This document shows positions 1 through 64,000 of a DNA stretch of 64,000 nucleotides, one piece after another. A model generated the notes under the pieces. The model had not been told where the DNA came from, ran no database searches, and worked only from the letters and a program-made list of their open reading frames with translations. The position numbers and the translations under genes were made by a program. Source of the stretch: Thermoproteota archaeon (GTDB lineage: Archaea; Korarchaeota; JAOZGF01; JAOZFZ01); assembly GCA_027492035.1 (NCBI GenBank), contig JAOZFT010000004.1:113929-177928 (forward strand), read 5' to 3'. Numbering within the stretch: position 1 is the first letter of the stretch; every line of letters begins with the position of its first letter.

Positions 1-245
1 GTAGGGGCGAGAAACTTCGTTTCTATTCCCTTCCTATGTATTTTCCTTACAGTTTTCACTAATCCTTCTCTTTTTAGAATTGAAATGTGGTAATATAATC
101 GTTGCTCGTTTATGTTTAGTTCCTTAGCTAGTTTTTTCGTGTAAAGAGGTTTCTTAGCTAACCTTCTAAGTATTTCGACGCGTGTGGGGTGAGCTAATGC
201 TTTTAGTTCATTTATAGTGAGTAATTTAAACTTTTTATTAATCAC
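1..245 (-). CDS. ArsR/SmtB-family winged-helix transcription regulator, partial (C-terminus runs off the window start)
   Basis: Minus-strand ORF from GTG at 245, opened by in-frame TAG; translation MINKKFKLLTINELKALAHPTRVEILRRLAKKPLYTKKLAKELNINEQRLYYHISILKREGLV matches the ArsR HTH pattern. Not in the ORF track because it is truncated by the window edge. Confidence 0.5.
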   Translation of the reverse strand, partial: MINKKFKLLTINELKALAHPTRVEILRRLAKKPLYTKKLAKELNINEQRLYYHISILKREGLVKTVRKIHRKGIETKFLAP

Positions 246-558
246 CTTTTTCCACCTAAAGTTTAAATTTTCTTATAACGGTATAAATTTTTTTTAGTTC
301 TCTATTTTGAATACAGCTTCTTATTTCAATGAAAAACTCGAAGAAGATCACAGAGAAAAGGAAAGATAAATGTAGAATAATGAAACTTTATTCAGTGATT
401 GTGCAAATGGATTGTATGATTTCACGTTTCTTATCTGTTTTAACAATCTTTAAATGAAGATTTTTATAAGAGCAATCAGTCTCTGAAAGTGTTTTACTTA
501 ATTTAGGGGGATACATGATCCTTCAACTAGCCATTTTCATTGAGTGGGGGAAACAAAC

Positions 559-2367
559 TTGTGCGGCATTGTGGGTGTCATAAGTAAAGAATTTAATGTT
601 GCTCCTTTAATTGTTTCTATGCTGAAAAAATTGGAGTATAGAGGGTATGATTCCGCCGGTGTAGCTTTGGTTCAACCGGGAAAAGTAGTTGTAAAAAAGG
701 ATAGAGGAGTGATTGATGACATCAGGGAGAGGTATAACTTAACCAAAATGGAAGGTAAGGTAGGTTTAGGCCATACAAGATGGGCAACGCATGGGGCTCC
801 TTCACATAAAAATGCTCACCCCCATCAGGATTGCAGGGGTGAAATAGCAGTTGTACATAACGGTATAATTGAAAATTATGTGGAGTTGAAGAGGGAATTA
901 GTTATTCGAGGACATTTATTCAAATCTGAAACAGATACAGAAGTTATACCGCATTTAATAGAAGAAAAGTTAGCTGAAGGATTAGATTTGAAGGAAGCAG
1001 TTAAGGAAACAGTTAAAAAATTAAAGGGTTCCTTTGCTATTGCTGTTGTTTCAAGCAAGTTTCCCCATAAAATAGTTGCAGCTAAGAAAGGTAGTCCACT
1101 GGTGGTAGGTGTGTCTGAAGAAGCTTTATTCATAGCTTCTGATATACCAGCCTTTCTTCAACAAACAAACAAAGTTATTTTCATAAGCGAGGAAGAAATT
1201 GTTACTCTTACTGGTAATAAGGTTGAAATTGAAACTTTTAACGGTCAAAAAGTGAAAAGAACTATTCAAACAATAAACTGGACATATGAAATGGCTCAAA
1301 AATCAGGATATCCACATTTCATGTTAAAAGAAATAGAAGAACAACCCCTAGCTATAAAAGAAACCCTTAGATCAACTAATGGTGAACTAATGGAGATAGT
1401 TGAGGAAATAGTGAAAAATGAGGGAAACCTCTACTTTGTAGCAAGCGGAACCTCTTACCACGCTACACTTGCTGGAAAGTATATTTTCGCAAAAGTGGCG
1501 GGGATACCCTTTGAAACTATGCAATCATCGGAATTTACTGAAGCAATAGTTCCTACTCTTAGCCCAAAATCACTGGTTTTTGCAGTTAGTCAATCGGGAG
1601 AAACTGCTGACACAAAAGTTTCACTTAAAAAAGCTAAAGAAAGGGGGGCTAAAACCATTGCTTTAACAAATGTTTTAGGAAGCTCAATAACTAGGATAGC
1701 TGATGAAGTATGTTACACTTACGCAGGCCCTGAGATAGGAGTAGCTGCAACTAAAACATTCACTTCTCAAATTACGTTGCTGACTTATCTCGCCCTTAAA
1801 TCAGCTGAGGTTTTAGGGCTTGAAGTGGAGGAGAAGTTTAGAAAACTGAAAAAGTTACCTCAATACCTTTCTAAAACTTTAACCACATCCAACCTTGCGC
1901 AAAGAATAGCTAAAGAAATAAAAAGCCATGGAGACGTTTACTTTATTGGAAGAGGAGTAGGATATCCAGTAGCTTTGGAAGGAGCCTTAAAATTGAAGGA
2001 AATAAGTTATATTCATGCGGAGGGAACAGGAGCGGGGGAGTATAAGCATGGTCCACTGGCGTTAATTAGTGAAAACACTCCTGTGGTAGCTGTTGTTACG
2101 CCCGGCCCATCGCAAACAAAGATGGTGGGAAACATAGAAGAAGTAAAAGCAAGAGGAGCTAAAGTTATTTCGATAGCTCCAGAAGGAAACAAAAAAATAG
2201 AGGAAATGTCGAACTTCACCTTTAAAATAAATAGAGAAGTGGATGAATTCCTATCACCAGCACCTTACATAGTTCCTTTACAATATTTAGCTTATTATAC
2301 AGCAGTTTTAAGAGGTTTAAACCCAGACAAGCCTAGAAACCTGGCTAAAAGCGTCACTGTAGAGTAA
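559..2367 (+). CDS. glmS: Glutamine--fructose-6-phosphate aminotransferase (isomerizing)
   Basis: N-terminal nucleophile CGIVGV directly after a TTG at 559, class II amidotransferase domain, two SIS domains, C-terminal ...KSVTVE. Start placed at TTG 559 so Cys is residue 2; ORF track starts at 544. Confidence 0.9.
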   Translation: MCGIVGVISKEFNVAPLIVSMLKKLEYRGYDSAGVALVQPGKVVVKKDRGVIDDIRERYNLTKMEGKVGLGHTRWATHGAPSHKNAHPHQDCRGEIAVVHNGIIENYVELKRELVIRGHLFKSETDTEVIPHLIEEKLAEGLDLKEAVKETVKKLKGSFAIAVVSSKFPHKIVAAKKGSPLVVGVSEEALFIASDIPAFLQQTNKVIFISEEEIVTLTGNKVEIETFNGQKVKRTIQTINWTYEMAQKSGYPHFMLKEIEEQPLAIKETLRSTNGELMEIVEEIVKNEGNLYFVASGTSYHATLAGKYIFAKVAGIPFETMQSSEFTEAIVPTLSPKSLVFAVSQSGETADTKVSLKKAKERGAKTIALTNVLGSSITRIADEVCYTYAGPEIGVAATKTFTSQITLLTYLALKSAEVLGLEVEEKFRKLKKLPQYLSKTLTTSNLAQRIAKEIKSHGDVYFIGRGVGYPVALEGALKLKEISYIHAEGTGAGEYKHGPLALISENTPVVAVVTPGPSQTKMVGNIEEVKARGAKVISIAPEGNKKIEEMSNFTFKINREVDEFLSPAPYIVPLQYLAYYTAVLRGLNPDKPRNLAKSVTVE

Positions 2368-2380
2368 GGAGTTGTTTAGG

Positions 2381-3484
2381 ATGACAGATTTATGTTTCAT
2401 ATCTAACAGTTTTCCTCCGGATAAAGTTGGCAGCAAAGAATATTACGCGTTTCACGTATACAACCGCGTAAAACCAATTTGGGATGTAAAAGTAATAACT
2501 AAACATTGGTTATTAAAAATTCAAGATGAAAACGTTATCCAACTGGATTTCTGGAAAGTAAGAAAGATAGGAACTTACCTCTGGGCTCATAAAGTAGCTA
2601 AGGTTTTGAAGGAACAAAACCCAAAACATGTTCATGCCTTCGATTTTAGATCAATTTATTCAGCTTATTTGAGCGGCTTAAATTTTTCAGGGACATTACA
2701 CCATGAAGACATAAATTACATATCTAAACACTTTCTTCTCAAAAGAGTTTTTAGGAAATACTTTGAGAAAAGCGACAAGGTTTTCGTAACCAACTATAAA
2801 TCGTTAAATCTTCTGAAGAATTCCTTTAAGGATATAACCGATAAACTTGAACTTCTACCTTTAGGAGTTGATGCAAATAAGTTTTCTCCCTTTCAAAAGA
2901 CCAACACTATAAAGAAAAGGCTAAGTCTAGGCGAGAATGTTATTTTGCACGTCAGTGGTGAACTAACCCAAAACCAAGAATTAAAAAATTTAATTGAAGC
3001 ATACCGTAAATTAAAGAAAGAAATAAATGTCTCTTTGCTGATAATAGGGAAACCCTCTGAGAGTTTCAAAGATAAGTACAACCAACTTGTTAGAAACAGT
3101 CCCGACGTGACTTTCCTGGAATTTGTCCCTCACACAGAAATAAACAAGTATTACGCTTTAGCTGATGTTTTTGTTACCTTACCTTTAAAATATGACGGTG
3201 TGGGTTTGTCCATTCTGGAGGCAATGGCTTCAGCCACTCCTGTAATTTGTCCTCCTTCAGAAATCTATAAAGAAATGGGGGAGGAAAATATATTAACAGT
3301 CCCTAATGTAAAGGATGTTAAGGCACTAACAAAAATTCTAAAGGCTGTTCTAACAGATAAGAAATTCTCTAAAACATTAGGCTACAAGTCAAGGAAGTAT
3401 GTGATGGAGAATTATACGATCGAAACAATGATTTCTAAGTTGTCAAAGTATTTTGAAGAGAAAATAAAAAAAGTGAAATCTTGA
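2381..3484 (+). CDS. Glycosyltransferase, family 4 (GT-B fold)
   Basis: C-terminal EAMASATPVICPP motif typical of GT4/group 1 glycosyltransferases; ATG at 2381 preferred over the TTG at 2372. Confidence 0.7.
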   Translation: MTDLCFISNSFPPDKVGSKEYYAFHVYNRVKPIWDVKVITKHWLLKIQDENVIQLDFWKVRKIGTYLWAHKVAKVLKEQNPKHVHAFDFRSIYSAYLSGLNFSGTLHHEDINYISKHFLLKRVFRKYFEKSDKVFVTNYKSLNLLKNSFKDITDKLELLPLGVDANKFSPFQKTNTIKKRLSLGENVILHVSGELTQNQELKNLIEAYRKLKKEINVSLLIIGKPSESFKDKYNQLVRNSPDVTFLEFVPHTEINKYYALADVFVTLPLKYDGVGLSILEAMASATPVICPPSEIYKEMGEENILTVPNVKDVKALTKILKAVLTDKKFSKTLGYKSRKYVMENYTIETMISKLSKYFEEKIKKVKS

Positions 3485-3550
3485 AAGGCTACACCATATT
3501 TCATAACAAGGCTTTTCCGAAGCTAGAAATGCTCTAAGGAATTTAAAAAG

Positions 3551-5146
3551 TTAGGGTAAATATTTGACCATATAAGCCCCCAAGTGTTCGTACCCTAGCC
3601 TTTTATAGTATAATTTTGTACCTAAAGCGCTTGTTACCAGAATTTTCTCTTTACGGTGCTTTTCACTTATTTCTTCAGCTAAAGATAAAAGCTTCTTTCC
3701 TACACCCTTATGCTGGTAAGCATTTTTTTTCTTGGCACCTACAGGAATCATCTCGCCATAAACATGCAGCTCACGAACTAACGCTGACTTACCCCTTATC
3801 TCCCACCTGAAAACCTTTGAAGAAGGAAATCTGAGCCTAAGAAAACCTACCAATGCGTCCTCTAACTTAGCCGTTAAAAAGAATTCACGCCCCCCCGAGG
3901 CTTCATAACTAGTTATTTCATAACTTATTTCACAGGAACCTTCCTTTTTCTTCTTCAAACGACCTATTTCATTACATCTTATGCATTTGCATCTTAACCC
4001 CTTTTCATCCATGTATTCCTTAATAAGTTGTCTTAAATTGCTTTTCTTAACACCAGCTGCTATTTCCGGTGCTGGGATGTCACGTTGAACCCGCATTATC
4101 CGCACCCAAGGCGGAACTAAGGATTTTATTGCAGCAATTACTTCAATTGCAGTTTCTAAACTGTAAGGGATGTACACCCCCTCTTTCCAAAGGGTATAAA
4201 GCTTAGTTCCAGGAATAACCAAGGTGGGGTAGATCTTTAACATGTCAGGTTTAAATTTCTCATCCATGAATATTTCCTTCGCCATTGAAACATCCATCTT
4301 AGGAGTTGAACCAGGTAAACCAGGCATGATATGGTAACATACTTTTAAACCGGAGTCTTTCAGTTGTTGAGTGGCTTCATAAACATCCTTTACTCCATGT
4401 TCCCTATTTATCAAGGAGTATATTTCATCATAAATGGTTTGTACACCTAATTCAACCCTGGTAACACCTAATTCCAGCATTAAGTTTATATGTTCCTTTT
4501 TTGAATAATCAGGCCTTGTCTCCACAGTTAAACCAACATTTCTTATTTCACTTGACTCAGCAAGCCTTTTTGTTTCCTCTAGCGTCCTTCCTATTTTATT
4601 ATTTAAAGCGTCTAAACATTTTTTCACAAACCCCCTTTGATAATTTCTTGACATTGCAGGGAAAGTGCCTCCCATAATAATTAGTTCAACTTTGCTTACG
4701 GTATGTCCTATGGAGGATAATTGCTTTATACGCTGTTTAACTTGCATGTAAGGATTGAATTCGTTTTGAATTGCCCGCATAGCTGCTGGTTCTTTGCCTG
4801 TATAGCTCTGAGGAACGTCGCCAAAAATCGAACTAGGTCCTCCAGGGCAATAAATACATGGTTTATCTTTGGGACAGGGGAAGGGATGAGTCATAACTGC
4901 TATAACATTCACGCCTGAAAGACTTCTGACATTTTTTATCCTCAACAAGTTTTTAAATTGAAACAGCCCCCTCTTTTCCATGTAGGAGATAATCTCTGAA
5001 TTTTTGGGGACCCTTCTCAAGTTTAGCCTTTTAGCTACCTTAATCTTTAATTTATTAAGTTGAACAGGGTCCACAGTTCCTGAATTGGGAATTTCTTTCA
5101 ACAATTCTTCAGAGAAAACATTTGTGGACCAGAGGGTGTTTTCCAA
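3551..5146 (-). CDS. elp3: Elongator Elp3-like tRNA uridine(34) acetyltransferase (radical SAM + GNAT)
   Basis: Radical SAM cysteine motif CIYCPGGP, 531 aa, C-terminal GNAT-like region HKGVGKKLLSLAEE. Confidence 0.85.
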   Translation of the reverse strand: MENTLWSTNVFSEELLKEIPNSGTVDPVQLNKLKIKVAKRLNLRRVPKNSEIISYMEKRGLFQFKNLLRIKNVRSLSGVNVIAVMTHPFPCPKDKPCIYCPGGPSSIFGDVPQSYTGKEPAAMRAIQNEFNPYMQVKQRIKQLSSIGHTVSKVELIIMGGTFPAMSRNYQRGFVKKCLDALNNKIGRTLEETKRLAESSEIRNVGLTVETRPDYSKKEHINLMLELGVTRVELGVQTIYDEIYSLINREHGVKDVYEATQQLKDSGLKVCYHIMPGLPGSTPKMDVSMAKEIFMDEKFKPDMLKIYPTLVIPGTKLYTLWKEGVYIPYSLETAIEVIAAIKSLVPPWVRIMRVQRDIPAPEIAAGVKKSNLRQLIKEYMDEKGLRCKCIRCNEIGRLKKKKEGSCEISYEITSYEASGGREFFLTAKLEDALVGFLRLRFPSSKVFRWEIRGKSALVRELHVYGEMIPVGAKKKNAYQHKGVGKKLLSLAEEISEKHRKEKILVTSALGTKLYYKRLGYEHLGAYMVKYLP

Positions 5147-5465
5147 TTCTATATACCCCTAAATTTAATTAGTTTGGGAAAGGATAGTTTATTAGGGGGA
5201 GAGAGAAACTTTAATAATATTCTTTTAAATTCTCCTTAGCCTTTCATGGGAGTAGAGGAAAAAAGGCAGGTTTACTTACGTTACTTTTTTAAGGTATACC
5301 TTTATATTTTTAAACATTGAAGGAATTTTATGGAAGGGAAACGTGAGCATGGGATTTCTTTATTGCTTCTCTCCTTTTTTTTAAAAAAAAAGGGAGAGTG
5401 AATGAAAAAGAGTAAAGGGTGAGAAGACTTTCTGCAGGTTAAAATTTTGAGGAGGTGATACTTTT

Positions 5466-5647
5466 ATGCCAAGAGGCAGCCACAGGTTTTAACCGGCTAG
5501 GGCAGCTTGGCAAAGGCAGGAAAGGTTAGAAAAGCTACTCCTAAGGTTGAAGGGAAAAAGAGACGCAGTCCCCCAGCTAGGGTAAGAAATAAAAGAAATT
5601 ACATTAAGAGGGTGTTATTGAAAAGAAAAATTGGTCAACCTAAGTAG
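5466..5647 (+). CDS. rps30e: Ribosomal protein S30e, interrupted: ATG exon 5466-5480, 26-nt intervening sequence 5481-5506, body 5507-5647
   Basis: Body frame encodes (GS)LAKAGKVRKATPKVEGKKRRSPPARVRNKRNYIKRVLLKRKIGQPK, matching the S30e HGSLxKAGKVR core. ATG CCA AGA GGC AGC (MPRGS) sits upstream in another frame; deleting 26 nt joins it in frame to give MPRGSLAKAGKVR... Alternative: simple TTG start at 5507. Confidence 0.5.
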
Positions 5648-5681
5648 GGAAGATCCAATTAAAAGACTAAGTAGGTAAAAA

Positions 5682-6860
5682 TTGAAAATGAAAGCTTACC
5701 TAACTGTTTCACCATTGGGAGTGTTAGCAGTAAATGAAAAAAAGGAAATAATTCTAGTTAAGAAATTAAAGGGGGATATAAACCAAGTAACGGACAAATT
5801 TATCTCTTTTTTAGAAAAAAGGACACTTACAGAACTCAATAACGCCTTAGAAGAATTACTAGATATGGGATACCGAGAAATAAACATTGAAGAGAGGGAA
5901 CCTGTAAAGGTAAAGGAAGAAATTAAGGGAGTCATAAAATATAGTATACCAAATAAAGCTGGTTTATTGTTTAGAAGATATTTCACGGCTTTATCAGTTG
6001 AAAAATTTGGTTTCAGAAACAAAAAGGAAGCAAGAAGACGCATTCGTGAAGTAAGTATAAGGGTTACGGTTTATGGAATAAAGAAGGATAGATCCAGAAA
6101 GGATTTATCGATCATTCAAGCCATACATGTATTAGATGACTTGGAAAAAATGCTTAACTCCCTCTTTTTGAGGATAAAGGAATGGTACTCACTATACTTT
6201 CCTGAACTGTTTGATATATTAGAGTCTCAAGAATTAATAATCAAACTAATTTCCAAATTTAAGAAACCAGAAAAGATTAACCCACAAACCCTTAAGGAAG
6301 AATTTAATTTGCCATCAGAGATTATAAATAAAATAGCGAGTTCCATTAATGAAACTGTTGGGGCGAAGTTGCAAGAGAGAGACAGTGAGGTTATAGAGGA
6401 ATTGATTCAGGAGTGGCTTTCTTTAAAAAAGTGCTATGATGCAGTGAGGGGCTACATAGAAGAGGAAATGCCGAAAGTAGCACCAAACACTTCTTCACTT
6501 ACAGGGGCATTAATAGCTGCCCGGCTTATTTCGTCAGCAGGAGGGCTGGAATCACTTGCTAAATTACCCTCAAGCACTATCCAGTTATTAGGAGCTGAAA
6601 AAGCTTTATTCAGGTTTATAAGAGGAAAAGGTACACCCCCAAAACATGGAGTTATTTACCAATACCCTTTAATAAGGAAGTCAAACAAGAAAGTAAGAGG
6701 GAAGCTAGCTCGTAAACTTGCTAACAAGATAGCCATTGCAGCTAGAATTGACATGTTTTCAGGGGGCAGAGGTGAAGGCAAGCTTCAAGAAAAATTTGTG
6801 AGAGAAATCAAAAATATTGTTAAGGAAGAAAGGAATGAAAGTAATAAACAGCAAATTTGA
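5682..6860 (+). CDS. nop5: Box C/D snoRNP protein Nop5 (Nop56/58)
   Basis: NOP domain LIAARLISSAGGLESLAKLPSSTIQLLGAEKALFR, coiled-coil middle region, immediately followed by fibrillarin. Confidence 0.9.
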   Translation: MKMKAYLTVSPLGVLAVNEKKEIILVKKLKGDINQVTDKFISFLEKRTLTELNNALEELLDMGYREINIEEREPVKVKEEIKGVIKYSIPNKAGLLFRRYFTALSVEKFGFRNKKEARRRIREVSIRVTVYGIKKDRSRKDLSIIQAIHVLDDLEKMLNSLFLRIKEWYSLYFPELFDILESQELIIKLISKFKKPEKINPQTLKEEFNLPSEIINKIASSINETVGAKLQERDSEVIEELIQEWLSLKKCYDAVRGYIEEEMPKVAPNTSSLTGALIAARLISSAGGLESLAKLPSSTIQLLGAEKALFRFIRGKGTPPKHGVIYQYPLIRKSNKKVRGKLARKLANKIAIAARIDMFSGGRGEGKLQEKFVREIKNIVKEERNESNKQQI

Positions 6861-7515
6861 GGGAATTTACTGGTTAAAAAAAGGTAAGAGAAAGTTCTTA
6901 GTAACAAAAAATTTAGTGCCTGGATTTAGAAGCTGTAATGAAGAAATAGTTTATGTAAATGGTCGAGAGTATAGAGTATGGGACCCTTACAGGTCAAAAG
7001 CTTCTGCAGCGATACATAAAAAGGTAAAAGAGTTTCCTGTGAAGGAGGGGGACCTAATACTCTACCTTGGAGTAGCTTCTGGTACCACAGCGTCTTATTT
7101 AAGTGACATTATTGGTGAAGAGGGAGTCATCTATGGAGTTGATTTCTCAGCTTCAGCTTTATTACCATTAATCCAAATTGCAAGGAAAAGGGAAAATATT
7201 GTTCCTTTACTCGCAGATGCAAGAACTCCTTCACGGTATATTAACTTCGTCGAAGAAGTTGATGTGGTGTACTGCGACGTTGCGCAACCTAACCCTACTA
7301 GTATTGTGTCGACTAATTCAAATCTTTTTTTGAAAGAGTCAGGTTATGTACTGCTTGCTATAAAAGCCAGCAGCATCGATATTTCAAAAAAACCTAAAGA
7401 AGTGTACCTAGAAGAAGAGAAGAAGCTGAAAGAGACGGGTTTTGAAATAATTGACTCAGTGAATTTAGTGCCTTACCATAAGAAACATGCTTTCCTTCTC
7501 TTGAAAAGGAAGTAA
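6835..7515 (+). CDS. flpA: Fibrillarin-like rRNA/tRNA 2'-O-methyltransferase
   Basis: YRVWDPYRSKASAAI and SAM-binding YLGVASGTTASY motifs; conserved nop5-flpA pair. Start taken at internal ATG (MKVINSKF...) overlapping the nop5 end. Confidence 0.9.
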   Translation: MKVINSKFEGIYWLKKGKRKFLVTKNLVPGFRSCNEEIVYVNGREYRVWDPYRSKASAAIHKKVKEFPVKEGDLILYLGVASGTTASYLSDIIGEEGVIYGVDFSASALLPLIQIARKRENIVPLLADARTPSRYINFVEEVDVVYCDVAQPNPTSIVSTNSNLFLKESGYVLLAIKASSIDISKKPKEVYLEEEKKLKETGFEIIDSVNLVPYHKKHAFLLLKRK

Positions 7516-7532
7516 ATTTAGAGAAAAGAGAC

Positions 7533-8669
7533 ATGAAGCTTAAACTTTATAAGGAGGGAAAAGTTTTCTTCTTTGCTTCCCAAGGAGAACTTAATTCCTC
7601 CGCACCTGTTTTCTATAACCCGAAAATGAAACAGAATAGAGATTTCACAATATTAGTGGGAGCATGGCTTAGGAAAGAAAAGAAAAAAGGAATAAATTAT
7701 TTAGAGCCATTATCAGCTTCTGGAGTTAGAGGGTTAAGGTTTGCAAAAGAAATTGAGGCCTCTAAAGTAATTATTTCAGACAAGAAAAAGACAGCTTACC
7801 AAGTAATGCAGACGAACATCAAAATAAATGAGTTGGAAAGTAAAGTAACTCCTTTCAATTTGAAGGCAATTACCTTAATGGAAATACTTAAAGAAATGAT
7901 GTTCTGGTTTGATTTAGTTGACATAGACCCTTTTGGTTCACCAATCTACTTTGTTGAAGCTGCCTCAGCTATTCTTAAAAGGAGAGGAGTACTAGCGGTT
8001 ACAGCTACGGATTTAGCCACTTTACAAGGTGTTAAACCTGAAACATGTTTTAGAAGATACGGAGTAATGCCTTATAGAACAGATTATTCTAAAGAACTTG
8101 GTCTGAGAGTATTAATAAGTTCAGTAATTTTACGAGTCTCTCCCTCTGAAATATTTCTGGAACCTATTCTGTCCTTTGCAGGTAAGCATTACTACAGAAT
8201 TTTCTTTCAAGAGGTGAAAGGTTTCAATTATAAGAGATGGGGTTACAATCTCTACTGCAAAAGTTGCTTATGGAGAGGAACAACCTCAATTGAAGAGAGT
8301 CACTACCATAAATGCCCCAATTGTGGAGGGAATATAAAGGTTATAGGGCCATTATGGTTAGGCCCTCTGGTATCGTGCAACTTAATTGAAAAATTAAAAG
8401 AAATGCTTAGAAATTTTCGATATATAGAAGATAGAGAGAACCAAAAGTTGCTTAGTTTGTTAAGTCAAGAATGTTCAGCCCCTCCTTTCTATTTCGATCT
8501 TCATTCTTTTTCGTCTAGAATAAGAGTCTCTCCACCAAACATCGAAGAAACAATGCTTAGGGTTAAAGAGCTAGGTTACTCAGCCTACAGAACCCATTTC
8601 TCCTCCACTGCAATAAAATCAAACATTGGCGCAAAGGACTTGACTGAATTGTTACGAAGGAGGAATTAA
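7533..8669 (+). CDS. trm1: tRNA (guanine(26)-N2)-dimethyltransferase
   Basis: VDIDPFGSPIYFVEAA motif and C-terminal Cys cluster (CKSCLW...CPNCGG) typical of archaeal Trm1. Confidence 0.8.
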   Translation: MKLKLYKEGKVFFFASQGELNSSAPVFYNPKMKQNRDFTILVGAWLRKEKKKGINYLEPLSASGVRGLRFAKEIEASKVIISDKKKTAYQVMQTNIKINELESKVTPFNLKAITLMEILKEMMFWFDLVDIDPFGSPIYFVEAASAILKRRGVLAVTATDLATLQGVKPETCFRRYGVMPYRTDYSKELGLRVLISSVILRVSPSEIFLEPILSFAGKHYYRIFFQEVKGFNYKRWGYNLYCKSCLWRGTTSIEESHYHKCPNCGGNIKVIGPLWLGPLVSCNLIEKLKEMLRNFRYIEDRENQKLLSLLSQECSAPPFYFDLHSFSSRIRVSPPNIEETMLRVKELGYSAYRTHFSSTAIKSNIGAKDLTELLRRRN

Positions 8670-8671
8670 TT

Positions 8672-9043
8672 TCAGAGGCTGTTCAGCCATTTAAGTAATT
8701 TGCTGCAGTTATAGCTTCTACGGCGATCAGAGATATTACACTCATGAATGAGTTCACAAGTGAAGCAAGGGGCACTCTTTATTAAAGAGTAATCATGAAG
8801 CACTTTTTCAGGAAAGAAAGGATGATACTTATTCCCTTCGCCGTTAACCAAAAACCCCTTCTTGAGAAGGAAGTTAATAGCTTCATTAATTTTTTCTCGG
8901 GAAATCTGAAGCTTTTTTTCTAAGTCTTTTACTGTTGCCCCTTTTCCGTTGTTGGTTTTACTTATTGCATGGTAAACATCTAAGTATGTCTCTATATCGA
9001 TTTGACCCTTTTCCCCCTCCATTTCCTCCATTTCAAACCACAC
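8672..9043 (-). CDS. Winged-helix protein with C-terminal Cys cluster (possibly TFE-beta/RPC34-like)
   Basis: Winged-helix-like N-terminal region followed by CFTCELIHEC...C; family assignment uncertain. Confidence 0.3.
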   Translation of the reverse strand: MWFEMEEMEGEKGQIDIETYLDVYHAISKTNNGKGATVKDLEKKLQISREKINEAINFLLKKGFLVNGEGNKYHPFFPEKVLHDYSLIKSAPCFTCELIHECNISDRRRSYNCSKLLKWLNSL

Positions 9044-9137
9044 TCACCTTTGAAAAAATTTTCCCAAGAAAAAATTCAGCCAACAAACACCAATAAAAAT
9101 TGTATTTGCTACAATATAAAAATATTAGGTTTAAAAA

Positions 9138-9341
9138 CTATGAATTTGATGATTGAACCAAAACGTACGGTTGAGAAACAGGGCCCAGTACATCTACCAC
9201 TTTGCCTTTTAGGGTTTTCTCCCCCTTAACTGTTACTTTACTGAAGAGCTTGGGTACTTGGGAATGTTTTTTTAACTTGATAAGAAATTTACTTGGTTCA
9301 ATTTCTGTCACAATTTCACCTTCAATAATTATGCTTTTCAT
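9138..9341 (-). CDS. gar1: H/ACA ribonucleoprotein complex subunit Gar1
   Basis: GKVVDVLGPVSQPYVLV motif characteristic of Gar1; 67 aa. Confidence 0.8.
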   Translation of the reverse strand: MKSIIIEGEIVTEIEPSKFLIKLKKHSQVPKLFSKVTVKGEKTLKGKVVDVLGPVSQPYVLVQSSNS

Positions 9342-9355
9342 TGCAAAAAACTTCC

Positions 9356-9643
9356 TCAGCCCTGCTTTACTAGTTTTTCCCCTATCAACTTAAGGATGTA
9401 GGTCTTACTCTGAACTTTTTTGACTTTTAATCTTCCTTTCTCGGTGAACCAAGTTCTTGGGTGTCTTTTATTTTCTTCCAAGATAGGGTTTAGGTTTAAC
9501 CTTTGAGCTATTTGGAAGAGTTTTTGGGGGTCAGGGTTTCTAACTGACAATTTTTTCGGCACTTTTCTCCCTTTTTTCCTCGATTTCTTAGTATCAAAGT
9601 ATAGGGGGTAAATGATGATGTATTTTCCCTTCTCCTCCTTCAT
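9356..9643 (-). CDS. srp19: Signal recognition particle protein SRP19
   Basis: IIIYPLYFDTKKSRKKGRKVPK matches the SRP19 N-terminal signature. Confidence 0.8.
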   Translation of the reverse strand: MKEEKGKYIIIYPLYFDTKKSRKKGRKVPKKLSVRNPDPQKLFQIAQRLNLNPILEENKRHPRTWFTEKGRLKVKKVQSKTYILKLIGEKLVKQG

Positions 9644-10032
9644 TCTTCTTCAACTTTGACCGCGTTTATAACTCCGTTTTGGCCTGGTCGGCTTGTCACT
9701 CTTACCAAGCCCAAAGGAGTTGAGAGAATGGCTCCTTTAGTGATTACTTTCCTTCTTGTATAGATTTTGTTTGCAGGGTTTTCGATTAAGTCTTGTATCT
9801 TTGTTTTCTGTGTTTTCTTTGTTTTTGGGTCATAGACGTTCACTACCTCGTCTCTTAAAAGTTTAAATTTCACTTGCCCCCTTTTCCCCTTTACTTTTTT
9901 AAGTTTTCTTTCCCCTATTTTAGTTTGGGTTGGATAAGACCCTATTAAGGCTTTCTTTTTCGTTTTTCTATGCCTTATAAACTTCTTCCCAGTTTTCGTC
10001 CTTCCTTTCACTTCACCATGATACACAGACAT
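9640..10032 (-). CDS. rps8e: Ribosomal protein S8e
   Basis: Basic 130-aa protein; N-terminal GRTKTGKKFIRHRK and C-terminal TSRPGQNGVINAV match S8e. Confidence 0.85.
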   Translation of the reverse strand: MSVYHGEVKGRTKTGKKFIRHRKTKKKALIGSYPTQTKIGERKLKKVKGKRGQVKFKLLRDEVVNVYDPKTKKTQKTKIQDLIENPANKIYTRRKVITKGAILSTPLGLVRVTSRPGQNGVINAVKVEEE

Positions 10033-10129
10033 GCAAAAGACACCTTTTGTTTAAGAAATATTTTTTGATAAAGTCTTTTTAAAAGAGATACTTCCCAATT
10101 TAAAAAAATGGTAGTGTTTACTCGAGAAA

Positions 10130-11419
10130 CTATGAATAGGTTTTTAAACAATGAACTGAAATTCTTAATGAAGCAGCAAATAAAGCAAGCTCGAAAAGGC
10201 TGAAACCCATCTCGAATTTTGAAACAAGTTCACTTATTAGAATTAGGTAGGATGCTAGACAATGCTCTGCTTTTCTTAACCTGTAATTGAGTCCTAAAAT
10301 AAATCCTAAAAGTAAGGGTAAGGAAATTAATTCAGCTAAACCACCATCCATCACGAAAGGAGCGAAAAAGGATGCGGTTAACCCTTTATTTTTATGGCCA
10401 ATGAAATGGCCTATTACTAAATTTGGGTGGTAGTAAGCTGTCCATACACGTAATCTGAGCCCTTCATAGCCGAAAGGCAAGCTCTTCTTCACTATTTTAT
10501 TGTATAGACCTATATTTACTCCCAACCTGTAAAGTAATAGGTTAAAAGGGTTAGCTTCATTTCTCAAATTTCCGTATTGGGAAGAAGCCTTAAAAAAACC
10601 AAGCAAAGCCACTAAAGAAAACAGGATAGAAACAAAAAGAAATACTGAAAGTAGAGTTTTCCAGGAGAGGGATTTTTTAGCCGTTAAAACTATAAAGAAA
10701 CCTATTAAGAGGAAAGAGATTAGATCTACTCTGTAACCGTAACTTCCATAAATTAGGGCTGATAAGGCAATAAACAACACTTTGTTGAATGTTTTCTTTA
10801 TTTTTTGGAGAGCTGCGGCATAAGTGAACACCCCATAGGCTCTACCTACTGTTGATAAGGGATAGTAAGTTGGTAAACCTTGAGAAGGAAATAAAAGTGG
10901 AAACTTTAACTGAGAAAGCAAAGGAAGGAGGAACATTATGGAGAAAATTGAGTAAAGAGAAAACGTAATCTTAGGAGAAAAATAAAGGAGATATTTAGAT
11001 TCTTTATACCCTTTTATGTATTTCCTGAAGTAAAACGGCACCTTAAAAGATGATTCAAAACTGAACCAAATTGCAGCAGATATTAAGAAACTCTGGAAAT
11101 CAAATAGTTTTTTAAAAAGGATTTCTGAAATCATGAAGCCTGAGATTACGAAGAAGATAAAGGATAAGAACCAAGACCTCTTTACCAGAACGAATTCTTT
11201 ATTGAGCTTAATGTGCAAAGCCAAAAATAAACCGGAATAAATACTAGCCATGCCTAAAACAAAAGTAAAAAATGTTTCTAAGGAGGGTTTATTGAAGTTG
11301 CTTAACCAATTGGAGGTTGGAGTCCAAAAAAAGGCTAATTCCGCCAAAGAAAGGTATAAAAGGAAGATAAGAAATGTGAGCAGGTATGGATTAATTAATG
11401 TTTCAGTTTTAAATTTCAA
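10130..11419 (-). CDS. Polytopic membrane protein, paralog of the upstream neighbor (possibly glycan polymerase/flippase-like)
   Basis: Many hydrophobic segments; shares a motif block with ORF 11421-12728 (LVIGHFIGHKNKGLTASFFAPFVMDGGLAELI vs IITNLIGAEAGVTSTCTIYGQFLADFGLSGIL). Confidence 0.4.
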   Translation of the reverse strand: MKFKTETLINPYLLTFLIFLLYLSLAELAFFWTPTSNWLSNFNKPSLETFFTFVLGMASIYSGLFLALHIKLNKEFVLVKRSWFLSFIFFVISGFMISEILFKKLFDFQSFLISAAIWFSFESSFKVPFYFRKYIKGYKESKYLLYFSPKITFSLYSIFSIMFLLPLLSQLKFPLLFPSQGLPTYYPLSTVGRAYGVFTYAAALQKIKKTFNKVLFIALSALIYGSYGYRVDLISFLLIGFFIVLTAKKSLSWKTLLSVFLFVSILFSLVALLGFFKASSQYGNLRNEANPFNLLLYRLGVNIGLYNKIVKKSLPFGYEGLRLRVWTAYYHPNLVIGHFIGHKNKGLTASFFAPFVMDGGLAELISLPLLLGFILGLNYRLRKAEHCLASYLILISELVSKFEMGFSLFELALFAASLRISVHCLKTYS

Positions 11420-11420
11420 C

Positions 11421-12728
11421 CTAAACCCTCCTTTTCAATGAGCATAGGAATAGAGTAATAGAGATGAAGAGGTAGATGTAAACATTAAAATCTAATATTC
11501 CAGTTTCAATTCCTGGAACAAAGTAAGACATGAAAACAGAATAAGAAAAAATCGGAATAACTTTTCCTTCATTTACTTTACTATGAATTAAACTTATAAC
11601 TAGACCCATCAAAAGAAACTCAAGCAAAATTCCAGATAGGCCAAAATCAGCTAAGAATTGGCCGTAAATTGTGCAAGTTGAGGTGACACCTGCTTCAGCA
11701 CCTATTAGGTTAGTTATTATGGACCTTGGTCCTATTCTTGGACCTGGCAAAAATTTAATAACACTTGTTATTGCTGAATATTGGACAGCACCCCTTGTGT
11801 ACCCGTTAAAACCCACCCTTTTCAAAATCAGTTCTAAATTGTAGGTTGTAATTGTGGACCTGGAGAAAATAAGGGTGAGAAGCAGCAAGGGATTAGCCAC
11901 CCCCCACCTTACTGAACTTACTGCAACATATACCGTTCCACCCATTAAGGCGGGAAGGAGGATATCGATAAACCTAAGGGTGCCAGTCAGGTAGAGCACA
12001 AATATACCTCCTATTGCTTCCGCTAAAACGCCTGTCCTGAAACCTAAAAATGAAACCAAGATAAGGTTAACCAGGAAAAAGAAACCCAGTGAAACCCTAA
12101 TTTTAGAGTTACTGTTTACAGAATATTTATTGCCATAAAAACACAAAATAAAAAGGGAGGAGGGAATAATTGTCCATGCTAGATAGGTAAAACGTACGTA
12201 CTTGTAAAGATACCCCCTAAGCCCTGGCTGAAATAAAGGAATGCCACCTACTGCCCATAACAAGTAAAGTAACGAAGAGAGAGAGAATAGGTAGAGGAGA
12301 ATAAAGGAGCTAAGCAAAAATTTTCCAACTTCCCTCACCTTCATTTTTTGAAAAATTCTCCCTCCTATTTTAGTCCCCAGTAAAAAAGCAACTATTCCTG
12401 AAAAAATAACTGTTAACGCTTCTTTAGTGAGTTTAACACTTGATAAGGAGAAAAAGAGAAATATAAGGAAAGGGAGAAAAAGTGGGCTGAAAAGCAACCT
12501 TAAAAATTTACTATTTCTTTCTAAAATTGAAAAAGAAGAAGTTAACTTGACCCATTTTATGTCAACCCAACTAAACAGTTTAATCAAGCTGTCCAGAAAG
12601 GAGAGAATAAGGCAGCAAATAAGTGAGTGAAGCAAAAGGTTTTTAAGTGATAGAAAAAAATTAGTTGCAACCTTTAACAAAAAGCTTCTTTTGATGTCAC
12701 TTTTCAATTTTTCGAGGAAGGAAGCCAC
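11421..12728 (-). CDS. Polytopic membrane protein, paralog of 10130-11419
   Basis: Multi-TM 435-aa ORF in tandem with and similar in motif pattern to the downstream ORF. Confidence 0.4.
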   Translation of the reverse strand: MASFLEKLKSDIKRSFLLKVATNFFLSLKNLLLHSLICCLILSFLDSLIKLFSWVDIKWVKLTSSFSILERNSKFLRLLFSPLFLPFLIFLFFSLSSVKLTKEALTVIFSGIVAFLLGTKIGGRIFQKMKVREVGKFLLSSFILLYLFSLSSLLYLLWAVGGIPLFQPGLRGYLYKYVRFTYLAWTIIPSSLFILCFYGNKYSVNSNSKIRVSLGFFFLVNLILVSFLGFRTGVLAEAIGGIFVLYLTGTLRFIDILLPALMGGTVYVAVSSVRWGVANPLLLLTLIFSRSTITTYNLELILKRVGFNGYTRGAVQYSAITSVIKFLPGPRIGPRSIITNLIGAEAGVTSTCTIYGQFLADFGLSGILLEFLLMGLVISLIHSKVNEGKVIPIFSYSVFMSYFVPGIETGILDFNVYIYLFISITLFLCSLKRRV

Positions 12729-12785
12729 TTCATTTCTCCTTTCCCTTTTATAAGAAAGCTTGAAGTTAAACTTATATTTTAAAGT

Positions 12786-13640
12786 TCAAGGTAGACTTGG
12801 AACAATTTTTATTTGATCTGTAAAAACTTTGCCCCTCACATTTTTAAGGTTTTCATGAATGACCTTATACCCACGAACAGGGGACATTGCTTTTTCTGTA
12901 CCGATGTAAATAAGCAATCTATTTGTGAGAACTTCCTTGTAACTTATATTAAGTTTGTCTAGTGAACGTTGCAGGAAATAAATTTCATTTTCCCTCCAAT
13001 CTTTAAAATAAGCAGAGATTAATCCTTCACTGAAAACAAAATAAACTTCTCCTGTTAATGGAGCTTCCTCAAACTCTGAAACAAGAGATTGATAGATGTA
13101 AGGGTTAGGTTTTAAATTAGGGACTGTCAATATAAGGACTCCTGTTATTTTGTAGGTTGAAACTCCGTATTTGCCAGCTATTTCTCTTGAAATAAAACTG
13201 AGAGTATTAACAAGCCCATCAATTGTATTGTTTTCCAAAAGATGCGTTCTAACTTTTATAACGGATTTGGAAGCTCCTTTAACTTCTAAGTTCTCAGCCG
13301 CTACGTCTTCTAAATAGGAAGCTGGACCTCCTACGGTTATAGTTTGGTTACGGTAAATTAGGTATATGGAACCCGGGGCTGTTTTAGCTACTACACCTTC
13401 CCCATCAAAAAAGGAGCCATTACCTGTCCACTTACCCTTTACATGAAGAATTACCATGAATCCCTGGGACATTATGTCATTTATTTCATCAACTGTAGTG
13501 TATATTGCAGTTCCTGGGTAATTATGAGGAGAAACCAAGTAGGAAACTTGGCCAAAAATAAACCATAACACAATTAAGAGCAGAACAGAAATGATTGTTA
13601 AGTCAACCAGGTTTAGCTTTGAAAAAAAATATTTATTCAT
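12786..13640 (-). CDS. Membrane-anchored or secreted protein, unknown function
   Basis: N-terminal hydrophobic segment TIISVLLLIVLWFIFG, then a soluble domain; co-oriented with the two membrane proteins. Confidence 0.35.
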   Translation of the reverse strand: MNKYFFSKLNLVDLTIISVLLLIVLWFIFGQVSYLVSPHNYPGTAIYTTVDEINDIMSQGFMVILHVKGKWTGNGSFFDGEGVVAKTAPGSIYLIYRNQTITVGGPASYLEDVAAENLEVKGASKSVIKVRTHLLENNTIDGLVNTLSFISREIAGKYGVSTYKITGVLILTVPNLKPNPYIYQSLVSEFEEAPLTGEVYFVFSEGLISAYFKDWRENEIYFLQRSLDKLNISYKEVLTNRLLIYIGTEKAMSPVRGYKVIHENLKNVRGKVFTDQIKIVPSLP

Positions 13641-13672
13641 AAGAATCTGAAACTCAAAAAAATTAGGAGAGG

Positions 13673-15307
13673 CTACTCAGTTTCTTCCCCTCCCTCCTTA
13701 CCTTCTTTGCCACCTGTTTTCTCTTCAACTCCTTTAGCAGCTAGAATATCATCTATTCGAAGAATCATTGTCGCTGCTTCAACTGCTGACTTGATCTCAT
13801 GTTTCTTAACTCTCCAAGGCTCTATTACACCATTTTGGACCATGTCAACTACTTCACCCGAAAAGACGTCGACGCCTGCATTTTTTACACCTTCCTTATG
13901 CTGCGAAGTCAGTTTACTCATTATTTCTATCGGGTCAAGACCTGCGTTTTCAGCAAGTGAGCGAGGTATTATTTCCAGTGCATCTGCAAATGATTTAATA
14001 GCTAATTGCTCTTTACCACTAACAGATTCAGCGTATTTCTTAACCTCCTTTATTATTTCTGCTTCTACTGCACCTCCACCTGGTAGGATTAAGCCATCTT
14101 CAATAGAGTCTTTGACAACAAACAAAGCATCATGTAGAGCTCTTTCTGCCTCATCAACCACATGTTCAGCTCCCCCTCTTATCAAAATAGTCATTGCCTT
14201 AGGGTTTTTGCAGCCTTCAATGAACACCATTTTGTCGTCCCCTATTTTTCTTTGTGCAACTAAGCCGGCATAACCCACGTCTCTTTCTGTTAAATTATCT
14301 ACGTTCGTTACTATTCGAGCACTGGTTGCCTTGGCTAGCCGGTCCATGTCTTTAGAACTTACTCTCCTAACCGCTAAAATTTCTGCTTTGGCAAGGAAAT
14401 GCTGAGCCATATCATCTATTCCTTTCTGACAGAAAACCACGTTAGCACCTACTTTTTTGATTTTTTCAACCATTTCTCTTAACATTTTAGTTTCTTCATC
14501 CATGAACTGCTTCATTTGAAGGGGGTCTCTTATGTCTATTTCTGCGTCAAATTCTGTCTTCTCTATTTCAAGAGGACTTTTTATAAGAGCTATTTTTGCC
14601 TCTTTAACTGTTTTAGGCATTCCTGCATGTACCACTTCTTTATCTAGCACCACCCCTTTTACGAGAAGTGATTCTTTCAAACTTTTACCTTGTTTTTTCA
14701 CTAATTTTATCTGGTCTAAGTCAACGAAATATTTTCCATCCCTTTCTTCTGCAACTGTTTGCGCGACTTTGACCACAATATCTGCAAGGTATTCTCTTTC
14801 GGTGGCTGTGCTTTTCCCGTGCATTGCAGTCATTGCAATTTTCTTCAGGGTTTCTGTATCTTCTTTTTTAACATGCAGCGACATATTGCGCAAAATTTCT
14901 AATGCTTTACTAGAGGCCTTCCTGAACCCATTTATTATTACTACAGGGTGTATGTTTTTGTTCAGTAATTCTTCAGCTTTGCTTAATAGTTCTCCTGCAA
15001 GAATAACTACTGAAGTTGTTCCATCCCCAGCTTCATTATCCTGTGTTTTCGACAGTTCAACCATTATTTTTGCAGCTGGATGCTCTACATCTATTTCATC
15101 CAAGATTGTTGCGCCGTCGTTAGTAACTACTACATCCCCCAATGAATCAACGAGCATTTTATCCATTCCTTTCGGTCCTAAGGTTGTTTTTATTGCTTCG
15201 CTTATCACTTTGGCAGCTAATATATTTGCTCTTCGTGCATCTCTACCCCTAATTCTTTGAGTACCTTCTTTCAAAATGATAACAGGTGTACCTGATAGAG
15301 TAGACAA
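13673..15307 (-). CDS. ths: Thermosome subunit (group II chaperonin)
   Basis: [26 protein letters not shown], 544 aa, acidic G/K/E C-terminal tail. Confidence 0.95.
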
Positions 15308-15660
15308 CTCTTACACCTCCTTTAAAGATTTTATATTGCTAAGGGCTTTGACCACAATAACGCTAAGGGAAAATTGCTCCTTCAAAAAATAAAAGAAGAG
15401 ACATAAAGTAAGGGGATGAGAATTTTATATTTAAATATATGTACGCTCCTTTTTATATTGTTGCCCTGTACATTTAAAAAATTTTGTCTTAACTGCAGTG
15501 TTAAACCTAGTTAGAATTTTTAAAAAAGTAATAGTGTTTTCCCTTCTTTAGAAAACAAAGTATTGATAATCGGTTATATCTGTAATCTTTTTTCAATGAA
15601 TAAAGCAGCTTTGGGGTTTATTTAGGTTAAAATTTTTGCGGGATGAGGGGTGATTCTGTT

Positions 15661-15807
15661 ATGGAGTTTATATGTCCCTGGTGCCATGAAAAGATAAGAG
15701 TTTCACCTACTACCATCAAGCATTGCCCAAAATGTAAAATGCCAATTCAAGTAAAAACAAGGATTCAAGGGGATAAAATACTTTTCATTATTAAGAAAAA
15801 GATATGA
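15661..15807 (+). CDS. Small zinc-ribbon protein (48 aa)
   Basis: MEFICPWCHEKIRVSPTTIKHCPKCKMPIQVKTRIQGDKILFIIKKKI with CPWC...CPKC; below the ORF-track size cut-off. Confidence 0.35.
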   Translation: MEFICPWCHEKIRVSPTTIKHCPKCKMPIQVKTRIQGDKILFIIKKKI

Positions 15808-15910
15808 ATTTAAATACTTCCCAGATTTTCCTATACAAATTGCCTTTGTTCCTTTTGTTTCTTTGATAAATAAACCTTGAGGGGATTTCTTAAGAGAGAG
15901 ATGTTAAGGA

Positions 15911-16060
15911 ATGTGCTGTGACAAATGCCCTAATTTTTTAGTTTGCGAAAAAAGCAGCAGTAGTTATCAGTCGTGCTGTAACATATGTCCCTATTTTGAT
16001 CCTACACGGAATCCACCCTGCAAGTTAGCTAAAGAAGTAAACTCTATTCTTAAGCTCTAA
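15911..16060 (+). CDS. Small cysteine-rich protein (49 aa, 9 Cys)
   Basis: MCCDKCPNFLVCEKSSSSYQSCCNICPYFDPTRNPPCKLAKEVNSILKL; upstream of the oxidoreductase operon. Confidence 0.3.
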   Translation: MCCDKCPNFLVCEKSSSSYQSCCNICPYFDPTRNPPCKLAKEVNSILKL

Positions 16061-16203
16061 CTTTTTAGAGGGAAAAATTTAAGTAATTCATTGTGTCCTT
16101 CCCTTCTTTACATTCATTACCATGTAAAGTTTTATATATAGGCTGCTATTCAGAAGTGAAGTGAGAAGCTTTCTCTTTTATTATATAGAGAGGAGAAGAA
16201 GGG

Positions 16204-16770
16204 ATGAGTTTAACTGAAGTAAGATTTCATGGGAGAGGAGGTCAAGGTGCTTGGACAGCAAGTCAGTTACTTGCTTTAGCTGCCCTGAAGGAAGGAAAAT
16301 ATGTTCAAAGTTTTCCAGAGTTCGGTCCTGAAAGAATGGGTGCACCTATTACAGCCTTTACGAGAATTTCAGATGAGAAAATGACTATTCATTGTAACGT
16401 TTACAATCCAGATGCAGTGTTGGTGCTAGATTCCACATTGATGTCCACAGTGAATGTGTTGAAAGGAGTAAAGAGAGGAGGCGTCTTAATTATTAACACA
16501 AAGGATGACCCTGAGAAAGTCAAAGCTGAACTTAAAAATGTTGAAGGTGTAATGATTGCTACCGTACCGGCTTCTGAATTAGCTCTCAACATATTAGGAA
16601 GAGATATAACCAATACTGCAATTCTTGGTTCTCTGATAAAAGTTAAACCTGTAACCTCCCTTTCTTCAGTGATTGAAGTAACAAAACAAAGATTCCCCGG
16701 AGAGTTAGGAGAAAATAACGTTGAAGTTATTAAAAAGGCTTACGAAAAAACCTTTATGGGTGAAAAGTAA
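16204..16770 (+). CDS. porG: 2-oxoacid (pyruvate-type):ferredoxin oxidoreductase, gamma subunit
   Basis: FHGRGGQGAWTASQLLA N-terminal motif; first gene of a gamma-delta-alpha-beta operon. Confidence 0.85.
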   Translation: MSLTEVRFHGRGGQGAWTASQLLALAALKEGKYVQSFPEFGPERMGAPITAFTRISDEKMTIHCNVYNPDAVLVLDSTLMSTVNVLKGVKRGGVLIINTKDDPEKVKAELKNVEGVMIATVPASELALNILGRDITNTAILGSLIKVKPVTSLSSVIEVTKQRFPGELGENNVEVIKKAYEKTFMGEK

Positions 16771-17037
16771 ATGAAGAAAGGATGGAGAGAAATACCAATA
16801 GCAGGGATGCCTTGGGTGCCAGCTACAGAATATAAAACAGGTTCTTGGAGGTCCTTTAAACCTGTAATAGATCACGGAAAATGTGTGAAGTGCTTAATTT
16901 GCTGGGTCTATTGCCCAGAGGGATCTGTAAAATGGGATGGGAATAAGGTTTCAATAGACTATGAGTATTGTAAAGGATGTGGAATATGTGCAGAAGAGTG
17001 CCCAGTTAAAGCTATTGAAATGTTAAAGGAGGAGTGA
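16771..17037 (+). CDS. porD: 2-oxoacid:ferredoxin oxidoreductase, delta subunit (2x[4Fe-4S] ferredoxin)
   Basis: Two CxxCxxCxxxCP clusters (CVKCLICWVYCP, CKGCGICAEECP). Confidence 0.85.
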   Translation: MKKGWREIPIAGMPWVPATEYKTGSWRSFKPVIDHGKCVKCLICWVYCPEGSVKWDGNKVSIDYEYCKGCGICAEECPVKAIEMLKEE

Positions 17038-17041
17038 GGGA

Positions 17042-18265
17042 ATGATTTCGCAACAAGTTTTAGGTATGAATGGTGATGAAGCAGTAGCCTATGCTGTTAA
17101 ACAATGTAATGTAGATGTGGTTGCAGCTTATCCAATAACGCCTCAAACAATAATTGTTGAAAAGTTTTCTGAATACGTAGCCAACAGAGAAGTTCATACA
17201 GAGTTTGTACCTGTTGAAAGCGAGCACAGTGCATTGTCAGCTTGTGTAGGCGCCTCTGCAACGGGTGCAAGGGTTTTCACTTCAACAGCTGCAAACGGCT
17301 TAGCCTTAATGCATGAAATAGTATACATAGCTGCAAGTTTAAGGCTTCCAATTGTCATGGCCGTAGTGAATAGAGCTTTAAGCGGGCCAATAAATATCCA
17401 CTGCGACCACAGCGACAGCATGGCTGAAAGAGATTCATCTTGGATACAGATTTACACAGAAGATGCACAAGAGGCTTATGATTCAGTAATCCAAGCATTT
17501 AAAATAGCTGAAAACCATGAAGTGCTTCTTCCAGTTATGGTTACCTTGGACGGCTTCTTTATAAGCCACACTCTTCAAAACGTGTCAGTTCTTCCTGATA
17601 AAGAGGTCTTAAGTTTCATAGGCGAGAGAAGGGTAGTACCTGAGATTGATGTCGGAGGAAAGAAATTCAAACTAAAACTTGACCCAGTGCAACCTCTAAC
17701 CTTCGGCCCCCTTGACCTATATGACTATTACTTTGAACATAAAAGACAGCAGGTTGAAGCTATGAAGAAAGCACCTAAAGTAATCGAAAAGGTGAGTAGG
17801 GAATATGCATCCTTAAGTGGCAGAAGTTATGGAAACGGGTTAGTTGAGCCTTATAAATTAGAAGATGCAGAGGTAGCAGTAGTTTGTTTAGGTTCAACAA
17901 GTGGCACAGCCAAATATGTAGTTGATGATTTAAGAAAGAGGGGGTTAAATGTAGGATGTTTGAGGGTAAGAACCTTCAGACCTTTCCCAGCTGCAGATAT
18001 AAAAAGGAATTTAACAGGCAAAGAAGTTGTAGGGGTGCTTGACAGGAGCATATCTTTTGGCGGGTTGGGAGGACCTGTATTCACTGAAATAGAAGCTTTA
18101 TTCTCTGACGAAACAGAAAAACCGAAAATTATAAACTATGTTTATGGTTTAGGGGGCCGTGACATGTCGCCACAACTGATAGAAAAAGTTTTTATGGAGC
18201 TGAATGAGTTGAAGGGTAAACCCTTACCTAAGGATACTTTAAGGTTTTCTGGGTTGAGGGAATGA
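17042..18265 (+). CDS. porA: 2-oxoacid:ferredoxin oxidoreductase, alpha subunit
   Basis: 407 aa, position and conserved N-terminal region of the PFOR alpha subunit. Confidence 0.85.
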   Translation: MISQQVLGMNGDEAVAYAVKQCNVDVVAAYPITPQTIIVEKFSEYVANREVHTEFVPVESEHSALSACVGASATGARVFTSTAANGLALMHEIVYIAASLRLPIVMAVVNRALSGPINIHCDHSDSMAERDSSWIQIYTEDAQEAYDSVIQAFKIAENHEVLLPVMVTLDGFFISHTLQNVSVLPDKEVLSFIGERRVVPEIDVGGKKFKLKLDPVQPLTFGPLDLYDYYFEHKRQQVEAMKKAPKVIEKVSREYASLSGRSYGNGLVEPYKLEDAEVAVVCLGSTSGTAKYVVDDLRKRGLNVGCLRVRTFRPFPAADIKRNLTGKEVVGVLDRSISFGGLGGPVFTEIEALFSDETEKPKIINYVYGLGGRDMSPQLIEKVFMELNELKGKPLPKDTLRFSGLRE

Positions 18266-18268
18266 AAA

Positions 18269-19216
18269 ATGAACCTAAAAAAAGTTGCACTTAGAGAAAG
18301 CTGGATTTCACCTGGGCATAGATTATGTGCAGGTTGTATGGCACCAGTTATAATTAGGCAGGCACTTTATGCACTTGACAAAAAACCTATCGTTACTAAC
18401 GCAACAGGTTGTTTAGAAGTTGCAACCACTATTTTCCCTTACACAGCTTGGAGAGTACCTTGGATCCATAATGCATTTGAAAATGCAGCTGCAACAGCAA
18501 GTGGAATAGAAGCAGCCCTTACAGCTTTCAAAAGGAAAGGAGAGTTAAAAGAGGATATACCTGTGATAGCCATAGGCGGCGACGGTGGAACTTACGATAT
18601 AGGGCTTCAAGCATTGAGCGGTGCAATAGAGAGAGGCCATGATTTTCTTTATTTACTATATGACAACGAAGCCTACATGAACACAGGCATTCAAAGGTCA
18701 GGAGGAACCCCCTTTACTGCTTGGACCACTACAACTCCAGTAGGCACTAAAATAAAGGGGAAAGTTCAATGGAAGAAACCAATAGCAAAAATAGTGGCTG
18801 CACATAGACAAATAAAGTATGTAGCTACTGCTTCACCTGCTTATTGGCTTGATTTAATGCAAAAAGTTAAGAAGGGAGTAGATGTGAAAGGCCCTGCTTT
18901 CATCCATGCAATTTCCACATGTCCACGTGGATGGAGGACGGACACAAAGTATAGTGTCAAAATTGCCAGATTAGCAGTACAAACCTGCTACTTCCCATTG
19001 TGGGAATACGAAAATGGGAAATATAAACTATCCACACCAAGTAAAGCAATAGCTTCTAACCCAGAAAAGAAACTTAAAGTTGAAGAATTTTTGAAAATGC
19101 AGGGGCGGTTTAGACACTTGTTCAAGCCAAGAAAGGACGTTGAAACCCTGAACTATATTCAGGAGGAGATAGATAAAGAATGGGAGAAACTGCTTAGGTT
19201 AACAGGTGAAGCATAG
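18269..19216 (+). CDS. porB: 2-oxoacid:ferredoxin oxidoreductase, beta subunit (TPP-binding)
   Basis: GHRLCAGCMAP and GGDGGTYDIG thiamine-diphosphate motifs. Confidence 0.85.
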   Translation: MNLKKVALRESWISPGHRLCAGCMAPVIIRQALYALDKKPIVTNATGCLEVATTIFPYTAWRVPWIHNAFENAAATASGIEAALTAFKRKGELKEDIPVIAIGGDGGTYDIGLQALSGAIERGHDFLYLLYDNEAYMNTGIQRSGGTPFTAWTTTTPVGTKIKGKVQWKKPIAKIVAAHRQIKYVATASPAYWLDLMQKVKKGVDVKGPAFIHAISTCPRGWRTDTKYSVKIARLAVQTCYFPLWEYENGKYKLSTPSKAIASNPEKKLKVEEFLKMQGRFRHLFKPRKDVETLNYIQEEIDKEWEKLLRLTGEA

Positions 19217-19265
19217 TCAGTAAAGGAGGGAAGAAAAAAATGAAAAAGCAGCACAAGGTGAACCG

Positions 19266-20336
19266 ATGCAAAACAACCAAAGACAAGTAAACGAAGAAGT
19301 TTTTCTTTCCACTTCCAGATCCCTCCCTTTCCTTTTATTAGGGTTTGTTATTTTAGGAATTTACGTTTACTTCTTTGTGGATTTTAAGAAATTAATTGAA
19401 GTGATTACTCGAATCAGTAAAGTTTATCTCTTATTAGCTTTTTTAGCTGGAACACTCGGTCTTATTTGCTACGCTACAGCGTGGCACTATTTAACTAAGG
19501 CAGTTGGCCTCAAAATAAATTGGAAATTCACCTACCCTTTAACTCTATCAAGTGTTTTTTTTAACGTAATGATTCCTTCAGCTGCATTAAGCGGCGAGGT
19601 TTATAGAACTTATGTGATTTCAAAAAGCCCTTTACCCTTAGAGGAGGGAATTGCTTCAATTGCTCTACATCGTGTAATCGCCATCTTACCTTTTATAGCT
19701 GGTTTAACAATCGGAACATTTGTAAGTTGGTTTTTCTCCCCTGTTTCAACCCAAATGTTTTTACTCTTAATCTTCTTAACAATTTTTTCAGCTGCAGTCT
19801 TCACCTTGTTTCTTTTATTCATGTTTAAGGCAGAAAAAGCATTAAAAATAATAAAATTTGTTGAAAAAATAGTAAAAGTAAAAAGAGTCAGAGACAAACT
19901 TGAAAAAATAGAGGAAGACTTCCTTGAAAAAATTGAAAAATTCAAAAACAGCCTAAAGAAAGCTGGAAAGGAAAAGAGAGAATTACTTCTTTCCATAACA
20001 TATGCCTTCCTTTACTGGTTCCTAGACATAAATGTAATCACTATTCTTTTCTATGGCTTCAATGTAAACGTTCCATTCTTTGCTGTACTTTTCGTTTACA
20101 CAGTAACCATACTCCTTCAGAGTGCACCCTTAATGGTTCCTGGAATGATTGGTTTTGCAGACCTTATAAGAACAGAATTTTTCAACCTTTTAGGGATACC
20201 TGGGGTGACAAGAGAAGTAGCTCTTTCAGTAAGTTTGCTTACAGACGCTATAGTTGTTTTTTACTACTCTTTAATAGGTTTTTTCGCTTTACTTATTCTT
20301 AATTTTCAAGCAAAAAACATAAACCTGGAAAGCTAA
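19266..20336 (+). CDS. Membrane protein, flippase-like / UPF0104-like
   Basis: Multiple TM segments with a central charged coiled segment (KIIKFVEKIVKVKRVRDKLEKIEEDF). Confidence 0.4.
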   Translation: MQNNQRQVNEEVFLSTSRSLPFLLLGFVILGIYVYFFVDFKKLIEVITRISKVYLLLAFLAGTLGLICYATAWHYLTKAVGLKINWKFTYPLTLSSVFFNVMIPSAALSGEVYRTYVISKSPLPLEEGIASIALHRVIAILPFIAGLTIGTFVSWFFSPVSTQMFLLLIFLTIFSAAVFTLFLLFMFKAEKALKIIKFVEKIVKVKRVRDKLEKIEEDFLEKIEKFKNSLKKAGKEKRELLLSITYAFLYWFLDINVITILFYGFNVNVPFFAVLFVYTVTILLQSAPLMVPGMIGFADLIRTEFFNLLGIPGVTREVALSVSLLTDAIVVFYYSLIGFFALLILNFQAKNINLES

Positions 20337-20373
20337 CTTAAAGGAGCCTAAGAAATTTAAGAGGAAATGAAAA

Positions 20374-20952
20374 TTGTTTAGAAAAGTTTTTATTACAGGT
20401 ACTCCGCGAACAGGAAAAACCACTTTAGTTTCCGAAATTATAAAGTGGGCAAATGAAAAAGGGGTAACCGTCGGAGGAATAATAACACCAGAAATAAAAA
20501 AAGGAAATACTCGAATCGGTTTTAAAGTTATTGATGTACTAACTAAAAAAGAAGGAATATTCGCCTATACCAGAATAAAGAAAGGGCTGAAGTTCGGCAA
20601 ATATAAAGTTGACATTGAGACCTTTGAGGAAATAAGTCTACCAGCAATTCAAGAATCACTTAAAAAAGCTGAAATTATTGTTATAGATGAGATAGGCAAA
20701 ATGGAGCTGTTAAGCGAAAAATTCCACAATATGTTAAGTAAGTTATTGACTGAACGAATGAACATAGCAGGAGAGAGAATATTAATAGCTACTGTTCATA
20801 GAACCCTTAAAAATGAATTTAGTGGGTTAGGAGACATGATCTGGTTAACTAAAGAAAACAGAAAAACAGTGTACCTTAAAATCTTAGATATTTTAAAGAA
20901 AATAACCAAGAAAAAAGGTGGAGACCCTTTACAAAGCTTAAACAGTAAGTGA
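20374..20952 (+). CDS. Nucleoside-triphosphatase, THEP1/MJ1559 family
   Basis: Walker A ITGTPRTGKTT at the N-terminus, Walker B IVIDEIGKME, about 190 aa. Confidence 0.7.
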   Translation: MFRKVFITGTPRTGKTTLVSEIIKWANEKGVTVGGIITPEIKKGNTRIGFKVIDVLTKKEGIFAYTRIKKGLKFGKYKVDIETFEEISLPAIQESLKKAEIIVIDEIGKMELLSEKFHNMLSKLLTERMNIAGERILIATVHRTLKNEFSGLGDMIWLTKENRKTVYLKILDILKKITKKKGGDPLQSLNSK

Positions 20953-20958
20953 GGGGGA

Positions 20959-21561
20959 ATGAACGGGAAACAATTGAAATTAGAATTTTTCGAAAGGATA
21001 TCCTCGGAATTAACTGGAATGGAAAAAGAACGTGAAAAAATTTTGCAGAAAATAAGACAGTGGCTAATTGAAACACGGAAAGTTTTCAATTTAATAAATG
21101 AAGAAAAAACTGAAGAAGCTAATTTAATTTTGCACAAAATATATGAGGAAGTTCGAAAATTTAAAGAAGAAGTTAAGAATTTTTCAGAATATAAAATTTA
21201 TTTTCATCCATTGTACAGGGAACTTGCCGAAGCCTTCTGTTTTTTGGGGATAATTAAGTCTGGAGAAGTTATCAATCCTTATTTACTTGATTTTCCCATA
21301 ATTTCTTTCTTACATGGTTTAACTGAGTCTATAGGTGAATTAAAAAGATTTACATTAAATCAAGTCATAAAAGGGGAAATTAACAAGGCTAAAAAAACCT
21401 TTAATTACATGGAGTCTATTTTTAATGCAATTTCTTTATTAACTGAGTTTCCAGATTCGTTAACCCTGAACCTAAGAAGGAAAATAGATGTAGCCAGGAG
21501 AAACGTTGAAGAAACTAGAAACATTATTGCGTATACAACTCTGCACCAAATGAGGGAATAA
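20959..21561 (+). CDS. Helical protein, possibly translin family
   Basis: 200-aa all-helical ORF; region SEYKIYFHPLYRELAEAFCFLGII resembles the translin core. Weak. Confidence 0.35.
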   Translation: MNGKQLKLEFFERISSELTGMEKEREKILQKIRQWLIETRKVFNLINEEKTEEANLILHKIYEEVRKFKEEVKNFSEYKIYFHPLYRELAEAFCFLGIIKSGEVINPYLLDFPIISFLHGLTESIGELKRFTLNQVIKGEINKAKKTFNYMESIFNAISLLTEFPDSLTLNLRRKIDVARRNVEETRNIIAYTTLHQMRE

Positions 21562-21562
21562 A

Positions 21563-22270
21563 ATGAGAAATGAACAGTTGAATTCTCTTTCAAAAATTCT
21601 CCTCTTCTACCTTTCAAAAATAAAAGGGGAATCATTTACATCCTTAAAACTTGAACCCTTCTTTGCCTTAACGAAAAAAAAGAAGGAAGAAATTAGAACC
21701 ACCCTTAACTTACTAAAAATATTGGGGTATATAGTTGAGAATTCAGAAGAAGGCCCGCAGCTTAGGGTGTCATTAACAGAAAAAGGCTTCAGGTTAGCTT
21801 CAACATTAGATAAAAGGGATATCCTACACTTTATTCAACCCTACATTAAAGAGAGAATAGAAATAAAAGGTAAAGTTTTCACAGGGAAAGGGGAAGGAAG
21901 ATACTACATGAGATTGCCACAATATGTTCAGCAATTCAGAGAAAAATTAGGATTCACTCCTTACCCAGGCACGCTAAACATAAAGATTTCATCGATTAAT
22001 TTCTTACATTCAGTGATCCTAGATATTTTACCAGGTATTGTGATTGAAGGATTTGAAGTAGATGGAAAAGTTTATGGCTCCGTTAAATGCTTCCCAGCAG
22101 AAATGGATAAAGAGGTGCTTGGTGCAGTGATAAAGATTGAGAGAACAGATTATTCCTCAGAAGTAATAGAGATAATATCTCCTCACTATTTAAGGAAGAA
22201 ATTAAACCTTGTTGACGGTTCAGTTTTGGAAGTAAGGGTTAAAACCAAACCGAGAAGCCGTAATATTTAA
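21563..22270 (+). CDS. ribK: CTP-dependent riboflavin kinase with N-terminal winged-helix domain (RbkR-like)
   Basis: C-terminal domain matches archaeal riboflavin kinase (GKGEGRYYMRLPQY, YPGTLNIKI, SSEVIEIISPHYLRKKLNLVDG); about 100 extra N-terminal residues look like a DNA-binding domain. Confidence 0.75.
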   Translation: MRNEQLNSLSKILLFYLSKIKGESFTSLKLEPFFALTKKKKEEIRTTLNLLKILGYIVENSEEGPQLRVSLTEKGFRLASTLDKRDILHFIQPYIKERIEIKGKVFTGKGEGRYYMRLPQYVQQFREKLGFTPYPGTLNIKISSINFLHSVILDILPGIVIEGFEVDGKVYGSVKCFPAEMDKEVLGAVIKIERTDYSSEVIEIISPHYLRKKLNLVDGSVLEVRVKTKPRSRNI

Positions 22271-22284
22271 ATTTACATACAATT

Positions 22285-22743
22285 TTAAGGTTTGCAAAAA
22301 ATCTGTTTAATTCTCTCCACTATTTTCTTTGTTCTACAAAGAGGAAAATCTTCAAAAGATCTGTTTAATCTTTTAACTTCTACCTTTAAACCCCTTGCCT
22401 CTAAAGCTGCCTTCAACTCATTTTGGTTGTAGGGTTGATCAGGACCAAGTATTAATATGTCAGGCTTAATTTCTTCTATTATTTTCAGTTTATCCTCACC
22501 CTTTTTACCTAATAAAACTTTTTCCACCCCCTTAATTTGTTTGATCATAAACCTCCTTTGGTCCTCAGGGATAATTGGATCCCTCCCCCTAAGGGTTCTT
22601 ACAGTTTCATCCCTTGAAACAACAACCCAAACATCACCGAATCTTTTAGCATAACTTATCAAGGCTACATGGCCTGGGTGGAGGATCTCAAATGTTCCGG
22701 CCACCACCACCTTTCTCCTCTCCTTATTACTCATATAAAACAC
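22285..22743 (-). CDS. ribL: FAD synthase (FMN adenylyltransferase), archaeal RibL type
   Basis: Cytidylyltransferase motif VVAGTFEILHPGH plus VVVSRDETV, RGRDPIIPEDQR, ILGPDQ. Confidence 0.85.
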   Translation of the reverse strand: MFYMSNKERRKVVVAGTFEILHPGHVALISYAKRFGDVWVVVSRDETVRTLRGRDPIIPEDQRRFMIKQIKGVEKVLLGKKGEDKLKIIEEIKPDILILGPDQPYNQNELKAALEARGLKVEVKRLNRSFEDFPLCRTKKIVERIKQIFCKP

Positions 22744-22800
22744 CTTTAAAAAGGGGAAAATGAATTTTATAGCTTTAAATAAATTTAGAGGGGGAGAGGA

Positions 22801-23574
22801 ATGCTGATTTTAATTGGGTTAGGATTACACAACGAAGAGGGAATGACATTGAGAGGAATCCACCTAGCTAGGGAAGCTGATGAAGTGTACCTCGAACAAT
22901 ATACTAACAAGATGTTTATAAATAAAAGTAATTTAGACTCACTACTCCATAAGGAAGTGAAAATTGTAGAAAGAAGAAACCTGGAAGAGGAGTCTGAATG
23001 GATAATAGAAAAAAGTAGGAACAAAAAAATTGCTTTACTTATTCCAGGCAATGTTTTTATTGCCACAACCCACATAGCTTTGCAAACAGAAGCTTTACAA
23101 AAAGGGATAGAAGTGAAAGTTGAACCTGGTACATCTATTTATTGTGCAGCAATAGCTTTAACTGGTTTACAGATATATAAATTCGGCCCTGCAGCCACTA
23201 TTCCACTAGAAGGAAAATCTGAAAGAATTTACACTGTGTTAGAACAAAACAAAGAAAGGGGGCTCCACACTTTCTTCTTCCTTGACATAAAATATGAAAA
23301 AAACAGGTTCTTGACAATACCTGAAGCCCTTAAAAAGCTTTTAGACTTAGAAATGGAAAAAAGAAGGAAAGTTGTGTTAAAGAATGATTTAGTCATAGGT
23401 CTTGCCCACGTAGGAGGGGAGGATTCATTAATAGAAGTGGGAAGTATTGAAGAAGTTATGAAGAAAAATTTCGGGCCCCCTCCCCAGTGTCTAATTTACC
23501 CAGGAAAACTTCACTTTATGGAGAAAGAGTTTTTAGAACTTATCAGAGAGAGGAAAGTGAAAAAAGTCCAATAA
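22801..23574 (+). CDS. dph5: Diphthine synthase
   Basis: N-terminal MLILIGLGL...GIHLAREADEVYLEQYT of the tetrapyrrole-methylase-fold Dph5; 257 aa; EF-2 (its substrate) is in this window. Confidence 0.85.
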   Translation: MLILIGLGLHNEEGMTLRGIHLAREADEVYLEQYTNKMFINKSNLDSLLHKEVKIVERRNLEEESEWIIEKSRNKKIALLIPGNVFIATTHIALQTEALQKGIEVKVEPGTSIYCAAIALTGLQIYKFGPAATIPLEGKSERIYTVLEQNKERGLHTFFFLDIKYEKNRFLTIPEALKKLLDLEMEKRRKVVLKNDLVIGLAHVGGEDSLIEVGSIEEVMKKNFGPPPQCLIYPGKLHFMEKEFLELIRERKVKKVQ

Positions 23575-24177
23575 AATAGATGGCTCGATAGTATACAATT
23601 AAATAATTAAGTGAATCCCATTGCTACTTGCTTGCAAGCCCTTTAGGTTAGAATAAAAATACTTCTTGGATTTAAGCAGAATTATTGTGGAGGAGTTTGA
23701 CAAAACATTTCTATTTAAGTAATCCTATTAATGTTATGTGTTTGCATTTACTCAAGCTTAAATAAGGTTTTAAGTGTCCCTTTAACCTTTAACTATGTAA
23801 AGTAAAGGTTTCTGGAAACGACTCTAGTGAGCATTGTGGAATCATCTTTGATGAGAGAAGTAAGTTTAGGGACAAAAGTAAACAACAGCACTCTATCCTC
23901 CAGTTAGGGATGTGGAGGATGACACCCGCGATGATGCCCCGGCTACAGTTATGAAAAATTATAAAAGTAGCGGAGAGAGAACCAGAACGGCTTCGTTTCT
24001 TAACCTACATAGTTGATAAAGCAGTACTTGGAGAAATGGTTAGACTGGGCCAGGTACTCCTACCATGATCCCTTTTTCTATGCAACCTTTTTCACGACTT
24101 CACTAACATATGGTTTAGATATAACCCTTAGTTAGTTCCGGGATTGAACTAAAGAGTTTTGGCTCTCTTTAACAGAA

Positions 24178-24662
24178 ATGGTCCTTAAAGGTCTGAGTTT
24201 AAAGATACAGGAAAAAGAATTTTATGCCCTTATGGGACCCAACGGTGCTGGAAAAACAACTTTAGTCGCTATCATAGCCTCTGTGATTTTACCTACCGAG
24301 GGTAAGGTAGAAATTTATGGGAAGGAACCTCAGTTTATAAGGAAATTTATTGGTTATGTACCTCAAGAAAATTTTTCTTCCCCAACGCTTAGTGGTAGAG
24401 AGAATTTGATGTACTTTGCTAGACTTGTGGGTATTCAAAGGATAAGGCTAAGGAACTTGTGAACGAAATACTGGAAAAAAAATTGGTTTGTCTAAGGATG
24501 CTGATAAGAGAGTTTCTACATATTCGGAGGTATGAGAAAAAGGTTGGAAGTTGCAACAGCCTTCTTTCCTAATATCAAATTTTGATTTTAAGTGAACCAA
24601 CTACAGGCCTGGACCCCTCGGCAAGAAGAGAATTTTTGGGCTTAATTCAAGATATTCCCTAA
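24178..24662 (+). pseudogene. ABC transporter ATP-binding protein, truncated and frameshifted remnant
   Basis: Walker A GPNGAGKTT in frame 1, signature-like GGMRKRLEVA in a second frame, Walker B-like ILILSEPTTGLDP in a third frame, then an early stop; N-terminal 25 or so residues missing. Confidence 0.75.
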
Positions 24663-25144
24663 ATAAATTTGTAGTCTGCTCAGGGATGAATGCAAAATAT
24701 TGATTCCTAGTTTTACTTAAACTCCTTCTAACAACGAGTATCGTCGGTACCTTCTCAAACTCGATGCTGTCAGCCTTTATCTCAGCTTTAAGAAAATCTC
24801 TAAGCTTCAACACATCAGTTCCATCATAGCTTCCTAAGCTCTGAAGCCTTAAACCGAAAAAGCCATCAACGCTATAGTAATCCTAGCTCTGGGTATAGCC
24901 ATCCTAATAATCTTATCCAACTCAGCTTTACCTGGAACCCTTTCGTCAGCTATAGTTTGGTGTCTCGTATTACTTTAGCAATATTAACCTTAAGCTTGAC
25001 ATCCAATCCGTTAAAAGAAAGCCAGGAACATAGGGCTTTCTTAAACCTAGCTACATATGAACCAGCCTTACCTTCCGATTCAAGCTCTCTAACGAAATCC
25101 ATAAACCTATCTCTAAAGAACTTAGTCCCAGCTACCTTAAGCAA
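24663..25144 (-). pseudogene. Tyrosine recombinase/integrase, frameshifted and C-terminally truncated remnant
   Basis: N-terminal SAM-like region (MLKVAGTKFFRDRFMDFVRELESEGKAGSYVARFKKALCSWL) and box I region (ITIALMAFS / GLRLQSLGSYDGTDV) appear in three successive frames; catalytic HxxR/Y region absent. Lower boundary approximate because the far end overlaps the ABC fragment antisense. Confidence 0.55.
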
Positions 25145-25356
25145 AGCCTCAGGATCAGTTTTATTCGATTCACAGTAAAGCCCTAGGTCCTAAGGCAAAC
25201 TGTAGCTGTAATGATGGATTTAGCTGCTAGGTTACCAAACCCACGCTTAACATCCTCATCCTCAAGGAGGTAAGAATACTTATTCGGCAACTCTTGTTGA
25301 GTTGAGTTAAAGGTTGAAACCGTGTTTAAAATTTAAGGGTTCACTTGAAAAGTTAG

Positions 25357-25481
25357 TGGGCCCGGCGGGATTTGAACCCGCGACCCTCGGGTTGCTCCTC
25401 CAAAGGGGAGTACTTCTTTGGGATTAAGAGCCCGGTGCTTTAGGCAAATGAGAGGTTTCTACCTTGCTGAGCTACGGGCCC
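25357..25481 (-). tRNA. tRNA-Lys(CUU) with two predicted introns (about 19 nt in the D-stem, about 32 nt in the anticodon loop)
   Basis: 7-bp acceptor GGGCCCG/CGGGCCC, T-arm GCGGG-UUCAAAU-CCCGC. Removing AACCUCUCAUUUGCCUAAA restores D-arm GCUC-AGCAAGGUA-GAGC; anticodon stem CCGGG with loop CUCUUAA after removing a hairpin-forming intron. Isotype from hand folding. Confidence 0.6.
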
Positions 25482-25534
25482 AGAGATTAAATGTTAAAGG
25501 GGTGATTATTAAACCTTTTTAAGGGATTTTTTAT

Positions 25535-25975
25535 TTAAATGTTGCATTCTTTTTGAGTGGAAACTTCAACTGTAACTATAACTTTTCCTCCTTTCTTGAT
25601 TTCGTTAATTAGTGCCCTGTTGAAGTCTATAGCTGCTTTATCAGCTAGAATTGCCAGTGTTCTTGAACAAATGAATTTGCTTTTCCTTACAACCATATCT
25701 TCGTGATGGTTTAGAGGGAGATCGGGGTGTCCATGAGCTTTAATTATTTCTGTTTTGTTTCCAGCTTTCACTTTTATCTCTATTAACGCATTCTCCTTTC
25801 TAATTAAGTCCTTAACTTTTTCATTGAAATGTTTTAAGGCTTTGTTACAGTTAACAGCTATTATGCAGTTCCCTTTTTCTGTTAGGTAAGGTGCGCAAGT
25901 TAGTTCAAATGTTGTTTTATGAGTAGCTGTGACTAGGGGGTGTCCCTTACAAATTATTGTAACTTTTTCTTTCAT
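25535..25975 (-). CDS. DUF371-like protein
   Basis: MKEKVTIICKGHPLVTATHKTTFELT... resembles the archaeal DUF371 family; start taken at the internal Met rather than the upstream extension in the ORF track. Confidence 0.4.
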   Translation of the reverse strand: MKEKVTIICKGHPLVTATHKTTFELTCAPYLTEKGNCIIAVNCNKALKHFNEKVKDLIRKENALIEIKVKAGNKTEIIKAHGHPDLPLNHHEDMVVRKSKFICSRTLAILADKAAIDFNRALINEIKKGGKVIVTVEVSTQKECNI

Positions 25976-26202
25976 CTCTTTACTCCATTCCCTTCTTTTT
26001 GAAGAAAGTTTTGTATGCCGATTTTGAAAGGAAGCAATTGTTTCATGAGTCGACAGCTTATTCCTAAAAAATTTTGTATTTCCTATTTTTATCTCTTTCT
26101 TTCCCCTTTTCTGTTTTGGATTTCCTAAACAATTTTTTAACAAAGGGTCACCTATCTAAAATATAGATGAAGGAGATTGTAAGGAAGAGTTAGGGGAAGG
26201 AT

Positions 26203-26880
26203 GTGGCTGATTTAGTAGTTGAGAAAGAGAAACTTATCAAGTATTACGTTAGGACAGGAATCTTAAAATCAAGTAAAGTAATTGAAGCTTTCAGGAAAAT
26301 ACCTAGGGAAGAATTTGTTCTTCCAGAGTATTTTGATGCAGCTTACCAGGATACCCCCTTACCTATAGGATTCGGGCAAACAATCAGTGCGCCCCATATG
26401 GTTTGCATGTACGCTGAAATACTGTCATTAAAGCCGGGATTGAAGGTTTTGGAGGTGGGGGCTGGATCTGGATATAACGCAGCCATTTTTGCAGAGCTAG
26501 TGGCAAGTTTAGATGTTCCTAAGTCGGAATGGGGGCATGTGTATACATTAGAAATAATTCCGGAACTTTGTGAATTTGCAAGAAGTAACTTAGCTAAAAC
26601 AGGTTTCATTGACAGGGTGACTGTGATCTGCCAAGATGGAAGTTTAGGTTTGGCGGAGTACGCACCCTTTGATCGAATATCAGTGGCTGCAGCAGCCCCT
26701 GACATTCCTACACCTTTAATTGACCAGTTAAGGGAGGGAGGGTTAATATTGATACCTGTCGGGTCATCCTTCTATCAAAAACTTGTTTTGGGGCATAAGG
26801 TTGGGGGGAAATTAATTAGAGAAGAAGTAGCGTCTGTTGCTTTTGTAGCTTTAAGGGGAAGGTATGGTTGGAAAGAGTGA
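26203..26880 (+). CDS. pcm: Protein-L-isoaspartate O-methyltransferase
   Basis: QTISAPHMV and SAM-binding VLEVGAGSGYNAA motifs; 225 aa. Confidence 0.9.
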   Translation: MADLVVEKEKLIKYYVRTGILKSSKVIEAFRKIPREEFVLPEYFDAAYQDTPLPIGFGQTISAPHMVCMYAEILSLKPGLKVLEVGAGSGYNAAIFAELVASLDVPKSEWGHVYTLEIIPELCEFARSNLAKTGFIDRVTVICQDGSLGLAEYAPFDRISVAAAAPDIPTPLIDQLREGGLILIPVGSSFYQKLVLGHKVGGKLIREEVASVAFVALRGRYGWKE

Positions 26881-27105
26881 ATTCACTTCCAGCTTTTTAT
26901 AGAGGTTCCCTGCCCCAGTCAGAATTGACCTTCTTCCGTTGGGAGTGAAGGTTTCAGTGAGTGAAACCTTTTCCCTGAAACTCATGTAGAGGAGGTTACA
27001 AAAACATGATTTTTCAGCAGGTATAACTTAAGCCTGTCCTTCAGCCCTACACAAGTTCATAGGCAAGCGGAGAAAATGTATAAAAGGAGCTTCTTCATGA
27101 CAGAG

Positions 27106-28134
27106 CTAAAACCATTTCTCTAAACCGGTAACTGCGAAGTACTTATTGTAAGATTCAACTAGCCTGTTTAAGGCTTTCTGGACACGTGAAAGTGAAAAGT
27201 CGTGTTTTCTACAGAGGAACTCAATTATTTCTTCAGTTTGAGGCTTCTCCCAACTTATTTTGTAGTTGTCTGTGACTAATGGTTTTTGGAAAACTTCCAT
27301 TATTTCCTGTAAGTTCTCAGGAGGCTTCTCCCCCTTCTCCTCATAAATTTTGTTTAAGTCCCCACCGTATTTTTTAAGTAATTTAACTGCTGTCTTTGCA
27401 CCACAACCTTTAAGCCCCTTATTAAAGTCTGTCCCGACCAATATCCCACATAGGATTAGTTCATTTAATGTTAAACTGTTTTTATCAATTAATTCATCTA
27501 GAAAAATTATTTCAGGCTGAATTTGAATATATTGTTTTTTCCCCGGCAGTTTACGTCTGCCACTTATCGTTAAATTTCTTACAAGTCGGGGTGCACCGAA
27601 GAGTAAGGCGTCATAATCCTGTGAAGCTACAGCCCAGCAATCGCCTTTCTTTGCCATGTATGCTGCTTGTGCTTCGCCTTCTTGTGGTGATTTTATATAA
27701 GGGATGCCCATGTACCCCAAAAGGGTACATGCACCTTCTACTAACTCGTCTGTGAGTCTTGATGATGCTTGAGCATATTTACGGGCCAGTTCTAGGTCGC
27801 CTATTTCTAACGCCCTTTTCCACAATGTTTCAGCTGATTCTCGACTTTCTTTCCTTCTTTCAAGCTCTTTCTTCTTAAGTTTAGGTGGAACGCCGTCGAA
27901 GACATAGATTGGTTTTATTCCGTTCTCATACAGGTTGATTGTCCTATAGAATAAACCAGAAAGGTGGCTAGTTACTTTTCCTGTGTGATCCTTTAAGGGG
28001 GTTCCGTCAGGTTGCCTTATAATGGCTAGAAATTGGTAAAGAGTATTTGCTGAATCTATACATATTTTTTTGCCGTTTAAATCCCCAAAAGATATAGGTT
28101 TAGGATGTGTTATTCCCCTTAATTTAACCCCCAT
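27106..28134 (-). CDS. fen: Flap endonuclease 1
   Basis: N-terminal MGVKLRG...ICIDSANTLYQFL and IYVFDG motifs of FEN-1/XPG; start at the MGV Met. Confidence 0.9.
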   Translation of the reverse strand: MGVKLRGITHPKPISFGDLNGKKICIDSANTLYQFLAIIRQPDGTPLKDHTGKVTSHLSGLFYRTINLYENGIKPIYVFDGVPPKLKKKELERRKESRESAETLWKRALEIGDLELARKYAQASSRLTDELVEGACTLLGYMGIPYIKSPQEGEAQAAYMAKKGDCWAVASQDYDALLFGAPRLVRNLTISGRRKLPGKKQYIQIQPEIIFLDELIDKNSLTLNELILCGILVGTDFNKGLKGCGAKTAVKLLKKYGGDLNKIYEEKGEKPPENLQEIMEVFQKPLVTDNYKISWEKPQTEEIIEFLCRKHDFSLSRVQKALNRLVESYNKYFAVTGLEKWF

Positions 28135-28171
28135 TTCTTTAGTTTTCACCCTCCTAATAAAAATAAGCTTA

Positions 28172-28393
28172 CTAAATCAGTTCAACTTTACGTTGTTTTT
28201 TATTTATCTGAACAAAAGTTATTTTTCGTTTCGTTTCTAGTTCTAAAAGAGTTTTTAAGACAGTGTGCTCCGAAACGTCAGGGTAATATTGCCTTACATA
28301 GTTTAGAAGTTTATCTAAAAGAACTACCCTGTTTTTTTCTAAAAACTCAAGTATAACATTTCTTAGAGGAATCGGTCTCCAAATCATTTCCAA
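28172..28393 (-). CDS. Small protein, unknown function (73 aa)
   Basis: ORF between cdc48 and fen on the same strand; no recognized motif. Confidence 0.3.
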   Translation of the reverse strand: MEMIWRPIPLRNVILEFLEKNRVVLLDKLLNYVRQYYPDVSEHTVLKTLLELETKRKITFVQINKKQRKVELI

Positions 28394-28397
28394 ATCA

Positions 28398-30599
28398 TCA
28401 CATAGTCTCTAAGGAAAACTTTTTTAATGAAGGCTTCCTAAAGTTTTTTTCAAAACTTTTGTACCAACTCGTCAATTCAGGGGATATGGAAGGAGAAACA
28501 AGAAGTAGTGCCTCCTCAAAATCTTGCATCCTAACCTTTACAGGTTGCATTTTGTTTTTCCTTAAAGCTATAAAGCCTGCCTCACGGCAAATAGATTTTA
28601 TATCGGCACCTGAGTAACCTTGTGTTTTTTCAGCAAGTTTTTCTAAGTCAACATCATTTTTAAGTTTCATCTTTCTAGTGTAAATTTTGAATATTTCCAC
28701 TCTTGAGTAGAAGTCAGGCTCGCCTACATATATTAATTTCTCCAGTCTACCTGGCCTAAATAAAGCAGGATCCACTAAATCTGGCCTGTTAGTGGCTGCT
28801 ATGACTGTTACGTTTTTTAGTTCCTTAACTCCATCTATCTCAGTTAAAAGTTGACTTACTGCTCTTTCCATAGCATTATTTAATGAACCACTTCTCTTAG
28901 GGGCTATAGCATCTACCTCATCGAAGAAAACAATTGAAGGGGCAGCTAACTTTGCTTTACGGAAAATTTCACGTACTGCCCTTTCAGTTTCACCCATCCA
29001 CATGCTTATTATTTCTGGGCCGTTTATAGCTATGAAATTTGCCTCTGTTTCATTAGCTACAGCCTTAGCAAGTAAAGTTTTACCGCAACCAGGAGGACCA
29101 TAAAGTAAAACACCACTAGGAGGCTCAATACCCATTTCTTCAATGACTTCTCGGTGTTTTAATGGCCATTCTACAGCTTCTCTTAAGCTTGACTTAGCTT
29201 CATGTAATCCGCCGATGTCGCCCCATTTCACATCCGCTTTTTCGAGGATTATTTCCCTTAATGCACTTGGTTGAACTCTTTTTAAAGCTTTTTGGAAGTC
29301 GCAAGCCTTTATTTTTATCTCATCAAAGATTTCAGGTGAGAATTTCCCTTTTTCCGAATCTATTGTTGGTATATATCGTCTTAAGGCTATTATCGCAGCT
29401 TCTTTCGCAAGAGCAGATAAGTCAGCCCCTACAAATCCATGGGTTACTTCAGCTATTTCTTCAAGGTTCACATCTTCGGCTAAGGGCATGTTTCGAGTAT
29501 GTATTTTCAATATTTCCAGTCTTTCCTTTTTATCGGGAACTTTTATCTCTATTTCCCTATCTAATCTCCCAGGTCTTCTTAAGGCAGGTTCCAGTGCATT
29601 GGGTCGGTTAGTAGCTGCTATAACTATTACCTTCCCTCTTGTTGAAAGCCCGTCCATTAACGCTAAAAGTTGGGCCACTACCCTTCTCTCAACTTCACCT
29701 GTAACCTCTTCCCTTTTAGGGGCTATAGCATCTATTTCATCAATGAAAATGATTGAAGGAGACTTATTTTTTGCTTCATTAAATATTTTTCTAAGCCTGC
29801 GTTCTGATTCACCATAGAATTTGTTCATTATTTCTGGGCCGTTTATAGCTATGAAATTTGCCTCTGTTTCATTAGCTACAGCCTTAGCAAGTAAAGTTTT
29901 ACCGCAACCAGGAGGACCATAAAGTAAAACACCACTAGGAGGCTCAATACCAAGTTTTTGGAAAAGCTCCGGGTATTTTAAGGGAAGTTCAACCATTTCC
30001 CGGATTCTTTGGATTTCTTCTTTTAAACCACCAATGTCTTCGTAGGTCACATAGGGAATATTGCCGGTGGTTGAAACTGATTTTTCCCGAAGCACGATTG
30101 CAGTATTTGCTTCAACTACTACAATGCCTTTCGGCTTAGTATTTACTACCTTTAGGTTTAGGCTGTGATGATAAAAGTTTACAGGTTTTAGGTCTCCTAC
30201 AACTAAGGGAACTCCTATTAACTTCTTTTTAATATATTTAGTTATGTTTCCTGGTAATTTAGATTGGACAGGTGCTAAAATTATTTTTTCAGCTTTGCCA
30301 GGGTAAGCTTTCTCGACATATACCCTCTCTCCCAAACTGACATCTGCATTCCTCCTTGTTATGCCATCCATTCTAATTAAGCCTAGGTTTTCATCCTCCG
30401 GGTAGGCTCTCCAAACAATTGCTGCAGTGGTTTTTTTGCCTGTAATTTTCACTATGTCTCCAATGTTTAGGTTAAGTAAACGTCTGGTTGCAGAGTCTAA
30501 CCTAACAGCTTCCTTACCTACGTCTTCTATCTTGGCATTAGCTACTTTCACAACAACTTTCACTGTTTTCAAAGGAATCCCTTTCAAAAAAATTAACAA
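28398..30599 (-). CDS. cdc48: Cdc48/VCP-like AAA+ ATPase (two AAA domains)
   Basis: N-domain plus two Walker A (GPPGCGKT) and Walker B ([16 protein letters not shown]) modules; 733 aa. Confidence 0.95.
29008..29132. repeat. 125-bp perfect direct repeat, copy 1 (cdc48 D2 Walker A region)
   Basis: Identical at every base to 29827-29951; both encode [38 protein letters not shown]. Confidence 0.9.
29827..29951. repeat. 125-bp perfect direct repeat, copy 2 (cdc48 D1 Walker A region)
   Basis: Identical to 29008-29132; flanking bases differ on both sides. Confidence 0.9.
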
Positions 30600-30764
30600 G
30601 TTTGGGCAATATTTTCTTTAACTTTAAAATGAACAAGTCTTTTAAATGTTTTTCTGAAAAGGAGATATGAAAAGAAAGGAATTTTTACCTAGAATGAACT
30701 TTAAAGAGGTGAATAAACTGGGTTATTATTTAATCTTTCCACTTTTTTAAGGTGTTTGTTCAAT

Positions 30765-31031
30765 TTAAAGGGCTCTTGATACATTCTCTATATAAACTGA
30801 ACTCACGTGGTCTATGGCAACAAGCCTTTCTTCGATTTTGTTCATTAGTTCATGTTTTTCTTCAACCAAAAGAATTAATTCAATTGTGTTGAGGCCAAAA
30901 GCTAATGGTTTAAACTGGATCTTGTTTATTACTCCTAGTTTAGAGGCCACTCCTTTAACTTCCTCCTTTAATTTACCCATGTCAACTTCTGCAGAATCTG
31001 GTGTAACCCTTACTTTCACCAAAACAGACAT
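30765..31031 (-). CDS. ef1b: Elongation factor 1-beta
   Basis: 88 aa; MSVLVKVRV...VEEKHEL...VSSVYIEN pattern of archaeal aEF-1beta. Confidence 0.8.
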   Translation of the reverse strand: MSVLVKVRVTPDSAEVDMGKLKEEVKGVASKLGVINKIQFKPLAFGLNTIELILLVEEKHELMNKIEERLVAIDHVSSVYIENVSRAL

Positions 31032-31040
31032 TTTTTCACC

Positions 31041-31217
31041 TCAAGGACCTTCAAATCCACAGTTCGGACATTTATATTCATTGCCAAATTTTCTGCATAC
31101 CTCACAACGGAAAATTTCAACTTTTTCACAATTGGGACATTTAAAGGAAACAGCACCTGTCCCTGCCACAATTTTTTTCCCGCAACTGGTGCATACATGG
31201 AATAATTTGCTTTCCAT
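31041..31217 (-). CDS. Zn-ribbon protein (58 aa), the small protein usually found upstream of aEF-1beta
   Basis: MESKLFHVCTSCGKKIVAGTGAVSFKCPNCEKVEIFRCEVCRKFGNEYKCPNCGFEGP with four CxxC pairs. ORF track lists a different frame (31016-31198), which I consider wrong. Confidence 0.7.
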   Translation of the reverse strand: MESKLFHVCTSCGKKIVAGTGAVSFKCPNCEKVEIFRCEVCRKFGNEYKCPNCGFEGP

Positions 31218-31222
31218 TTTTT

Positions 31223-32350
31223 TTAACCCCTGAGCAGTTTCCTCACTTCCTCTGAGACAGTAATTAGGTAAGTTTTACCAAGTCTCTCCTTCTTTAAAAT
31301 GTTTCTCATAACAAGTTCAGAAATTACCCTACTTGTTGTGGGCTTTGTTAACCCTACAATTGAGGCCAGGTCATCCTGCGTTATTTTTCCCTTTCTCATA
31401 ACTGCTTTAAAAATTTCTCTTTCATCGTATGTTAAAAATGTATTTAAAAAGTTTTTGATCGGCTGAATTTTCTTTTGTTTCAGAAAGGAAGTAAGAAATA
31501 CAAAGGCTATAAGTGCACCTATGGAAAGGCCTAAAAACAGTCTGTAATCTATAAATTCAGAAATTACTGTTAATAAAGGTTCGAAGTTGGTTTTGTTTTC
31601 CGGAGAGACATAGGAACTGTTCATTGAAACAAGATACGTTTTTTTACCCAATTCTTCAACTTCCTTAAGTACTTTATTGGATAAGTTTGTGTCAAGAATG
31701 TATATTTCCTTTACTTCAGTGAGATAGTTAAGAATTACTCTTACAGTGCTCTCAGGTAGTTCATCTTTTTTTATGTAAAGGACAGGAGTCCCTTTCTCCA
31801 TTGAAATAGATAATGCAGCAAAAGCAGCAGTTGGGTTATAACCATCAACCAAAACTACAGCTTTGGTTTTTTCTTTACTCCACAGCCTAGCTGCAACTTC
31901 AGCTGAAGTTTCAATCCTTGTTGTGCCCCAAATTCTTTCCACAGAAAACCCCATCTTTTTTAGCTCTAACTCGGTAGATTTAGGTATAGCTAACTCCTCT
32001 CCAAGAATTAAAATGTTCTTTCTTCCTATTAAACATAAACCTGAAAGTAAAGCTTTAGTTATTTCATCTATCCCCCCTTTTTTAGCCACCATCAAAACAG
32101 GAATATTTACTTCATTAGCATAAGATTCTGCAATAACCCAGTCAGCAGGAATGTCACCCCTGACAAGGATTGCTGAGTAACTACTTTCTTGGGCAAACAT
32201 ATTTAGGGTTGAAAAAAGGATAGGAATAAGAAGTAATGTAAGAAGGAAAGTTGTTTTTGGTATTTCCTTTTGGAACTTGTTAAGCACCCTAAGAACCTCC
32301 TCTCTTCTTAAAACTTTTTGGAAGACATAGGTGAAAAGGGAGAAATACAT
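31223..32350 (-). CDS. Membrane-anchored protein with extracellular repeat domain and C-terminal winged-helix domain
   Basis: N-terminal hydrophobic segment, soluble region, second TM (LGLSIGALIAFVFLTSFL), then HTH-like tail ITQDDLASIVGLTKPTTSRVISEL. Confidence 0.4.
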   Translation of the reverse strand: MYFSLFTYVFQKVLRREEVLRVLNKFQKEIPKTTFLLTLLLIPILFSTLNMFAQESSYSAILVRGDIPADWVIAESYANEVNIPVLMVAKKGGIDEITKALLSGLCLIGRKNILILGEELAIPKSTELELKKMGFSVERIWGTTRIETSAEVAARLWSKEKTKAVVLVDGYNPTAAFAALSISMEKGTPVLYIKKDELPESTVRVILNYLTEVKEIYILDTNLSNKVLKEVEELGKKTYLVSMNSSYVSPENKTNFEPLLTVISEFIDYRLFLGLSIGALIAFVFLTSFLKQKKIQPIKNFLNTFLTYDEREIFKAVMRKGKITQDDLASIVGLTKPTTSRVISELVMRNILKKERLGKTYLITVSEEVRKLLRG

Positions 32351-32439
32351 AGAATAAAAGATTTTAAAAAGACAGTTTTAAAAGTATACCTTTTAAAGCC
32401 TTTCTTTTTCGTTTCAGAAATTTCTGGTTAGAAAATAAT

Positions 32440-32526
32440 GGGCCCGTGGCCTAACATGGATAAGGCGTCGGCCTGCGGTTTTTAGAAGAAAGCCGGAGGA
32501 TGCGGGTTCAAATCCCGCCGGGCCCG
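32440..32526 (+). tRNA. tRNA-Arg(GCG) with 12-nt anticodon-loop intron
   Basis: Acceptor GGGCCCG/CGGGCCC, D-arm GCCU-AACAUGGAUA-AGGC, anticodon stem UCGGC/GCCGG with loop CUGCGG + intron UUUUUAGAAGAA, T-arm GCGGG-UUCAAAU-CCCGC. Confidence 0.75.
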
Positions 32527-32829
32527 TTTTTTACATACCTTGAACTAAGTTAAAGATGGATCTTGAAAAGTAAAGCGTGAAAAAAGGGAAAAATGAACCT
32601 TGCAAGTTACAGCTTTTAAAAAGATGAAAGTGCCAATTCTTTGAGGAGAATATTTCTAGAATTTTATTTTTAATAACCTTTTAGAGCCTAAAATAGAAGA
32701 GAAATATGCGGTATTCGTAAAAAAGATGGTTGGTGATTTAGTCTGAAAGTACTTTTTCTAGGTAGTTATTTCCCTAAACCAGCAGGTGCAGAGGTTTACT
32801 GCTTTGAGTTAAATAGGGAATTTTTAAGC

Positions 32830-33852
32830 ATGGGAATCAAAACAGAAGTAATAACTTACAGCTACGCTAAAGGTGTGTATGGCGAGAAAGTAACTAGGTT
32901 GAAAACTTTAAATTACCCTTTCCTGCGCGGTTTCTCATTTATCATGTCCAGTTTTTCACATTTATTAAGAAGAAAAGATTTAGAGGTGAGAGATGCCGTT
33001 GTTAATGCACATTTTGCTCTTACATCTGGTTTTTCAGCATCCCTAGCTAGGTTTTTTAGGGATTTCCCTCTATTGACAACATGTCACGGCTCTGATATTT
33101 ATTTAGCGAGGAACGACATTAAATACCGGCGAGTTATGTCATTAGCTTTTCAGAGAACGGATAAAGTGATTACAGTAAGTAATTTCTTGAGGAAAGAAAT
33201 AACAAAAATGAAATTAACTAAGAAGAAACCTTTAGTGATCCATGGAGGGGTTAATAGGGAAAGGTTCAATGAAAAGATTTCTAGGAAGGAATCTAAACAT
33301 AGACTTAAGCTTAATTTAAATAGGGAATACTTGCTTTTTATAGGAGGCTCGAGAGAAATAAAGGGGCTGAAGTTTTTGTTAGAAGCCTTTAACAGAATTA
33401 TTTACAAGTATCCGAAAATTGATCTTTTAATAGTGGGGAGGATAAGGAAAGACAAATTAGTAAAGAGTCACAAAGAGAGAATTAAGGTTTTAGGAGTGCA
33501 ACCCTATGAAAACATGCCCTATGTTTTTCGAAGTTCAAAAGCATATATCTCTGCTTCTTTATTTGAAGGTTTCGGGTTATCTGTGTTAGAGGCTTTAGCT
33601 TCTGGAGTACCTGTAGTTTCAACAAAGGTTGGAGGAGTTATGGAAGTTACTGGAAGCAAAACTGCTCTACTTATTCCCCCCAGAGATTCTGCGGCGATAT
33701 ACGACGCCTGTGACGAAATAATTTCAAATAAAGATTTAAGAAAAGAATTAATTGAGAAGGGTGTGGAGAGATCTAAACAGTTCCCTTGGAGCAAAACAGC
33801 AAACGAAACTTTGAAGACAATGGAGGAAATATTGAGGGATGGAAGAAGTTAA
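32830..33852 (+). CDS. Glycosyltransferase, family 4; conserved N-terminus extends upstream to about 32743 without a canonical start
   Basis: EALASGVPVVSTKVGG GT4 motif. In-frame upstream region encodes KVLFLGSYFPKPAGAEVYCFELNREFLS with no ATG/GTG/TTG; a CTG at 32743 would give MKVLFLG. Confidence 0.7.
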   Translation: MGIKTEVITYSYAKGVYGEKVTRLKTLNYPFLRGFSFIMSSFSHLLRRKDLEVRDAVVNAHFALTSGFSASLARFFRDFPLLTTCHGSDIYLARNDIKYRRVMSLAFQRTDKVITVSNFLRKEITKMKLTKKKPLVIHGGVNRERFNEKISRKESKHRLKLNLNREYLLFIGGSREIKGLKFLLEAFNRIIYKYPKIDLLIVGRIRKDKLVKSHKERIKVLGVQPYENMPYVFRSSKAYISASLFEGFGLSVLEALASGVPVVSTKVGGVMEVTGSKTALLIPPRDSAAIYDACDEIISNKDLRKELIEKGVERSKQFPWSKTANETLKTMEEILRDGRS

Positions 33853-34210
33853 ACAGGTAATAGTGTTAAGAACAGACTTAGAAATTAGTGCCGGAAAATT
33901 AATTGTCCAAGCTTGCCATGCTTCATGCTCTTCTTTACTAAAAGCCGAAAAAACTGAGATAATTGACAAATGGGTAAGGGAAGGAAGTAAAAAAGTTATT
34001 TTGCAGGTGAAAAGCGAAGAAGAACTTAAAAAACTTTACTTTAAAGCCTTAAGATTAGGCTTACCATGTTATTTAGTACAAGATGCAGGACTAACTGAGT
34101 TGAAGCCTGGAACCATCACGGCTCTTGGAATAGGTCCAGAGTCTTCATCATTGATAGATAAGGTTACTGGCTCCATTCCCTTGCTTAAGGGGGAAATAGC
34201 CTTTGTTTAA
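33839..34210 (+). CDS. pth2: Peptidyl-tRNA hydrolase, archaeal Pth2 type
   Basis: VLRTDLEISAGKLIVQACHAS and LVQDAGLTELKPGTITALGIGP motifs. Confidence 0.85.
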   Translation: MEEVKQVIVLRTDLEISAGKLIVQACHASCSSLLKAEKTEIIDKWVREGSKKVILQVKSEEELKKLYFKALRLGLPCYLVQDAGLTELKPGTITALGIGPESSSLIDKVTGSIPLLKGEIAFV

Positions 34211-35408
34211 CGAATTACTAGGAAAGATAGGTATAAGATTTCGTAATTTTAGTATGAGTAAATTTAACGGTTCAATAAGGACATTGCCTGAAGACTTTGT
34301 TGTAGTAGAGGTAATGGAGAACATTGATTCATTAAGTAATACCAGCAAGTTTTTCTTACACTGCCTGCTCAAGAAAGAGGGAATTGATACATTTTCAGCC
34401 TTCCAAGCAATGTCGAGAAGGTTAAGAGTGAGAATTAGTGAGGTGGGGTTCTCTGGAACAAAGGACAAGAAAGCAATTACTTTTCAGAGAGTAAGTTTAC
34501 CCAGCAGAGTCAACATCACCGCCTCTTTAACCTTATTACAAGGAAAAATCAAACTGTATCCCCTAGGTTTTTATAAAATTAGGCTTTACCTAGGGATGCA
34601 TAAGGGAAATTACTTTAAAATAAGAATCAGAGGTTTATCTGGCGTTTCTTACTGGGAAAAAACATTAAAAGAAATTGAGGGTAAGGGTGATGAGATCTAC
34701 TTCCCAAATTTTTTCGGTAGCCAAAGATTTGGAGAAAGAGCACCTTTTAACCACGAGATAGGGAGATTAATTGTTAAAAAGAAATTCAAGGAAGCTGCCT
34801 TGCTTATAGCATCAAAATCACCATTTAAGGAACACTCTAATAATTTTGAAGCTACATATGAAGAGAAAGTGAAAAAGTATTTAGAAAACAACCCCACTAA
34901 TTACTTGAATGCCTTAAAAAGGGTTCCTTTGTTCATATTAAAATTTTTTGTGGCTGCTTACCAATCATATCTCTTTAATTTGCTTCTTTCAAAGAGAATT
35001 GAAATGAGCTACCCCTACAACAGGCCATTAATAGGCGACTTGGTTTTCTCGAAAAAAAAGAACTCATTTCTTTTTTATTCACCCGCTCAAACAGTAAATG
35101 AAACTGAAAAAGGTAATTATGACGTTTATTTGCCTTTACCTGGTTATATGTTGAAATTTCGCAGCGGGAAAAGTTGGAAACTATTAAAAGAAATTTTTCA
35201 AGAAGAGGAAATTTCCCCAGAAGATTTCTTTGTAAAACAGATCCCTCAAATCAGTGCAGCAGGAGGATTTAGGCCATCAAGTTCTGGTGCAAAAAATTTC
35301 CATTACAAGCTAGACAAAGAGCAGAGAAGGGTCATTTTGAATTTTTTCTTACCTAAAGGGAGTTACGCAACAGTGTTTCTTAAATTCTTCATGACAGGCA
35401 ATTTTTAG
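34203..35408 (+). CDS. truD: tRNA pseudouridine(13) synthase TruD
   Basis: PEDFVVVEV and FFGSQRFG motifs; about 400 aa. Confidence 0.8.
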   Translation: MFNELLGKIGIRFRNFSMSKFNGSIRTLPEDFVVVEVMENIDSLSNTSKFFLHCLLKKEGIDTFSAFQAMSRRLRVRISEVGFSGTKDKKAITFQRVSLPSRVNITASLTLLQGKIKLYPLGFYKIRLYLGMHKGNYFKIRIRGLSGVSYWEKTLKEIEGKGDEIYFPNFFGSQRFGERAPFNHEIGRLIVKKKFKEAALLIASKSPFKEHSNNFEATYEEKVKKYLENNPTNYLNALKRVPLFILKFFVAAYQSYLFNLLLSKRIEMSYPYNRPLIGDLVFSKKKNSFLFYSPAQTVNETEKGNYDVYLPLPGYMLKFRSGKSWKLLKEIFQEEEISPEDFFVKQIPQISAAGGFRPSSSGAKNFHYKLDKEQRRVILNFFLPKGSYATVFLKFFMTGNF

Positions 35409-35421
35409 CTGTTAACAGGGG

Positions 35422-35970
35422 TCAGGGGGATAATTCAACATAGCTTACTCCAGTAATTTCTTTTATTAAGTCTTCATAAACTTCTTTCTCTTTTTTTATT
35501 TTGTTAAAATCTCTTTTGTCAATCTTAATTGTTAGAACTACAAAGTCGCCCGGGTAATATACGGTGTTAAAGTTTATGATGGGTATGGGTAAAAGTTCCC
35601 TAATCATTTCATTTTCATCTTTCGAGTACTCTAAAACTCTTATTTTGCGATTCAATGTTTTTTCCAGTTTCTTAATAAGTTTAAAACCCCCATGTGAGAA
35701 GAAATCCCCCAAGCTTCCCTTACCAAAAATTAAAACAAGTAAACCGTTTTTTTCAATCGATTTTTCGAAAGAAAGGTTATTGATCCCTGTTTCTTTCCCA
35801 AAAAAGTTTAAGATTTCTTTGCAGACTATTAAATCTGTGGTGGAGTATTTACCGCTTTCTATTTTCTGTTCACAGACACCGCAAAGCACGCCTGTTTTTA
35901 TACATGTCTTGCAAAAGGGAAGCTTAATTTGTTTCAAAACAGGAACCTCCTTAACCCTCCTTCTTTCCAC
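35422..35970 (-). CDS. Protein with N-terminal C4 zinc ribbon, unknown function
   Basis: CKTCIKTGVLCGVCEQ near the N-terminus; remainder possibly KH-like; no confident family. Confidence 0.3.
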   Translation of the reverse strand: MERRRVKEVPVLKQIKLPFCKTCIKTGVLCGVCEQKIESGKYSTTDLIVCKEILNFFGKETGINNLSFEKSIEKNGLLVLIFGKGSLGDFFSHGGFKLIKKLEKTLNRKIRVLEYSKDENEMIRELLPIPIINFNTVYYPGDFVVLTIKIDKRDFNKIKKEKEVYEDLIKEITGVSYVELSP

Positions 35971-36241
35971 CAGCCCTTTTTCTTTTCCTTCCTTTATTTT
36001 TTACCTGTACTTCTTCATTACCTTCTTTATTTCCCAAACCTTCTTTTGTTAGAAGGCTGAAAAATCTGTAGCCCCCATGCATTGTTTCTTTTACTACTTC
36101 CTTCTCTTTAAGAGCTTCTAAGGCTTTAATTATCTGCTCAGGTTCTCCCGGCACTCTTTGAATTATTTTTCTTAAATGAATAACCTTCTTTTTCTTAATT
36201 AAGGAAACAAGTATTTGCTCAAGATCCTCTTGATTAGACAT
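35951..36241 (-). CDS. Small winged-helix protein with basic C-terminal tail
   Basis: 96 aa; helical N-terminal region then KNKGRKRKRAGGKKEG tail. Confidence 0.35.
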   Translation of the reverse strand: MSNQEDLEQILVSLIKKKKVIHLRKIIQRVPGEPEQIIKALEALKEKEVVKETMHGGYRFFSLLTKEGLGNKEGNEEVQVKNKGRKRKRAGGKKEG

Positions 36242-36402
36242 TGCGACACCTGTTCAGAAGGTTGTGAGTATTAAAAATGTGGAGCAAATATATAAAGGTT
36301 TTCACACAGGTGATTGGTAAAGTGAAGAAACGAAAAATTTTTATTGGCATGGAAATAGAACACAAAAGAACTATATTTAAAGTAAAAAGGGGTTGAAAGA
36401 GT

Positions 36403-36567
36403 ATGAGTCGAGTTGAAAGTGAAGATTTATCGGTAGCTTATAGTCATTTATTAAACTATAAAATTTGCAGGAAATGTGGAAGCAGAAATCCCCCAAGAGC
36501 AACTAAGTGTAGGAGATGTAAAAGCAAAAATTTAAGGATGAAAAAGAGATATGTTAAGAAGAAGTAA
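36403..36567 (+). CDS. rpl40e: Ribosomal protein L40e
   Basis: MSRVESEDLSVAYSHLLNYKICRKCGSRNPPRATKCRRCKSKNLRMKKRYVKKK contains the L40e KICRKCGxRN...CRxC zinc-binding core; below ORF-track cut-off. Confidence 0.8.
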   Translation: MSRVESEDLSVAYSHLLNYKICRKCGSRNPPRATKCRRCKSKNLRMKKRYVKKK

Positions 36568-36573
36568 ATTAAA

Positions 36574-36664
36574 TGGGCCGGGTGGGATTCGAACCCACGA
36601 CCTCCGCCTTTTTCCAAGGAACAAAACGTGAAGGCGACGTCATAACCATCTAGACCACCGGCCC
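36574..36664 (-). tRNA. tRNA-Val(CAC) with 17-nt anticodon-loop intron
   Basis: Acceptor GGGCCGG/CCGGCCC, anticodon stem UCGCC/GGCGG with loop UUCACG + intron UUUUGUUCCUUGGAAAA, T-arm GUGGG-UUCGAAU-CCCAC. Confidence 0.7.
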
Positions 36665-36796
36665 ATTAAGGTGGTTCTGAATTTTTGTAAAGAAAAGTTA
36701 AGTTACAATTTAAAAGCTTTTTTAGTTGGAATATAAATATAGTATTTTTTTACCTTTAATTTTGGGTTAAGAACTTGTTCGGGGCTGATTAATAAA

Positions 36797-37093
36797 ATGG
36801 AGATATATGCACATAAACTGAAAGATAAACCTATACTTAGTGATCTAGGCTATGAAATAGGATATATTAGGGATTTAATATTGGATGAAAGAACTGGCAA
36901 GGTTTTATTTTATCTCTGCATTCCTCCTGACGTTGAATTGGCAGAGATGCCGGAAACTGTAAGGAATTTGCCTAAAGACAAAGAGGGAAGAATTTTAGTA
37001 CCAGCCCACTCCGTAAAAAGTATAGGCACAGTTGTTGTAGCTCAGGATAGGCTGTTAAAGCTTTTCATCATGAAACAAAGCAGAAAAATTTAA
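36797..37093 (+). CDS. PRC-barrel domain protein
   Basis: 98 aa; LKDKPILSDLGYEIGYIRDLILDERTGKV fits the PRC-barrel fold pattern. Confidence 0.6.
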   Translation: MEIYAHKLKDKPILSDLGYEIGYIRDLILDERTGKVLFYLCIPPDVELAEMPETVRNLPKDKEGRILVPAHSVKSIGTVVVAQDRLLKLFIMKQSRKI

Positions 37094-37144
37094 TTAAATT
37101 TAGTATTTATAATATTTTCTTTATATACAGAGGAAACAGTAAAG

Positions 37145-37912
37145 ATGAATAGAAAACTTGAAGCTCAGTATTGTGAGGAAGAGGGAGCAATAATTAAATA
37201 TTTAGCGAAGATTCCTAGATCAAAAAATTCTTTTGTAGTGATGGGAGTGCCAAGTTTATTTGATCTTGGAGCCAACACTGTCCGCTTCTTAGTTGACACC
37301 TTTGAAGCTGAAGAAGTAGCTGAGATATATTTTCACGGTTTTGCTAGTTTTGTCTCGGTTATGCCAGACGGCACTGTTTTCATTCCCCACATGAACCTTT
37401 ACCACAAGGAAATGAATGGAAACAAGCATCTCTTCTTCTTGTTTGGGAGTGGAGTGCTAGAAAACCAGGATTTCTATGATTTCTCAAAAGTTATTTTAAA
37501 ACTTTTAAAAGAAATAAAACCGAAATTAACAATTGTACTAGGAGGCGTAAAAGGTTTAACCACAAAAATGGAAATTTCAGGAGCTGCTTCAGATAAAGGA
37601 TCTTTCCGTTTGCTTACCCAAAAAAATGTGAAACCAATGAAGGGAAGATTTGCAGGGGTGGAGGGACATATTTTAACTTTGTCAGGTGAAGAAAAGATAA
37701 ACTCCATTGTTTTATCCTTAAATTACCAGCCTGATAGAGAAATAGAAGCAATGAAAAAATTAATCTCAACTTTAACTGAATTCATCGGAGTAGAAATTAA
37801 TTTAAGGAAGTTAGATGAGTTAGGTAGAAAAGCTAAGGATATGAGTGAGAAATTTTCTGAAATAATAAACCAGGTTTACCTCAAAAAGGAAAGGGGGATG
37901 GAGGTAATTTAA
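37145..37912 (+). CDS. Proteasome assembly chaperone (PAC2) family protein
   Basis: 255 aa with layout resembling archaeal PAC2/PbaA; from memory, moderate. Confidence 0.45.
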   Translation: MNRKLEAQYCEEEGAIIKYLAKIPRSKNSFVVMGVPSLFDLGANTVRFLVDTFEAEEVAEIYFHGFASFVSVMPDGTVFIPHMNLYHKEMNGNKHLFFLFGSGVLENQDFYDFSKVILKLLKEIKPKLTIVLGGVKGLTTKMEISGAASDKGSFRLLTQKNVKPMKGRFAGVEGHILTLSGEEKINSIVLSLNYQPDREIEAMKKLISTLTEFIGVEINLRKLDELGRKAKDMSEKFSEIINQVYLKKERGMEVI

Positions 37913-38325
37913 GACTGATTTCCTTTCACAATTTTTTCATATATTGCTCTCACTCTATCAGCTACAGGCCCTGAGCCTTCAACTCCGTTTTTTGTGACTT
38001 TTATCCTTTTCATCACTAGGATAACTCCTGCTTCTTCATACAATTCAACCATGTTTGGGAACTGCTTTTCCATTTCTTCAGCAATTTTTTTGAGGTCAAT
38101 AGCTCCTTCCTCCCTTAAGATTTCTAGAATGTTGCCGCCAGAAATAAATATTCTGTGATATTTCCGGTCCTTTGTTTTAACATTAGCTAAGCATATACTG
38201 AAAGTGTCGGAGTCATATCCTAGGAGAGTACCAGTATATTCTCCATCTTTAGTTTTAACCGTTACAACTGAATCTAATAGTTTAATTAATTCAGAATTGA
38301 ACCTTCTTTCCGGAATACTACTCAT
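37909..38325 (-). CDS. Sm-like (Lsm) protein with C-terminal extension
   Basis: Sm1/Sm2-like pattern VVTVKTKDGEYTGTLLGYDSDTFSICLANV...RIFISGGNILEI. Confidence 0.5.
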   Translation of the reverse strand: MSSIPERRFNSELIKLLDSVVTVKTKDGEYTGTLLGYDSDTFSICLANVKTKDRKYHRIFISGGNILEILREEGAIDLKKIAEEMEKQFPNMVELYEEAGVILVMKRIKVTKNGVEGSGPVADRVRAIYEKIVKGNQS

Positions 38326-38347
38326 TCAGAATCAATCCTCTCTTTAT

Positions 38348-39328
38348 TTATTCAGCATCTCTAACACCTTCCTCAGTGATTTTAAAAAGTGTTTCTGAGG
38401 AGGGGAGGATGGGGCTGTCAACTATCTTTGCAGCCCTTAAATTTTCTTTTCTTTTAGTTAAGAAGACCCTGGTGGTTACGGTATGTGCAACAATATTTCC
38501 GCCGGCAGGTATTAAGGGATTACCGTAAAAAACGTCGGGTCTAGCGATTACTTGGTTTGTTACAACTACTGCACAATCATAGATATCGCTTAATCTTAAA
38601 AGGTCATGAAGGTGCTTATTAAGTTTCTGTTGCCTTTTCACTAGGCTTTCTCTTCCAGGGAATTCACTCCTGAAATGGGAAACTATTGAGTCAATAATGA
38701 CTAGTTTTATGTTTGAAGAGGTTATGACTTCATCCAGATTTTTAACTAAGAAAAGCTGGTGATCTGTGCTGTAGGCCCTGCCATATATTATATTGGACAA
38801 GGTCTTCTCTGGGTCTAAGTTTAGACTGAGAGCCATTTGTTCGATTCTTTCGGGTCTAAAAGTGCCTTCTGTGTCAATATACACTGCTCCAGCGTTTAAG
38901 CCACCCTTGTCTTGCGGTAGTTGAACAGTGACTGAAAGTTGATGACAAATCTGAGTTTTGCCTGTAGCATATTCTCCAAAGAATTCGGTAATGCCCCTAG
39001 TTTCTATACCCCCTCCTAAAATGTTGTCTAAGTTACTGGAACCAGTGGTTATCTTATAAATTACCCTTCTTTTATCTAGAAGCTCTTTTGCAGTCATAAA
39101 TTGTATTTTCAAAAGAGATTGTGCAGCTTTTATTATTTTTCTCGCTGTTGATTCACCTATTTCCACAGATGCAGCTAGTTCAGCTGCTGTGGCAACAGCT
39201 ATTGATTCAATAGTGGAAAAACCACTTTCCCTAAGTTTATTAGCGATAGCAGGGCCAACTCCCTTTATTTTTTCGATTTCAGAACTTATATTCTCCTCTT
39301 CTTCCTCCAATTTAACCAAGCACCTCAA
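38348..39328 (-). CDS. radA: DNA repair and recombination protein RadA
   Basis: N-terminal HhH region, Walker A GEYATGKTQICHQLSV, Walker B LVIIDSIVSHFR; 326 aa. Confidence 0.95.
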   Translation of the reverse strand: MRCLVKLEEEEENISSEIEKIKGVGPAIANKLRESGFSTIESIAVATAAELAASVEIGESTARKIIKAAQSLLKIQFMTAKELLDKRRVIYKITTGSSNLDNILGGGIETRGITEFFGEYATGKTQICHQLSVTVQLPQDKGGLNAGAVYIDTEGTFRPERIEQMALSLNLDPEKTLSNIIYGRAYSTDHQLFLVKNLDEVITSSNIKLVIIDSIVSHFRSEFPGRESLVKRQQKLNKHLHDLLRLSDIYDCAVVVTNQVIARPDVFYGNPLIPAGGNIVAHTVTTRVFLTKRKENLRAAKIVDSPILPSSETLFKITEEGVRDAE

Positions 39329-40466
39329 TTCTTCTTCTATTTATTTGTTCAACTATGTCAGGGTTTATTCTGTACATTCTTCCCTTTCTATGGATAATAT
39401 CCATATCCGCCAGTTCCTCTATTCGGAAAAATTCTTTCTCTAGAGGGATACCCATAACTACTGCTGCTTGTTCCAATGTGAATTGTTCATTTTGGAAAGT
39501 GTTAAAGAGGAGTCTAAGTTCCCTTTTAAGCGTGTAGGGCAAGTCCCCCAATTCTTCTATAGGCTCTTCCAGGTAAAGGAATGCGTTAAAAATTTCTTCA
39601 GTGACTTTTACTATCCTCTTCCTCAAAGCTATTTCTATACATAAATTAAGAACCCTCATCAGTTCTAAAGGTATCCCTTTCGAGAAATTGTTTGCCCTCT
39701 CTATTATTTCCTCATTAAAAGGGAACAATGCATCCCCTGTAGGGTGGATACGAAGTCTAGCTAACCTTTTCTGCGTAAAGGCCAGTGCTTCATCAACGTT
39801 GAATGGATTTACCTCCATAAATGTGTGAATTCTGGAAGTAAAGGCTGAATAATCTCTCTCAAGCAGCTCATATGCTTGGGGGGTAACTGCTAAAACAAAT
39901 AAAACTCCTTCAGGCATGCTGCTCACTAAATGCCTTAACATTTCTATTAAATAAAACCTCCACTCAGCTGAAGAGAAATATATGTTTTGCAAGTCATCTA
40001 TGAGGATGGCAGCTGGGAAATTCGTTTTAAAAGAATTGATTACTATTTCAGCTGCGTCTGTAGGGGATAAGCTACCGTCACTTAGCCCTTCAACCTTTGC
40101 ATAAATTGGAAACCCTAATTTCCTCTTTAGTCTGGAAACAAAACTTTTTTCAGCGTTTATAGATTCAATTAATACTTTCCTTATTAAGTTACTTACTACA
40201 CCAGGTTCCGCTTTATTAAATGAACAAAAGGCCTCCCTTACAGTGAAGAAGTTCCTAATTCTCATTAACCTGGTGGTTTTCCCGAATCCTTTCTCCCCAA
40301 TTAAAAGGATTAAACCTGACCCTTCCATAGCGGCAGATTCGTTTACTATTTCATCTAAGACATAATCCCCTCTAGTCTTGACAAAAACCGATTCTACATC
40401 AGGAAACCAAAGTTCACTTATTTCTTCAAATGGGTTCCCTTTTAAATTAAGATCAGCTAGTGACAT
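39312..40466 (-). CDS. AAA+ ATPase with C-terminal winged-helix-like region (archaeal ATPase family)
   Basis: Walker A LLIGEKGFGKTT, Walker B-like AILIDDLQ; overlaps the radA start by 17 nt on the same strand. Confidence 0.45.
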   Translation of the reverse strand: MSLADLNLKGNPFEEISELWFPDVESVFVKTRGDYVLDEIVNESAAMEGSGLILLIGEKGFGKTTRLMRIRNFFTVREAFCSFNKAEPGVVSNLIRKVLIESINAEKSFVSRLKRKLGFPIYAKVEGLSDGSLSPTDAAEIVINSFKTNFPAAILIDDLQNIYFSSAEWRFYLIEMLRHLVSSMPEGVLFVLAVTPQAYELLERDYSAFTSRIHTFMEVNPFNVDEALAFTQKRLARLRIHPTGDALFPFNEEIIERANNFSKGIPLELMRVLNLCIEIALRKRIVKVTEEIFNAFLYLEEPIEELGDLPYTLKRELRLLFNTFQNEQFTLEQAAVVMGIPLEKEFFRIEELADMDIIHRKGRMYRINPDIVEQINRRRIEVLG

Positions 40467-40737
40467 AGTTTTTTGAACCTCGAATCTCTTTTTAATATTT
40501 AGAGTGAGGGTTTACAGGTTTGAAAACATCTTCTTAAACCCTTTAAGATTTAAAAAGGAGTTCCAATTTTTTAAAAGGAGGGAAGGAGTAAATTACTCTT
40601 TACTTAAGTTTAAGATTTTTAAAAATTAAAGTCTTTCCTTTAACTTGAAAAACGAACAAAGAAAGGAAAAGTTAAAGAAAAGAATCTTTAAAAATAAAAT
40701 TCTCATTTCCAAGTGAAACTTCAGGTGAAAATTTATA

Positions 40738-40944
40738 ATGAAACCGAATTTTAGAAAGAGAAGCAATGCAGTTGTAATATCAGTTTCCATGCCTTTAAAA
40801 TATGTGAAAGCCATAGACGCTTTAGTAAACGAAAAAATTTATTATTCAAGAAGTGATTTAGTGAGGGATGCTTTAAGGAATTTCTTTATTTCTAAATTTC
40901 CTGATTTGCTTGGGAAACAGGAAAAAACTTTTCCAGAAGAGTAA
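40738..40944 (+). CDS. Ribbon-helix-helix (CopG-like) DNA-binding protein
   Basis: VISVSMPLKYVKAIDALVNEKIYYSRSDLVRDALRNF matches the RHH beta-strand/helix pattern. Confidence 0.5.
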   Translation: MKPNFRKRSNAVVISVSMPLKYVKAIDALVNEKIYYSRSDLVRDALRNFFISKFPDLLGKQEKTFPEE

Positions 40945-41046
40945 ATAACGGCGACCCTTAATGCAAATATTTAAATTAAAAGGAGGCTGCACTTTTAGGA
41001 TACTGAAAGAAAAAATTACGAAAATACATTATATGCAGGTGCTTAT

Positions 41047-43248
41047 ATGCCAAGGATAGAGATTGAATCCCTAAGAGAACTTATGCAGCAAAAGGAGAGA
41101 ATAAGGAACATAGGAATAATTGCCCACATTGATCATGGAAAAACCACTATGTCAGATAGTTTATTAGCTGCTGCAGGTATTCTCTCACCCAGAATAGCTG
41201 GAGTAGCTAGAAAATTAGACTACTTAGAAGTTGAGCAAAAAAGAGGAATAACAATAAAGAGTGCTAACATCTCCCTCTTGCATGAAGTGAATGGGAAAAA
41301 ATATGTCATAAACTTAGTGGATACACCGGGACACGTTGATTTTACTGGACATGTAACCAGAGCACTTAGAGTTATTGACGGAGCTATTTGTGTTGTTGAT
41401 GCCGTAGAGGAAGTGATGGTTCAAACTGAAACTGTTACGCGGCAAGCATTAGAGATGCGAGTTAAACCTACCCTCTTCATAAACAAGGTTGATAGGTTAA
41501 TTACGGAGCTTAAACTTAAACCCCAAGAAATCCAGAAGAAGATAGAAAGGATAATAAAGAGCTATAATAATTTAATAGATATTTATGCGGAACCTGAATA
41601 TAAGGAAAAGTGGAAAATTAATTTTATGGAAGGCAATGTTTCATTCGGTTCAGCACTTGATAAGTGGGGCTTAACTTTTGATATAACCCAGAATAAGGGG
41701 ATAAAGTTTTCAGATATAATAAAGGCTTACGAAGAAGAGAAAGTAGGTGAACTTCAAGAGAAGTTACCTCTTCATGAAGCAATACTTGACATGGTAATAA
41801 AACATTTACCGAATCCGGCTGAAGCCCAAAAGTACAGAATCGAAAGCCTTTGGAAGGGGGATTTAAATAGTGAACTTGGACAAGCTATGCTTAATTGCGA
41901 CGAGGATGGACCTTTGGCAATAGCTGTCAATAAAATTAACATAGACCCACATGCAGGTGTAATAGCTACAGGCAGAGTGTTGTCAGGCACTGTTAGAGGG
42001 GGGGATGAAGTGTTTCTGTTAATGGCCAGAAGTAAACATAGAATTCAACAAGTTTCACTTTACATGGGTGCAGATCGTGAAATAGTGGACGCCATACCAG
42101 CCGGAAACATAGTTGCATTGCTAGGCTTGCCAACAGCACGGGCTGGAGAAACTATAGTGACACCGCAGTACTCAGATTACCCTCCATTTGAAAAAATAAA
42201 ATATGTAACAGAGCCTGTTGTTACTGTAGCTATCGAACCTAAAAGACCTGCAGATTTACCTAAACTTATAGATCACATAAGAAAAGTGTCAATTGAGGAC
42301 CCTAACTTGGTTTACACAATTAATGAAGAAACAGGCGAAACCTTGATTTCAGGAATGGGAGAGCTTCACATGGAAATTGTTATAAATAATATAAGGGAAT
42401 CTGGAATCGAGATAGTGACGTCGCCACCCGTGGTTGTGTACCGCGAGACAGTGAAAGGAAAATCTTATCAACCAGTACTTGCGAAATCACCAAATAAACA
42501 CAACAGATTTTGGCTAGTTGCAGAGCCATTAAATCAAGAAACAATTAAGCTGCTTGAGACAGGAGAAGTAACTGATGAAATGGCTTGGAGAAAAAGAGCT
42601 AAAATTTTGAGAGAGAAGGCTAATTGGTCAGCTGAGGATGCACGTAACATTTGGGTGATTGACGAGTACTTAAACATTTTTGTAAACAAAACTTCAGGAG
42701 TTCAGTACCTTGAAGAGGTGAAAGAAATGATAATAAGTGCTTTCAGATGGGCTACGAAGGAGGGCCCTTTATGTAGGGAACCTTTGAGAGGGGTGAAAGT
42801 GAACTTAGTTGACATTCAAATTCATGAAGATCCTGTACATAGGGGACCTGCTCAAGTAATGCCTGCCATTAGAAGATCAGTTTACGGTGCAGTTTTATCT
42901 GCTCAGCCATGTTTACTAGAACCTATTTACAAAATACAAGTTACAGTTCCTCCGGACATGGTTGGTAAAATCATAGGGGTTCTTACCACGAAGAGAGGGA
43001 GAGTTGAGAAAATAGAGGAAAGAGGGCATCTTTCGGTCATTCACGGCTTTATCCCAGTAGCTGAAACCATAGGCTTCGCTAGTGTAATGAGGCAAGCATC
43101 AAGCGGCAAGGCTTTTTGGCAAAATACATTCTCACATTGGGAGTTGCTTCCCGAAAAATTAACAAGGGATTTGATAATTAAGATAAGGAAAAGGAAAGGA
43201 CTGAAACCAGAGGTTCCACGCGCTGAGGAATATATGGATAAACTTTAA
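41047..43248 (+). CDS. fusA: Elongation factor 2 (aEF-2)
   Basis: GTPase motifs AHIDHGKTT and DTPGHVDF; 733 aa. Confidence 0.95.
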   Translation: MPRIEIESLRELMQQKERIRNIGIIAHIDHGKTTMSDSLLAAAGILSPRIAGVARKLDYLEVEQKRGITIKSANISLLHEVNGKKYVINLVDTPGHVDFTGHVTRALRVIDGAICVVDAVEEVMVQTETVTRQALEMRVKPTLFINKVDRLITELKLKPQEIQKKIERIIKSYNNLIDIYAEPEYKEKWKINFMEGNVSFGSALDKWGLTFDITQNKGIKFSDIIKAYEEEKVGELQEKLPLHEAILDMVIKHLPNPAEAQKYRIESLWKGDLNSELGQAMLNCDEDGPLAIAVNKINIDPHAGVIATGRVLSGTVRGGDEVFLLMARSKHRIQQVSLYMGADREIVDAIPAGNIVALLGLPTARAGETIVTPQYSDYPPFEKIKYVTEPVVTVAIEPKRPADLPKLIDHIRKVSIEDPNLVYTINEETGETLISGMGELHMEIVINNIRESGIEIVTSPPVVVYRETVKGKSYQPVLAKSPNKHNRFWLVAEPLNQETIKLLETGEVTDEMAWRKRAKILREKANWSAEDARNIWVIDEYLNIFVNKTSGVQYLEEVKEMIISAFRWATKEGPLCREPLRGVKVNLVDIQIHEDPVHRGPAQVMPAIRRSVYGAVLSAQPCLLEPIYKIQVTVPPDMVGKIIGVLTTKRGRVEKIEERGHLSVIHGFIPVAETIGFASVMRQASSGKAFWQNTFSHWELLPEKLTRDLIIKIRKRKGLKPEVPRAEEYMDKL

Positions 43249-43262
43249 ATGAAAGGATACCT

Positions 43263-43961
43263 ATGAAACCTCAAGCTGAAAAAATAATAAGGGAAGTACT
43301 AGATTCAGGAAGAAAGAACTTAACTGAACATGAGTCAAAGGAACTGCTTAGAGCATACAACATCCCAGTTTCAGTAACGAAAGTAGCTAAAACAGCATCA
43401 GAAGCAGTAAAAATAGCTGAAGAGATAGGTTATCCAGTGGTGTTGAAGGTACTATCTCCAAAAATCATCCATAAATCAGATATTCAAGGCGTACAGGTCA
43501 ATCTCCGAAACAAAGGAGAGGTGCTCCAAGCTTTTAAGAGAATAATGGAAAATGCAAAACTGAAAGTTGCAGAAAAAGAAATCTGGGGAGTGACGGTTCA
43601 AAAGTATTACCTTAAAGGAAGAGAGGCAATAGTTGGGGTAATAAATGACCCACAATTTGGGCCAACTTTAATGTTTGGGCTAGGGGGTATTTTCGTCGAA
43701 ATCTATCGCGACGTTTCCTTCAGAGTTTTACCTGTAACTTCAGAGGATATAGAAGAAATGATAAAGGAAGTTAAGGGATACAAAATTTTAGAGGGGTACA
43801 GAGGAGAAAAACCTATTGATTTTTCTTTATTAAAAGACCTTCTGTTTAAAGTTTCAGAAATGGCGCTCAATATTCCTTTAATAAAAGAAATGGATTTAAA
43901 CCCTGTTGCACTTTATGAAAATTTAGTTGTAGTATTGGATGCACGCGTAGTTTTGAAATAA
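43263..43961 (+). CDS. acdB: Acetate--CoA ligase (ADP-forming), beta subunit
   Basis: Near-colinear match to remembered Pyrococcus ACS beta (GYPVVLKVLSPKIIHKSDIQGV, DPQFGPTLMFGLGGIFVEI, EMDLNPV); no alpha subunit adjacent. Confidence 0.8.
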   Translation: MKPQAEKIIREVLDSGRKNLTEHESKELLRAYNIPVSVTKVAKTASEAVKIAEEIGYPVVLKVLSPKIIHKSDIQGVQVNLRNKGEVLQAFKRIMENAKLKVAEKEIWGVTVQKYYLKGREAIVGVINDPQFGPTLMFGLGGIFVEIYRDVSFRVLPVTSEDIEEMIKEVKGYKILEGYRGEKPIDFSLLKDLLFKVSEMALNIPLIKEMDLNPVALYENLVVVLDARVVLK

Positions 43962-43979
43962 AAGAAAAGGGGGGGATAA

Positions 43980-44192
43980 GAAATACCTATAAAAGCATCA
44001 ACCCTATATGATAAAGAAGTATATACTTTAAATGCAGCATTTGTGGGTGTTGTAGATCACTTGATTTTTGACACAGTCCAAGGTCGTATTTCCTCTCTGG
44101 AGGTAATAACTAAAGATAAGAGAAGAGCGAAAATACCTTTCCATCTGGTTTCGAAAGTAAAAGATATTATTCTTCTCAAGTCAGCCCTATAG
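43980..44192 (+). CDS. PRC-barrel domain protein, second copy; conserved N-terminus has no canonical start codon
   Basis: Open frame after TAA at 43977-79 encodes EIPIKASTLYDKEVYTLNAAFVGVVDHLIFDTVQGRISSLEVITKDKRRAKIPFHLVSKVKDIILLKSAL, parallel to the 36797 paralog. First canonical start is GTG at 44043, inside the domain. Confidence 0.45.
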   Translation, partial: EIPIKASTLYDKEVYTLNAAFVGVVDHLIFDTVQGRISSLEVITKDKRRAKIPFHLVSKVKDIILLKSAL

Positions 44193-44218
44193 CAGTTAAG
44201 CAGTACACGGGGACCAGG

Positions 44219-45088
44219 ATGCTAGAGGAATATTATAAACAGTTGGATATTTTACAAGACAAACTTTTGGGACAAAAAGAAGAAAGAGAAAAGCATCTTA
44301 AAGAATTGAAAGAAATAAGAAAGAAAGAAAAGGAATTGAAAGAAAAATATAAAGAAATGCTTAAGAAAGCTTTGGAAATGAAGGAAAAAAGGGATGCCTA
44401 TAACGAACTCGTAAAAAAGGCTAAAGAGAAAAGAGAGAAAGTAAAGGAAAAGTTAAAGGAAATATTAAAAAAAGCCAGAGAACATAAAGAGCAGTATAGG
44501 GATTGTATAAAAAATATCAAAACCCCGGGGAGAGTATTGAGGTCAAAAATAGATAAGATAGAATGGTTAATCCAAACAAATCCCTTGACTCAAGAACAAG
44601 AAAAGAAATTAATTGACCAGCTTAGTAAACTGCAACAAACTTATAAAATGAGACTTGAAGCAAATGCATTGAAACAAAAAGCATTTGAATACTATGCGGA
44701 AGTTGGAAAATTGAAACTGGAGGATAACAAGTTCCATCGAGAGGTGCTGGAAAAAGCAGAATTAGCTCAGAAGTGCCATGAAACAATGAAAAAATATTTT
44801 AAAAAGGTCGACGAAATAAAGGAGGAAATTGATAAAGTAAAAAAGGAAATGCAACCATATATAGAAAAAGTTAATTACTATCAACAAGAAATGGACAAGA
44901 TTAGGAACAAAATCCGTGAAATAAGGGAGAAAATACAGGAGGAGAAAAGAAAAATAAAAGAAAAAGAGCAAAAAACAGTGGAGGACATGAGAAAAAAGAA
45001 GTTAAAGGAAGCACTTGAAAAATTAAACAATAAAGAAAAGATATCAATGGAAGAGTTTTTTCTATTGGTTAAAGAAGGATATTTATGA
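44219..45088 (+). CDS. Lys/Glu-rich coiled-coil protein
   Basis: 289 aa of charged heptad-like sequence; overlaps the start of the next ORF by 4 nt. Confidence 0.4.
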   Translation: MLEEYYKQLDILQDKLLGQKEEREKHLKELKEIRKKEKELKEKYKEMLKKALEMKEKRDAYNELVKKAKEKREKVKEKLKEILKKAREHKEQYRDCIKNIKTPGRVLRSKIDKIEWLIQTNPLTQEQEKKLIDQLSKLQQTYKMRLEANALKQKAFEYYAEVGKLKLEDNKFHREVLEKAELAQKCHETMKKYFKKVDEIKEEIDKVKKEMQPYIEKVNYYQQEMDKIRNKIREIREKIQEEKRKIKEKEQKTVEDMRKKKLKEALEKLNNKEKISMEEFFLLVKEGYL

Positions 45089-46110
45089 AAACGAAAACCT
45101 TAATTATTTGTATAGATAGAGATAATGACGTAGGCAAAAAAACAGGTAAGTCAGGGCCAATAATTGGAAGAGATGCAAATATAAAGGTAGCTACAGATCT
45201 TTTGTTGCAGGATCCAGCTGAATCTGATGCTAATGCCATATTTGCTGCAGTGAAAGTGTATGACAACTTAAAAAAGGAAGGTGAAGATGTAGAAGTAGCT
45301 ACAATTACCGGACATGAAAAGAAGGGGTTGGTAGCCGATAAAATTATTAATGAACAATTAAATAAAGTTTTATTGGGTTACAATGCAGAAAGAGCTATTG
45401 TAGTGACAGATGGAGCTGATGATGAGTTTATTTTACCAATCGTTCAATCCAAGATACCTATATACTCTATGCAGAGAGTAATTGTTCAACAAAGTCAAGA
45501 AATAGAAACTACAGTTATTATATTAATGAATTATATAAAAAGATATGCTAGGATTGTTTTAGGCATTCCAGGGATTTTTTTCATTGCTGCAGCTATTCTT
45601 TATCTCTTGAATCAATTGCAATATCTCTCATCAATGTTCCTGCTTTTAGTTGGTAGTACATTAGCTATTAAAGGTTTTAAGCTAGATACTGCAGTAAAGA
45701 AAATGTTAACCGGAAGAATCGAGTTCTTCACAATGGTTTCAGGGTTAATAATAATTTTTTCAGTTCTTTTCGCGATTTACCAATCTATATTTACAAAAAC
45801 AAACCTGTCACTTTCCACCCTCTTAATTGAAACCTCATCCACTTATTTATGGTTAATTATTTTAGGTTTTGTTGTTTGGTTCTCCGGTGGAGTTGTAGAG
45901 GCTTTAATAAAGGGGTCGAAAGTTGTCTGGGATAGAGTAACTCTTATAGTTACAACTGTAACATTGTACCCGGTATTATTGAATTCCCTACCTATACTCT
46001 TATTTGGTTACTCGCCAGAGAGACTTTTAAATTTACTAATTTATGTCATGCTCGGGATGGTGGTAGTATCAATTACTTTCCTCATTGCTTGGAAGAAAAA
46101 GAGAGTTTAA
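45085..46110 (+). CDS. Membrane protein with N-terminal cytoplasmic domain (DUF373-like)
   Basis: Soluble N-terminal part (LIICIDRDNDVGKKTG...) then several TM segments; family from memory. Confidence 0.4.
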   Translation: MKTKTLIICIDRDNDVGKKTGKSGPIIGRDANIKVATDLLLQDPAESDANAIFAAVKVYDNLKKEGEDVEVATITGHEKKGLVADKIINEQLNKVLLGYNAERAIVVTDGADDEFILPIVQSKIPIYSMQRVIVQQSQEIETTVIILMNYIKRYARIVLGIPGIFFIAAAILYLLNQLQYLSSMFLLLVGSTLAIKGFKLDTAVKKMLTGRIEFFTMVSGLIIIFSVLFAIYQSIFTKTNLSLSTLLIETSSTYLWLIILGFVVWFSGGVVEALIKGSKVVWDRVTLIVTTVTLYPVLLNSLPILLFGYSPERLLNLLIYVMLGMVVVSITFLIAWKKKRV

Positions 46111-46119
46111 TGTTTCCAT

Positions 46120-46395
46120 TCAGCCGTTGTCCCTCTCCATTTCTTGCAAAAATTTAACGAAAAGAGAAACCTCGCCTCTTTTAAGATTTAAACAGTACTT
46201 ACGGGGACGGTAAGGGAAAGTTTTGAGCCATTTCACCTCCTCAAGGTCTTTCAAGTACTTTCCTAAAGTTTTTGAGTCAATACCTAAACTTTTTCTAATT
46301 TGGTACTTGGTGTAAAGTAGTGAAGGATTTTTAGCGAGGAAACGAATAAGTTGAACTTTTCGGTAACTTCCTAACACTTTCTTAATTTTATCCAT
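46120..46395 (-). CDS. Small winged-helix transcription regulator
   Basis: 91 aa, HTH-like pattern; divergent from orc1/cdc6. Confidence 0.4.
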   Translation of the reverse strand: MDKIKKVLGSYRKVQLIRFLAKNPSLLYTKYQIRKSLGIDSKTLGKYLKDLEEVKWLKTFPYRPRKYCLNLKRGEVSLFVKFLQEMERDNG

Positions 46396-46563
46396 GAATA
46401 TGAACCTGAAGTTTTGTAGTATTTATTTCTTTTGAACGATTAGAGTTAGAGAAATAACCAGCAAAGAACTTAGAACAATTATTTACCCCCCCTCCCCCAA
46501 AAAAACAACCCCACAATATAAAAAGTTGATAAAATGAAGAAATTTCAAGGAGGGGGTTGAGAC

Positions 46564-47751
46564 ATGGGAAGCAATTTTTTAACTTTAAAGGGGTGGCATT
46601 CACCCATTTTCAGGGATGAAACAAAACTTTACTTAGAGTATGTCCCTAAAGATCTTCCTCACCGAGAGGATACAATGAAAAAACTAACCTATTTATTTTG
46701 GCCAATTATTTCCTCTACTGGAAATTTTTCAGCTAGTGCCTGGATACATGGGGCTGTAGGAACAGGTAAAACCGCTGTTTCTAAGAAGTTTGGATTTCTC
46801 TTTGAGAAAATCAGTAAACAGAAATCATTTCTTTTAAAGTATATTCACATAAATTGTAAACAGAAAAGAACAGGCTCTAATGTGATTTTATCCATCTTGG
46901 ATAATTTAAACGTGACAGTGCCTTCTAGAGGACTTTCTTTTCAAGAATTAGCCTCAATACTTAAAAAAATTCTGTTCAAGAAGAAAAGATATATCCTTTT
47001 AGTTTTGGATGAGGCAGGTTATCTTTTGAAAAAGGAAGGATCCGACATTATTTACAGCCTTGCACGGCTAACAGAGGAAGAATTTAATCAGAGGCCTTTA
47101 TTCTCATTTATTTTTACCTCTAAACAAGGTAGAGATGCCTTTCTTCTAGATCAAAGTACAAGAAGTTCACTTGCACCAACTAAAATTCATTTACCAAAAT
47201 ACAATAAGAATGAGTTAAAAGATATACTAACTCTAAGAACTGAGGAAGCTTTAAGAAAGGGAGTGATAAAGGAGGAAGTAATAGATTTAATAGCAGAAAT
47301 TGCTTCTTCAAAAGGAGATGCTCGATATGCCATAGAGCTCTTGTGGAAAGCTGGTAAAGAAGCTGAAATGGAGGATTCAAAAGAAATACTTCCCTCTCAT
47401 GTCCACAAAGTTAATTTATCTATTATGGAACCTAGACAATATGAGGAGATAAATAACTTGCCGAGACATGAAAAGATGGTTTTGTTAGCGATCATAAAAG
47501 AAAATCTGAGTGGAGAGAGGAAATATGCAAGGATTAAAAGGATAGTGGAGAGGTACAGGGGCATTTGTAGAAAATATGGTGAAGAACCTAGGTCCTATAC
47601 TAGGGTTTGGCAATTCATAAAGGATTTACAGCACGCAGGGTTAATAGAAGTTAATAGGTTAAGTGAAGGTGAAAGAGGAACCTTAAAGATAAGGGTTACC
47701 CATGAAGAACTAAACAGTTTGGAGGGAGTAATAAAGGGGCAACTTTGCTAA
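46564..47751 (+). CDS. cdc6: Orc1/Cdc6 replication initiator
   Basis: Walker A GAVGTGKTAV, Walker B LLVLDEAGYL, C-terminal winged helix; 395 aa. Confidence 0.9.
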   Translation: MGSNFLTLKGWHSPIFRDETKLYLEYVPKDLPHREDTMKKLTYLFWPIISSTGNFSASAWIHGAVGTGKTAVSKKFGFLFEKISKQKSFLLKYIHINCKQKRTGSNVILSILDNLNVTVPSRGLSFQELASILKKILFKKKRYILLVLDEAGYLLKKEGSDIIYSLARLTEEEFNQRPLFSFIFTSKQGRDAFLLDQSTRSSLAPTKIHLPKYNKNELKDILTLRTEEALRKGVIKEEVIDLIAEIASSKGDARYAIELLWKAGKEAEMEDSKEILPSHVHKVNLSIMEPRQYEEINNLPRHEKMVLLAIIKENLSGERKYARIKRIVERYRGICRKYGEEPRSYTRVWQFIKDLQHAGLIEVNRLSEGERGTLKIRVTHEELNSLEGVIKGQLC

Positions 47752-48062
47752 AATCTACGGAGAGGTGTTTTCTAGTGCCTACTCTCCCACAAAAAATTAG
47801 TTTAGAGGAGGTATTCTCAACAAAGGCCCGAGTACGAATTATTAAATTGCTTATTTCAGAGGGAGAGATGAACATTACCCAGTTAACTAGAAAAACATGT
47901 TTAAATCACAAAATAGTTTCTTCAAACATTAAAGTTCTGTCAGAGAAAGGAATAATCTCTACAGAAAAAATAGGAAGAATTAGAACTTGCAAAATAAATA
48001 AATCAAACCCAAGAGCTAAATTATTAGCTAAATTTATTTCAGAATGGCAAAAAAGGCTATGA
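47745..48062 (+). CDS. Winged-helix (ArsR-like) transcription regulator
   Basis: EEVFSTKARVRIIKLLISEGEMNITQLTRKTCLNHKIVSSNIKVLSEKGII; overlaps the cdc6 stop. Confidence 0.5.
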   Translation: MLKSTERCFLVPTLPQKISLEEVFSTKARVRIIKLLISEGEMNITQLTRKTCLNHKIVSSNIKVLSEKGIISTEKIGRIRTCKINKSNPRAKLLAKFISEWQKRL

Positions 48063-49253
48063 AAGATGTATTAACTTTTTAACTTCATCTCTACCTAGTG
48101 AAAGGTAATTTATGACTTCTTTCCTATATTTACTCTGTTTCTGAACAAGCAATTTAATGAAAGGCAAATACTCAGAAATTACTTTTTTGCTTGAAACATG
48201 ACATTTGCTTGAAATCTTAGCCACTAATTCTTTTTCTTCACCCCTATCTTTCCTAGAAGAACTGATCTTCTTCAAGTAGGTGGGGAATTTAAAGGGGATG
48301 AATTTTTTCCTTTTTCCTACTGAAACAAAAGCCACCGTACCAAACATTAAATCAAAAAAATACTTTAGAAGAGACCAGTTTCCTTCCTTCTTTATTCTTC
48401 CAAGAAAAATGTCGGCTTTTGAGAGTTTCTCATAAGCCATGACTAAACCACGAGGTTCATTATAGATGAGAGGGAGGTTTTCAGCAACCCATTGAAAGAG
48501 AAGAGGGTAGTCTATTTCCAATTCTTCAAACACCCTTAGACCTTCTTCGAAACTTTTAGCCCTTAATAATTTATTAATTGCGGCAAAAACATCTATTTTA
48601 ATGTCACGTGCATGAATTTGCGTTTTATAGAGGAGAATACTTTGTAAATCGTTTAAAGCAGCCCTTACATCACCTTTTGCATTCTCCGCTATTGCATTAA
48701 GAATTTTATTATCTACATGACCCCCTTCTAACTGAACTACCCTTTTTAAGTAATGGAGGATAGTGGGTTTAGGTATTCTTCGAAATTTAATGGTTTCACT
48801 TTTCAAACGGATATCCCTAAGTCCCAAAGCGTAAGCGTTATTTGCAATCAACACTATTGGATATTTAGATTTCTCAATGACATGGATAAGGAAGGAAATG
48901 AATCTTGGAAAAAGGCTTCTTAACCCTTCTACTTCATCAATTAATATTATTTTTCCCTGGGAACCAAATAAACTAGTTGACGTCAAAGTGGAGCTCAGTG
49001 CTCTACAAAGCTCCTCAAAAGAGGAAATGGATACGGGGTCGATTTTTACTAGCTCAAAACCTAGTTCTTTGGCCTCTAACTCAACTAGAAGCGTTTTACC
49101 TGAACCTGAAGGCCCGAAAAGCAATGCAGGCTTACTAGTTTCTCCTTTAATAAATTTTTTAAGCCAAGTATTGAATTTTTCAGTAGCTTCTTTTTGATCC
49201 AAGTACTCAGATAAACTTTTGGGTTTGTATTTTTCAATGAAAAGAGTGGACAT
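48057..49253 (-). CDS. rfcL: Replication factor C, large subunit
   Basis: EKYKPKSLSEYLDQ then Walker A GPSGSGKT, Walker B LIDEVEG; 398 aa; adjacent to the small subunit. Confidence 0.9.
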   Translation of the reverse strand: MSTLFIEKYKPKSLSEYLDQKEATEKFNTWLKKFIKGETSKPALLFGPSGSGKTLLVELEAKELGFELVKIDPVSISSFEELCRALSSTLTSTSLFGSQGKIILIDEVEGLRSLFPRFISFLIHVIEKSKYPIVLIANNAYALGLRDIRLKSETIKFRRIPKPTILHYLKRVVQLEGGHVDNKILNAIAENAKGDVRAALNDLQSILLYKTQIHARDIKIDVFAAINKLLRAKSFEEGLRVFEELEIDYPLLFQWVAENLPLIYNEPRGLVMAYEKLSKADIFLGRIKKEGNWSLLKYFFDLMFGTVAFVSVGKRKKFIPFKFPTYLKKISSSRKDRGEEKELVAKISSKCHVSSKKVISEYLPFIKLLVQKQSKYRKEVINYLSLGRDEVKKLIHLS

Positions 49254-49259
49254 TCCTGA

Positions 49260-50222
49260 TCACACAGCACCGAAAAGGGAAAATTTAGCTAGAAGAGCAC
49301 TTAGCTGGACATCTGGATGTGCTCCTTCACTTAACCTAAAGTCAACTTCACCTACGTAGTCTAGTAAGGCCGTCTTTCTTTCTTCTTCTATATCCATGTT
49401 AAGAATTTCTCTATGAACTTGTTGCAAAATGTCAGAAGCAGAAACTCCATACCTTGTCATCAAATTGTAAAGGGTATCACGTGCCTCCTTGAATTTACCT
49501 TCTAAAGAGAGAGTCAACATTTTCCTTATTTCAGCAGGGTGAGCCCTGCCAGCTACCTTAAAGACTATTTCTTCAGTAATCTCTTCATTAAGAGCTGCAG
49601 AGGTTTGTAATAAATTTATTGCCCTCCTTAGGTCGCCTTCAGTGATGTAAACTATTGCATCAAGCCCCTTTCCAGAAATCGAAACCTTCTCCTTCTCAGC
49701 AATATAGAGGAGTCTTTCTTTAATCTTCTCTTCACTGATTCTTTGAAACCTGAAAATAGCACATCGTGACTGTATAGGTTCAATTATTTTAGAAGAGTAA
49801 TTACAAATTAATATGAATCTGCAATTGTGTGAAAAAATCTCCATTGTTCGCCTTAATGCCTGTTGAGCATCGCTGGTTAAATTATCAGCTTCATCTAGAC
49901 AAATTATTTTATAGGGGAACTCTCCTATTGGAGATGTTCTTGCAAAATCCTTAACTCTGGTTCTAATTGTCTCTATACCCCTTTCATCTGATGCATTCAA
50001 CTCAATAAAGTTGGATCTAAAACTCCCTGGACCGAACAATTCTTTAGCTAAACAAATCGCAGCAGTAGTTTTTCCGGTTCCTGGAGGACCTGCAAATAAC
50101 ATATGAGGAATTGATTTAGTAGCTACGAACCTTTTTAACCTTTCAACTGTCTCCTCTTGGTCAGTAATTTCTTTTAAAGTCTGAGGCCTATATTTCTCGG
50201 TCCAGATGCCATTAGCGCTCAT
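49260..50222 (-). CDS. rfcS: Replication factor C, small subunit
   Basis: WTEKYRP, GPPGTGKT, CLDEAD, SRC motifs; start taken at the Met preceding WTEKYRP (ORF track starts 27 nt upstream). Confidence 0.9.
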   Translation of the reverse strand: MSANGIWTEKYRPQTLKEITDQEETVERLKRFVATKSIPHMLFAGPPGTGKTTAAICLAKELFGPGSFRSNFIELNASDERGIETIRTRVKDFARTSPIGEFPYKIICLDEADNLTSDAQQALRRTMEIFSHNCRFILICNYSSKIIEPIQSRCAIFRFQRISEEKIKERLLYIAEKEKVSISGKGLDAIVYITEGDLRRAINLLQTSAALNEEITEEIVFKVAGRAHPAEIRKMLTLSLEGKFKEARDTLYNLMTRYGVSASDILQQVHREILNMDIEEERKTALLDYVGEVDFRLSEGAHPDVQLSALLAKFSLFGAV

Positions 50223-50331
50223 CAAAACAACCTCTAAACCCTGAACCAAAAATTTAAAATACCTTTCAAAAACAATGAACTACTATATTTATTTAATGCC
50301 CCTTATAAAAAATAAATGCTCAGCTATAACA

Positions 50332-50363
50332 AAAAAGTTTTCTTCTTAAGAGAAGAAAACTTT
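50332..50363. promoter_or_regulatory. Perfect inverted repeat (14-bp arms, 4-nt centre) in the rfcS / GINS-mcm divergent intergenic region
   Basis: AAAAGTTTTCTTCT-TAAG-AGAAGAAAACTTTT; followed by tandem AGAAAACAG AGAAAACAG at 50370-50387. Confidence 0.5.
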
Positions 50364-50407
50364 TCACGGCAGAAAACAGAGAAAACAGAAGAAAAAGCAA
50401 GAGGGAT

Positions 50408-50947
50408 ATGGAAGGAGAAGAGTGGGAGTTGGAAACAAAAACTAAGAAAAGAATAAAGAATCAATATAATCTCTTAAATGATGCCCGAGTAAAATCAAAA
50501 AGGGGCTTCTACCTACTGAATGAGGAAGGAAACAAGGAAGAAATTAAAAAAGATGAAATTATTAATGTACCGGTTTGGCAAGCTGAATTCTTGATAAGGG
50601 AAAACCTTGCAGAACCCATATATGAGAAAATAAATAATGAAACCTTAATGAGGATTCTTTCACTTGAGCAACTGAATACGTTTTCGTTGTATGAATTACC
50701 AAAAGATTTTTACCTTAACTGCCTACATACATTGGAACAATTAAAAAAGAGTAAGGATAAAGCAGCAAATGACTTCCTGAACCGACTAGAAAACTTAATA
50801 ACGCTTAGGTTACAGAAGATACTTAAGATGGCGGCTAAGAACTTAGAAAAAAGAAAAGAAAGGGAAAAGATGACAGCTGAGGAAGAACTGCTGTATGATT
50901 GGGTAAGGAAATTAGTAAATGATTGGGTTAAATCATTAATAGTTTAA
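50408..50947 (+). CDS. GINS subunit (Gins23-like), putative
   Basis: 179-aa helical protein directly upstream of and co-oriented with mcm, as in the Sulfolobus gins23-mcm pair; assignment by position and size only. Confidence 0.4.
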   Translation: MEGEEWELETKTKKRIKNQYNLLNDARVKSKRGFYLLNEEGNKEEIKKDEIINVPVWQAEFLIRENLAEPIYEKINNETLMRILSLEQLNTFSLYELPKDFYLNCLHTLEQLKKSKDKAANDFLNRLENLITLRLQKILKMAAKNLEKRKEREKMTAEEELLYDWVRKLVNDWVKSLIV

Positions 50948-50964
50948 GTAACTTAGGGAGAGGT

Positions 50965-53046
50965 ATGGAATTGCAACAGCTAAAAATATCACAAGAAACT
51001 TTAATCAAGACATTCCAAGATTTTCTGCTTAGCTTTCAAAGTGGAGGCAGAAAAGGATATTATGAACAACTTAAAGGTTTACCTGAAACAGGAGGAATTT
51101 CGATAAACGTTAATTACAGCGATGTTTTAATGTACAACCCAGAAATAGCGAATACTTTATTAGAGAAACCAGAAAAAATAATTAAGTCAGCATCTGAAGC
51201 ACTTAAAAGAACAATCTCCCAAATAGACCCTGAATATGCTAGATATAAGAAAAGATTTTACGTGAGGTTTCATAATTTACCCTATAAATCAGCTATAAGA
51301 GATCTACGTGCAAGTCAGATAGGGAAACTAGTGGAAATAGAGGGAGTGGTAACGCAGGCCTCAGCAATTCAAGCCCAGATGATAACAGCAACATATGAAT
51401 GTAGGAGTTGCTCCTCTATTTTTGAGGTTCCAATAGATGAAGATAACCCAAGTTTCCAAAAAAGTGTTTTAATTTGCCCAAATTGTGGAAGAAAAGGCCT
51501 ACACAAGCTACAGCTGGAAAACTGTACTTTCATGGACTGGCAAAGTATAAGGCTGCAGGAGGACCATGAAAACCTTCCTCCAGGTAGGTTACCTCGATCA
51601 ATATTATGTATTCTAAAGGAAGATTTAGCTGATAAAGTTAGGCCGGGGGACCATGTGCAACTTGTAGGTATACTAAAACCTATAAGGTTAATCCGCAAAG
51701 GGGAAGTAAGTAAGCTAAATTATTCCATTTATTTAGAGGGAAACTATGTAAAAGCATTAGGTGAAGAAGTAGAGACTGAGGAATTAAGTGAAGAAGACAT
51801 TGAAAAGATAAAATCTTTAGCAAAAGACCCAAATATAGCAGAAAGAATAGTAAACTCCATTTCTCCTTCGATATATGGCTTAAGCGAAGTTAAAAAAGCA
51901 ATAACTTTACTGCTTTTTGGTGGAAACCCAAAACATTTAGAAGGAGGAGGAAAAATAAGAGGGGATCTAAACATATTGTTAGTAGGTGATCCTGGAACTG
52001 GCAAAAGCCAAATATTAAAAAATGTAGCGAGAGTAGCACCAAGAGGATTATACACTACGGGTAAAGGATCTACAGCTGCAGGGTTAACGGCAGCTGTAGT
52101 TAAGGATTCATTGACAGGGAATTGGAGTCTGGAAGCAGGGGCTTTAGTTTTAGCTGATAAAGGAGTTGCATGTATAGATGAGTTTGATAAAATGAGCAAC
52201 AATGACAGAGTTGCAATTCATGAGGCTATGGAACAACAAACTATTTCGATAGCAAAGGCAGGCATAGTTGCGACTTTAAACGCTAGAACATCAATATTAG
52301 CGGCAGCCAATCCTGCTTGGGGCAGGTATGATGAAGATAGAAGCCCAGCTGAGAACATAAATTTGCCAGTTACGATACTGTCAAGATTTGATTTGATATT
52401 TCTAATTAAAGATGCGCCTGAGGCTCCAAAGGATAAAAATGTAGCCGAATTCATCCTTAAACTTCACGCTGGCAGAGGGGAAAATAATCAAGACTTGATA
52501 GAGCCTGTTCTCCTGAAAAAGTATATCCTTTACGCAAGAAAAAACATAAAGCCCCGTTTGACAAGGCAAGCTTTAGGAAGAATAAAACAGTTTTATTTAA
52601 AATTAAGGAAGGAAAGCGAAGAAAAACAAGTGATTGCGATAACGCCTAGGCAATTAGAGGCAGTAATTAGAATGAGTGAAGCAAGGGCGAAAATGGAACT
52701 TAGAAAACAAGTAAAAGAAACAGATGCTGAATTCGCAATCAATTTAATGGAAGAGTTCCTTAACCAAATAGGCTACGAAAGGAAAGAGGGTGCATACGAT
52801 ATAGATAGAGTAATCACAGGAGTGTCCTTCTCAAAAAGAAAAAGAATATTAGCCCTTGAATCTTTAATAAAGGAACTTTATGAAGACAATGGAAAAAGGC
52901 CTGTTGAAATATCAACCGTTATAGATACTTTTAAAGAGAAACATGGAATACAGGAGACATTAATAAGGGAAGATCTTGCCAGACTAAAGAAGGAGGGAAG
53001 AGTACTCTTTCCAAAAGAGGGATATGTGATACCTCTCGGATCCTAA
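50965..53046 (+). CDS. mcm: MCM replicative helicase
   Basis: Zn finger CRSC...CPNCG, Walker A GDPGTGKSQ, Walker B CIDEFDKM, arginine finger SRFDL; 693 aa, no intein. Confidence 0.95.
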   Translation: MELQQLKISQETLIKTFQDFLLSFQSGGRKGYYEQLKGLPETGGISINVNYSDVLMYNPEIANTLLEKPEKIIKSASEALKRTISQIDPEYARYKKRFYVRFHNLPYKSAIRDLRASQIGKLVEIEGVVTQASAIQAQMITATYECRSCSSIFEVPIDEDNPSFQKSVLICPNCGRKGLHKLQLENCTFMDWQSIRLQEDHENLPPGRLPRSILCILKEDLADKVRPGDHVQLVGILKPIRLIRKGEVSKLNYSIYLEGNYVKALGEEVETEELSEEDIEKIKSLAKDPNIAERIVNSISPSIYGLSEVKKAITLLLFGGNPKHLEGGGKIRGDLNILLVGDPGTGKSQILKNVARVAPRGLYTTGKGSTAAGLTAAVVKDSLTGNWSLEAGALVLADKGVACIDEFDKMSNNDRVAIHEAMEQQTISIAKAGIVATLNARTSILAAANPAWGRYDEDRSPAENINLPVTILSRFDLIFLIKDAPEAPKDKNVAEFILKLHAGRGENNQDLIEPVLLKKYILYARKNIKPRLTRQALGRIKQFYLKLRKESEEKQVIAITPRQLEAVIRMSEARAKMELRKQVKETDAEFAINLMEEFLNQIGYERKEGAYDIDRVITGVSFSKRKRILALESLIKELYEDNGKRPVEISTVIDTFKEKHGIQETLIREDLARLKKEGRVLFPKEGYVIPLGS

Positions 53047-53051
53047 GGTGT

Positions 53052-55625
53052 GTAAAGATAAAGGAACCTAATCTCCCGGAAAAAGTTGCACAAGCAGCTG
53101 CGAAATTAGGCATAAGGGCCCTTTTCCCGCCTCAAATAAGAGCTATAAAGAAGGGAATTCTAAAGGGTAAAAATTTCGTCATAGCTACACCTACAGCTAG
53201 TGGAAAAACATTTATAGCATTAGCTGCGATAATAACCAAGTTAAATAAACACAGTGATAAAGCTATTTATTTAGCACCTCTACGGAGTATAGCATCGGAA
53301 AAATACAGTGAATTCAAAGAATTATTTGATGAATTAGGGTTAAGGACGGCTATTTCCACCGGTGACTTCGATCTTTCACCCGACTGGTTGAAAGGATATA
53401 ACATAATTATTTCCACGAATGAAAAAATTGACTCAATCATTAGACACAACCCAAAGTGGTTACAAGACGTAAAGGTAGTTGTAGTGGATGAAGTGCACCT
53501 TATTGACAGTTTGAAACGTGGCCCAATAATCGAACTCTTAATCGCTAAACTAAGGAAGAAAATAGAAAACCCACAAATTTTGTGCTTAAGTGCAACAATT
53601 AAAAATGTGAAAGAACTAGCGGAATGGATTAATGGAACATATATAAGCAGCAACTGGAGACCCGTAGAACTCAGGGAGGGAGTATTTTATGATTACAAAA
53701 TCTATTGGAGCAATGGAACAAAAAACGTAAGGAAAATTAAGGGGGAGAAATACACAGACCTCTGTCTAGATACATTAAAGGAGAAAGGGCAGGTACTTGT
53801 TTTTTTAAACACCAGAAAAAACGCAGAAAACACCGCAGAAAAAGTAAAGAACGCTATTTCCAACACTCTTACTGAAGAAGAGAAAAAGGAACTTAAAAAA
53901 ACAGCTAGAAGGATTATTTCAGAAGGAGAACAAACTAAACTTTCGAAAAAACTAGCTAACCTAATAATGAGTGGAGTTGCATATCATCACGCAGGTTTAA
54001 GGCATATTCATCGTGCAATAGTAGAGGAAGCATTCAGAAGTAATTTTCTAAAAGTTATTTGTGCAACCCCCACCTTAGCTGCAGGAGTTAACCTCCCAGC
54101 TAGGAGGGTAATAATAGGGCAAATTCATAGATTTTCAAAGGGAAAAGGAAGTCAACCTATTTCTGTAATGGAGTACAAACAAATGTGTCTGCCGTATGAC
54201 ACGCTGATCTTAACAGAAGAAGGGGAGATAGAGATAGGGGAGATAGTTGAAAAGAGAACTCCAAAAAAAGTTGTCAGTTTAGATCTTGAAACCGGTAAAG
54301 TAACCTTGAGCAAGATATTATCCTTTTTTGAAAGGAAAACTAATTTTTTGGTTAAACTCTTTTTAACTACTGGCTTAAACCTAGAACTGACACCTAACCA
54401 TCCATTGCTGGCAGTTAAAAACGGAAGGTACGGATGGTTACTTGCAAAAAGAATACGGAGAGGCGATGTTGTATTTACGTTAGATAAAGGGCTAATGAGA
54501 AAGATAAAAGTGAAAAAGGTAAAAAGAATAAACTTAGATAGCCCGATCACTGTCTTCAATTTGAAAACAGAAAAGGAAACCTTTTTTGCGGAAAGAATTG
54601 TATTGCATAATTGTGGACGGGCAGGTAGACCAAAGTATGATGAAATAGGGGAGGCGGTTCTTATAGCAAACACTGAAGAAAGAAAGGAAAAGTACTTAAA
54701 AAAGTACGTGAACTCGAAACCAGAAAAAATAAAATCGAAACTGGTTGATTCACCTGCCCTAAGAGCGCAGATTCTGTCACTAATAACTTCTAATTTGGCA
54801 TTCACTCCTGAAGATATGAGGGACATATTTAAGTTGACTTTTTATTACAGCCAAACTAAAGAGAAAAAGAAAATAGAGAGAAAGATTAAAGAAACATTAG
54901 ATTTCTTGTTACTTAACGGATTTATAAAGAAAACAGGGGACTTGCTTCATGCTACAAAGTTAGGAAAAAGGGTTTCTTTACTTTATTTAGATCCTCTTAC
55001 AGCAATAATTTTACTTAAAGGAATGGAAAAACTAGAAAAGAAGAAAGTCACTCCTCTTTCATTACTAACACTGATCTGCCTCACTCCAGACATGGAAACA
55101 CTAAGTTACCGTAAGGCATTCTATCACGAAATGAACAACTTACTTAAAGAAAGAGAGGAAGAACTACCCCTAGAAGTTTATTATACTTCAACCTATTACT
55201 TGCTCGATCAAGACTGGCTGCAAGCAATATGGACTGCAAATATGCTTGAGAAATGGATAAATGAAGAAAATGAAGACACTTTAAACTTTAAGTACGGAGT
55301 TGGCCCAGGAGACATAAGAAGAGTAAATGAAAGTGCTGATTGGCTCCTCTACTCCATGCAGGAATTAGCCAAAACGTTTAAACATGAGAATTACATTCCT
55401 TTAATTGAAGAACTAAGGCAAAGAATAAAATATGGAGTGAAGAAGGAACTAATTGAATTAACTACCATAAAGGGTATTGGAAGGGTAAGAGCCAGAGTCC
55501 TCTACAATAAGGGATACAAACGTTTAGAAGATTTGAGTAAGGCGTCTATAAATGAACTTGCTAAACTTCCAGCTATAGGCGAAGCCTTAGCAAAAAGTAT
55601 TAAAGAACAACTAAATGAGGAATAG
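53052..55625 (+). CDS. hel308: Hel308 (Hjm) Ski2-like helicase, containing a mini-intein; true start codon unresolved
   Basis: Walker A ATPTASGKT, DEVH box VVVVDEVHL, motif VI QM-CGRAGRP interrupted by intein, C-terminal HhH (IKGIGRVRARVL). Homologous N-terminus lies upstream of the ORF-track start (53388) with no ATG/GTG/TTG in frame back to the stop at 52905; 53052 is a frame-consistent placeholder. Confidence 0.8.
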   Translation, partial: VKIKEPNLPEKVAQAAAKLGIRALFPPQIRAIKKGILKGKNFVIATPTASGKTFIALAAIITKLNKHSDKAIYLAPLRSIASEKYSEFKELFDELGLRTAISTGDFDLSPDWLKGYNIIISTNEKIDSIIRHNPKWLQDVKVVVVDEVHLIDSLKRGPIIELLIAKLRKKIENPQILCLSATIKNVKELAEWINGTYISSNWRPVELREGVFYDYKIYWSNGTKNVRKIKGEKYTDLCLDTLKEKGQVLVFLNTRKNAENTAEKVKNAISNTLTEEEKKELKKTARRIISEGEQTKLSKKLANLIMSGVAYHHAGLRHIHRAIVEEAFRSNFLKVICATPTLAAGVNLPARRVIIGQIHRFSKGKGSQPISVMEYKQMCLPYDTLILTEEGEIEIGEIVEKRTPKKVVSLDLETGKVTLSKILSFFERKTNFLVKLFLTTGLNLELTPNHPLLAVKNGRYGWLLAKRIRRGDVVFTLDKGLMRKIKVKKVKRINLDSPITVFNLKTEKETFFAERIVLHNCGRAGRPKYDEIGEAVLIANTEERKEKYLKKYVNSKPEKIKSKLVDSPALRAQILSLITSNLAFTPEDMRDIFKLTFYYSQTKEKKKIERKIKETLDFLLLNGFIKKTGDLLHATKLGKRVSLLYLDPLTAIILLKGMEKLEKKKVTPLSLLTLICLTPDMETLSYRKAFYHEMNNLLKEREEELPLEVYYTSTYYLLDQDWLQAIWTANMLEKWINEENEDTLNFKYGVGPGDIRRVNESADWLLYSMQELAKTFKHENYIPLIEELRQRIKYGVKKELIELTTIKGIGRVRARVLYNKGYKRLEDLSKASINELAKLPAIGEALAKSIKEQLNEE
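54186..54611 (+). other. Mini-intein (142 aa, no homing-endonuclease domain) in Hel308 motif VI
   Basis: Begins with Cys (CLPYDTLILTEEG, block A), contains TPNHPLL (block B TxxH), ends FFAERIVLHN followed by Cys +1; flanking exteins YKQM / CGRAGRP reconstitute motif VI. Confidence 0.8.
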
Positions 55626-55655
55626 TGGAAGGTAAGGGTGAGTTGGTGGTAGCAT

Positions 55656-57059
55656 ATGTCTGTTTGCCCAATTGACACCGGAAGATATGGAAGAGAACCC
55701 TTAAAGAAAATTTTTACTGAAGAGGGACGTATAGAAAGGCTGCTAAAAGTTGAAGCCACCATAGCCAAAACACATGCTGAAATAGGAATCATACCTAAGG
55801 AAGCAGCACAAGAGATAGAGAAGAAGGCTTCCTTAAAATATGTAAAAATAGAGAGGATAAAGGAGATAGAAAAAGAAATACACCATGAAACAATGGCGAT
55901 GGTTCTTGCGTTAGCGGAACAATGTGGGAAATATGGGGGATACGTGCATTTAGGTTTAACAAGTAGTGATGCTTTAGATACTGCACTAGCAATCCAAATA
56001 AAGGATGCATTAAAAATAATTGAAGGCAAGCTAGAGAAATTGATTCTTAAACTAGTGGAGAAAGCTTTAAAGTATAAAAGTTTACCTATGATCGGAAGAA
56101 CCCATGGACAGCATGCAATACCTATAACTCTCGGTTTTAAATTTGCCCTGTTCGCTTCAGAGTTTCATAGACATTATGAAAGATTACAAGAAATAAAATC
56201 TCGAATTTTAGTTGGGAAAATCTCCGGTGCAACAGGTACGTTTGCAGCTTTGGGTAAAAAGGGCATCTTGATACAAAAGAGAACGTTAGAGAAATTGGGG
56301 CTGGGTGAACCCTTAATTACGACACAAATAATACAGAGAGATAGACATGCTGAACTAATTTTTCTGCTTGCATTAATAGGTACTTCTTTAGATAAGTTAG
56401 CAACAGAGATAAGGAACTTACAAAGGACAGAGATAAGTGAAGTCTCTGAGCCATTCAATAAACAGCAGATAGGTTCCAGCACAATGCCTCAGAAAAGAAA
56501 CCCTACGAAATCAGAGAGAATAACAAGTTTATCCCGACTTTTAAGATCAATGGTTTACCCAAGTCTAGAAAATATTGTCACGTGGCATGAAAGAGACCTA
56601 ACCAACTCAGCAAATGAAAGATTTACAGTGCCTGAGTCATTTATTTTGCTAGACGAGATGTTGACTGAGATGATTGAAATAATAGAGAAAATCAAGGTTA
56701 ACAAAGAAAAAATAAAGGAAAATCTTCACTTAACAAAAGGGTTAGTGATGTCGGAAAGAATAATGATGGCATTAACCAAAAAGGGGATGGGTAGACAGGA
56801 GGCCCACCAAACGTTGCGAAAAATAGCACTCAAATCGGTAAATGAAAACAAAGAATTCAGAATTACTCTTCTCCAAGACAAAGAAATAAAGAAGAAATTA
56901 ACCAGGAAAGAAATAGATGAACTTTTGAACCCTGAAACTTACACAGGTTTAGCAGAGAAAGTAATTGAAAGGACAATTCAGGCAATAAACAACTCGTTAA
57001 ACAAAAAAAGAGGGGAGGGGTTGGGAGAAGCTGATGCTATTCTTTTTAAACGCCTCTAA
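55656..57059 (+). CDS. purB: Adenylosuccinate lyase
   Basis: Fumarate-lyase family; GLTSSDALDTA and the SSTMPQKRNP signature; 467 aa. Confidence 0.9.
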   Translation: MSVCPIDTGRYGREPLKKIFTEEGRIERLLKVEATIAKTHAEIGIIPKEAAQEIEKKASLKYVKIERIKEIEKEIHHETMAMVLALAEQCGKYGGYVHLGLTSSDALDTALAIQIKDALKIIEGKLEKLILKLVEKALKYKSLPMIGRTHGQHAIPITLGFKFALFASEFHRHYERLQEIKSRILVGKISGATGTFAALGKKGILIQKRTLEKLGLGEPLITTQIIQRDRHAELIFLLALIGTSLDKLATEIRNLQRTEISEVSEPFNKQQIGSSTMPQKRNPTKSERITSLSRLLRSMVYPSLENIVTWHERDLTNSANERFTVPESFILLDEMLTEMIEIIEKIKVNKEKIKENLHLTKGLVMSERIMMALTKKGMGRQEAHQTLRKIALKSVNENKEFRITLLQDKEIKKKLTRKEIDELLNPETYTGLAEKVIERTIQAINNSLNKKRGEGLGEADAILFKRL

Positions 57060-57252
57060 CAGCCAATTTAACGTCTTCTTCGAGAACTGTTTTCCTACCT
57101 GCATGTTTAGCGAAGTCTGCAGCTCTCCGGCTGAGTTTTTCGGCGTAATTTTCAACCACGTCCCTTAACACTAACCTTGCATTCTCACTTACTCTGACCG
57201 CACCGGCTTTCCTCATAATTTTATCCAAAGGAGCTAATGGTAATTCAGCCAT
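57046..57252 (-). CDS. Archaeal histone (HMf-type histone fold)
   Basis: MAELPLAPLDKIMRKAGAVRVSENARLVLRDVVENYAEKLSRRAADFAKHAGRKTVLEEDVKLAVRGV matches the archaeal histone pattern. Confidence 0.85.
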   Translation of the reverse strand: MAELPLAPLDKIMRKAGAVRVSENARLVLRDVVENYAEKLSRRAADFAKHAGRKTVLEEDVKLAVRGV

Positions 57253-57521
57253 ACAAAACTCACCTAACGAAAAAACTTATACAAATTTATATTTAAATCT
57301 TCCCTTTTTCTTAATGCTCCATTGACCACAAACCACGAAACAAATCAAAAAAGTTACTGCCATTAAGTGACATAAGGGAAACCCTAGCAAAAATTTTGCG
57401 AAAAAGGAAGAAAAAATCAAATAATTTTAGGAAAATATTTCAAAAATTCGCGAATAAGAGAAAGGGAATAAAACAAAACAAAAAAATTTAAATTATGCTG
57501 ATTAACATAATATAAAGAGAA

Positions 57522-57640
57522 GGGGCCGTAGTCCAGCCAGAGGGAAGCCTAGATATGGGCTTTTCAGGCAAGGTAGGATGCCTGCCTGGGGAAATTAGCC
57601 GGAACGCAGGTGGTCCCGGGTTCAAATCCCGGCGGCCCCA
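57522..57640 (+). tRNA. tRNA-Pro(GGG) with two predicted introns (about 31 nt in the D-loop, about 13 nt in the anticodon loop); CCA encoded (to 57643)
   Basis: Acceptor GGGGCCG/CGGCCCC, D-stem GUCC/GGAU with insertion in the loop, anticodon stem CCUGC/GCAGG with loop CUGGGG + short intron, T-arm CCGGG-UUCAAAU-CCCGG, then A-CCA in the genome. Confidence 0.6.
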
Positions 57641-57721
57641 CCATTCCCAGCTTTTAAAATGTAGAGACGTAAAGAAGGGAATAAGTATTTTTTGAGTATA
57701 ACTCTTTGGAGAAAAGAAACT

Positions 57722-59173
57722 TTAAACCCAAACTTTTTCGGTTAAAACTCCCGAAAGGAAAAGGCTGAGGCCTTTCTTATATACCCCCTCGATCTGCTCA
57801 CTCCCCAAAATTTTGAAAGAAGAGACTAAGTTTTTCTCAACCATGGATTTTCTGTTTAACTTCTTCTTTATAATTTGGGACAATATCTCTTTAACTGAAG
57901 TTTCCTCTCTTTTTAAGTCAACTACTAAACGCTGTCCCTCCAAATAGGGACCTTTCAGAACCAATTTGTTGTTTTCATACTTTTTTAGGAAACTTATAAC
58001 ATTTTCTTTGCTCTTTTGAAGAACCGGTGGACCATAATGTTTTTTGATAGGTAACAACCTCTTTGTAACTGTTTCAAAGATTATGCAACATTTGGTTTGC
58101 TCATTAGTCCAGTAATACTTCCCAATTATTTCTACCCCTTCTTGGCTCATAAGCATAGCTAATTTCTTTGTCGTTTTTTTAAGCTGAGGCCAGATAATAT
58201 CTGGAGACTCTTCTTTTTCTAAACTGAAATCTATAAATAGCCAATAAGAACCTCGTCTCAATACTTTCCTGTTAATTTCATTTAAAGATAAAATTTGAGT
58301 TTTACCAGGGAAAAAGAAGGATAAACTAGGTTTTTTTAAGAAATTAATTGCAGAAATTATGAATTTACTCAAATTTTTATCTGAAACAGCTGCAGCTACA
58401 TTTCTTTCCTTATCAACAGGGTCTATAACGATCAAAGAGCCAGGAAAACTAGCAATTAATTTTTCAGTTAAAGGAAATCTTTCAATGTTTATTATTTCTC
58501 GTTGAGACCACTTTATAGATTCTTGAAGAAGTTTTAAGAAATTGCCATAGTGTAAAATGAGAAGCTCACAAAGATAACCAGAGAAACCTTCAGTTTTTGC
58601 GTCAGCCCCATAAACCGCTATCCCCTTCATAAACTGTTTCAGAATCCTTACTTCAGCAGCTTTTTCCTCTGTAATTTTCCCTTTCAAGTACCTATTGTGG
58701 AAAATTGTTCTATCAACAGAAGATTTTTTCTCTTCTAAACTTTTTATTTGAAAACAAGGCACTAGATCAATTTCGTAAGAGTTAATAATTAACCGGGCAT
58801 AAGGGTGCTCCGCATACTTTATAATTAAGTTTTGTGTTATTTCTTTAGCTATTTTCACTGTTTCATTCTCTAATTCTTCTTTACTGAATGATAAGGGGAA
58901 AGACAAGAAAATATCTATGTCTTTGTCACCTTTTAGCCAAGTATTTCTTGCAGTTGAACCCACTAACTCTGGTTTTGCAGGAATATTTCTTTCTTTACAA
59001 ATTTCTTTTATTTTGCAGAGTAACTTGCTCGTGAACATCTTAACATATTCTATTTCTTTTTTAGAAGGCTCTACCCTATTCAAAACATTTTTAAGGATGT
59101 CTTCAATGAGTTTTCTTTTATTACTGGAAAATGCCTCTTCAACTAGCCAATTTGACTGAAAATAAGGTTTCAT
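57722..59173 (-). CDS. cca: CCA-adding enzyme (archaeal class I tRNA nucleotidyltransferase)
   Basis: GSTARNTWLKGDKDIDIF nucleotidyltransferase motif; 483 aa. Confidence 0.85.
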   Translation of the reverse strand: MKPYFQSNWLVEEAFSSNKRKLIEDILKNVLNRVEPSKKEIEYVKMFTSKLLCKIKEICKERNIPAKPELVGSTARNTWLKGDKDIDIFLSFPLSFSKEELENETVKIAKEITQNLIIKYAEHPYARLIINSYEIDLVPCFQIKSLEEKKSSVDRTIFHNRYLKGKITEEKAAEVRILKQFMKGIAVYGADAKTEGFSGYLCELLILHYGNFLKLLQESIKWSQREIINIERFPLTEKLIASFPGSLIVIDPVDKERNVAAAVSDKNLSKFIISAINFLKKPSLSFFFPGKTQILSLNEINRKVLRRGSYWLFIDFSLEKEESPDIIWPQLKKTTKKLAMLMSQEGVEIIGKYYWTNEQTKCCIIFETVTKRLLPIKKHYGPPVLQKSKENVISFLKKYENNKLVLKGPYLEGQRLVVDLKREETSVKEILSQIIKKKLNRKSMVEKNLVSSFKILGSEQIEGVYKKGLSLFLSGVLTEKVWV

Positions 59174-59702
59174 AAACAGGACCCTTTGGCGTAAGTACAG
59201 ATTTCTTTAACTTAATTTCATTAACCTCTAACGGACCGAAATCCATGTTTTTGAGGGTTAAAAGCGCACTAACTAAGCTTTTCTCCTTAACGAAACGTTT
59301 AACTCTACCCAATGTTATATGGGAAGTAAACTCTTTTCCCAAGTCATAATTTATGTCTTTCCCAAACGAAGAAAGTAAGGCGTTGTAGACCTCCCTTATT
59401 TTTTCGTTATTTTCAGAAACTCCCACCCAGATTACTCTGGGTTTTTTCATGTTTGGAAATGCCCCTACACCACTTAACTTTACAATGAATGACTTTATAT
59501 CTGAGAGAGGCTTCATCCGTTCCTTTATTAACTTTATTTCTTCATTGTTTTTTTCTCCTAAAAAAATTAGGGTGATATGCAAATTCTGAGGCTCTACCAA
59601 TTTTATAGGAATGTTTAAAGAAGCTAATTTATTTTGAACAGTCATTATTTTATTTCTCACTTCTTTATCAGTAACATCAATTGAAATAAAACAACGAACC
59701 AA
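59139..59702 (-). CDS. thpR: RNA 2',3'-cyclic phosphodiesterase (2H family, LigT/ThpR)
   Basis: Two HxT motifs (HITLIFLG and HITLGRV); 187 aa; overlaps the cca start. Confidence 0.8.
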   Translation of the reverse strand: MVRCFISIDVTDKEVRNKIMTVQNKLASLNIPIKLVEPQNLHITLIFLGEKNNEEIKLIKERMKPLSDIKSFIVKLSGVGAFPNMKKPRVIWVGVSENNEKIREVYNALLSSFGKDINYDLGKEFTSHITLGRVKRFVKEKSLVSALLTLKNMDFGPLEVNEIKLKKSVLTPKGPVYETLFSVKLAS

Positions 59703-59824
59703 GCTTTCGCCACCTTCCTATAAAGTTTTATTAAATTTAAAAATAAAGAACAACGTGGAAAATTTAAGTTTGTAACAGATTAAAAAATTTCTTTAAAAGA
59801 GATTTATTGAAAAGATGAAAAGCC

Positions 59825-60226
59825 TTGCTTGTAAGGGCATACACGCGAGTTAATCCAACTGAAAGCCGAGAGAAAGTAGAGAAAGCTCTAAAAAATATAG
59901 TCTCGAAAGGAAAAATTCGTTGTTTCAGAAAGGGAGATGTAGATGTACTGGAAATAGAGGGATATGGTGAAGAAAGTCTTGAAACAATTTTTTACAAGAT
60001 AAGACAGAAAAAAATAGTTGATTCCTTCCGAAAGTTACTTCGCCGTAATAGAGGTGGAAATGAAACAGTTATCATGCTTAACAAACAGTCAGCCTATGTT
60101 GGTGTGATAACAGTTTGTGAAACAGAAAAGGAATCCCCTTTAGGTCCTGTGTTTTTGCAAATAAAATCTCAAAATCAAAAAATAGAAGAAATAATTGACT
60201 GGTTGGCACCTGAAACTAAAGCTTAA
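59825..60226 (+). CDS. Protein of unknown function (possibly UPF0201-like)
   Basis: 133-aa ORF from a TTG start (MLVRAYTRVNPTE...); no confident family. Confidence 0.35.
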   Translation: MLVRAYTRVNPTESREKVEKALKNIVSKGKIRCFRKGDVDVLEIEGYGEESLETIFYKIRQKKIVDSFRKLLRRNRGGNETVIMLNKQSAYVGVITVCETEKESPLGPVFLQIKSQNQKIEEIIDWLAPETKA

Positions 60227-61166
60227 CTTTTTTATTGGGAAGGAAAATTTCCGGTTCCCCCTTTTCCGGGTAAGGTATGTGAACCTTCAAAAAATCTTCA
60301 GCGATTATCACCTTTTTAGGCAATGAATCTAAACCTTTCATATATTCTTCTTGGGTCGCATATCGGTTACTTATGTGGGTAGCAACAACTAACTTAGTAC
60401 TTGTTTCTTCCGCTAACTTTACCACGTCTTGGATTGTAGAATGCGATTTCTCTTCTGCATGCTGTAAATCCTTCGCTGAGAAAGGGGCGTTGTAGATTAC
60501 TAAATCTGAACCCTGTGCAATTGAAATTAATTCCTCAAAAAACACGGTATCTGGTATATAAACTATTTTTCTTCCTTTCCTAGGAGGACCTATTATGTCA
60601 GAGGGCTTAATTATCCGCCCTCCCCAAGTAATTGTTTCACCTTTGATTAAAAGAGGCCTTAAATTGTTTGGAATACTGAGTTTTTGAGCTTTTTCCCCAT
60701 TGAACTTCCCTCTTCTATTTTTCTCTAAAAGAGCAACCCCTAGACAGTCAATAGAGTGCTTCACTCCAAAAAAGTTCAAGAAGTATTCATCATAAGAGTA
60801 AATGCTTCCGTCGGAAATAGGAAGAAAGGTTACTTCAAAGTTTGGATTAAGCTTGAAAAAATTTGCATGAAAAAGCAGGAAACTTCTTAATTTCTTAGGT
60901 CCAAACAGTTCTAGCTGAGTTTTGCGTCTAAACATTTTCATTGATTGAAGTAATCCTGGTAAGCCGAGTATGTGGTCCCCGTGTACATGAGAAACAATTA
61001 TTTTCATTGGTTTACAGAAACCTAATTTAGATTTAGCTAGAAGGAATTGTGCCCCTTCAGCCGGATCAAGCATAATTAGTTCCTTTTTTCGCTTAATCAC
61101 TACGCAGAAGGGGTTCCTGTTCCCTAAAGAGGCTGAAGCGCCTGTTCCTAGAAAGTACACATCCAT
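60216..61166 (-). CDS. rnz: Ribonuclease Z (tRNA 3' endonuclease)
   Basis: Metallo-beta-lactamase motif VSHVHGDHILGLPGLL; about 316 aa. Confidence 0.8.
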   Translation of the reverse strand: MDVYFLGTGASASLGNRNPFCVVIKRKKELIMLDPAEGAQFLLAKSKLGFCKPMKIIVSHVHGDHILGLPGLLQSMKMFRRKTQLELFGPKKLRSFLLFHANFFKLNPNFEVTFLPISDGSIYSYDEYFLNFFGVKHSIDCLGVALLEKNRRGKFNGEKAQKLSIPNNLRPLLIKGETITWGGRIIKPSDIIGPPRKGRKIVYIPDTVFFEELISIAQGSDLVIYNAPFSAKDLQHAEEKSHSTIQDVVKLAEETSTKLVVATHISNRYATQEEYMKGLDSLPKKVIIAEDFLKVHIPYPEKGEPEIFLPNKKVKL

Positions 61167-61214
61167 TTTCTATCATTCTCTCAGGTAAGTTAATTCTAAA
61201 AGAAAATAGTATTA

Positions 61215-62255
61215 TTAGGGTTTAAAGTAAAGGTCCACTTTGCGTATAAGGTGACGATGTAGGTAAACATTAAAAGAAGCAACAAGTTTAAACCCTATCT
61301 CTTCAGCATATTTGTGAATATTTATTCTGTTAGGGTAGGAGATACACATATATTTTCCTTTTTTCAAGGACTTAAAGGCAGATGGGATAAATTTTTTCAA
61401 CAGCTCAATAAGGGATCTACCATAAGAACTTGTTGAAATGGAATAAGGAGGATCTGTTACTATAGCATCAACTTTTTCATTTAATGAACAGGCATCACCT
61501 ACCTTCACCTCAAAATCTGTTTTACCTGTGAAAAGTAGGTTTATTTTGGCTAATTCCACAATTTGAGGGTTTAGGTCAATCCCTATTGCCTTGCAATTTA
61601 TGTTTAGGGCTTCAACAAGTATTCCACCTGGTCCACAGAAAGGGTCCAAGACAACGTCGCCTTTTTTGACATGTGCTAGGTTTACCATAGCCCGGGCTAA
61701 TGCAGCGTTCATCATTCCGCTTCTAACAATAGGTAGAGAAACCCCTCTCCCGAAAAGTAGTTTAGTTCTATCCACTTCCTCCAACTTTTTACCAAAAATA
61801 AATTTGTTTTGGATAAGAAGACCTAAATAAGTGATTTCAGGTCTTTCCAGGTTAACTTTAAAGGTGCTTTTCTTAGATTTAATTATAGCCCCTATTTCTT
61901 TGGTTAATAGTTGAGTTGAAACGTGTTTCGAGCTTCCTCTCACCCTAATGATTTCAACTTTAAAACCTAATTCGCCCTTGTTCGAGTTAATTTCTAATTT
62001 TTTGGTTGCTTCAAGAATTTTCTTCTCCTCCGAAGTACAAGCGAAGTAGAGCTCACTGATTATTTTTGTGAATGCGGCCCGGTTTGAAATAGAGGCAACT
62101 GATTGTTCATTTGACTCAAAAACTAGGCACTGAGGCAGAGAAAGGAGTTCACGATATGGTTTATTTTCTCCTTTAAGTATTGATTCAACTTCTAAGGCTG
62201 CTAATTCAGGATTTTCACCTGAAAGAAAACAAAAGAAATTCTTCACTGACCTCAC
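61215..62255 (-). CDS. tRNA (guanine(10)-N2)-methyltransferase, Trm11/Trm-G10 type (THUMP + methyltransferase)
   Basis: SAM-binding VLDPFCGPGGILVEA and catalytic DPPY (IVTDPPYSIS); N-terminal THUMP-like region. Confidence 0.75.
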   Translation of the reverse strand: MRSVKNFFCFLSGENPELAALEVESILKGENKPYRELLSLPQCLVFESNEQSVASISNRAAFTKIISELYFACTSEEKKILEATKKLEINSNKGELGFKVEIIRVRGSSKHVSTQLLTKEIGAIIKSKKSTFKVNLERPEITYLGLLIQNKFIFGKKLEEVDRTKLLFGRGVSLPIVRSGMMNAALARAMVNLAHVKKGDVVLDPFCGPGGILVEALNINCKAIGIDLNPQIVELAKINLLFTGKTDFEVKVGDACSLNEKVDAIVTDPPYSISTSSYGRSLIELLKKFIPSAFKSLKKGKYMCISYPNRINIHKYAEEIGFKLVASFNVYLHRHLIRKVDLYFKP

Positions 62256-63193
62256 TCTTTTTTCATAAAGTTATTAATTTGCTGAACAAGTTGACAGGCC
62301 TTACAAATGTCATGTGACGAAGGTTCGCCACATATTTCGCAAGTTTTAAGCTCTATTTTTCCTATGAACCTTTTTTTCATGAGTGAAAGAGTATTTAACA
62401 TGTAATTGTAAAAGTTAATTTTTGCGCCAGGCATAAAATTTTCAACTGAATTTATAGTTTCTCTCATGAGATTCCTCATTCCTTCCCAAGAATAGGGGCA
62501 TTCACCAAAATACACGGGGATTTTCTTTAACAGGACATAAGCTGCTATTTCTTTTTCAGGAATGTTAGCGAGAGGTTTTATCCTTTTCACAAAGGATTTA
62601 CTTATCTTTCTTTCAGGGTAGGATTTCAATATTGACTTTACATCACCTCTCACCACGTTCATAAAAAGGGTTTGTATATTATCATCTAAGTTGTGCCCCG
62701 TTGCTATTTTAGTTGCATTCAATTCACGTGCAGTGTTATTTAAAATTCTTCGCCTAAACACACCACAGAAGGTACAGGGACTTCTAGGCTCTTTGAGAGT
62801 ATCCGGCCAAGAATTAACTACTTCATCCAAACTAAAACCGAAAAAATCTTTAAATGAAACTATGTGATAATTTACGCCGAGAAATTCGCAATTTCGAACA
62901 GCTAACTCTATGCTTTTCTCTCTGTACCCCCTTATTCCTTCATCCACAATCAACGCAAACAGTTCAAATTTTTCTTTTTGTCGCAGATTATTGAGAATAT
63001 AAAGAGTCAACGTGCTGTCTTTCCCACCCGATAAAGCAACAGCTACCCTGTCATTTTTACTTATTAACCTTTGCTGAACAAAGGTTTTTCTTATTTTCTC
63101 CTGGAAGTAATTAAAGAAACATTCTTTACAAAGAACTTGACCCAAGTACCTTATACTTATGACCCCTCTCCCCCCGCATTTACTACATTCCAA
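62252..63193 (-). CDS. ttuA: tRNA 2-thiolation protein, TtuA/NcsA family (PP-loop ATPase)
   Basis: N-terminal CSKCGG...CKEC, PP-loop SGGKDS, C-terminal CEICGEPS...CKAC. Confidence 0.8.
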   Translation of the reverse strand: MECSKCGGRGVISIRYLGQVLCKECFFNYFQEKIRKTFVQQRLISKNDRVAVALSGGKDSTLTLYILNNLRQKEKFELFALIVDEGIRGYREKSIELAVRNCEFLGVNYHIVSFKDFFGFSLDEVVNSWPDTLKEPRSPCTFCGVFRRRILNNTARELNATKIATGHNLDDNIQTLFMNVVRGDVKSILKSYPERKISKSFVKRIKPLANIPEKEIAAYVLLKKIPVYFGECPYSWEGMRNLMRETINSVENFMPGAKINFYNYMLNTLSLMKKRFIGKIELKTCEICGEPSSHDICKACQLVQQINNFMKKE

Positions 63194-63201
63194 AGTCTTT
63201 C

Positions 63202-63411
63202 TTAACCTCCACTGATAACTTGCAAAATTTCGACTTCATCCCCATCAGTGACATATTCTTCTTCAGGGGTTAATTCACCATGAACCAATACCAGAACAGT
63301 CTCTCGATCTATTCCTAAATCCTCAAGTATGTCCATAATTCTAATTTTACTCTTTTTAAATTGAACATTAACTTCTTTTTCTCCTGGAACAAGTTTAACT
63401 TTAACTTTCAT
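63202..63411 (-). CDS. Ubiquitin-like sulfur carrier (MoaD/ThiS fold, TtuB/SAMP-like)
   Basis: 69 aa ending in Gly-Gly (...ILQVISGG); immediately upstream of and co-oriented with the TtuA-like gene. Confidence 0.7.
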   Translation of the reverse strand: MKVKVKLVPGEKEVNVQFKKSKIRIMDILEDLGIDRETVLVLVHGELTPEEEYVTDGDEVEILQVISGG

Positions 63412-63520
63412 AGCGTTTTCATCTCTATCTACACAAGAAAGGAAAAATAAGAATTATAAAGTTTAAGGAGGAGGTATATCATAAAAGGTTATAGGGGCTA
63501 TAGGGGCTTGAGGTTATTCC

Positions 63521-63769
63521 GTGAAAGGTGAAATTAAGGAAATATTCAGTAAAGCGAAATGGGACCCATCCTTTAAAAACAGAGAAATTGAAATAGTAAT
63601 AATTGATCGTTTAGTTAAAAATGGAAGGCGAATAATTAAATTTAGTGAAAAAATAAAGGTCAAGGATTCACTAATAATAGAAGAAAATGGCAATTGGATA
63701 CCGTTCCATAGAATTTTAGAAATAAGGGACAAAAATACCGGTGAAGTGTTTTGGAGGAAAAAACTGTAA
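63521..63769 (+). CDS. Small conserved protein (UPF0248/DUF504-like), unknown function
   Basis: 82-aa ORF from GTG; family from memory, low confidence. Confidence 0.3.
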   Translation: MKGEIKEIFSKAKWDPSFKNREIEIVIIDRLVKNGRRIIKFSEKIKVKDSLIIEENGNWIPFHRILEIRDKNTGEVFWRKKL

Positions 63770-64000
63770 TTTCTTTTAAAAATATTCCGCCAGTGCTTTC
63801 AGCAGAGAAAATAATAGACAAGGCATTCCGTAAAGCGTCTAGATCAGCAAAAGCAATCAATGTAAGAGGCTCTCCTTTAAGAAAAGCAGAAATTAGAGAA
63901 AAAAATAGAGTTACTGTTGCATGGCAAGTAATGGACAATGAACTCACCAAAATTGTAAATAATTTTCCAAGGCTATCAGAGTTACCTAGATTTTATTTTG
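63751..64000 (+). CDS. NOG1-family GTP-binding protein, N-terminal part (continues past window end)
   Basis: From TTG at 63751: MEEKTVISFKNIPPVLSAEKIIDKAFRKASRSAKAINVRGSPLRKAEIREKNRVTVAWQVMDNELTKIVNNFPRLSELPRFYF matches the Nog1 N-terminal region. Confidence 0.55.
   Translation, partial: MEEKTVISFKNIPPVLSAEKIIDKAFRKASRSAKAINVRGSPLRKAEIREKNRVTVAWQVMDNELTKIVNNFPRLSELPRFYF

Follow-up and report, generated by a model that had tools for sequence, protein, structure and literature searches.

We identified a small gene for ribosomal protein S30e (rps30e; 5466-5647, + strand) that is not readable as a single open reading frame and in which 17 additional nucleotides separate codon 6 (His, CAC) from codon 7 (Gly, GGC). 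[quoted passage not shown] All coordinates refer to the window, i.e. the complete 64-kb stretch of DNA analysed. A first-pass annotation of this DNA had suggested a protein-gene intron serving as substrate of the tRNA-splicing endonuclease at this locus; this core idea is strongly supported as a prediction, while the length of the intron, the role ascribed to a flanking repeat and the 'relaxed' nature of the fold had to be revised.

The frame opened by the ATG at 5466 encodes MPRGSHRF and ends at a TAA (5490-5492). A TAG (5498-5500) directly 5' of GGC AGC TTG GCA AAG closes the body frame, which from 5501 to 5647 translates to GSLAKAGKVRKATPKV...QPK followed by a stop codon. The hexanucleotide GGCAGC is present in two copies, at 5475-5480 and at 5501-5506. 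On re-reading, the base-level statements of the first-pass annotation on frames, stops and GGCAGC copies were all correct, and its assignment of the body frame to S30e agrees with the matches to Pfam PF04758 (3e-9), to NCBIfam PRK09336 (1e-15) and to archaeal and eukaryotic eS30 chains in the PDB. A Shine-Dalgarno (SD)-like sequence read directly from the DNA, GAGGAGGTGAT (11 nt; 5450-5460, + strand), ends 5 nt 5' of the ATG and is the longest intergenic SD-like string within the 64-kb window; unless the intron is removed, it is followed by an open reading frame of eight codons only. A second strong SD-like string (46240, - strand) was considered as the mark of a further split gene and rejected, being internal to an open reading frame of 91 amino acids.

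The borders of the insert were derived from related species, which were located via the adjacent nop5 gene and whose loci were then compared. The clade comprises the assemblies GCA_027491775, GCA_027492235, GCA_027492105, GCA_027491945, GCA_027491845 and GCA_027491455, identities between the three closest species being 47, 43 and 45% for Nop5 and 80-82% for EF-2. The gene order elp3(-)/rps30e/nop5/fibrillarin/trm1 is common to four species. In L004 (GCA_027491945) and L099 (GCA_027491845) an uninterrupted rps30e of 54-55 codons is called, which starts with ATG CCA AGA GGC AGC CAC GGA AGC CTT GCA AAG encoding MPRGSHGSLAK; neither the window nor L003 (GCA_027492105) has a gene call at this position. 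Alignment of the DNA shows 17 extra nucleotides in the window (5484-5500) exactly between CAC (His6) and GGN (Gly7), and 19 extra nucleotides in L003, TGGGCTTATGCCCGGCTAG, also placed exactly between CAC and GGN. The bases on either side of the insert are not the same, so its borders are unambiguous and allow no sliding. Exon 1 (5466-5483, + strand) hence reads ATG CCA AGA GGC AGC CAC and encodes MPRGSH, the amino acids of the first six codons of L004 and L099; the predicted BHB intron AGGTTTTAACCGGCTAG (17 nt; 5484-5500, + strand) is missing in both of these species; and exon 2 (5501-5647, + strand), which carries the Pfam, NCBIfam and PDB matches to S30e, consists of GSLAKAGKVRKATPKVEGKKRRSPPARVRNKRNYIKRVLLKRKIGQPK and the stop codon TAG (5645-5647).

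Removal of 5484-5500 results in a coding sequence exactly as long as that of L004 (165 nt), with the product MPRGSHGSLAKAGKVRK..., and L003 without its insert likewise has a coding sequence of 165 nt. The spliced window protein is 80% identical to the L004 protein with an identical N-terminus, the excision restoring a protein of 54 aa whose N-terminus is the invariant GSHGSLAKAGKVR. His6, Gly7, Ser8 and Leu9 are invariant in 17/17 aligned S30e sequences, which requires an in-frame junction of exon 1 immediately 5' of GSL. The MPRGS-type N-terminus postulated by the first-pass annotation is present in the intron-less orthologs (MPRGSHGSLAK), but the 26-nt intron it had placed there did not hold: a 26-nt deletion restores the frame and gives MPRGSLAKAGKVRK... 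(MPRGSLAK...), yet it loses Gly-Ser-His including the invariant His6, and the orthologs set the insert at 17 nt. The GGCAGC repeat, read earlier as an ambiguity of the splice junction, is the GS-H-GS coding sequence, which is found in the intron-less orthologs as well.

Folding of the RNA in search of a BHB motif, as proposed by the first-pass annotation, resulted in a strict hBHBh' motif, h-B(3)-H(4 bp)-B(3)-h', as the minimum free energy (MFE) structure of 5466-5513, with -20.3 kcal/mol and z = -3.25, none of 200 shuffled sequences being as stable. This structure accounts for 62% of the ensemble and remains the MFE structure when 141 nt are folded, with its pairs at probabilities of ~0.7, as well as at temperatures up to 70 C. 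In the MFE fold (all elements on the + strand) helix h is formed by the exons, its 5' strand UGCCAAG-AG-GC (5467-5477) in exon 1 including the UG of the start codon and its 3' strand GC-AG-CUUGGCA (5502-5512) belonging to exon 2; the pairs 5467-5473/5506-5512 (7 bp) and 5476-5477/5502-5503 (2 bp) are separated by a tandem A.G/G.A at 5474-5475/5504-5505. The central helix H (4 bp) is built from AGCC of exon 1 (5478-5481), identical in L003, and GGCU of the intron (5495-5498), and is bordered by the 3-nt bulges B1 (A C / A, 5482-5484) and B2 (A G / G, 5499-5501), the inner hairpin h' (GGU-UUUA-ACC, 5485-5494) having 3 bp and a 4-nt loop. The TAG closing the body frame straddles helix H, which supplies U5498, and bulge B2, which supplies A5499 and G5500.

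A strict BHB is defined by two 3-nt bulges on opposite strands with a 4-bp helix between them (PMC6379350), and cleavage takes place between bulge nucleotides 2 and 3 (PMC2738675). The cuts predicted by this rule, 5483/5484 in B1 and 5500/5501 in B2, are identical to the borders derived independently from L004 and L099. L003 adopts the same BHB fold, and the intron-less L004 sequence forms no such motif. The pairings noticed earlier, GCCAAG (5468-5473) with CTTGGC (5506-5511) and AGCC (5478-5481) with GGCT (5495-5498), are indeed complementary and correspond to helices h and H; the fold spanning the insert was therefore rightly recognised, but it is not relaxed, its MFE form being a strict hBHBh' with 3-nt bulges and a 4-bp helix H.

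A BHB-like motif by itself is not rare in this AT-rich window (36% G+C, with G+C-rich tRNAs): with criteria to which the 5484-5500 site conforms we counted 14 motifs in the window compared to 4-9 in shuffled sequences, and relaxed criteria resulted in 5141 matches. The significance rests on the coincidence of the fold-predicted borders and those obtained from the orthologs, not on the motif alone; the chance of a BHB at a pre-specified insert start and length is ~6 / (128,000 strand positions x 50 lengths), i.e. ~1e-6. Scanning the window for BHB motifs, and for introns whose removal would restore an open reading frame, revealed no callable second protein-gene intron, and the other open reading frames 'restored' in the generic scan turned out to be adjacent genes fused together. 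Self-splicing group I or group II introns were rejected as an explanation, the insert having 17 nt compared to a core of hundreds of nucleotides and the window containing no Rfam intron match.

Comparison of the two intron-bearing species, with 47% identical Nop5 proteins, shows helices H and h being identical and the bulges likewise except for the third nucleotide of B1. The stem of h' is GGU/ACC in the window and GGGC-UUAU-GCCC in L003, and at its third pair both sides differ, U-A in the window being replaced by G-C in L003, a covariation support that is thin, coming from one stem and two distinct intron sequences. Gly7 is encoded by GGC and Leu9 by TTG in the two intron-bearing species and in neither of the others, where GGA and CTT are used. 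With GGA/CUU codons helix h attains 5 or 3 of 10 pairs compared to 8 in the intron-bearing species, the pairing of the exon-exon helix h requiring GGC (Gly7) and UUG (Leu9). Among the exon codons of window and L003, 23 are identical, 19 differ synonymously and 13 non-synonymously, with 0 stops, a pattern indicating that the rps30e exons are under purifying selection. SD sequence, start codon and PRGSH codons are kept in 4/4 related species, the PRGSH codons (15 nt) being base-identical in the window, L003 and L004. Every structural and comparative property of a BHB intron that is testable in silico is thus found at this site and in its modelled fold.

We propose that in the pre-mRNA exon 1 (5467-5477) would pair with exon 2 (5502-5512) to give helix h, that AGCC (5478-5481) and GGCU (5495-5498) would form helix H and that the intron interior would fold into hairpin h', leaving two opposite 3-nt bulges. 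The tRNA/rRNA splicing endonuclease (EndA) would cut both bulges, after C5483 and after G5500, and an RtcB-type ligase would join the resulting 2',3'-cyclic phosphate and 5'-OH ends with release of the 17-nt intron. The spliced mRNA, 17 nt shorter, would read ATG CCA AGA GGC AGC CAC/GGC AGC TTG... with the junction ...GGCAGCCAC/GGCAGCTTGG..., and its translation from the SD-preceded ATG at 5466 would yield a 54-aa S30e, MPRGSHGSLAKAGKVRK...QPK; unspliced RNA would give the octapeptide MPRGSHRF only. We infer EndA cleavage, RtcB ligation and the spliced product from established archaeal BHB splicing. The three Rfam tRNA matches in the window span 87-125 nt and ARAGORN (-i) reports tRNA introns of 12-41 nt, bearing out the earlier statement that the tRNAs here carry introns down to 12 nt; the ARAGORN intron placements are inconsistent, which made the tRNA introns of the window unsuitable as a control of the cleavage rule. 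The intron-containing tRNA genes imply that the organism has a splicing endonuclease and a ligase. Of the ORFs in the window, all those of at least 80 aa were scanned for motifs and ten were searched with Pfam, and neither endA nor rtcB was identified in this set.

The intron might further gate the output of a ribosomal protein by tRNA/rRNA splicing activity, making it an archaeal counterpart of HAC1/XBP1 and perhaps one of several BHB introns of the lineage, an idea suggested by the 8-residue peptide encoded by unspliced mRNA and by the exon-exon helix covering the start codon. We regard this as doubtful. In the prediction for the spliced mRNA the exon-exon hairpin, including part of the AUG, is still formed, closed by a loop of 7 nt, and may bear on the efficiency of initiation; occlusion of the AUG being relieved by splicing, and with it the idea of a translational switch, is accordingly not supported.

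An S30e made without splicing by initiation at TTG 5507, resulting in a 46-aa protein (MAKAGKVRK...) and leaving ATG-PRGSH as a relic or as a leader mini-ORF, was named as an alternative by the first-pass annotation and is contradicted by the comparative data. The TTG opens the longest mechanical open reading frame, is present at the same codon (Leu9) in L003 and its product still reaches the Pfam cut-off (27.0 bits, cut-off 27). Such a start, however, drops H-G-S-L, invariant in 17/17 homologues, and lowers the scores from 37.3 to 27.0 bits for Pfam and from 57.1 to 47.7 for NCBIfam. A good SD is absent 5' of TTG 5507, the 11-nt SD-like string preceding ATG 5466 instead; exon 1 is kept base for base despite the broken frame, which would not be expected of a relic; and the TTG codon is independently accounted for by its pairing in helix h. 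Taken together, initiation at TTG 5507 appears improbable.

We judge it very improbable that rps30e is a decaying pseudogene, in which a short insertion disrupted the gene and the function was lost in the lineage. In favour of decay, S30e is not universal among archaea (PMC3082918), and gene callers passed over the locus in three assemblies. Against decay, two species with 47% identical Nop5 keep the site together with intact exons, SD and start codon, and synonymous changes outnumber non-synonymous ones, 19 versus 13; the changes of the insert between window and L003 preserve a strict BHB, and random inserts would not yield cleavage sites exactly restoring the frame.

Ribosomal recoding, either by a programmed frameshift or by a bypass resembling that of T4 gene 60 from GGC AGC at 5475-5480 to 5501-5506, could draw on a take-off and a landing site made of the same 6 nt, which are spaced by 26 nt and enclose a stable hairpin, but is extremely improbable for the following reasons. 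The frameshift, entertained by the first-pass annotation, fails since the ATG frame ends with the TAA at 5490-5492 before the body frame opens at 5501, after the TAG at 5498-5500: the two frames do not overlap and a single shift is impossible. A 26-nt hop (AGC 5478-5480 to AGC 5504-5506) would give MPRGSLAK... without the invariant His6, and a 17-nt hop would have a mismatched landing codon, CAC versus UAG. The take-off codon is followed by CAC and not by a stop codon, the GGCAGC repeat is ordinary coding sequence in intron-less orthologs also, and translational bypassing is not known in archaea. The remaining alternative, an assembly or sequencing artefact or the footprint of a mobile element with 6-bp target duplication (a 20-bp insertion in the first-pass annotation), has the flanking GGCAGC copies in its favour and can be practically dismissed: a stretch of 301 nt is shared without change by the window and two further, independent assemblies of this species, so that the insert is no assembly artefact, a homologous insert of other length occupies the same site in L003, the 17-mer 5484-5500 is unique within the window, and the supposed duplication is GS-H-GS coding sequence that exists without any insert, as GGC AGC CAC GGA AGC in the intron-less orthologs.

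Wider searches place the BHB intron, as predicted here, in a setting of uninterrupted genes. The S30e of the window is most similar to Asgard sequences, with 74% identity to an 'Asgardarchaeia' protein and the GSHGSL N-terminus in common; EF-2, in contrast, is equally far from Bathyarchaeia and Lokiarchaeia (61-62% identity). In Thorarchaeota an intact S30e gene is located upstream of nop5. A degenerate pattern spanning the junction gave 0 matches in JGI metagenomes, and a pattern for the KAGKVRKATP core retrieved 11 loci from other lineages, all uninterrupted and starting with MPTHGSMTKAGK...; the metagenome scans thus added no further intron-bearing copies of rps30e. The genes found uninterrupted at the His/Gly position are those of L004 and L099, of the 11 metagenomic loci, of five archaeal loci (Thorarchaeota among them) and of two 'Asgardarchaeia' loci. 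A collection of 5.8 billion clustered proteins contained neither an S30e protein of the spliced form nor a cDNA-derived gene call. A scan of genome contigs with Nop5 was saturated by a universally conserved peptide, returning Hadarchaeota, Thermococci, Thorarchaeota and others with the clade of the window absent, and three distant Nop5 relatives considered as comparators were rejected as not syntenic and uninformative.

The closest known system is the family of cbf5 pre-mRNA introns in Crenarchaeota, i.e. Aeropyrum, Sulfolobales and Desulfurococcales (Watanabe et al. 2002; Yokobori et al. 2009, PMC2738675). Both cbf5 and, by our prediction, rps30e have a short intron within the coding sequence (16-44 nt for cbf5, 17-19 nt for rps30e, the latter thus being within the known range), a BHB-type structure at the borders with the cut between bulge residues 2 and 3, as predicted for rps30e, an intron interrupting a strictly conserved part of the protein and a patchy presence and absence among close relatives, and both are missed or mis-called by gene finders, the cbf5 introns having been confused with frameshifts. 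In contrast, cbf5 encodes a pseudouridine synthase and not ribosomal protein S30e, whose host here belongs to another, little-sampled lineage; the cbf5 motifs are mostly unconventional or relaxed whereas that of rps30e is a strict hBHBh'; and, unlike in cbf5, the rps30e intron lies only 18 nt past the start codon with helix h including part of the AUG. Splicing of cbf5 was shown experimentally, whereas the rps30e intron is known from sequence and predicted fold. In Haloferax volcanii a BHB intron resides in the 5' UTR of the HVO_1309 mRNA (Schwarz et al. 2020, PMC7714728). As predicted for rps30e, the RNA processed by the tRNA-splicing endonuclease is in this case neither a tRNA nor an rRNA but an mRNA; there, however, the intron is located in an untranslated leader leaving the reading frame unbroken, in a euryarchaeon with an alpha2-type enzyme.

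The signal in rps30e is the same as that of the BHB introns and processing stems of archaeal tRNAs and rRNAs, presumably recognised by the same EndA and ligase; the host, however, is an mRNA in which the frame must be restored and in which the coding helix h constrains synonymous codons. The splicing of HAC1/XBP1 mRNA by IRE1 likewise removes a short intron (26 nt in XBP1) with a change of reading frame, and proceeds without a spliceosome using a protein endonuclease and an RtcB-type ligase. IRE1, however, is unrelated to EndA, its signal consists of twin stem-loops and not of a BHB, and HAC1/XBP1 constitutes a regulated stress switch.

The endonuclease-spliced introns of archaeal mRNAs reported so far in the searchable literature are those of the cbf5 coding sequences (2002) and the single 5'-UTR case: cbf5 was described in 2020 as the 'only one example' before HVO_1309, and a 2023 review counts 'at least two archaeal genes ... 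more remain to be discovered'. We found nothing relevant on introns in S30e genes or on BHB introns in Asgard archaea in the searchable literature, most subscription journals being outside of it. Within this literature the predicted rps30e intron appears to be the second BHB case in a coding sequence and the first in a ribosomal protein gene.

Genes of this kind escape standard gene callers without notice, rps30e being un-annotated in three assemblies, and such losses distort the tables of ribosomal protein presence and absence as well as the marker-gene sets of uncultured archaea. The 48-nt rps30e RNA would offer a clean minimal substrate to study the recognition of mRNA by EndA. The exon codons, apparently fitted to the splicing helix, represent a compact case of RNA structure constraining synonymous sites. 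As a second example in a coding sequence, in a ribosomal protein gene, with a strict BHB and with variation in presence and absence, the predicted rps30e intron would show the splicing of protein-coding transcripts by the archaeal endonuclease being neither a peculiarity of cbf5 nor confined to the Crenarchaeota.

Besides the probable intron in the ribosomal protein gene rps30e, the window holds intron-bearing tRNA genes. Three tRNA genes have lengths of 125 nt (25357-25481, minus strand), 87 nt (32440-32526, plus strand) and 91 nt (36574-36664, minus strand) and, from these lengths, all three are therefore intron-bearing. Their anticodon and intron assignments depend on the mode in which ARAGORN is run, with one and the same gene being read either as Arg-CCT or as Phe-AAA.

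Using the intron mode of ARAGORN we identified an additional tRNA-like gene at 57522-57643 on the plus strand. Its CCA end is encoded in the DNA, its variable arm is long, and it contains one or more introns. It was detected neither by Rfam at the gathering threshold nor by ARAGORN at default settings, and its T-arm region was also picked up in the scan for bulge-helix-bulge (BHB) motifs, the fold cut by the archaeal splicing endonuclease. This gene may contain multiple or non-canonical introns. It adjoins the genes encoding a CCA-adding enzyme (57722-59206, minus strand) and a LigT-like 2H phosphoesterase of the 2'-5' RNA ligase family (59139-59717, minus strand), the latter lying directly upstream of the former with a small overlap. 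The arrangement resembles a small cluster for RNA end processing. Among those ORFs of the window that were checked, we found neither the splicing endonuclease gene endA nor the ligase gene rtcB. An ORF at 20959-21558 on the plus strand matches the Translin family (Pfam PF01997, 6e-13), whose members bind nucleic acids and have been described mainly in eukaryotes.

The spacer between the divergent genes elp3 and rps30e carries a near-perfect palindrome, CTCTCC-T8-A9-GGGAGAG (5369-5398), which could form a hairpin or represent an A/T-rich promoter or terminator element, and which was also among the chance hits of the scan for BHB motifs.

In a related species with an uninterrupted rps30e (GCA_027491845), the nearby gene nop5 (2700-3847 of that locus) is called as two ORFs of 58 and 323 amino acids meeting at 2876, with a run of nine A residues (approximately 2858-2866) about 10 nt before the junction; the split is probably due to a sequencing error in the homopolymer and not to an intron. 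An rps30e gene is also found upstream of nop5, at a distance of about 2 kb, in five further archaeal loci, four from Thorarchaeota (L049, L052, L057, L058) and one from an uncultured archaeon (L053), and is intact in every one of them. This common neighbourhood, together with the GSHGSL N-terminus, gives a hint of an Asgard affiliation of the window's lineage, a placement left unsettled by EF-2.

At the equivalents of window positions 5451-5647, rps30e is absent from the recorded gene calls of three public assemblies, two of the same species as the window (L001, L002) and one of a related species with a 19-nt insert at the same site (L003). Marker sets derived from these gene calls, or tables of which ribosomal proteins are present or absent, would wrongly list S30e as missing.

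Follow-up and report, generated by a model that had tools for sequence, protein, structure and literature searches.

A stretch of 1773 nt inserted at the 3′ end of a tRNA-Lys(CUU) gene is very probably a non-functional remnant, left by internal deletion of a small archaeal integrative element. It lies in the archaeal chromosome segment of 64,000 nucleotides that was analysed in full (the window), which has a GC content of ~36%, is covered to 89% by ORFs of at least 60 aa, and encodes, besides the two neighbours of the insertion, PIMT, FEN1 and CDC48. The host appears to belong to a poorly sampled lineage, a reading taken from FEN1, whose best matches are at 99% (probably the sister strain), then 65% and 61%, followed at ~56% identity by proteins of both Asgard and Bathyarchaeia origin; identities this low beyond the sister strain are the basis for it. 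The insertion and its immediate setting are as follows.

22801-23574, plus strand: dph5
23584-25356 (1773 nt), no strand: whole insertion, absent in sister strains (blastn against L007; same empty site in L008 and L097)
25357-25481, minus strand: tRNA-Lys(CUU) gene with two introns, the integration target, its 3′ end forming attL (Rfam RF00005, 43.7 bits)
25535-26143, minus strand: DUF371

Limits of the insertion were delineated by comparison with a sister strain represented by three assemblies (L007, L008 and L097; 98.6-99.5% identical), in each of which the site is empty and the dph5 stop leads directly to the 3′ end of tRNA-Lys(CUU). In L007, a 133-kb contig (GCA_027491775.1; 98.8-99.5% identical to the window), the order is dph5 stop, six bases (AATAGA), the tRNA-Lys 3′ end (TGGGCCC...) and then DUF371. 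Positions 1-10783 of this contig align by blastn with window positions 12800-23583, and positions 10781-20774 with 25357-35351. The empty sites and these alignment limits therefore place the insertion at 23584-25356, starting directly after the discriminator base of the tRNA. The sole repeat at its flanks is the 3-nt TGG (23581-23583 and 25357-25359), which reads CCA on the tRNA strand. An initial annotation, made from the sequence, had proposed a decayed integrated-element scar next to tRNA-Lys and had named synteny from dph5 to DUF371 in relatives as a check; the scar is borne out by the empty site in three assemblies together with two element ends (see below), and the synteny by a close relative that carries dph5, tRNA-Lys and DUF371 without the 1773 nt. 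The informative contigs, from the same population and from the sister strain, were found by exact-protein look-ups; a scan of genome contigs with dph5 returned relatives at 41-42% only, which were of no use for synteny.

Two other assemblies contain contigs that match the window at 99.97-100% identity and carry the identical broken ORFs of 94 aa and 64 aa. Since the same broken ORFs occur in independent assemblies, the frameshifts described below are not errors of one assembly. Host junctions were likewise seen in independent assemblies, the left one in L001 and L002 and the right one in L006.

Two pseudogenes, facing each other tail-to-tail, and a stretch of DNA devoid of ORFs make up the interior of the insertion.

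23620-24142 (~520 nt), no strand: element DNA, no ORF of at least 60 aa, no similarity detected
24143-24652, plus strand: ABC-2/DrrA-type ABC ATPase pseudogene (Pfam ABC_tran, 4e-29; NCBIfam DrrA, TIGR01188, 1e-44, below its cut-off)
24646-24652, no strand: putative internal deletion junction, 7-nt microhomology TTCAAGA common to the ends of the ABC and integrase remnants
24646-25290, minus strand: tyrosine-integrase pseudogene, family residues ~1-217 (homology search; NCBIfam XerA, 4e-05 for the fragment)
25290-25177, 25186-24980, 24953-24855 and 24864-24646, minus strand: integrase frame segments

The integrase frame starts at 25290, 67 nt downstream of tRNA-Lys and on the same strand. Its four frame segments imply three frameshifts, located near 25180, 24960 and 24860. 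The frame-corrected fragment of 221 aa has 58 protein matches (best E = 4e-83, 65-67% identity), several of them named site-specific integrase, from Nitrososphaerales, Bathyarchaeia, Thermoplasmata and Methanomethylicia MAGs, while a Pfam search with the same fragment gave nothing. It ends at EYLE, corresponding to about residue 217 of family members that are ~370-440 aa long. It retains the first catalytic Arg (GLR) and the Lys (SLSKTR) but none of the YxxR, H and Y motifs; lacking the full catalytic set, the gene is therefore a pseudogene.

The ABC remnant has no start codon, is truncated after Walker B at "LIQD" (24652), and carries four frameshifting indels (at ~24428, 24475, 24525 and 24576) relative to its closest homologue, P0067 at locus L092, with which it shares 86% amino acid identity and 87.8% nucleotide identity over 24177-24655. 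After frame correction it shows GPNGAGKT (Walker A), YSGGMRKR (signature) and ILILSEP (Walker B), the last with the Walker B Asp replaced by Ser. Its homologues bear a DrrA1-3_C domain and have a permease gene directly after them, whereas the remnant is truncated and its frame broken. On the dph5 side, 23575-24177 (603 nt) contains no ORF of at least 60 aa and is the second-longest such stretch in the window. Searches of 23584-24200 by blastn and tblastx against all fetched loci and the contexts of the ABC homologues returned a single 27-nt arm match. No match to the insertion was found among plasmids by blastn, and a permissive Rfam search over 23300-25600 detected the tRNA only. The initial annotation had reported a same-strand integrase frame just downstream of the tRNA, broken by at least two frameshifts and without its catalytic C-terminus, abutting an ABC ATPase remnant that lacks its first residues and stops after Walker B, next to 23575-24177 without ORFs; each of these statements holds, and the homology search that it called for confirmed one fragment as a relative of tyrosine recombinases and the other as an ABC ATPase. 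The appropriate annotation is an element remnant of 1.77 kb that contains two pseudogenes.

To what kind of element the remnant belonged was learned from its relatives. A metagenome scan with an alignment of the integrase yielded 278 relatives and 80 loci. At most of the 80 loci, and at L011, the tRNA 3′ end is followed by C(T/C)(T/A)AAATTTTTTAAG(T/C)GAATCC, or in its longer form C(T/C)(T/A)AAATTTTTTAAG(T/C)GAATCCTTAAATA, and the integrase starts 60-70 nt beyond this conserved end motif or the tRNA, on the same strand. ARAGORN called the adjacent tRNA in 56 loci (Val in 22, Ala in 13, Ile in 6, and others). Copies with both ends were found in L038 (9.8 kb), L055 (8.3 kb), L087 (7.5 kb) and L079 (6.5 kb, decayed), and at their far end GGATTCACTTAATT is followed by ~11 nt, a 16-20-nt copy of the tRNA 3′ end and then host DNA. 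The family, which is widespread in metagenomes, integrates into the last 11-20 nt of many different tRNA genes, and its attachment site consists of a tRNA-end core between inverted repeats of 12-13 nt. Apart from the integrase, these elements carry mostly unannotatable genes along with winged-helix and AAA ATPase proteins; annotated members come from Thermoproteota/TACK MAGs (Nitrososphaerales, Bathyarchaeia, Methanomethylicia and Nezhaarchaeales) and Thermoplasmata. No relatives were detected when viral contigs of IMG/VR were scanned with the integrase alignment, or when phages (INPHARED) and plasmids (PLSDB) were searched by tblastn with P0001, an intact integrase relative. Terminal overlaps, as expected of circular episomes, were absent from L044, L028 and L054.

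Most of the metagenome integrases align over their full length in a single frame by tblastn, an alignment in which in-frame stops could still occur. Full-length members conserve R148, K193, a YVLR motif with R270, H297 and Y305 (motifs YVLR, GHK and ARY). Neither Pfam nor NCBIfam includes a dedicated family for these integrases: in Pfam, P0001, P0032 and P0042 gave no match and P0040 scored 26.8 bits on PF00589 (cut-off 27.1), and with NCBIfam XerA full-length members gave E = 4e-10 to 2.5e-11, corresponding to 36-44 bits against a cut-off of 220. A profile matches the P. abyssi Xer structure, with GLRPESL aligned to GLRVSEL and RPYVLRAY to TPHQLRHS. An AlphaFold model of P0001 (mean pLDDT 76) was compared with known structures using Foldseek; the best 36 PDB matches are all tyrosine recombinases, with XerA 5hxy first (E = 4.8e-08), and further matches include an integron integrase, Brujita Int, Cre and lambda Int. 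As judged from this model, the family integrase has the two-domain fold (core-binding plus catalytic) of a tyrosine recombinase, and is of a divergent, XerA-like kind. An abundant, poorly annotated integrase family with such a regular tRNA-end attachment architecture could help to delimit integrated elements in archaeal MAGs.

Both ends of the element were located in the window with the help of the family motifs.

25291-25356, minus strand: integrase-proximal element end, CTAACTTTTCAAGTGAACCCTTAAAT directly after the tRNA discriminator base (family motif)
25337-25349: proximal inverted-repeat arm
23581-23619, minus strand: putative distal element end, attR (arm match to L044; family distal motif)
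23591-23619, minus strand: distal arm, GGGATTCACTTAATTATTTAATTGTATAC
23607-23619: distal inverted-repeat arm
23581-23590, minus strand: degenerate attR core, TATCGAG+CCA, followed by host DNA

The same end motif as the window's CTAACTTTTCAAGTGAACCCTTAAAT is found in L011 beside a tRNA-Val. The distal arm is identical to L044 in 25 of 27 nt and holds the GGATTCACTTAATT motif of the L038, L055 and L079 distal ends, placed 24 nt from the junction as compared with 25 nt in the relatives; distal and integrase-proximal ends form an inverted repeat. The 1773 nt are thus an insertion at tRNA-Lys(CUU) with element ends on both sides. The initial annotation had advised a search for a partial repeat of the tRNA-Lys 3′ half as attR, and in the window such a search returned other tRNA genes only. 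By its sequence, attR would instead sit at the dph5 edge, where it is recognised only through its likeness to the distal arm of related elements. Its core, TATCGAGCCA, and the tRNA-Lys 3′ end, GCCGGGCCCA, have CCA alone in common, and at best 6 of 10 positions match when a gap is allowed. In shorthand, the arm pair of the element can be written GGATTCACTTAA...TTAAGTGAATCC, and the odd attR core of the window is of the TCGAGCCA type. A loose minus-strand match to the motif near 20650-20666, which would put a second element end inside an NTPase gene, was taken as chance.

Canonical integration does not explain a 3-nt repeat where complete relatives have 16-20 nt. In the literature, archaeal attachment repeats are between 8 bp and >100 bp long (PMC8371274, PMC6563490), and the three bases repeated in the window fall outside that range. 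Two readings fit the odd core: integration may have used a secondary site while keeping the core of an earlier target, or the core may have been altered afterwards.

The flanks of the insertion carry a record of its history.

25406-25725, no strand: host flank with raised divergence, linked to the insertion (window compared with L007)

Across 23550-23583 and 25357-25725 the window differs from L007 at 29 of 403 nt (7.2%), as against 45 of 7597 nt (0.59%) in the rest of the 4-kb flanks, a ~12-fold difference (Fisher p = 3e-19). The DUF371 tail has 13 changed codons, 9 of them synonymous and 4 nonsynonymous. Probably, the allele with the insertion and the empty one are much older than the strain split, one lineage having obtained its state by homologous recombination. 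Given the divergence of the linked flank, fossils of this kind may be able to pass between close strains in this manner.

The present copy could alternatively be a non-autonomous mini-element that has kept both ends and is mobilised in trans by an intact integrase of the family, its presence and absence reflecting recent movement. Both terminal arms and the inverted repeats are indeed retained, strains 98.6-99.5% identical have an exact empty site, the family is abundant with most copies full-length and in one frame, and contigs often break at the tRNA/element junction, as mixed populations would give. However, the attR core is degenerate and shares only the CCA with attL, and the ~12-fold divergence of the flank is more in keeping with an old, linked allele than with a recent jump. 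Moreover, no other integrase copy lies within the 64-kb window, and no second copy of the insertion was found in any fetched locus. We regard this alternative as improbable. It also enters a broader suggestion, which we put forward as rather doubtful: that the integrase family is formally undescribed, and that the present copy is either a helper-moved mini-element or the product of low-specificity integration on a 3-nt core.

Integrase and ABC remnants meet tail-to-tail at TTCAAGA. The ABC remnant can be followed in L092 through GGGCTTAATTCAAGA as far as 24652; on the opposite strand, the homology to the integrases extends through GAATATCTTGAA (EYLE) to 24646. We read TTCAAGA, from the sequence, as the mark of a microhomology-mediated deletion, and the whole junction as one internal deletion. 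A likeness to SPxxLFxPRG had made it seem that the integrase continues past this point; the DNA there is 88% identical to an ABC gene, and the likeness was rejected as coincidence.

For the segment 24638-24788, where the ABC and integrase remnants join, the window's own assembly is the sole coverage. This raises the question of whether the junction is an assembly artefact, with a larger element really lying between the two remnants. The junction is bracketed by contig ends at 24637 and 24789 in GCA_027491625.1, and at 24261 and 25367 in GCA_027491475.1. The break points differ by assembly, however, and these MAGs are fragmented throughout (contigs of 2-10 kb), whereas the probable parent contig of the window is 666 kb long. 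An artefact would also have to account for a clean 7-nt microhomology at which the homology of each gene ends exactly, and both genes are frameshifted pseudogenes regardless. A misassembly at this point is therefore very improbable.

Taken together, these observations suggest the following history for the remnant. The full element would have integrated by conservative site-specific recombination between its own attachment site and the tRNA 3′ end, with the integrase gene left 67 nt away from the tRNA, an arrangement shared with intact relatives. One illegitimate deletion across TTCAAGA may then have removed the C-terminus of the integrase, the 3′ portion of an ABC gene carried as cargo and all intervening DNA, and seven frameshifting indels, along with other changes, would have accumulated later. 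The insertion allele is proposed to be older than the sister-strain split, and one of the lineages probably gained its state by homologous recombination over ~2-3 kb. An old, recombined allele would account for the seven frameshifting indels in ~1.1 kb. With its exact empty site, both ends and a microhomology junction, the region offers an example of archaeal integrative elements decaying in place. It is an ordinary genomic fossil, to which the unusual 3-nt repeat adds a little.

Remnants of this sort are familiar from bacterial tRNA-linked islands, in which a same-strand integrase pseudogene and decayed cargo follow a tRNA 3′ end and presence varies between close strains. At the far end of these islands a partial tRNA repeat can normally still be recognised, whereas in the window the repeat is 3 nt long and the far end is identified by its likeness to element arms.

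Integration into tRNA genes is also common among archaeal mobile elements (PMC6563490). By general features, the family elements fit with the "cryptic integrated elements" described in Thaumarchaeota by Krupovic et al. 2019 (PMC6563490), which are likewise small, bear an integrase and lack viral or conjugative hallmark genes. Attachment repeats of that class are short, with a median of 17 bp and a minimum of 8 bp (PMC6563490), and the complete relatives found here, at 6.5-10 kb and with repeats of 16-20 nt, are similar. In contrast, the window copy is a 1.77-kb stump with a dead integrase, and its host is not a thaumarchaeon by FEN1 (best non-self matches ~56-65%, Asgard/Bathyarchaeia).

Among known integrases, the archaeal XerA/pNOB8-type recombinases (PMC8371274) share fold and motifs with the family, and XerA is its closest solved structure. 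In both, the attachment site lies outside the gene and the integrase is whole when integrated; for the family, this follows from integrated copies that keep the whole integrase beside the tRNA. The family is, however, very divergent from these recombinases, with a Tyr in place of the His of the HxxR box, and its repeats span 11-20 nt at the extreme tRNA 3′ end as compared with 40-50 bp for pNOB8 elements of Sulfolobales (PMC8371274). The family may coincide with the Pfam-less fam30-08 (PMC8371274).

SSV-type 'suicidal' integrases (PMC7253208, PMC8371274) are also archaeal and tRNA-targeting, and commonly persist as gene fragments in chromosomes; in these, the integrase gene itself contains the attachment site and is cut in two at the tRNA upon integration (PMC7253208, PMC8371274). 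The window fragment might on these grounds be taken for the N-terminal half of such a split integrase, and several homologues on long contigs (P0004, P0005 and P0036) are N-terminal fragments as well, ending near FVPQQT. Fragment end points nevertheless vary among homologues, and neither the window fragment nor four full-length members matched Pfam Phage_integr_3 (PF16795). The gene in the window lies wholly outside the tRNA and appears to have been truncated by a separate deletion, at an end that abuts ABC DNA and no tRNA. Integrated relatives, furthermore, keep a full-length gene in one frame that starts 60-70 nt outside the tRNA, and for this reason the SSV-type reading was rejected as scarcely credible.

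Decay in place of host genes, with the integrase alone being foreign, could be imagined for the ABC ATPase and the ORF-free DNA, as chromosomal ABC-2 operons of the ordinary kind, with housekeeping genes next to them, contain close ABC homologues (70-76% identity), yet it is contradicted by the empty site, since sister strains lack all 1773 nt including the ABC remnant, and by the distal arm of the element lying beyond that remnant on the dph5 side, and it has next to no probability. Because the ABC remnant and the ORF-free DNA lie between two element ends, we infer that they are cargo or leftover DNA of the element rather than decayed host genes.

Within the region, nothing besides tRNA-Lys is likely to function. 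ARAGORN did not call tRNA-Lys(CUU) at 25357-25481, a miss attributable to the two introns of the gene. The tRNA is intact and unaffected by the remnant: over 25357-25405 it does not differ from the empty-site relative, and such differences as the tRNA gene does show are confined to its introns.

The insertion, a decayed 1773-nt element remnant at window positions 23584-25356, lies between dph5 and the tRNA-Lys(CUU) gene that served as its integration target:

25357-25481, minus strand: tRNA-Lys(CUU), with two introns

The first intron (about 19-21 nt) is located in the D-arm and the second (about 32 nt) adjoins the anticodon loop. Comparison with the sister-strain contig L007, in which the site is empty, showed that differences within this gene are confined to the introns. 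A second strain with an empty site (L097) carries one exon difference, in the 3′ strand of the anticodon stem (CCCAAGGG for CCCGAGGG). On both sides of the insertion, at 23550-23583 and 25406-25725, the window differs from L007 in a sharply bounded tract that is 7.2% diverged, about 12 times the value for the surrounding genome (0.59%). The tract resembles what an import by homologous recombination would leave behind.

The closest homologue of the truncated ABC ATPase pseudogene within the insertion (24143-24652, plus strand) was found at positions 64-957 of locus L092, with 86% agreement at the amino acid level. That gene is itself called as two ORFs, of 169 and 121 aa, and the break between them falls at almost the same position as the truncation of the window copy.

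Broken integrases were also observed in other integrated copies of the family, the archaeal elements with XerA-like tyrosine integrases inserted at tRNA 3′ ends. The integrase is split into ORFs of 196 and 77 aa in the copy at L079 486-6960, and into ORFs of 291 and 142 aa in that at L011 1386-2693. The L079 element also carries what we read as host-like cargo, a putative MalK-type ABC ATPase and a putative Gfo/Idh/MocA-type oxidoreductase, so that decay and, on this reading, metabolic cargo recur in the family. At L066 30-1000, two family elements are arranged head-to-head on adjacent tRNA genes of opposite orientation.

The metagenome contigs with integrase relatives (L012-L091) very often break off directly at the tRNA/element junction or close to it, within 60-260 nt of the integrase on its upstream side. 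Such breaks would result if assembly were disrupted by a mixture of integrated and empty populations. At L044 93-160, the distal arm (the element end far from the integrase) runs directly into an 11-nt core of tRNA-end sequence, and this core into the integrase-proximal end, an arrangement like the attP of a free circular element; this contig has no terminal overlap that would prove circularity. In L028 (about 2045-2064) and L054 (about 437-460), just 11-14 nt of a tRNA end precede the element end, without a distal arm.

Elsewhere in the window, the longest stretch without an ORF of at least 60 aa (15308-16203, 896 nt) lies between a thermosome gene and a pyruvate:ferredoxin oxidoreductase operon; an Rfam search of it returned nothing at E ≤ 1. 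A motif search and reading of the sequence identified a further tRNA gene:

57522-57643, plus strand: intron-containing tRNA whose CCA end is encoded

It was undetected by ARAGORN and at the Rfam gathering threshold. Its termini are 5′ GGGGCCGTAGTCC... and 3′ ...GGTTCAAATCCCGGCGGCCCCACCA, and it is probably tRNA-Pro(GGG).

Follow-up and report, generated by a model that had tools for sequence, protein, structure and literature searches.

The question raised by this locus is whether a 125-nt stretch of archaeal DNA that resembles a tRNA-Lys gene interrupted in two places is a working gene whose interruptions leave the transcript and, if so, exactly where the cuts fall. The locus lies in a stretch of 64,000 nt (hereafter the window, meaning the whole of the DNA that was analysed) from an uncultured, AT-rich (36% G+C) hydrothermal archaeon labelled Thermoproteota. 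In our judgement the segment is very probably a functional chromosomal tRNA-Lys(CUU) gene that carries two introns, one at position 22/23 in the D-stem and one at position 37/38 in the anticodon loop, both of which would be excised by the endonuclease EndA. The gene itself, the cloverleaf that is left when the two segments are taken out and the geometry of the splice motifs are all directly visible in the DNA; transcription, the enzymes involved and the actual excision are what established archaeal tRNA biology would lead one to expect.

The hallmark of an archaeal tRNA intron is the BHB motif, a 4-bp helix with two flanking 3-nt bulges that house the splice sites; in introns at 37/38, the first two bases of the anticodon pair with the intron as part of this central helix (PMC4090602). 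For non-canonical introns, relaxed forms of the motif, designated hBH and HBh', also count (PMC4090602, PMC4033280), and 22/23 is one of the catalogued non-canonical intron positions (PMC4090602). For each of the two interruptions described here, BHB geometry was scored for every possible splice register.

The RF00005 (Rfam tRNA) model aligns over its full length (1–71) to the minus strand from 25481 down to 25357, scoring 43.7 bits where the gathering score is 29, with an E-value of 5.5e-06 over the whole 64-kb window. The alignment sets 25 positions against 4 in the D-arm and 34 against 2 in the anticodon loop. These ends agree exactly with the 125-nt gene of the original prediction, which did not state the strand. 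The gene is composed, in order, of the blocks GGGCCCGTAGCTCAGCAAGGTAG / AAACCTCTCATTTGCCTAA / AGCACCGGGCTCTTA / ATCCCAAAGAAGTACTCCCCTTTGGAGGAGCA / ACCCGAGGGTCGCGGGTTCAAATCCCGCCGGGCCCA, and when AAACCTCTCATTTGCCTAA (19 nt, 25440–25458) and ATCCCAAAGAAGTACTCCCCTTTGGAGGAGCA (32 nt, 25393–25424) are both removed, ARAGORN identifies the remaining 74 nt as tRNA-Lys(ctt) with a canonical cloverleaf. The isotype and the two introns of 19 and 32 nt that had been proposed from reading the sequence thus stand.

The features of the locus are listed below in the direction of transcription. Two comparison genomes appear in the list: strain L123 (GCA_027491775.1), which is ~99% identical to the present one, and L112, a more distant relative described further on. 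The tRNA region is 100% identical in two other assemblies, GCA_027491625.1 and GCA_027491475.1, which are MAGs of the same study as L123. An arrow marks a splice site.

25506–25513, minus strand: TATA-box-like TTTAATAA at −32 to −25, preceded by the purine-rich AAAAAGG; candidate promoter, judged from sequence
25357–25481, minus strand: tRNA-Lys(CUU) gene, 125 nt with both introns counted; CCA not encoded; RF00005 and ARAGORN
25459–25481, minus strand: exon 1 (positions 1–22), GGGCCCGTAGCTCAGCAAGGTAG, comprising acceptor 5' strand, U8 A9, GCUC, D-loop AGCAAGGUA and G22; identical in L123
25461–25464, minus strand: intron-1 central helix, exon strand, A17a G18 G19 U20 (AGGU), followed by the 5' bulge A21 G22↓A
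25440–25458, minus strand: intron 1, 19 nt, splitting the D-stem 3' strand between G22 and A23; relaxed BHB; one substitution relative to L123, in the intron loop
25442–25445, minus strand: intron-1 central helix, intron strand, GCCU, followed by the 3' bulge A A↓A23
25425–25439, minus strand: exon 2 (positions 23–37), AGCACCGGGCTCTTA, comprising D-stem AGC, A26, anticodon stem CCGGG and loop C U CUU A
Positions 34–36 within exon 2, minus strand: anticodon CUU, from ARAGORN on the spliced form
25427–25430, minus strand: intron-2 central helix, exon strand, C32 U33 C34 U35
25393–25424, minus strand: intron 2, 32 nt, canonical 37/38; strict hBHBh'; six differences relative to L123, all in the loop or inner helix
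25400–25421, minus strand: intron-2 inner hairpin, CCAAAG (25416–25421) with CUUUGG (25400–25405), 10-nt loop
25395–25398, minus strand: intron-2 central helix, intron strand, GGAG; the 3' end GGAGCA↓A is also found in L112
25357–25392, minus strand: exon 3 (positions 38–73), ACCCGAGGGTCGCGGGTTCAAATCCCGCCGGGCCCA, comprising A38, CCCGA, variable loop GGGUC, T-arm, acceptor 3' strand and A73; identical in L123
25348–25351, minus strand: oligo-T tract at +6 to +9 past the discriminator; likely terminator, again judged from sequence

The spliced molecule has stems of 7, 4, 5 and 5 bp; its anticodon loop is 7 nt long, contains U33 and has a purine at position 37. The D-stem pairs GCUC with GAGC and encloses a D-loop, AGCAAGGUA, that contains G18 and G19; the anticodon loop reads C-U-CUU-A-A, the T-arm GCGGG-UUCAAAU-CCCGC, and the discriminator is A73. 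It departs from the standard form only where the anticodon stem begins at its top, with a mismatch, C27.A43, that the window shares with strain L123. Taking out intron 1 alone leaves a sequence that ARAGORN recognises as tRNA-Lys with a 32-nt canonical intron.

ARAGORN made no call at this locus in a default run on the window. Run with its intron option on the precursor, it returned 'tRNA-Lys(ttt) i(37,41)', a wrong call that was dropped in favour of the two-intron model.

The second intron is the more straightforward of the two. The original prediction placed it past position 37, and a strict BHB is indeed found at 37/38: CUCU pairs with GGAG in all four positions, the bulges are UA↓A and CA↓A, and the central helix is flanked on one side by the anticodon stem, which serves as a 4-bp outer helix, and on the other by an inner helix of 3 bp. 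C34 and U35 thus pair with the intron, in agreement with the rule for the first two anticodon bases. The hairpin formed by CCAAAG and CUUUGG, which had also been predicted, was recovered by folding. In shuffled versions of intron 2, a complete central helix arose in 2.4% of trials, and in 0.07% together with at least three inner pairs.

The first intron required more care. It had been placed between positions 23 and 24 of the D-stem; its location in the 3' strand of that stem holds, but the exact site does not, as the BHB register puts the splice at 22/23. This is the sole register that reaches a 4/4 central helix (AGGU with GCCU), with bulges AG↓A and AA↓A. Both introns of the prediction come through the BHB analysis, with the first splice moved by one position and the mature sequence unchanged, because a run of A makes the 22/23 and 23/24 cuts yield the same product. 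The flanks of the motif offer no strict outer pairs, and its inner helix consists of two A-U pairs; given these weak flanking helices, we class the motif as relaxed. In shuffled versions of intron 1, a 4/4 central helix was found in 7% of trials, falling to 0.5% where at least two inner pairs were required as well. The other registers tried, 21/22, 23/24 and 24/25, form one, one and three of the four central pairs, respectively, and of these only 23/24 restores GAGC.

A different layout of the same gene has to be weighed here, in which the D-arm splice lies at 23/24 or, alternatively, the D-arm insert stays in the mature tRNA as an enlarged D-arm and excision is confined to the 37/38 intron. 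The mature sequence by itself cannot tell a 22/23 cut from a 23/24 cut, and the flanking helices of intron 1 are weak, as just described; the central helix, however, drops from four pairs to one on moving the cut to 23/24. As for keeping the insert, removal of intron 2 alone gives a distorted fold with no acceptable cloverleaf, on which ARAGORN forces a 'tRNA-Gln' call. We regard a layout of either kind as very unlikely.

At high temperature, folding of the precursor is consistent with excision at 22/23 and 37/38. Folds at 60–75 °C include both central helices, and the intron-2 structure is part of the minimum-free-energy fold at these temperatures. The z-score of the precursor fold is −2.4; at 37 °C, the minimum-free-energy fold favours another pairing in the D region. 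Neither intron contains C/D-box motifs, and there are no further copies of either within the window, so there is no support for a guide-RNA role or for recent intron transposition.

Whether the two segments actually leave the RNA bears on the possibility that the locus is simply a tRNA pseudogene, non-functional and disrupted by two insertions that are never removed. Several features could be taken in that sense: the gene is missed by ARAGORN at default settings, its Rfam score of 43.7 bits compares with ~56 bits for each of the two neighbouring tRNAs, the anticodon stem carries the C27.A43 mismatch, and a decayed integrase adjoins the gene. The comparison with strain L123 points the other way. 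Between the two strains there are seven differences in the 51 intron nucleotides and none in the 74 exon nucleotides (Fisher p = 0.0015), and none of the seven touches a BHB bulge or central helix. In L123, a 1-nt deletion in intron 2 produces a perfect helix, UCCAAA/UUUGGA. The exons are invariant even though the gene sits in a 372-nt stretch (25354–25725) with 34 differences from L123, a divergence of about 10%, set against 0–5 differences per 500 nt elsewhere on that side. Constant exons with variable introns are the pattern that would be expected if both segments leave a functional RNA.

Decay would also leave unexplained that both inserts sit in BHB motifs and in the exact register that restores the cloverleaf, and that a TATA box of promoter-like appearance precedes the gene and an oligo-T tract follows it. 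The trailer of the L123 gene has a different sequence, in which TTTT is also present, and each of the window's four tRNA genes has a box of the TTTAAA/TTTAAT type 25–50 nt upstream, with T-tracts downstream. With these points in hand, and the recurrence of the same D-stem insert in other archaea (see below), we consider a pseudogene very improbable indeed.

The integrase belongs to a segment of 1770 bp (23584–25353) that is absent from L123 and that starts after just three bases (25354–25356) downstream of the discriminator at 25357. Within it, a frameshifted and truncated integrase gene lies on the same strand as the tRNA and starts ~70 nt downstream of it. The repaired translation (228 aa) is 63–67% identical to proteins annotated as 'site-specific integrase' in a large protein database (E-values of the order of 1e-83, down to 6e-83), whilst Pfam gave no match for the three integrase ORF fragments or for the frameshift-repaired translation. 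The segment also encodes a 94-aa fragment of an ABC-ATPase. Nothing among phage records matches the segment, there is no second copy of the tRNA-Lys 3' end within the window, and the ends of the segment carry no informative repeats. The 3' ends of tRNA genes are the usual targets of integration. The segment is probably what is left of an element that integrated at tRNA-Lys, and the divergence hot spot beside it suggests a recombination tract.

This neighbourhood invites the thought that the tRNA-Lys came in as cargo of the element rather than being the host's own, the more so as the gene falls within the ~370 nt that are unusually divergent between the strains and the integrase lies so close, in its strain-specific segment and on the tRNA's strand. 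Yet L123, from which the 1770-bp segment is missing, has the tRNA-Lys with both introns in the same place, and it is this that identifies the gene as chromosomal. A tRNA-Lys gene beside genes for DUF371 and PIMT is also found in distant loci of the Bathyarchaeia type (for example L068), and a tRNA 3' end is, as noted, where integration usually occurs. Cargo is, in our estimate, an extremely unlikely account of the gene.

How unusual is the D-stem intron? A scan of a genome collection for 5' halves of tRNA-Lys(CUU) returned at least 120 loci; among those listed, dozens of the genes have non-canonical inserts and at least eight have an insert in the D-arm; the source genome is not among them. 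Metagenomes scanned with the exact exon sequence of the present lineage yielded no match, and a broader pattern allowing any insert of 8–38 nt between GGTAG and AGC, which set no condition on intron content, yielded 15 more loci. Genomes, metagenomes and the window and L123 variants together provide at least 18 unique 22/23 inserts in tRNA-Lys(CUU). Among those listed, the AGGU/[GA]CCU helix is complete (4/4) in 13 of 18 and has three of four pairs in the other 5, where shuffling would lead one to expect 4/4 in 7%. Recurrence of the same insert and helix across many lineages argues against decay of the gene, and the predominance of the 4/4 register among the matches listed argues against a cut elsewhere in the D-arm. 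Some genes of the 22/23 type bear additional introns, either of the 45/46 type or at 37/38 and 59/60.

Close parallels come from MAGs labelled Aigarchaeota or Nitrososphaeria (L088 Terraquivivens, L093 Geocrenenecus, L006, L008 and L009), whose tRNA-Lys(CUU) genes have a 22/23 intron with an AGGU/[GA]CCU helix, as here. The 3' junction, GCCUAA↓AGC, is identical in the present gene and in L088 and L093, and the introns are of similar size (13–24 nt). The remainder of the intron sequence is unrelated, however, the discriminator and stems differ, and most of these genes lack a 37/38 intron, although L088 has one. Because the intron sequences are otherwise unrelated, and because G18 and G19 may in themselves impose a likeness, common descent of the 22/23 introns is indistinguishable from convergence.

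A nearer relative offers a different picture. L112 ('Thermoproteota archaeon Flange_M5_B4', JAOZFL010000110.1) is a member of a related genus or family, with 72% identity in CDC48, 61% in FEN1 and 68% in PIMT. Its tRNA-Lys(CUU) gene is interrupted three times, by 19 nt at 18/19, by 16 nt at 37/38 and by 14 nt at 59/60, whilst 22/23 is uninterrupted. All three inserts have a complete (4/4) central helix; once spliced, the sequence matches that of the window tRNA-Lys except at two positions. The L112 gene lies 1.2 kb from PIMT, with its orientation to PIMT inverted, and no DUF371 match was found there. Plain, intron-less tRNA-Lys genes of 74 nt occupy the same gene neighbourhood in the distant loci L001, L068 and L081 (labelled Bathyarchaeia or Bathyarchaeota) and L063. 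In the neighbourhood of L141, a relative found through FEN1, there is no tRNA-Lys. Since the window, L112 and the intron-less loci all differ, the intron content of this locus has evidently changed repeatedly in the lineage.

Further afield, tRNA-Lys(CUU) genes of the Desulfurococcales and Acidilobales have a single intron in the variable region (45/46 type) and, unlike the gene described here, none in the D-stem. In Nanoarchaeum and Staphylothermus, tRNA-Lys(CUU) is trans-split at 30/31 (PMC4090602), a breakpoint different from either of those seen here. What these cases have in common with the window gene is that tRNA-Lys(CUU) has been disrupted repeatedly at non-canonical sites in TACK and DPANN archaea.

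Genes with several introns are concentrated in the order Thermoproteales. For the class of tRNA genes with multiple or non-canonical introns, the names given are reportedly those of Marck and Grosjean in 2003 and Sugahara in 2007 and 2008. That a single archaeal tRNA gene can hold two introns, or even three, is well established (PMC4090602, PMC4033280, PMC8450103); in Pyrobaculum islandicum, for instance, tRNA-Pro(UGG) has introns at 25/26, 37/38 and 56/57 (Sugahara et al. 2007/2008, via PMC4090602 and PMC4033280). The window tRNA-Lys fits this class, having two introns, at 22/23 and 37/38, the former outside 37/38 and at a catalogued position. Like the Thermoproteales genes, it combines a 37/38 intron with a non-canonical one in a single gene, its splice sites form BHB or relaxed BHB motifs, its introns are short (13–32 nt across the cases compared), and their removal leaves a standard cloverleaf. 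It differs from the P. islandicum case in isotype, in intron positions and in its host, which belongs to a poorly sampled lineage that is probably not part of the Thermoproteales. As both 22/23 introns and multi-intron tRNA genes have already been published, the tRNA-Lys is not a new kind of gene structure; it is a known gene structure in a poorly sampled Thermoproteota lineage.

A search with the FEN1 of that lineage gives only three homologues that exceed 60% identity; below them the matches level off at ~56%, under a mixture of TACK and Asgard labels, and no order stands out as the closest. Gene order matches that of Bathyarchaeia-type loci, and the NCBI label of the relative reads 'Thermoproteota archaeon' and goes no further.

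The window contains three other tRNA genes. Two are tRNA-Arg genes with one canonical intron each. The third, tRNA-Pro(GGG), is at 57522–57640 with an encoded CCA at 57641–57643; it was found by motif scan, being called neither by ARAGORN nor by the Rfam gathering scan of the window, and it has an insert of 30–32 nt in the D-loop and a 13-nt intron at 37/38 with the central helix CUGG/CCGG.

All four tRNA genes of the window thus bear introns, six in total, and two of the four have two. For comparison, the number of introns per tRNA gene averages 0.21 across archaea and 0.84 in the Thermoproteales (PMC8450103). Six introns in four genes is a small sample, but it suggests an intron-rich lineage, and together with the three-intron tRNA-Lys of L112 it agrees with the remark in the original prediction that multiple non-canonical introns are a mark of certain archaeal lineages. 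We would go a step further only tentatively: tRNA introns may have proliferated here independently of the Thermoproteales, which would make this lineage a second hot spot, with fast turnover of intron positions, and the turnover could conceivably be linked to targeting by integrases. The link is suggested by the integrase remnant that abuts the 3' end of tRNA-Lys, which is seen in one strain only. Such a link, if real, would be in keeping with the view that, by being disrupted, tRNA genes either evade the integration of mobile elements or preserve a trace of it.

There is a practical side to this. Standard gene finders miss or under-score genes of this sort: of the window's four tRNA genes, two went uncalled by ARAGORN, and Rfam at its gathering threshold missed both tRNA-Pro(GGG) and the three-intron gene of L112. 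A MAG from this lineage would therefore seem to be without essential tRNAs unless a BHB-aware predictor were used; the archaeal mode of tRNAscan-SE 2.0 looks for non-canonical introns by default (PMC8450103). The window, L123, L112 and the intron-less loci also form a small natural series in which the gain, loss and movement of non-canonical introns can be followed. What is known of the mechanism of intron removal is unchanged by the finding of a two-intron tRNA-Lys.

In outline, the gene would be expressed as follows. Transcription from the TATA-like promoter (TATA/BRE type) would produce a tRNA-Lys precursor of ~125 nt, whose ends would be trimmed by RNase P and RNase Z, with CCA supplied by the CCA-adding enzyme. 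EndA would cut the strict hBHBh' motif at 37/38, freeing the 32-nt intron, and the relaxed BHB at 22/23 in the D-stem 3' strand, freeing the 19-nt intron, and a ligase of the RtcB type would then join exons of 23, 15 and 36 nt into the 74-nt cloverleaf. Since the D-stem motif is without good flanking helices, the organism is predicted to possess an endonuclease of broad specificity, either (alpha-beta)2 or epsilon2, these being the types able to cut relaxed motifs (PMC4090602, PMC5829648).

Pfam analysis of 48 of the 59 window ORFs of at least 90 aa found no tRNA_int_endo (EndA) or RtcB domain, and the precomputed Pfam labels on near-identical strain loci, which cover most of the other 11, include neither. 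Other genes for RNA processing and modification are present in the window. They encode a CCA-adding enzyme, a LigT-like phosphoesterase, Trm1, Elp3, TruD, TtuA and Nop5 with fibrillarin, together with a metallo-beta-lactamase that is possibly RNase Z.

Strain L123 (GCA_027491775.1), which is ~99% identical to the genome studied here, lacks a 1770-bp segment (window 23584-25353) that starts after three bases (25354-25356) downstream of the discriminator (25357) of the two-intron tRNA-Lys(CUU) gene. The segment contains:

about 24601-25290, minus strand: integrase gene, frameshifted and truncated
24178-24462: ABC-ATPase fragment of 94 amino acids

With the frameshift repaired, the integrase translation is 63-67% identical to proteins described as 'site-specific integrase' (E-values down to 6e-83), and the segment as a whole is probably what is left of an element that had integrated at tRNA-Lys. 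A search of the window for a second att-like copy of the tRNA-Lys 3' end found none. Differences between the two strains are concentrated at 25354-25725, where 372 nt contain 34 of them, compared with 0-5 per 500 nt further to the right. Within this hot spot lie the tRNA-Lys introns, the promoter region and the DUF371 gene's 3' end; it points to a recombination tract associated with the neighbouring insertion or deletion.

A related MAG, Thermoproteota archaeon Flange_M5_B4 (L112), encodes a tRNA-Lys(CUU) with three introns (JAOZFL010000110.1, 6915-7037, minus strand), located at 18/19 (19 nt), 37/38 (16 nt) and 59/60 (14 nt), all three of which have a perfect 4-bp central helix in the bulge-helix-bulge (BHB) splicing motif; the gene goes undetected by Rfam at the gathering threshold. 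Among the matches listed from the genome-collection scan, ten loci (L005, L028, L032, L043, L083, L094, L102, L105, L111 and L118; several, not all, labelled Nanohalarchaeota or Nanobdellati) have long 37/38 introns in tRNA-Lys(CUU), some with an additional T-loop insert. These introns have in common a conserved block, approximately GAGGGTGA[AG]GCTTTTA[AG]CCAGAC, a possible sign of function or of common origin. Also among the matches listed (many of L003-L119), most tRNA-Lys(CUU) genes of Desulfurococcales, Acidilobaceae, Pyrodictiaceae and Sulfolobales carry, instead of a 37/38 intron, a variable-region insert of 15-50 nt and of the 45/46 type (CCCGTAGA|...|AGTCCCGGG), so that in these orders tRNA-Lys(CUU) is often disrupted at non-canonical sites.

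Three further tRNA genes lie in the window:

32440-32526, plus strand: tRNA-Arg(GCG), single canonical anticodon-loop intron of about 12 nt
36574-36664, minus strand: tRNA-Arg(CCU), single canonical anticodon-loop intron of about 17 nt
57522-57643, plus strand: tRNA-Pro(GGG), with a D-loop insert of 30-32 nt (about 57539-57570, plus strand) and a 37/38 intron of 13 nt (57592-57604, plus strand)

As both tRNA-Arg genes have an intron, every tRNA gene of the window is interrupted. Neither ARAGORN nor Rfam at the gathering threshold called the fourth, tRNA-Pro(GGG), whose only sub-threshold match was to tmRNA, at 32 bits; it was identified once its two inserts were removed. The splice register of the D-loop insert is ambiguous, with 3/4 central-helix pairs at best. 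CCA is encoded in this gene, but not in that for tRNA-Lys.

A run of tRNA/RNA-processing genes (57722-63193) adjoins tRNA-Pro, and others lie elsewhere in the window:

57722-59173: CCA-adding enzyme
59139-59702: LigT-like 2H phosphoesterase
next in the run: PF01877 RNA-binding protein
60216-61166: metallo-beta-lactamase, which may be RNase Z
61215-62255: UPF0020 methyltransferase
62252-63193: TtuA
3551-5146, outside the run: Elp3
5682-7515, outside the run: Nop5 with fibrillarin
7533-8669, outside the run: Trm1
34203-35408, outside the run: TruD

Finally, an intein splicing domain occupies residues 274-395 of a Hel308-type helicase ORF (53388-55625, plus strand). The ORF appears to begin partway through the DEAD domain, and the true gene therefore probably either starts further upstream or is interrupted a second time.

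Follow-up and report, generated by a model that had tools for sequence, protein, structure and literature searches.

The gene for a predicted Cdc48/VAT-type ATPase in this archaeal genome carries, in each of its two ATPase domains (D1 and D2), the same stretch of 125 nts, and this repeat is very probably the footprint of recurrent non-reciprocal recombination (gene conversion) between the two domains of one gene. In the window, i.e., the whole 64-kb stretch of DNA that was analysed, positions 29008-29132 and 29827-29951 are identical at 125/125 nts by direct sequence comparison, and mismatched pairs flank the repeat at once on both sides (29007/29826 and 29133/29952). An earlier note on this DNA, which had claimed a base-for-base identity over 125 bp with immediately differing flanks, is thus confirmed. 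The copies are offset by 819 nts, equal to 273 codons, and are therefore in frame. At the same offset, most of the 30-nt windows that adjoin the block in the AAA domains have 47-80% identity, which drops to about 20-40% further from the block. The repeat is a discrete tract with abrupt edges inside otherwise diverged paralogues. A k-mer scan of the 64-kb window found no further exact repeats of 25 nts or more, direct or inverted.

The repeat lies in a cdc48/VAT gene on the minus strand (28398-30572; 724 codons from the start of the public protein P0001), which encodes an N domain, D1 and D2. The mechanically called open reading frame runs over 28398-30599 on the minus strand, with 30572 as the likely start. 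Pfam models place CDC48_N at residues 9-89 (E = 3e-26) and CDC48_2 at residues 107-167 (E = 9e-13), together with two tandem AAA domains (PF00004) and two AAA_lid_3 domains. The Walker A motifs start at residues 219 and 492, and the Walker B motifs are DEID (residues 278-281) and DEVD (residues 551-554). The best PDB match is Thermoplasma VAT (5g4f, E = 1.5e-229 over residues 6-707), followed by p97/Cdc48 entries. On the basis of its domains and closest structures, the gene product is predicted to be a type II AAA+ ATPase of the Cdc48/VAT/p97 kind. Neighbouring genes include FEN1, EF-1beta, EF-2, MCM, a thermosome subunit and intron-bearing tRNAs, and the GC content is about 36%, a combination indicating an archaeon. 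The nearest named relatives of the EF-2 in the window belong to Bathyarchaeia, with only about 61% identity.

Within this gene, the D1 copy of the block (29827-29951, minus strand), the putative donor, corresponds to gene nts 622-746 and encodes G208 to I248 plus 2 nts. The D2 copy (29008-29132, minus strand), the putative recipient, corresponds to gene nts 1441-1565 and encodes G481 to I521 plus 2 nts. The block codes for strand beta1, the Walker A P-loop, helix alpha1 and strand beta2, and the GPPGCGKT motifs of D1 (residues 219-226; 29895-29918, minus strand) and D2 (residues 492-499; 29076-29099, minus strand) are located inside it. Both copies are core P-loop coding sequence within one intact open reading frame. 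The segments containing pore loop 1 are domain-specific, NKFYG in D1 (residues 250-254; 29811-29825, minus strand) and SMWMG in D2 (residues 523-527; 28992-29006, minus strand), and begin one codon past the last fully identical codon of the block, so that KFYG or MWMG proper begins two codons past the block end. The 694 nts between the copies (29133-29826, minus strand) encode the rest of D1, the lid, the D1-D2 linker and the start of D2.

Codon statistics rule out chance as the origin of the identity. Where D1 and D2 encode the same amino acid by codons that could differ synonymously, the codons are identical at 41/41 positions inside the block versus 42/87 outside (Fisher p = 2e-10), and the probability of 41/41 at the outside rate is about 1e-13. 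When compared with gene-wide codon usage in a Poisson-binomial test, the excess in the block has p = 7e-17 in the window and p = 3e-19 in the related genome L001 described below. Outside the block, the identity of same-amino-acid codons fits the expectation from codon usage (48 observed, 43.2 expected). In addition, D1 and D2 share 39% amino-acid identity outside the block, hence they are old paralogues and do not stem from a recent duplication. A recent tandem domain duplication was rejected on the basis of this value and of the diverged flanks. Both this value and the published subtrees of the two domains (PMC5070193) agree with an ancient origin of the D1 and D2 paralogues, as the earlier note had assumed.

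The strongest evidence for conversion comes from comparing D1 with D2 in a related genome, a check that the earlier note had suggested. The Cdc48 of L001 (GCA_027491455.1) has 72% amino-acid identity to that of the window and its gene is found in the same synteny (EF1b-cdc48-small ORF-FEN1). In L001, D1 and D2 share a perfect block of 132 nts at gene nts 614-745, compared with nts 622-746 in the window. Over the 125 nts of the block, the paralogues within each genome show 0 differences, while the orthologues of the window and L001 differ at 25 positions. In the left flank (21 nts), there are 9-11 differences between paralogues and 9 between orthologues, and in the right flank (34 nts), 15-18 between paralogues and 6-9 between orthologues. 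In the flanks, D1 is closer to the D1 of the other species, and D2 to its D2, than D1 is to D2, and the two domains differ at the pore loop (KFYG versus MWMG) in the window and in L001 alike. A switch in tree topology of this kind, between block and flanks, is what defines concerted evolution, here by intragenic gene conversion.

The same comparison bears on the possibility that selection at the nucleotide level, acting on codon choice, mRNA structure or an embedded DNA or RNA signal, keeps the copies identical without recombination. No part of the protein is more constrained than the P-loop, and preferred codons are common at conserved residues. However, the codons encoding the same amino acid in the window and L001 differ at 55% of positions in the block, compared with 58% gene-wide, implying that the synonymous divergence of the block is about the gene average and that no special nucleotide-level constraint acts on it. 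Moreover, all the changes between the two genomes are mirrored in both copies, including 22 synonymous codon differences, and such parallel switches are not expected from selection of this kind, which is considered extremely unlikely as the cause of the repeat. Identical copies within each species and normal divergence between species imply that each lineage underwent conversion at least once after they separated. The earlier note had proposed a recent intragenic gene conversion. Conversion is supported by the L001 pattern and by the codon statistics, but the reading as a single event has to give way to recurrent homogenisation.

Homogenisation of the P-loop is not restricted to these two genomes. 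In a sample of 80 Cdc48 homologues, comprising 78 out of 80 loci from GTDB species representatives together with the window and L001, the longest exact in-register run between D1 and D2 ranges from 10 to 132 nts, and all runs longer than 26 nts are located at Walker A. Long runs were found in L041 (87 nts), L020 (86 nts), L029 (83 nts), L007 (72 nts) and L037 (70 nts). When same-amino-acid positions are pooled, the ratio of observed to expected codon identity reaches 1.62 and 1.53 in the two bins of ten codons at the P-loop, compared with 1.27 in the bins adjoining it and 0.9-1.17 elsewhere. The excess is individually significant at Walker A in 19 of the 80 genes, versus 1 of 80 outside. By group, the ratio at Walker A is 1.74 in Bathyarchaeia, 1.36 in DPANN-type archaea, 1.30 in Thermoplasmata and 1.13 in 12 bacterial homologues. 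A mild pooled excess (about 1.1-1.3) could partly reflect codon preference at conserved residues, and a slight excess of about 1.1 at other conserved motifs is what nucleotide-level selection would produce. Nevertheless, Walker B and the ATNRP/RPGRFD motifs, which are as conserved as the P-loop, show no effect comparable to that at Walker A.

The three Woesearchaeota genes L041, L020 and L029, which are among the 19 significant ones, reproduce the pattern seen between the window and L001. Each has 0 differences between D1 and D2 over 81 nts, while 9-16 differences separate the genomes, and a control segment groups by domain (D1 with D1, D2 with D2). The block in the window is therefore among the longest assembled examples of a recurrent phenomenon that involves related as well as distant archaea. 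Longer tracts are probably under-sampled because they would tend to break short-read contigs.

The direction of the exchange can be read from the amino acids of the block. Position-specific profiles of D1 and D2 were built from homologues without sign of conversion, and the block scores towards D1 by about +14 bits in L001 and about +19 bits in the window. Counted from the first Gly of GPPGCGKT, the D2 of the window has D1-type residues at four informative positions: Glu instead of the Lys of unconverted D2 domains at -9, Ser instead of Lys at -6, Asn instead of Lys at +25 and Ile instead of Leu at +29. The presence of D1-type residues in D2 implies that the event which first covered the region had D1 as its donor. 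The D1-type residues of the D2 copy are common to the window and L001, hence the first event probably predates their split and was followed by later re-homogenisation in each lineage. Polarity is readable for the first event only, as later re-homogenisations join copies that already encode the same residues. GC-biased conversion was rejected, since the GC3 of the block is lower, not higher, than in the rest of the gene.

These residues also argue against a donor outside the gene. A third AAA+ gene (a second Cdc48 paralogue, PAN or similar) could have donated the sequence to both D1 and D2, or the sequence could have been imported horizontally, considering that the P-loop segments of AAA+ genes are alike and that the 64 kb in view is a fraction of the genome. 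However, the block contains D1-specific residues and runs seamlessly into D1-type flanks, there is no other copy in the 64-kb window, and the same site recurs in unrelated lineages, for which an exchange between D1 and D2 is the simpler account. A third gene or an import is hence very unlikely to be the source, and conversion from D1 to D2 remains the preferred reading.

The boundaries of the tract are similar from gene to gene. All genes examined have their longest identical run between -11 and +31. The tract does not extend beyond the start of strand beta1 (the Gly in L/M-G-I-E-P-P) on one side and the codons preceding pore loop 1 on the other. The pore loops of D1 and D2 have different aromatic motifs and are functionally distinct in VAT and p97. 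The right-hand boundary is likely to be set by selection against the conversion of the domain-specific pore loop.

A mechanism for this conversion can be proposed in which the P-loop, as the most conserved stretch of both domains, would give D1 and D2 enough nucleotide identity for strand invasion to start, within a single chromosome or across sister copies. One copy would then be overwritten by the other through a tract of heteroduplex or repair synthesis about 40 codons long, with D1 as the putative donor in the lineage of the window. Once identical, the copies would undergo further exchange more easily, leading to repeated re-homogenisation while synonymous sites drift between species. Tracts overwriting the pore loop or the upstream linker would most likely be purged by selection. 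The enzymology is presumably RadA-dependent and might operate between genome copies.

A collapsed, chimeric or over-polished repeat in the assembly could in principle have made differing sequences look identical, and an assembly collapse was the alternative that the earlier note had offered. The source is a metagenome-assembled genome and the site does disturb assemblers, since one contig ends at the edge of the block and three others show a looped arrangement (see below). However, the repeat is present in separate assemblies. The lineage of the window is represented by only a few NCBI MAGs, reached by protein look-ups, and scans of the genome-contig and metagenome-contig collections returned no relatives closer than 58% identity. 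The DNA was read in two assemblies with the same gene. In L003 (GCA_027491625.1), the cdc48 gene is identical to that of the window, repeat included. In L002 (GCA_027491775.1, a 133-kb contig), it differs from the window gene by two synonymous SNPs, one of which, GAG>GAA in codon 210 (position 29943 of the window), is found in the D1 copy only and divides the repeat into 8 nts, 1 mismatch and 116 nts. The identical protein, with its start called differently, also occurs on a 666-kb NCBI contig. In addition, the block of L001, another species, is equally perfect and occupies the corresponding site but differs in sequence. At a repeat, a de Bruijn assembly is expected to collapse or to break. 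Such assemblers do not rewrite diverged sequences, so that they would not turn sequences of about 60% identity into identical in-frame copies. The independent assemblies and the block of the sister species exclude an assembly error, which is considered exceedingly improbable, and the earlier alternative is rejected.

An effect of the repeat on assembly is probably visible in a third relative, GCA_027491945.1, whose EF-2 is 81-82% identical to those of both the window and L001. Its contig begins inside cdc48 at about codon 250, and the called fragment of 250 residues starts with MKGMKVSLRVANARIEDVGKGVV. This contig end, at the downstream edge of the D1 block, looks like a repeat-induced assembly break. 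A protein search with the N domain only, directed at the truncated cdc48 fragment of this species, gave only short fragments of 207-362 residues with at most 49% identity, and the one sought was not among them. N-terminal Cdc48 fragments ending just after Walker A are mildly enriched in the database, an enrichment confounded by the length filter of the search. The perfect repeats of 40-130 nts that result from the exchange break short-read assemblies inside an essential marker gene.

The process itself is well-known, classical concerted evolution, and the conceptual novelty of the present case is moderate. Archibald and Roger reportedly described, in the early 2000s, gene conversion among the paralogous subunits of the archaeal chaperonin (thermosome). 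That case resembles cdc48 in that partial tracts are exchanged between paralogues of an archaeal ATP-dependent protein machine, leaving a mosaic phylogenetic signal. It differs in that the thermosome subunits are encoded by separate genes with variable tract positions, whereas cdc48 has one preferred site, the P-loop, within a single gene.

In bacteria, concerted evolution is known for tufA and tufB (Lathe & Bork 2001; Kondrashov et al. 2007, both as relayed by PMC6053082). Like the domains of cdc48, tufA and tufB are ancient P-loop NTPase paralogues kept identical or nearly so within a genome by recurrent gene conversion while diverging between species, the paralogues being more alike than the orthologues. 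However, conversion of the tuf paralogues joins separate genes and covers the greater part of each, whereas D1 and D2 are two domains of one open reading frame in which only about 125 nts (about 15% of a domain) are homogenised and the rest has about 39% amino-acid identity. The catalogue of PMC6053082 lists 26 prokaryotic genes with concerted evolution, obtained from a screen of separate paralogous genes. Its archaeal cases are all methanogen genes, and Cdc48 is absent from it. The listed genes share with cdc48 recurrent conversion across related species, products that act in homo-oligomers or complexes, and a process active in Archaea. They differ from cdc48, where the exchange is between intragenic domains and the signal is found in the lineage of the window, in Bathyarchaeia and in DPANN archaea. 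Hence cdc48 extends the few prokaryotic cases of long-lasting concerted evolution by one that is intragenic and involves several phyla.

Homogenisation within genes and gene families is also described for the internal repeats of spidroins (via PMC6053082) and for the copies of duplicated yeast histones (PMC4700949). The units are homogenised, similar to cdc48, by unequal exchange or conversion, with selection shaping which parts can be homogenised. However, spidroin and histone repeats are young or functionally equivalent, whereas D1 and D2 are ancient and functionally distinct. The main study of the evolution of the Cdc48 family (PMC5070193) places the D1 and the D2 domains of Archaea and eukaryotes in separate subtrees, and recombination between the two domains is unmentioned. 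No report of D1/D2 conversion in connection with Cdc48, AAA or Walker A was found in the full-text literature, the coverage of which is incomplete, so that this is absence of evidence only. One apparent match, PMC7203096, was discarded as it concerns the D1/D2 of photosystems.

Exchange at the P-loop has consequences for the study of this family. D1 and D2 are regarded as ancient paralogues that evolve independently, and their trees serve to reconstruct its history (PMC5070193). P-loop exchange in several archaeal phyla, however, gives a mosaic signal that affects paralogue rooting and domain trees that include the P-loop segment. Furthermore, D1-specific residues can enter D2 beside the nucleotide site although each domain keeps its own type of pore loop, which constitutes a natural experiment on the residues that are interchangeable between the rings.

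Unequal recombination between the two copies would lose or duplicate 819 nts (the 694-nt segment and one copy) in frame. The earlier remark that the repeat could drive an 819-bp deletion is therefore reasonable, as the product would stay in frame. No deletion form of cdc48 was seen among the sequences searched. The protein search did return three proteins of 993-1081 residues, from three lineages, with an N-D1-D1-D2 layout, one of which is annotated at NCBI as a Nanopusillus CDC48-family ATPase. Their contigs, L084 (Nanopusillus; GCA_032249435.1), L085 (JGI 3300045900) and L086 (ERZ23495177), have the DNA arrangement A-R-B-R-B-R-C, in which R is the Walker A repeat (44 nts, exact, in one case, and 62 and 70 nts with one mismatch each in the others). 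The two B units, of 775-800 nts, are 100% identical in all three contigs. This identity fits an assembler traversing a loop twice or a very recent unequal crossover, and the zero divergence between the B units in all three contigs makes an artefact more likely. The three-domain open reading frames are rather unlikely to be real. If they were, the N-D1-D1-D2 proteins would be genuine three-ring unfoldases and not assembler loops.

Two further proposals depend on how these contigs are read. It is doubtful that the Walker A repeat acts as a hotspot of unequal recombination giving rise to a genuine three-ring Cdc48, with single-ring deletions arising in populations. It is very improbable that the repeat is retained for a function, as a recombination substrate for in-frame variants of domain number (N-D1-D1-D2, or N with a single hybrid domain). 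The in-frame offset would suit such a role, as would the N-D1-D1-D2 layout, which is encoded in three unrelated archaeal lineages by one contig each and whose junctions fall inside the Walker A repeat. The SNP pattern of the repeat copies in two of these contigs would also suit it, since it would require a junction within 20-21 nts, a difficult requirement for a large-k assembler when the genome is clonal. However, the duplicated units are 100% identical in 3/3 contigs, as expected from a loop traversed twice, no deletion form accompanies them and there is no sign of a benefit. In addition, the D1 and D2 rings have to be distinct for Cdc48 to function. Recurrent conversion between D1 and D2 very probably accounts for the repeat, and such repeats probably create the spurious "CDC48 family" proteins with three AAA domains already present in public databases. 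Whether real or artefactual, the three contigs are evidence that further lineages have the repeat and that databases are contaminated by it.

In the cdc48 gene of an Aenigmatarchaeota contig (L053, JAFCEK010000057.1), codon identity between D1 and D2, the two AAA domains, is in excess outside the Walker A region, with 77 identities observed there versus 49 expected (p = 2.5e-8). The identity is patchy, covering ATNR, GRFDR and the lid (common 'REVTKKDF'), a pattern that points to a conversion tract of greater age and length, situated in the C-terminal halves of the AAA domains.

In a third relative of the window lineage (GCA_027491945.1), contig JAOZFZ010000008.1 starts within the gene, at approximately codon 250, leaving a cdc48 fragment at positions about 2-751 (L167:1-70). 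This start falls exactly where the D1 block ends on its downstream side, and looks like a contig break induced by the repeat. The public protein P0121 (331 aa), from a 5.4-kb NCBI contig, belongs to the same 90% protein cluster as the window Cdc48 and matches it with two substitutions up to about aa 305, past which it carries an unrelated frameshifted tail, …VAQLLSVNGWARGGGTCDSHRCHK. The switch, which lies in D1, reflects an error in sequencing or assembly, or else a chimeric contig.

Three public 'CDC48 family' proteins possess three AAA domains in the layout N-D1-D1-D2: one of 1081 aa from Nanopusillus (L084:2001-5246; GCA_032249435.1), one of 993 aa (L085:165-3146; JGI 3300045900) and one of 1007 aa (L086:337-3360; ERZ23495177). 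At the DNA level, all three loci are arranged A-R-B-R-B-R-C, where R is the Walker A repeat, and the B units (775-800 nt, two per locus) are 100% identical. These ORFs are probably assembler loops; real unequal crossovers could also be their source.

The window Cdc48 ends in ...KKFSLETM (28398-28420, minus strand) and that of the sister species in ...SMETM. The HbYX motif, the canonical proteasome-docking motif, was described for archaeal VAT/Cdc48 (PMC5070193). The window protein appears to lack a canonical HbYX, because its penultimate residue is not a Tyr.

Elsewhere in the window, a Hel308-type archaeal helicase ORF (53388-55625, plus strand) contains DEAD, Helicase_C, archaeal helicase domain 4 and HHH matches, together with an Intein_splicing match at aa 274-395. 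Since the DEAD match begins mid-profile, the N-terminal part of the helicase is probably located upstream. Two neighbouring ORFs with matches to the O-antigen polymerase family (PF01901; 10130-11419 and 11421-12728, both on the minus strand) form a tandem paralogue pair adjoining the thermosome gene (13673-15307). Rfam matches three tRNAs (25357-25481, minus; 32440-32526, plus; 36574-36664, minus), whereas ARAGORN finds only one, a tRNA-Arg (CCT); the lengths of the Rfam matches, 87-125 nt, suggest intron-containing archaeal tRNAs.
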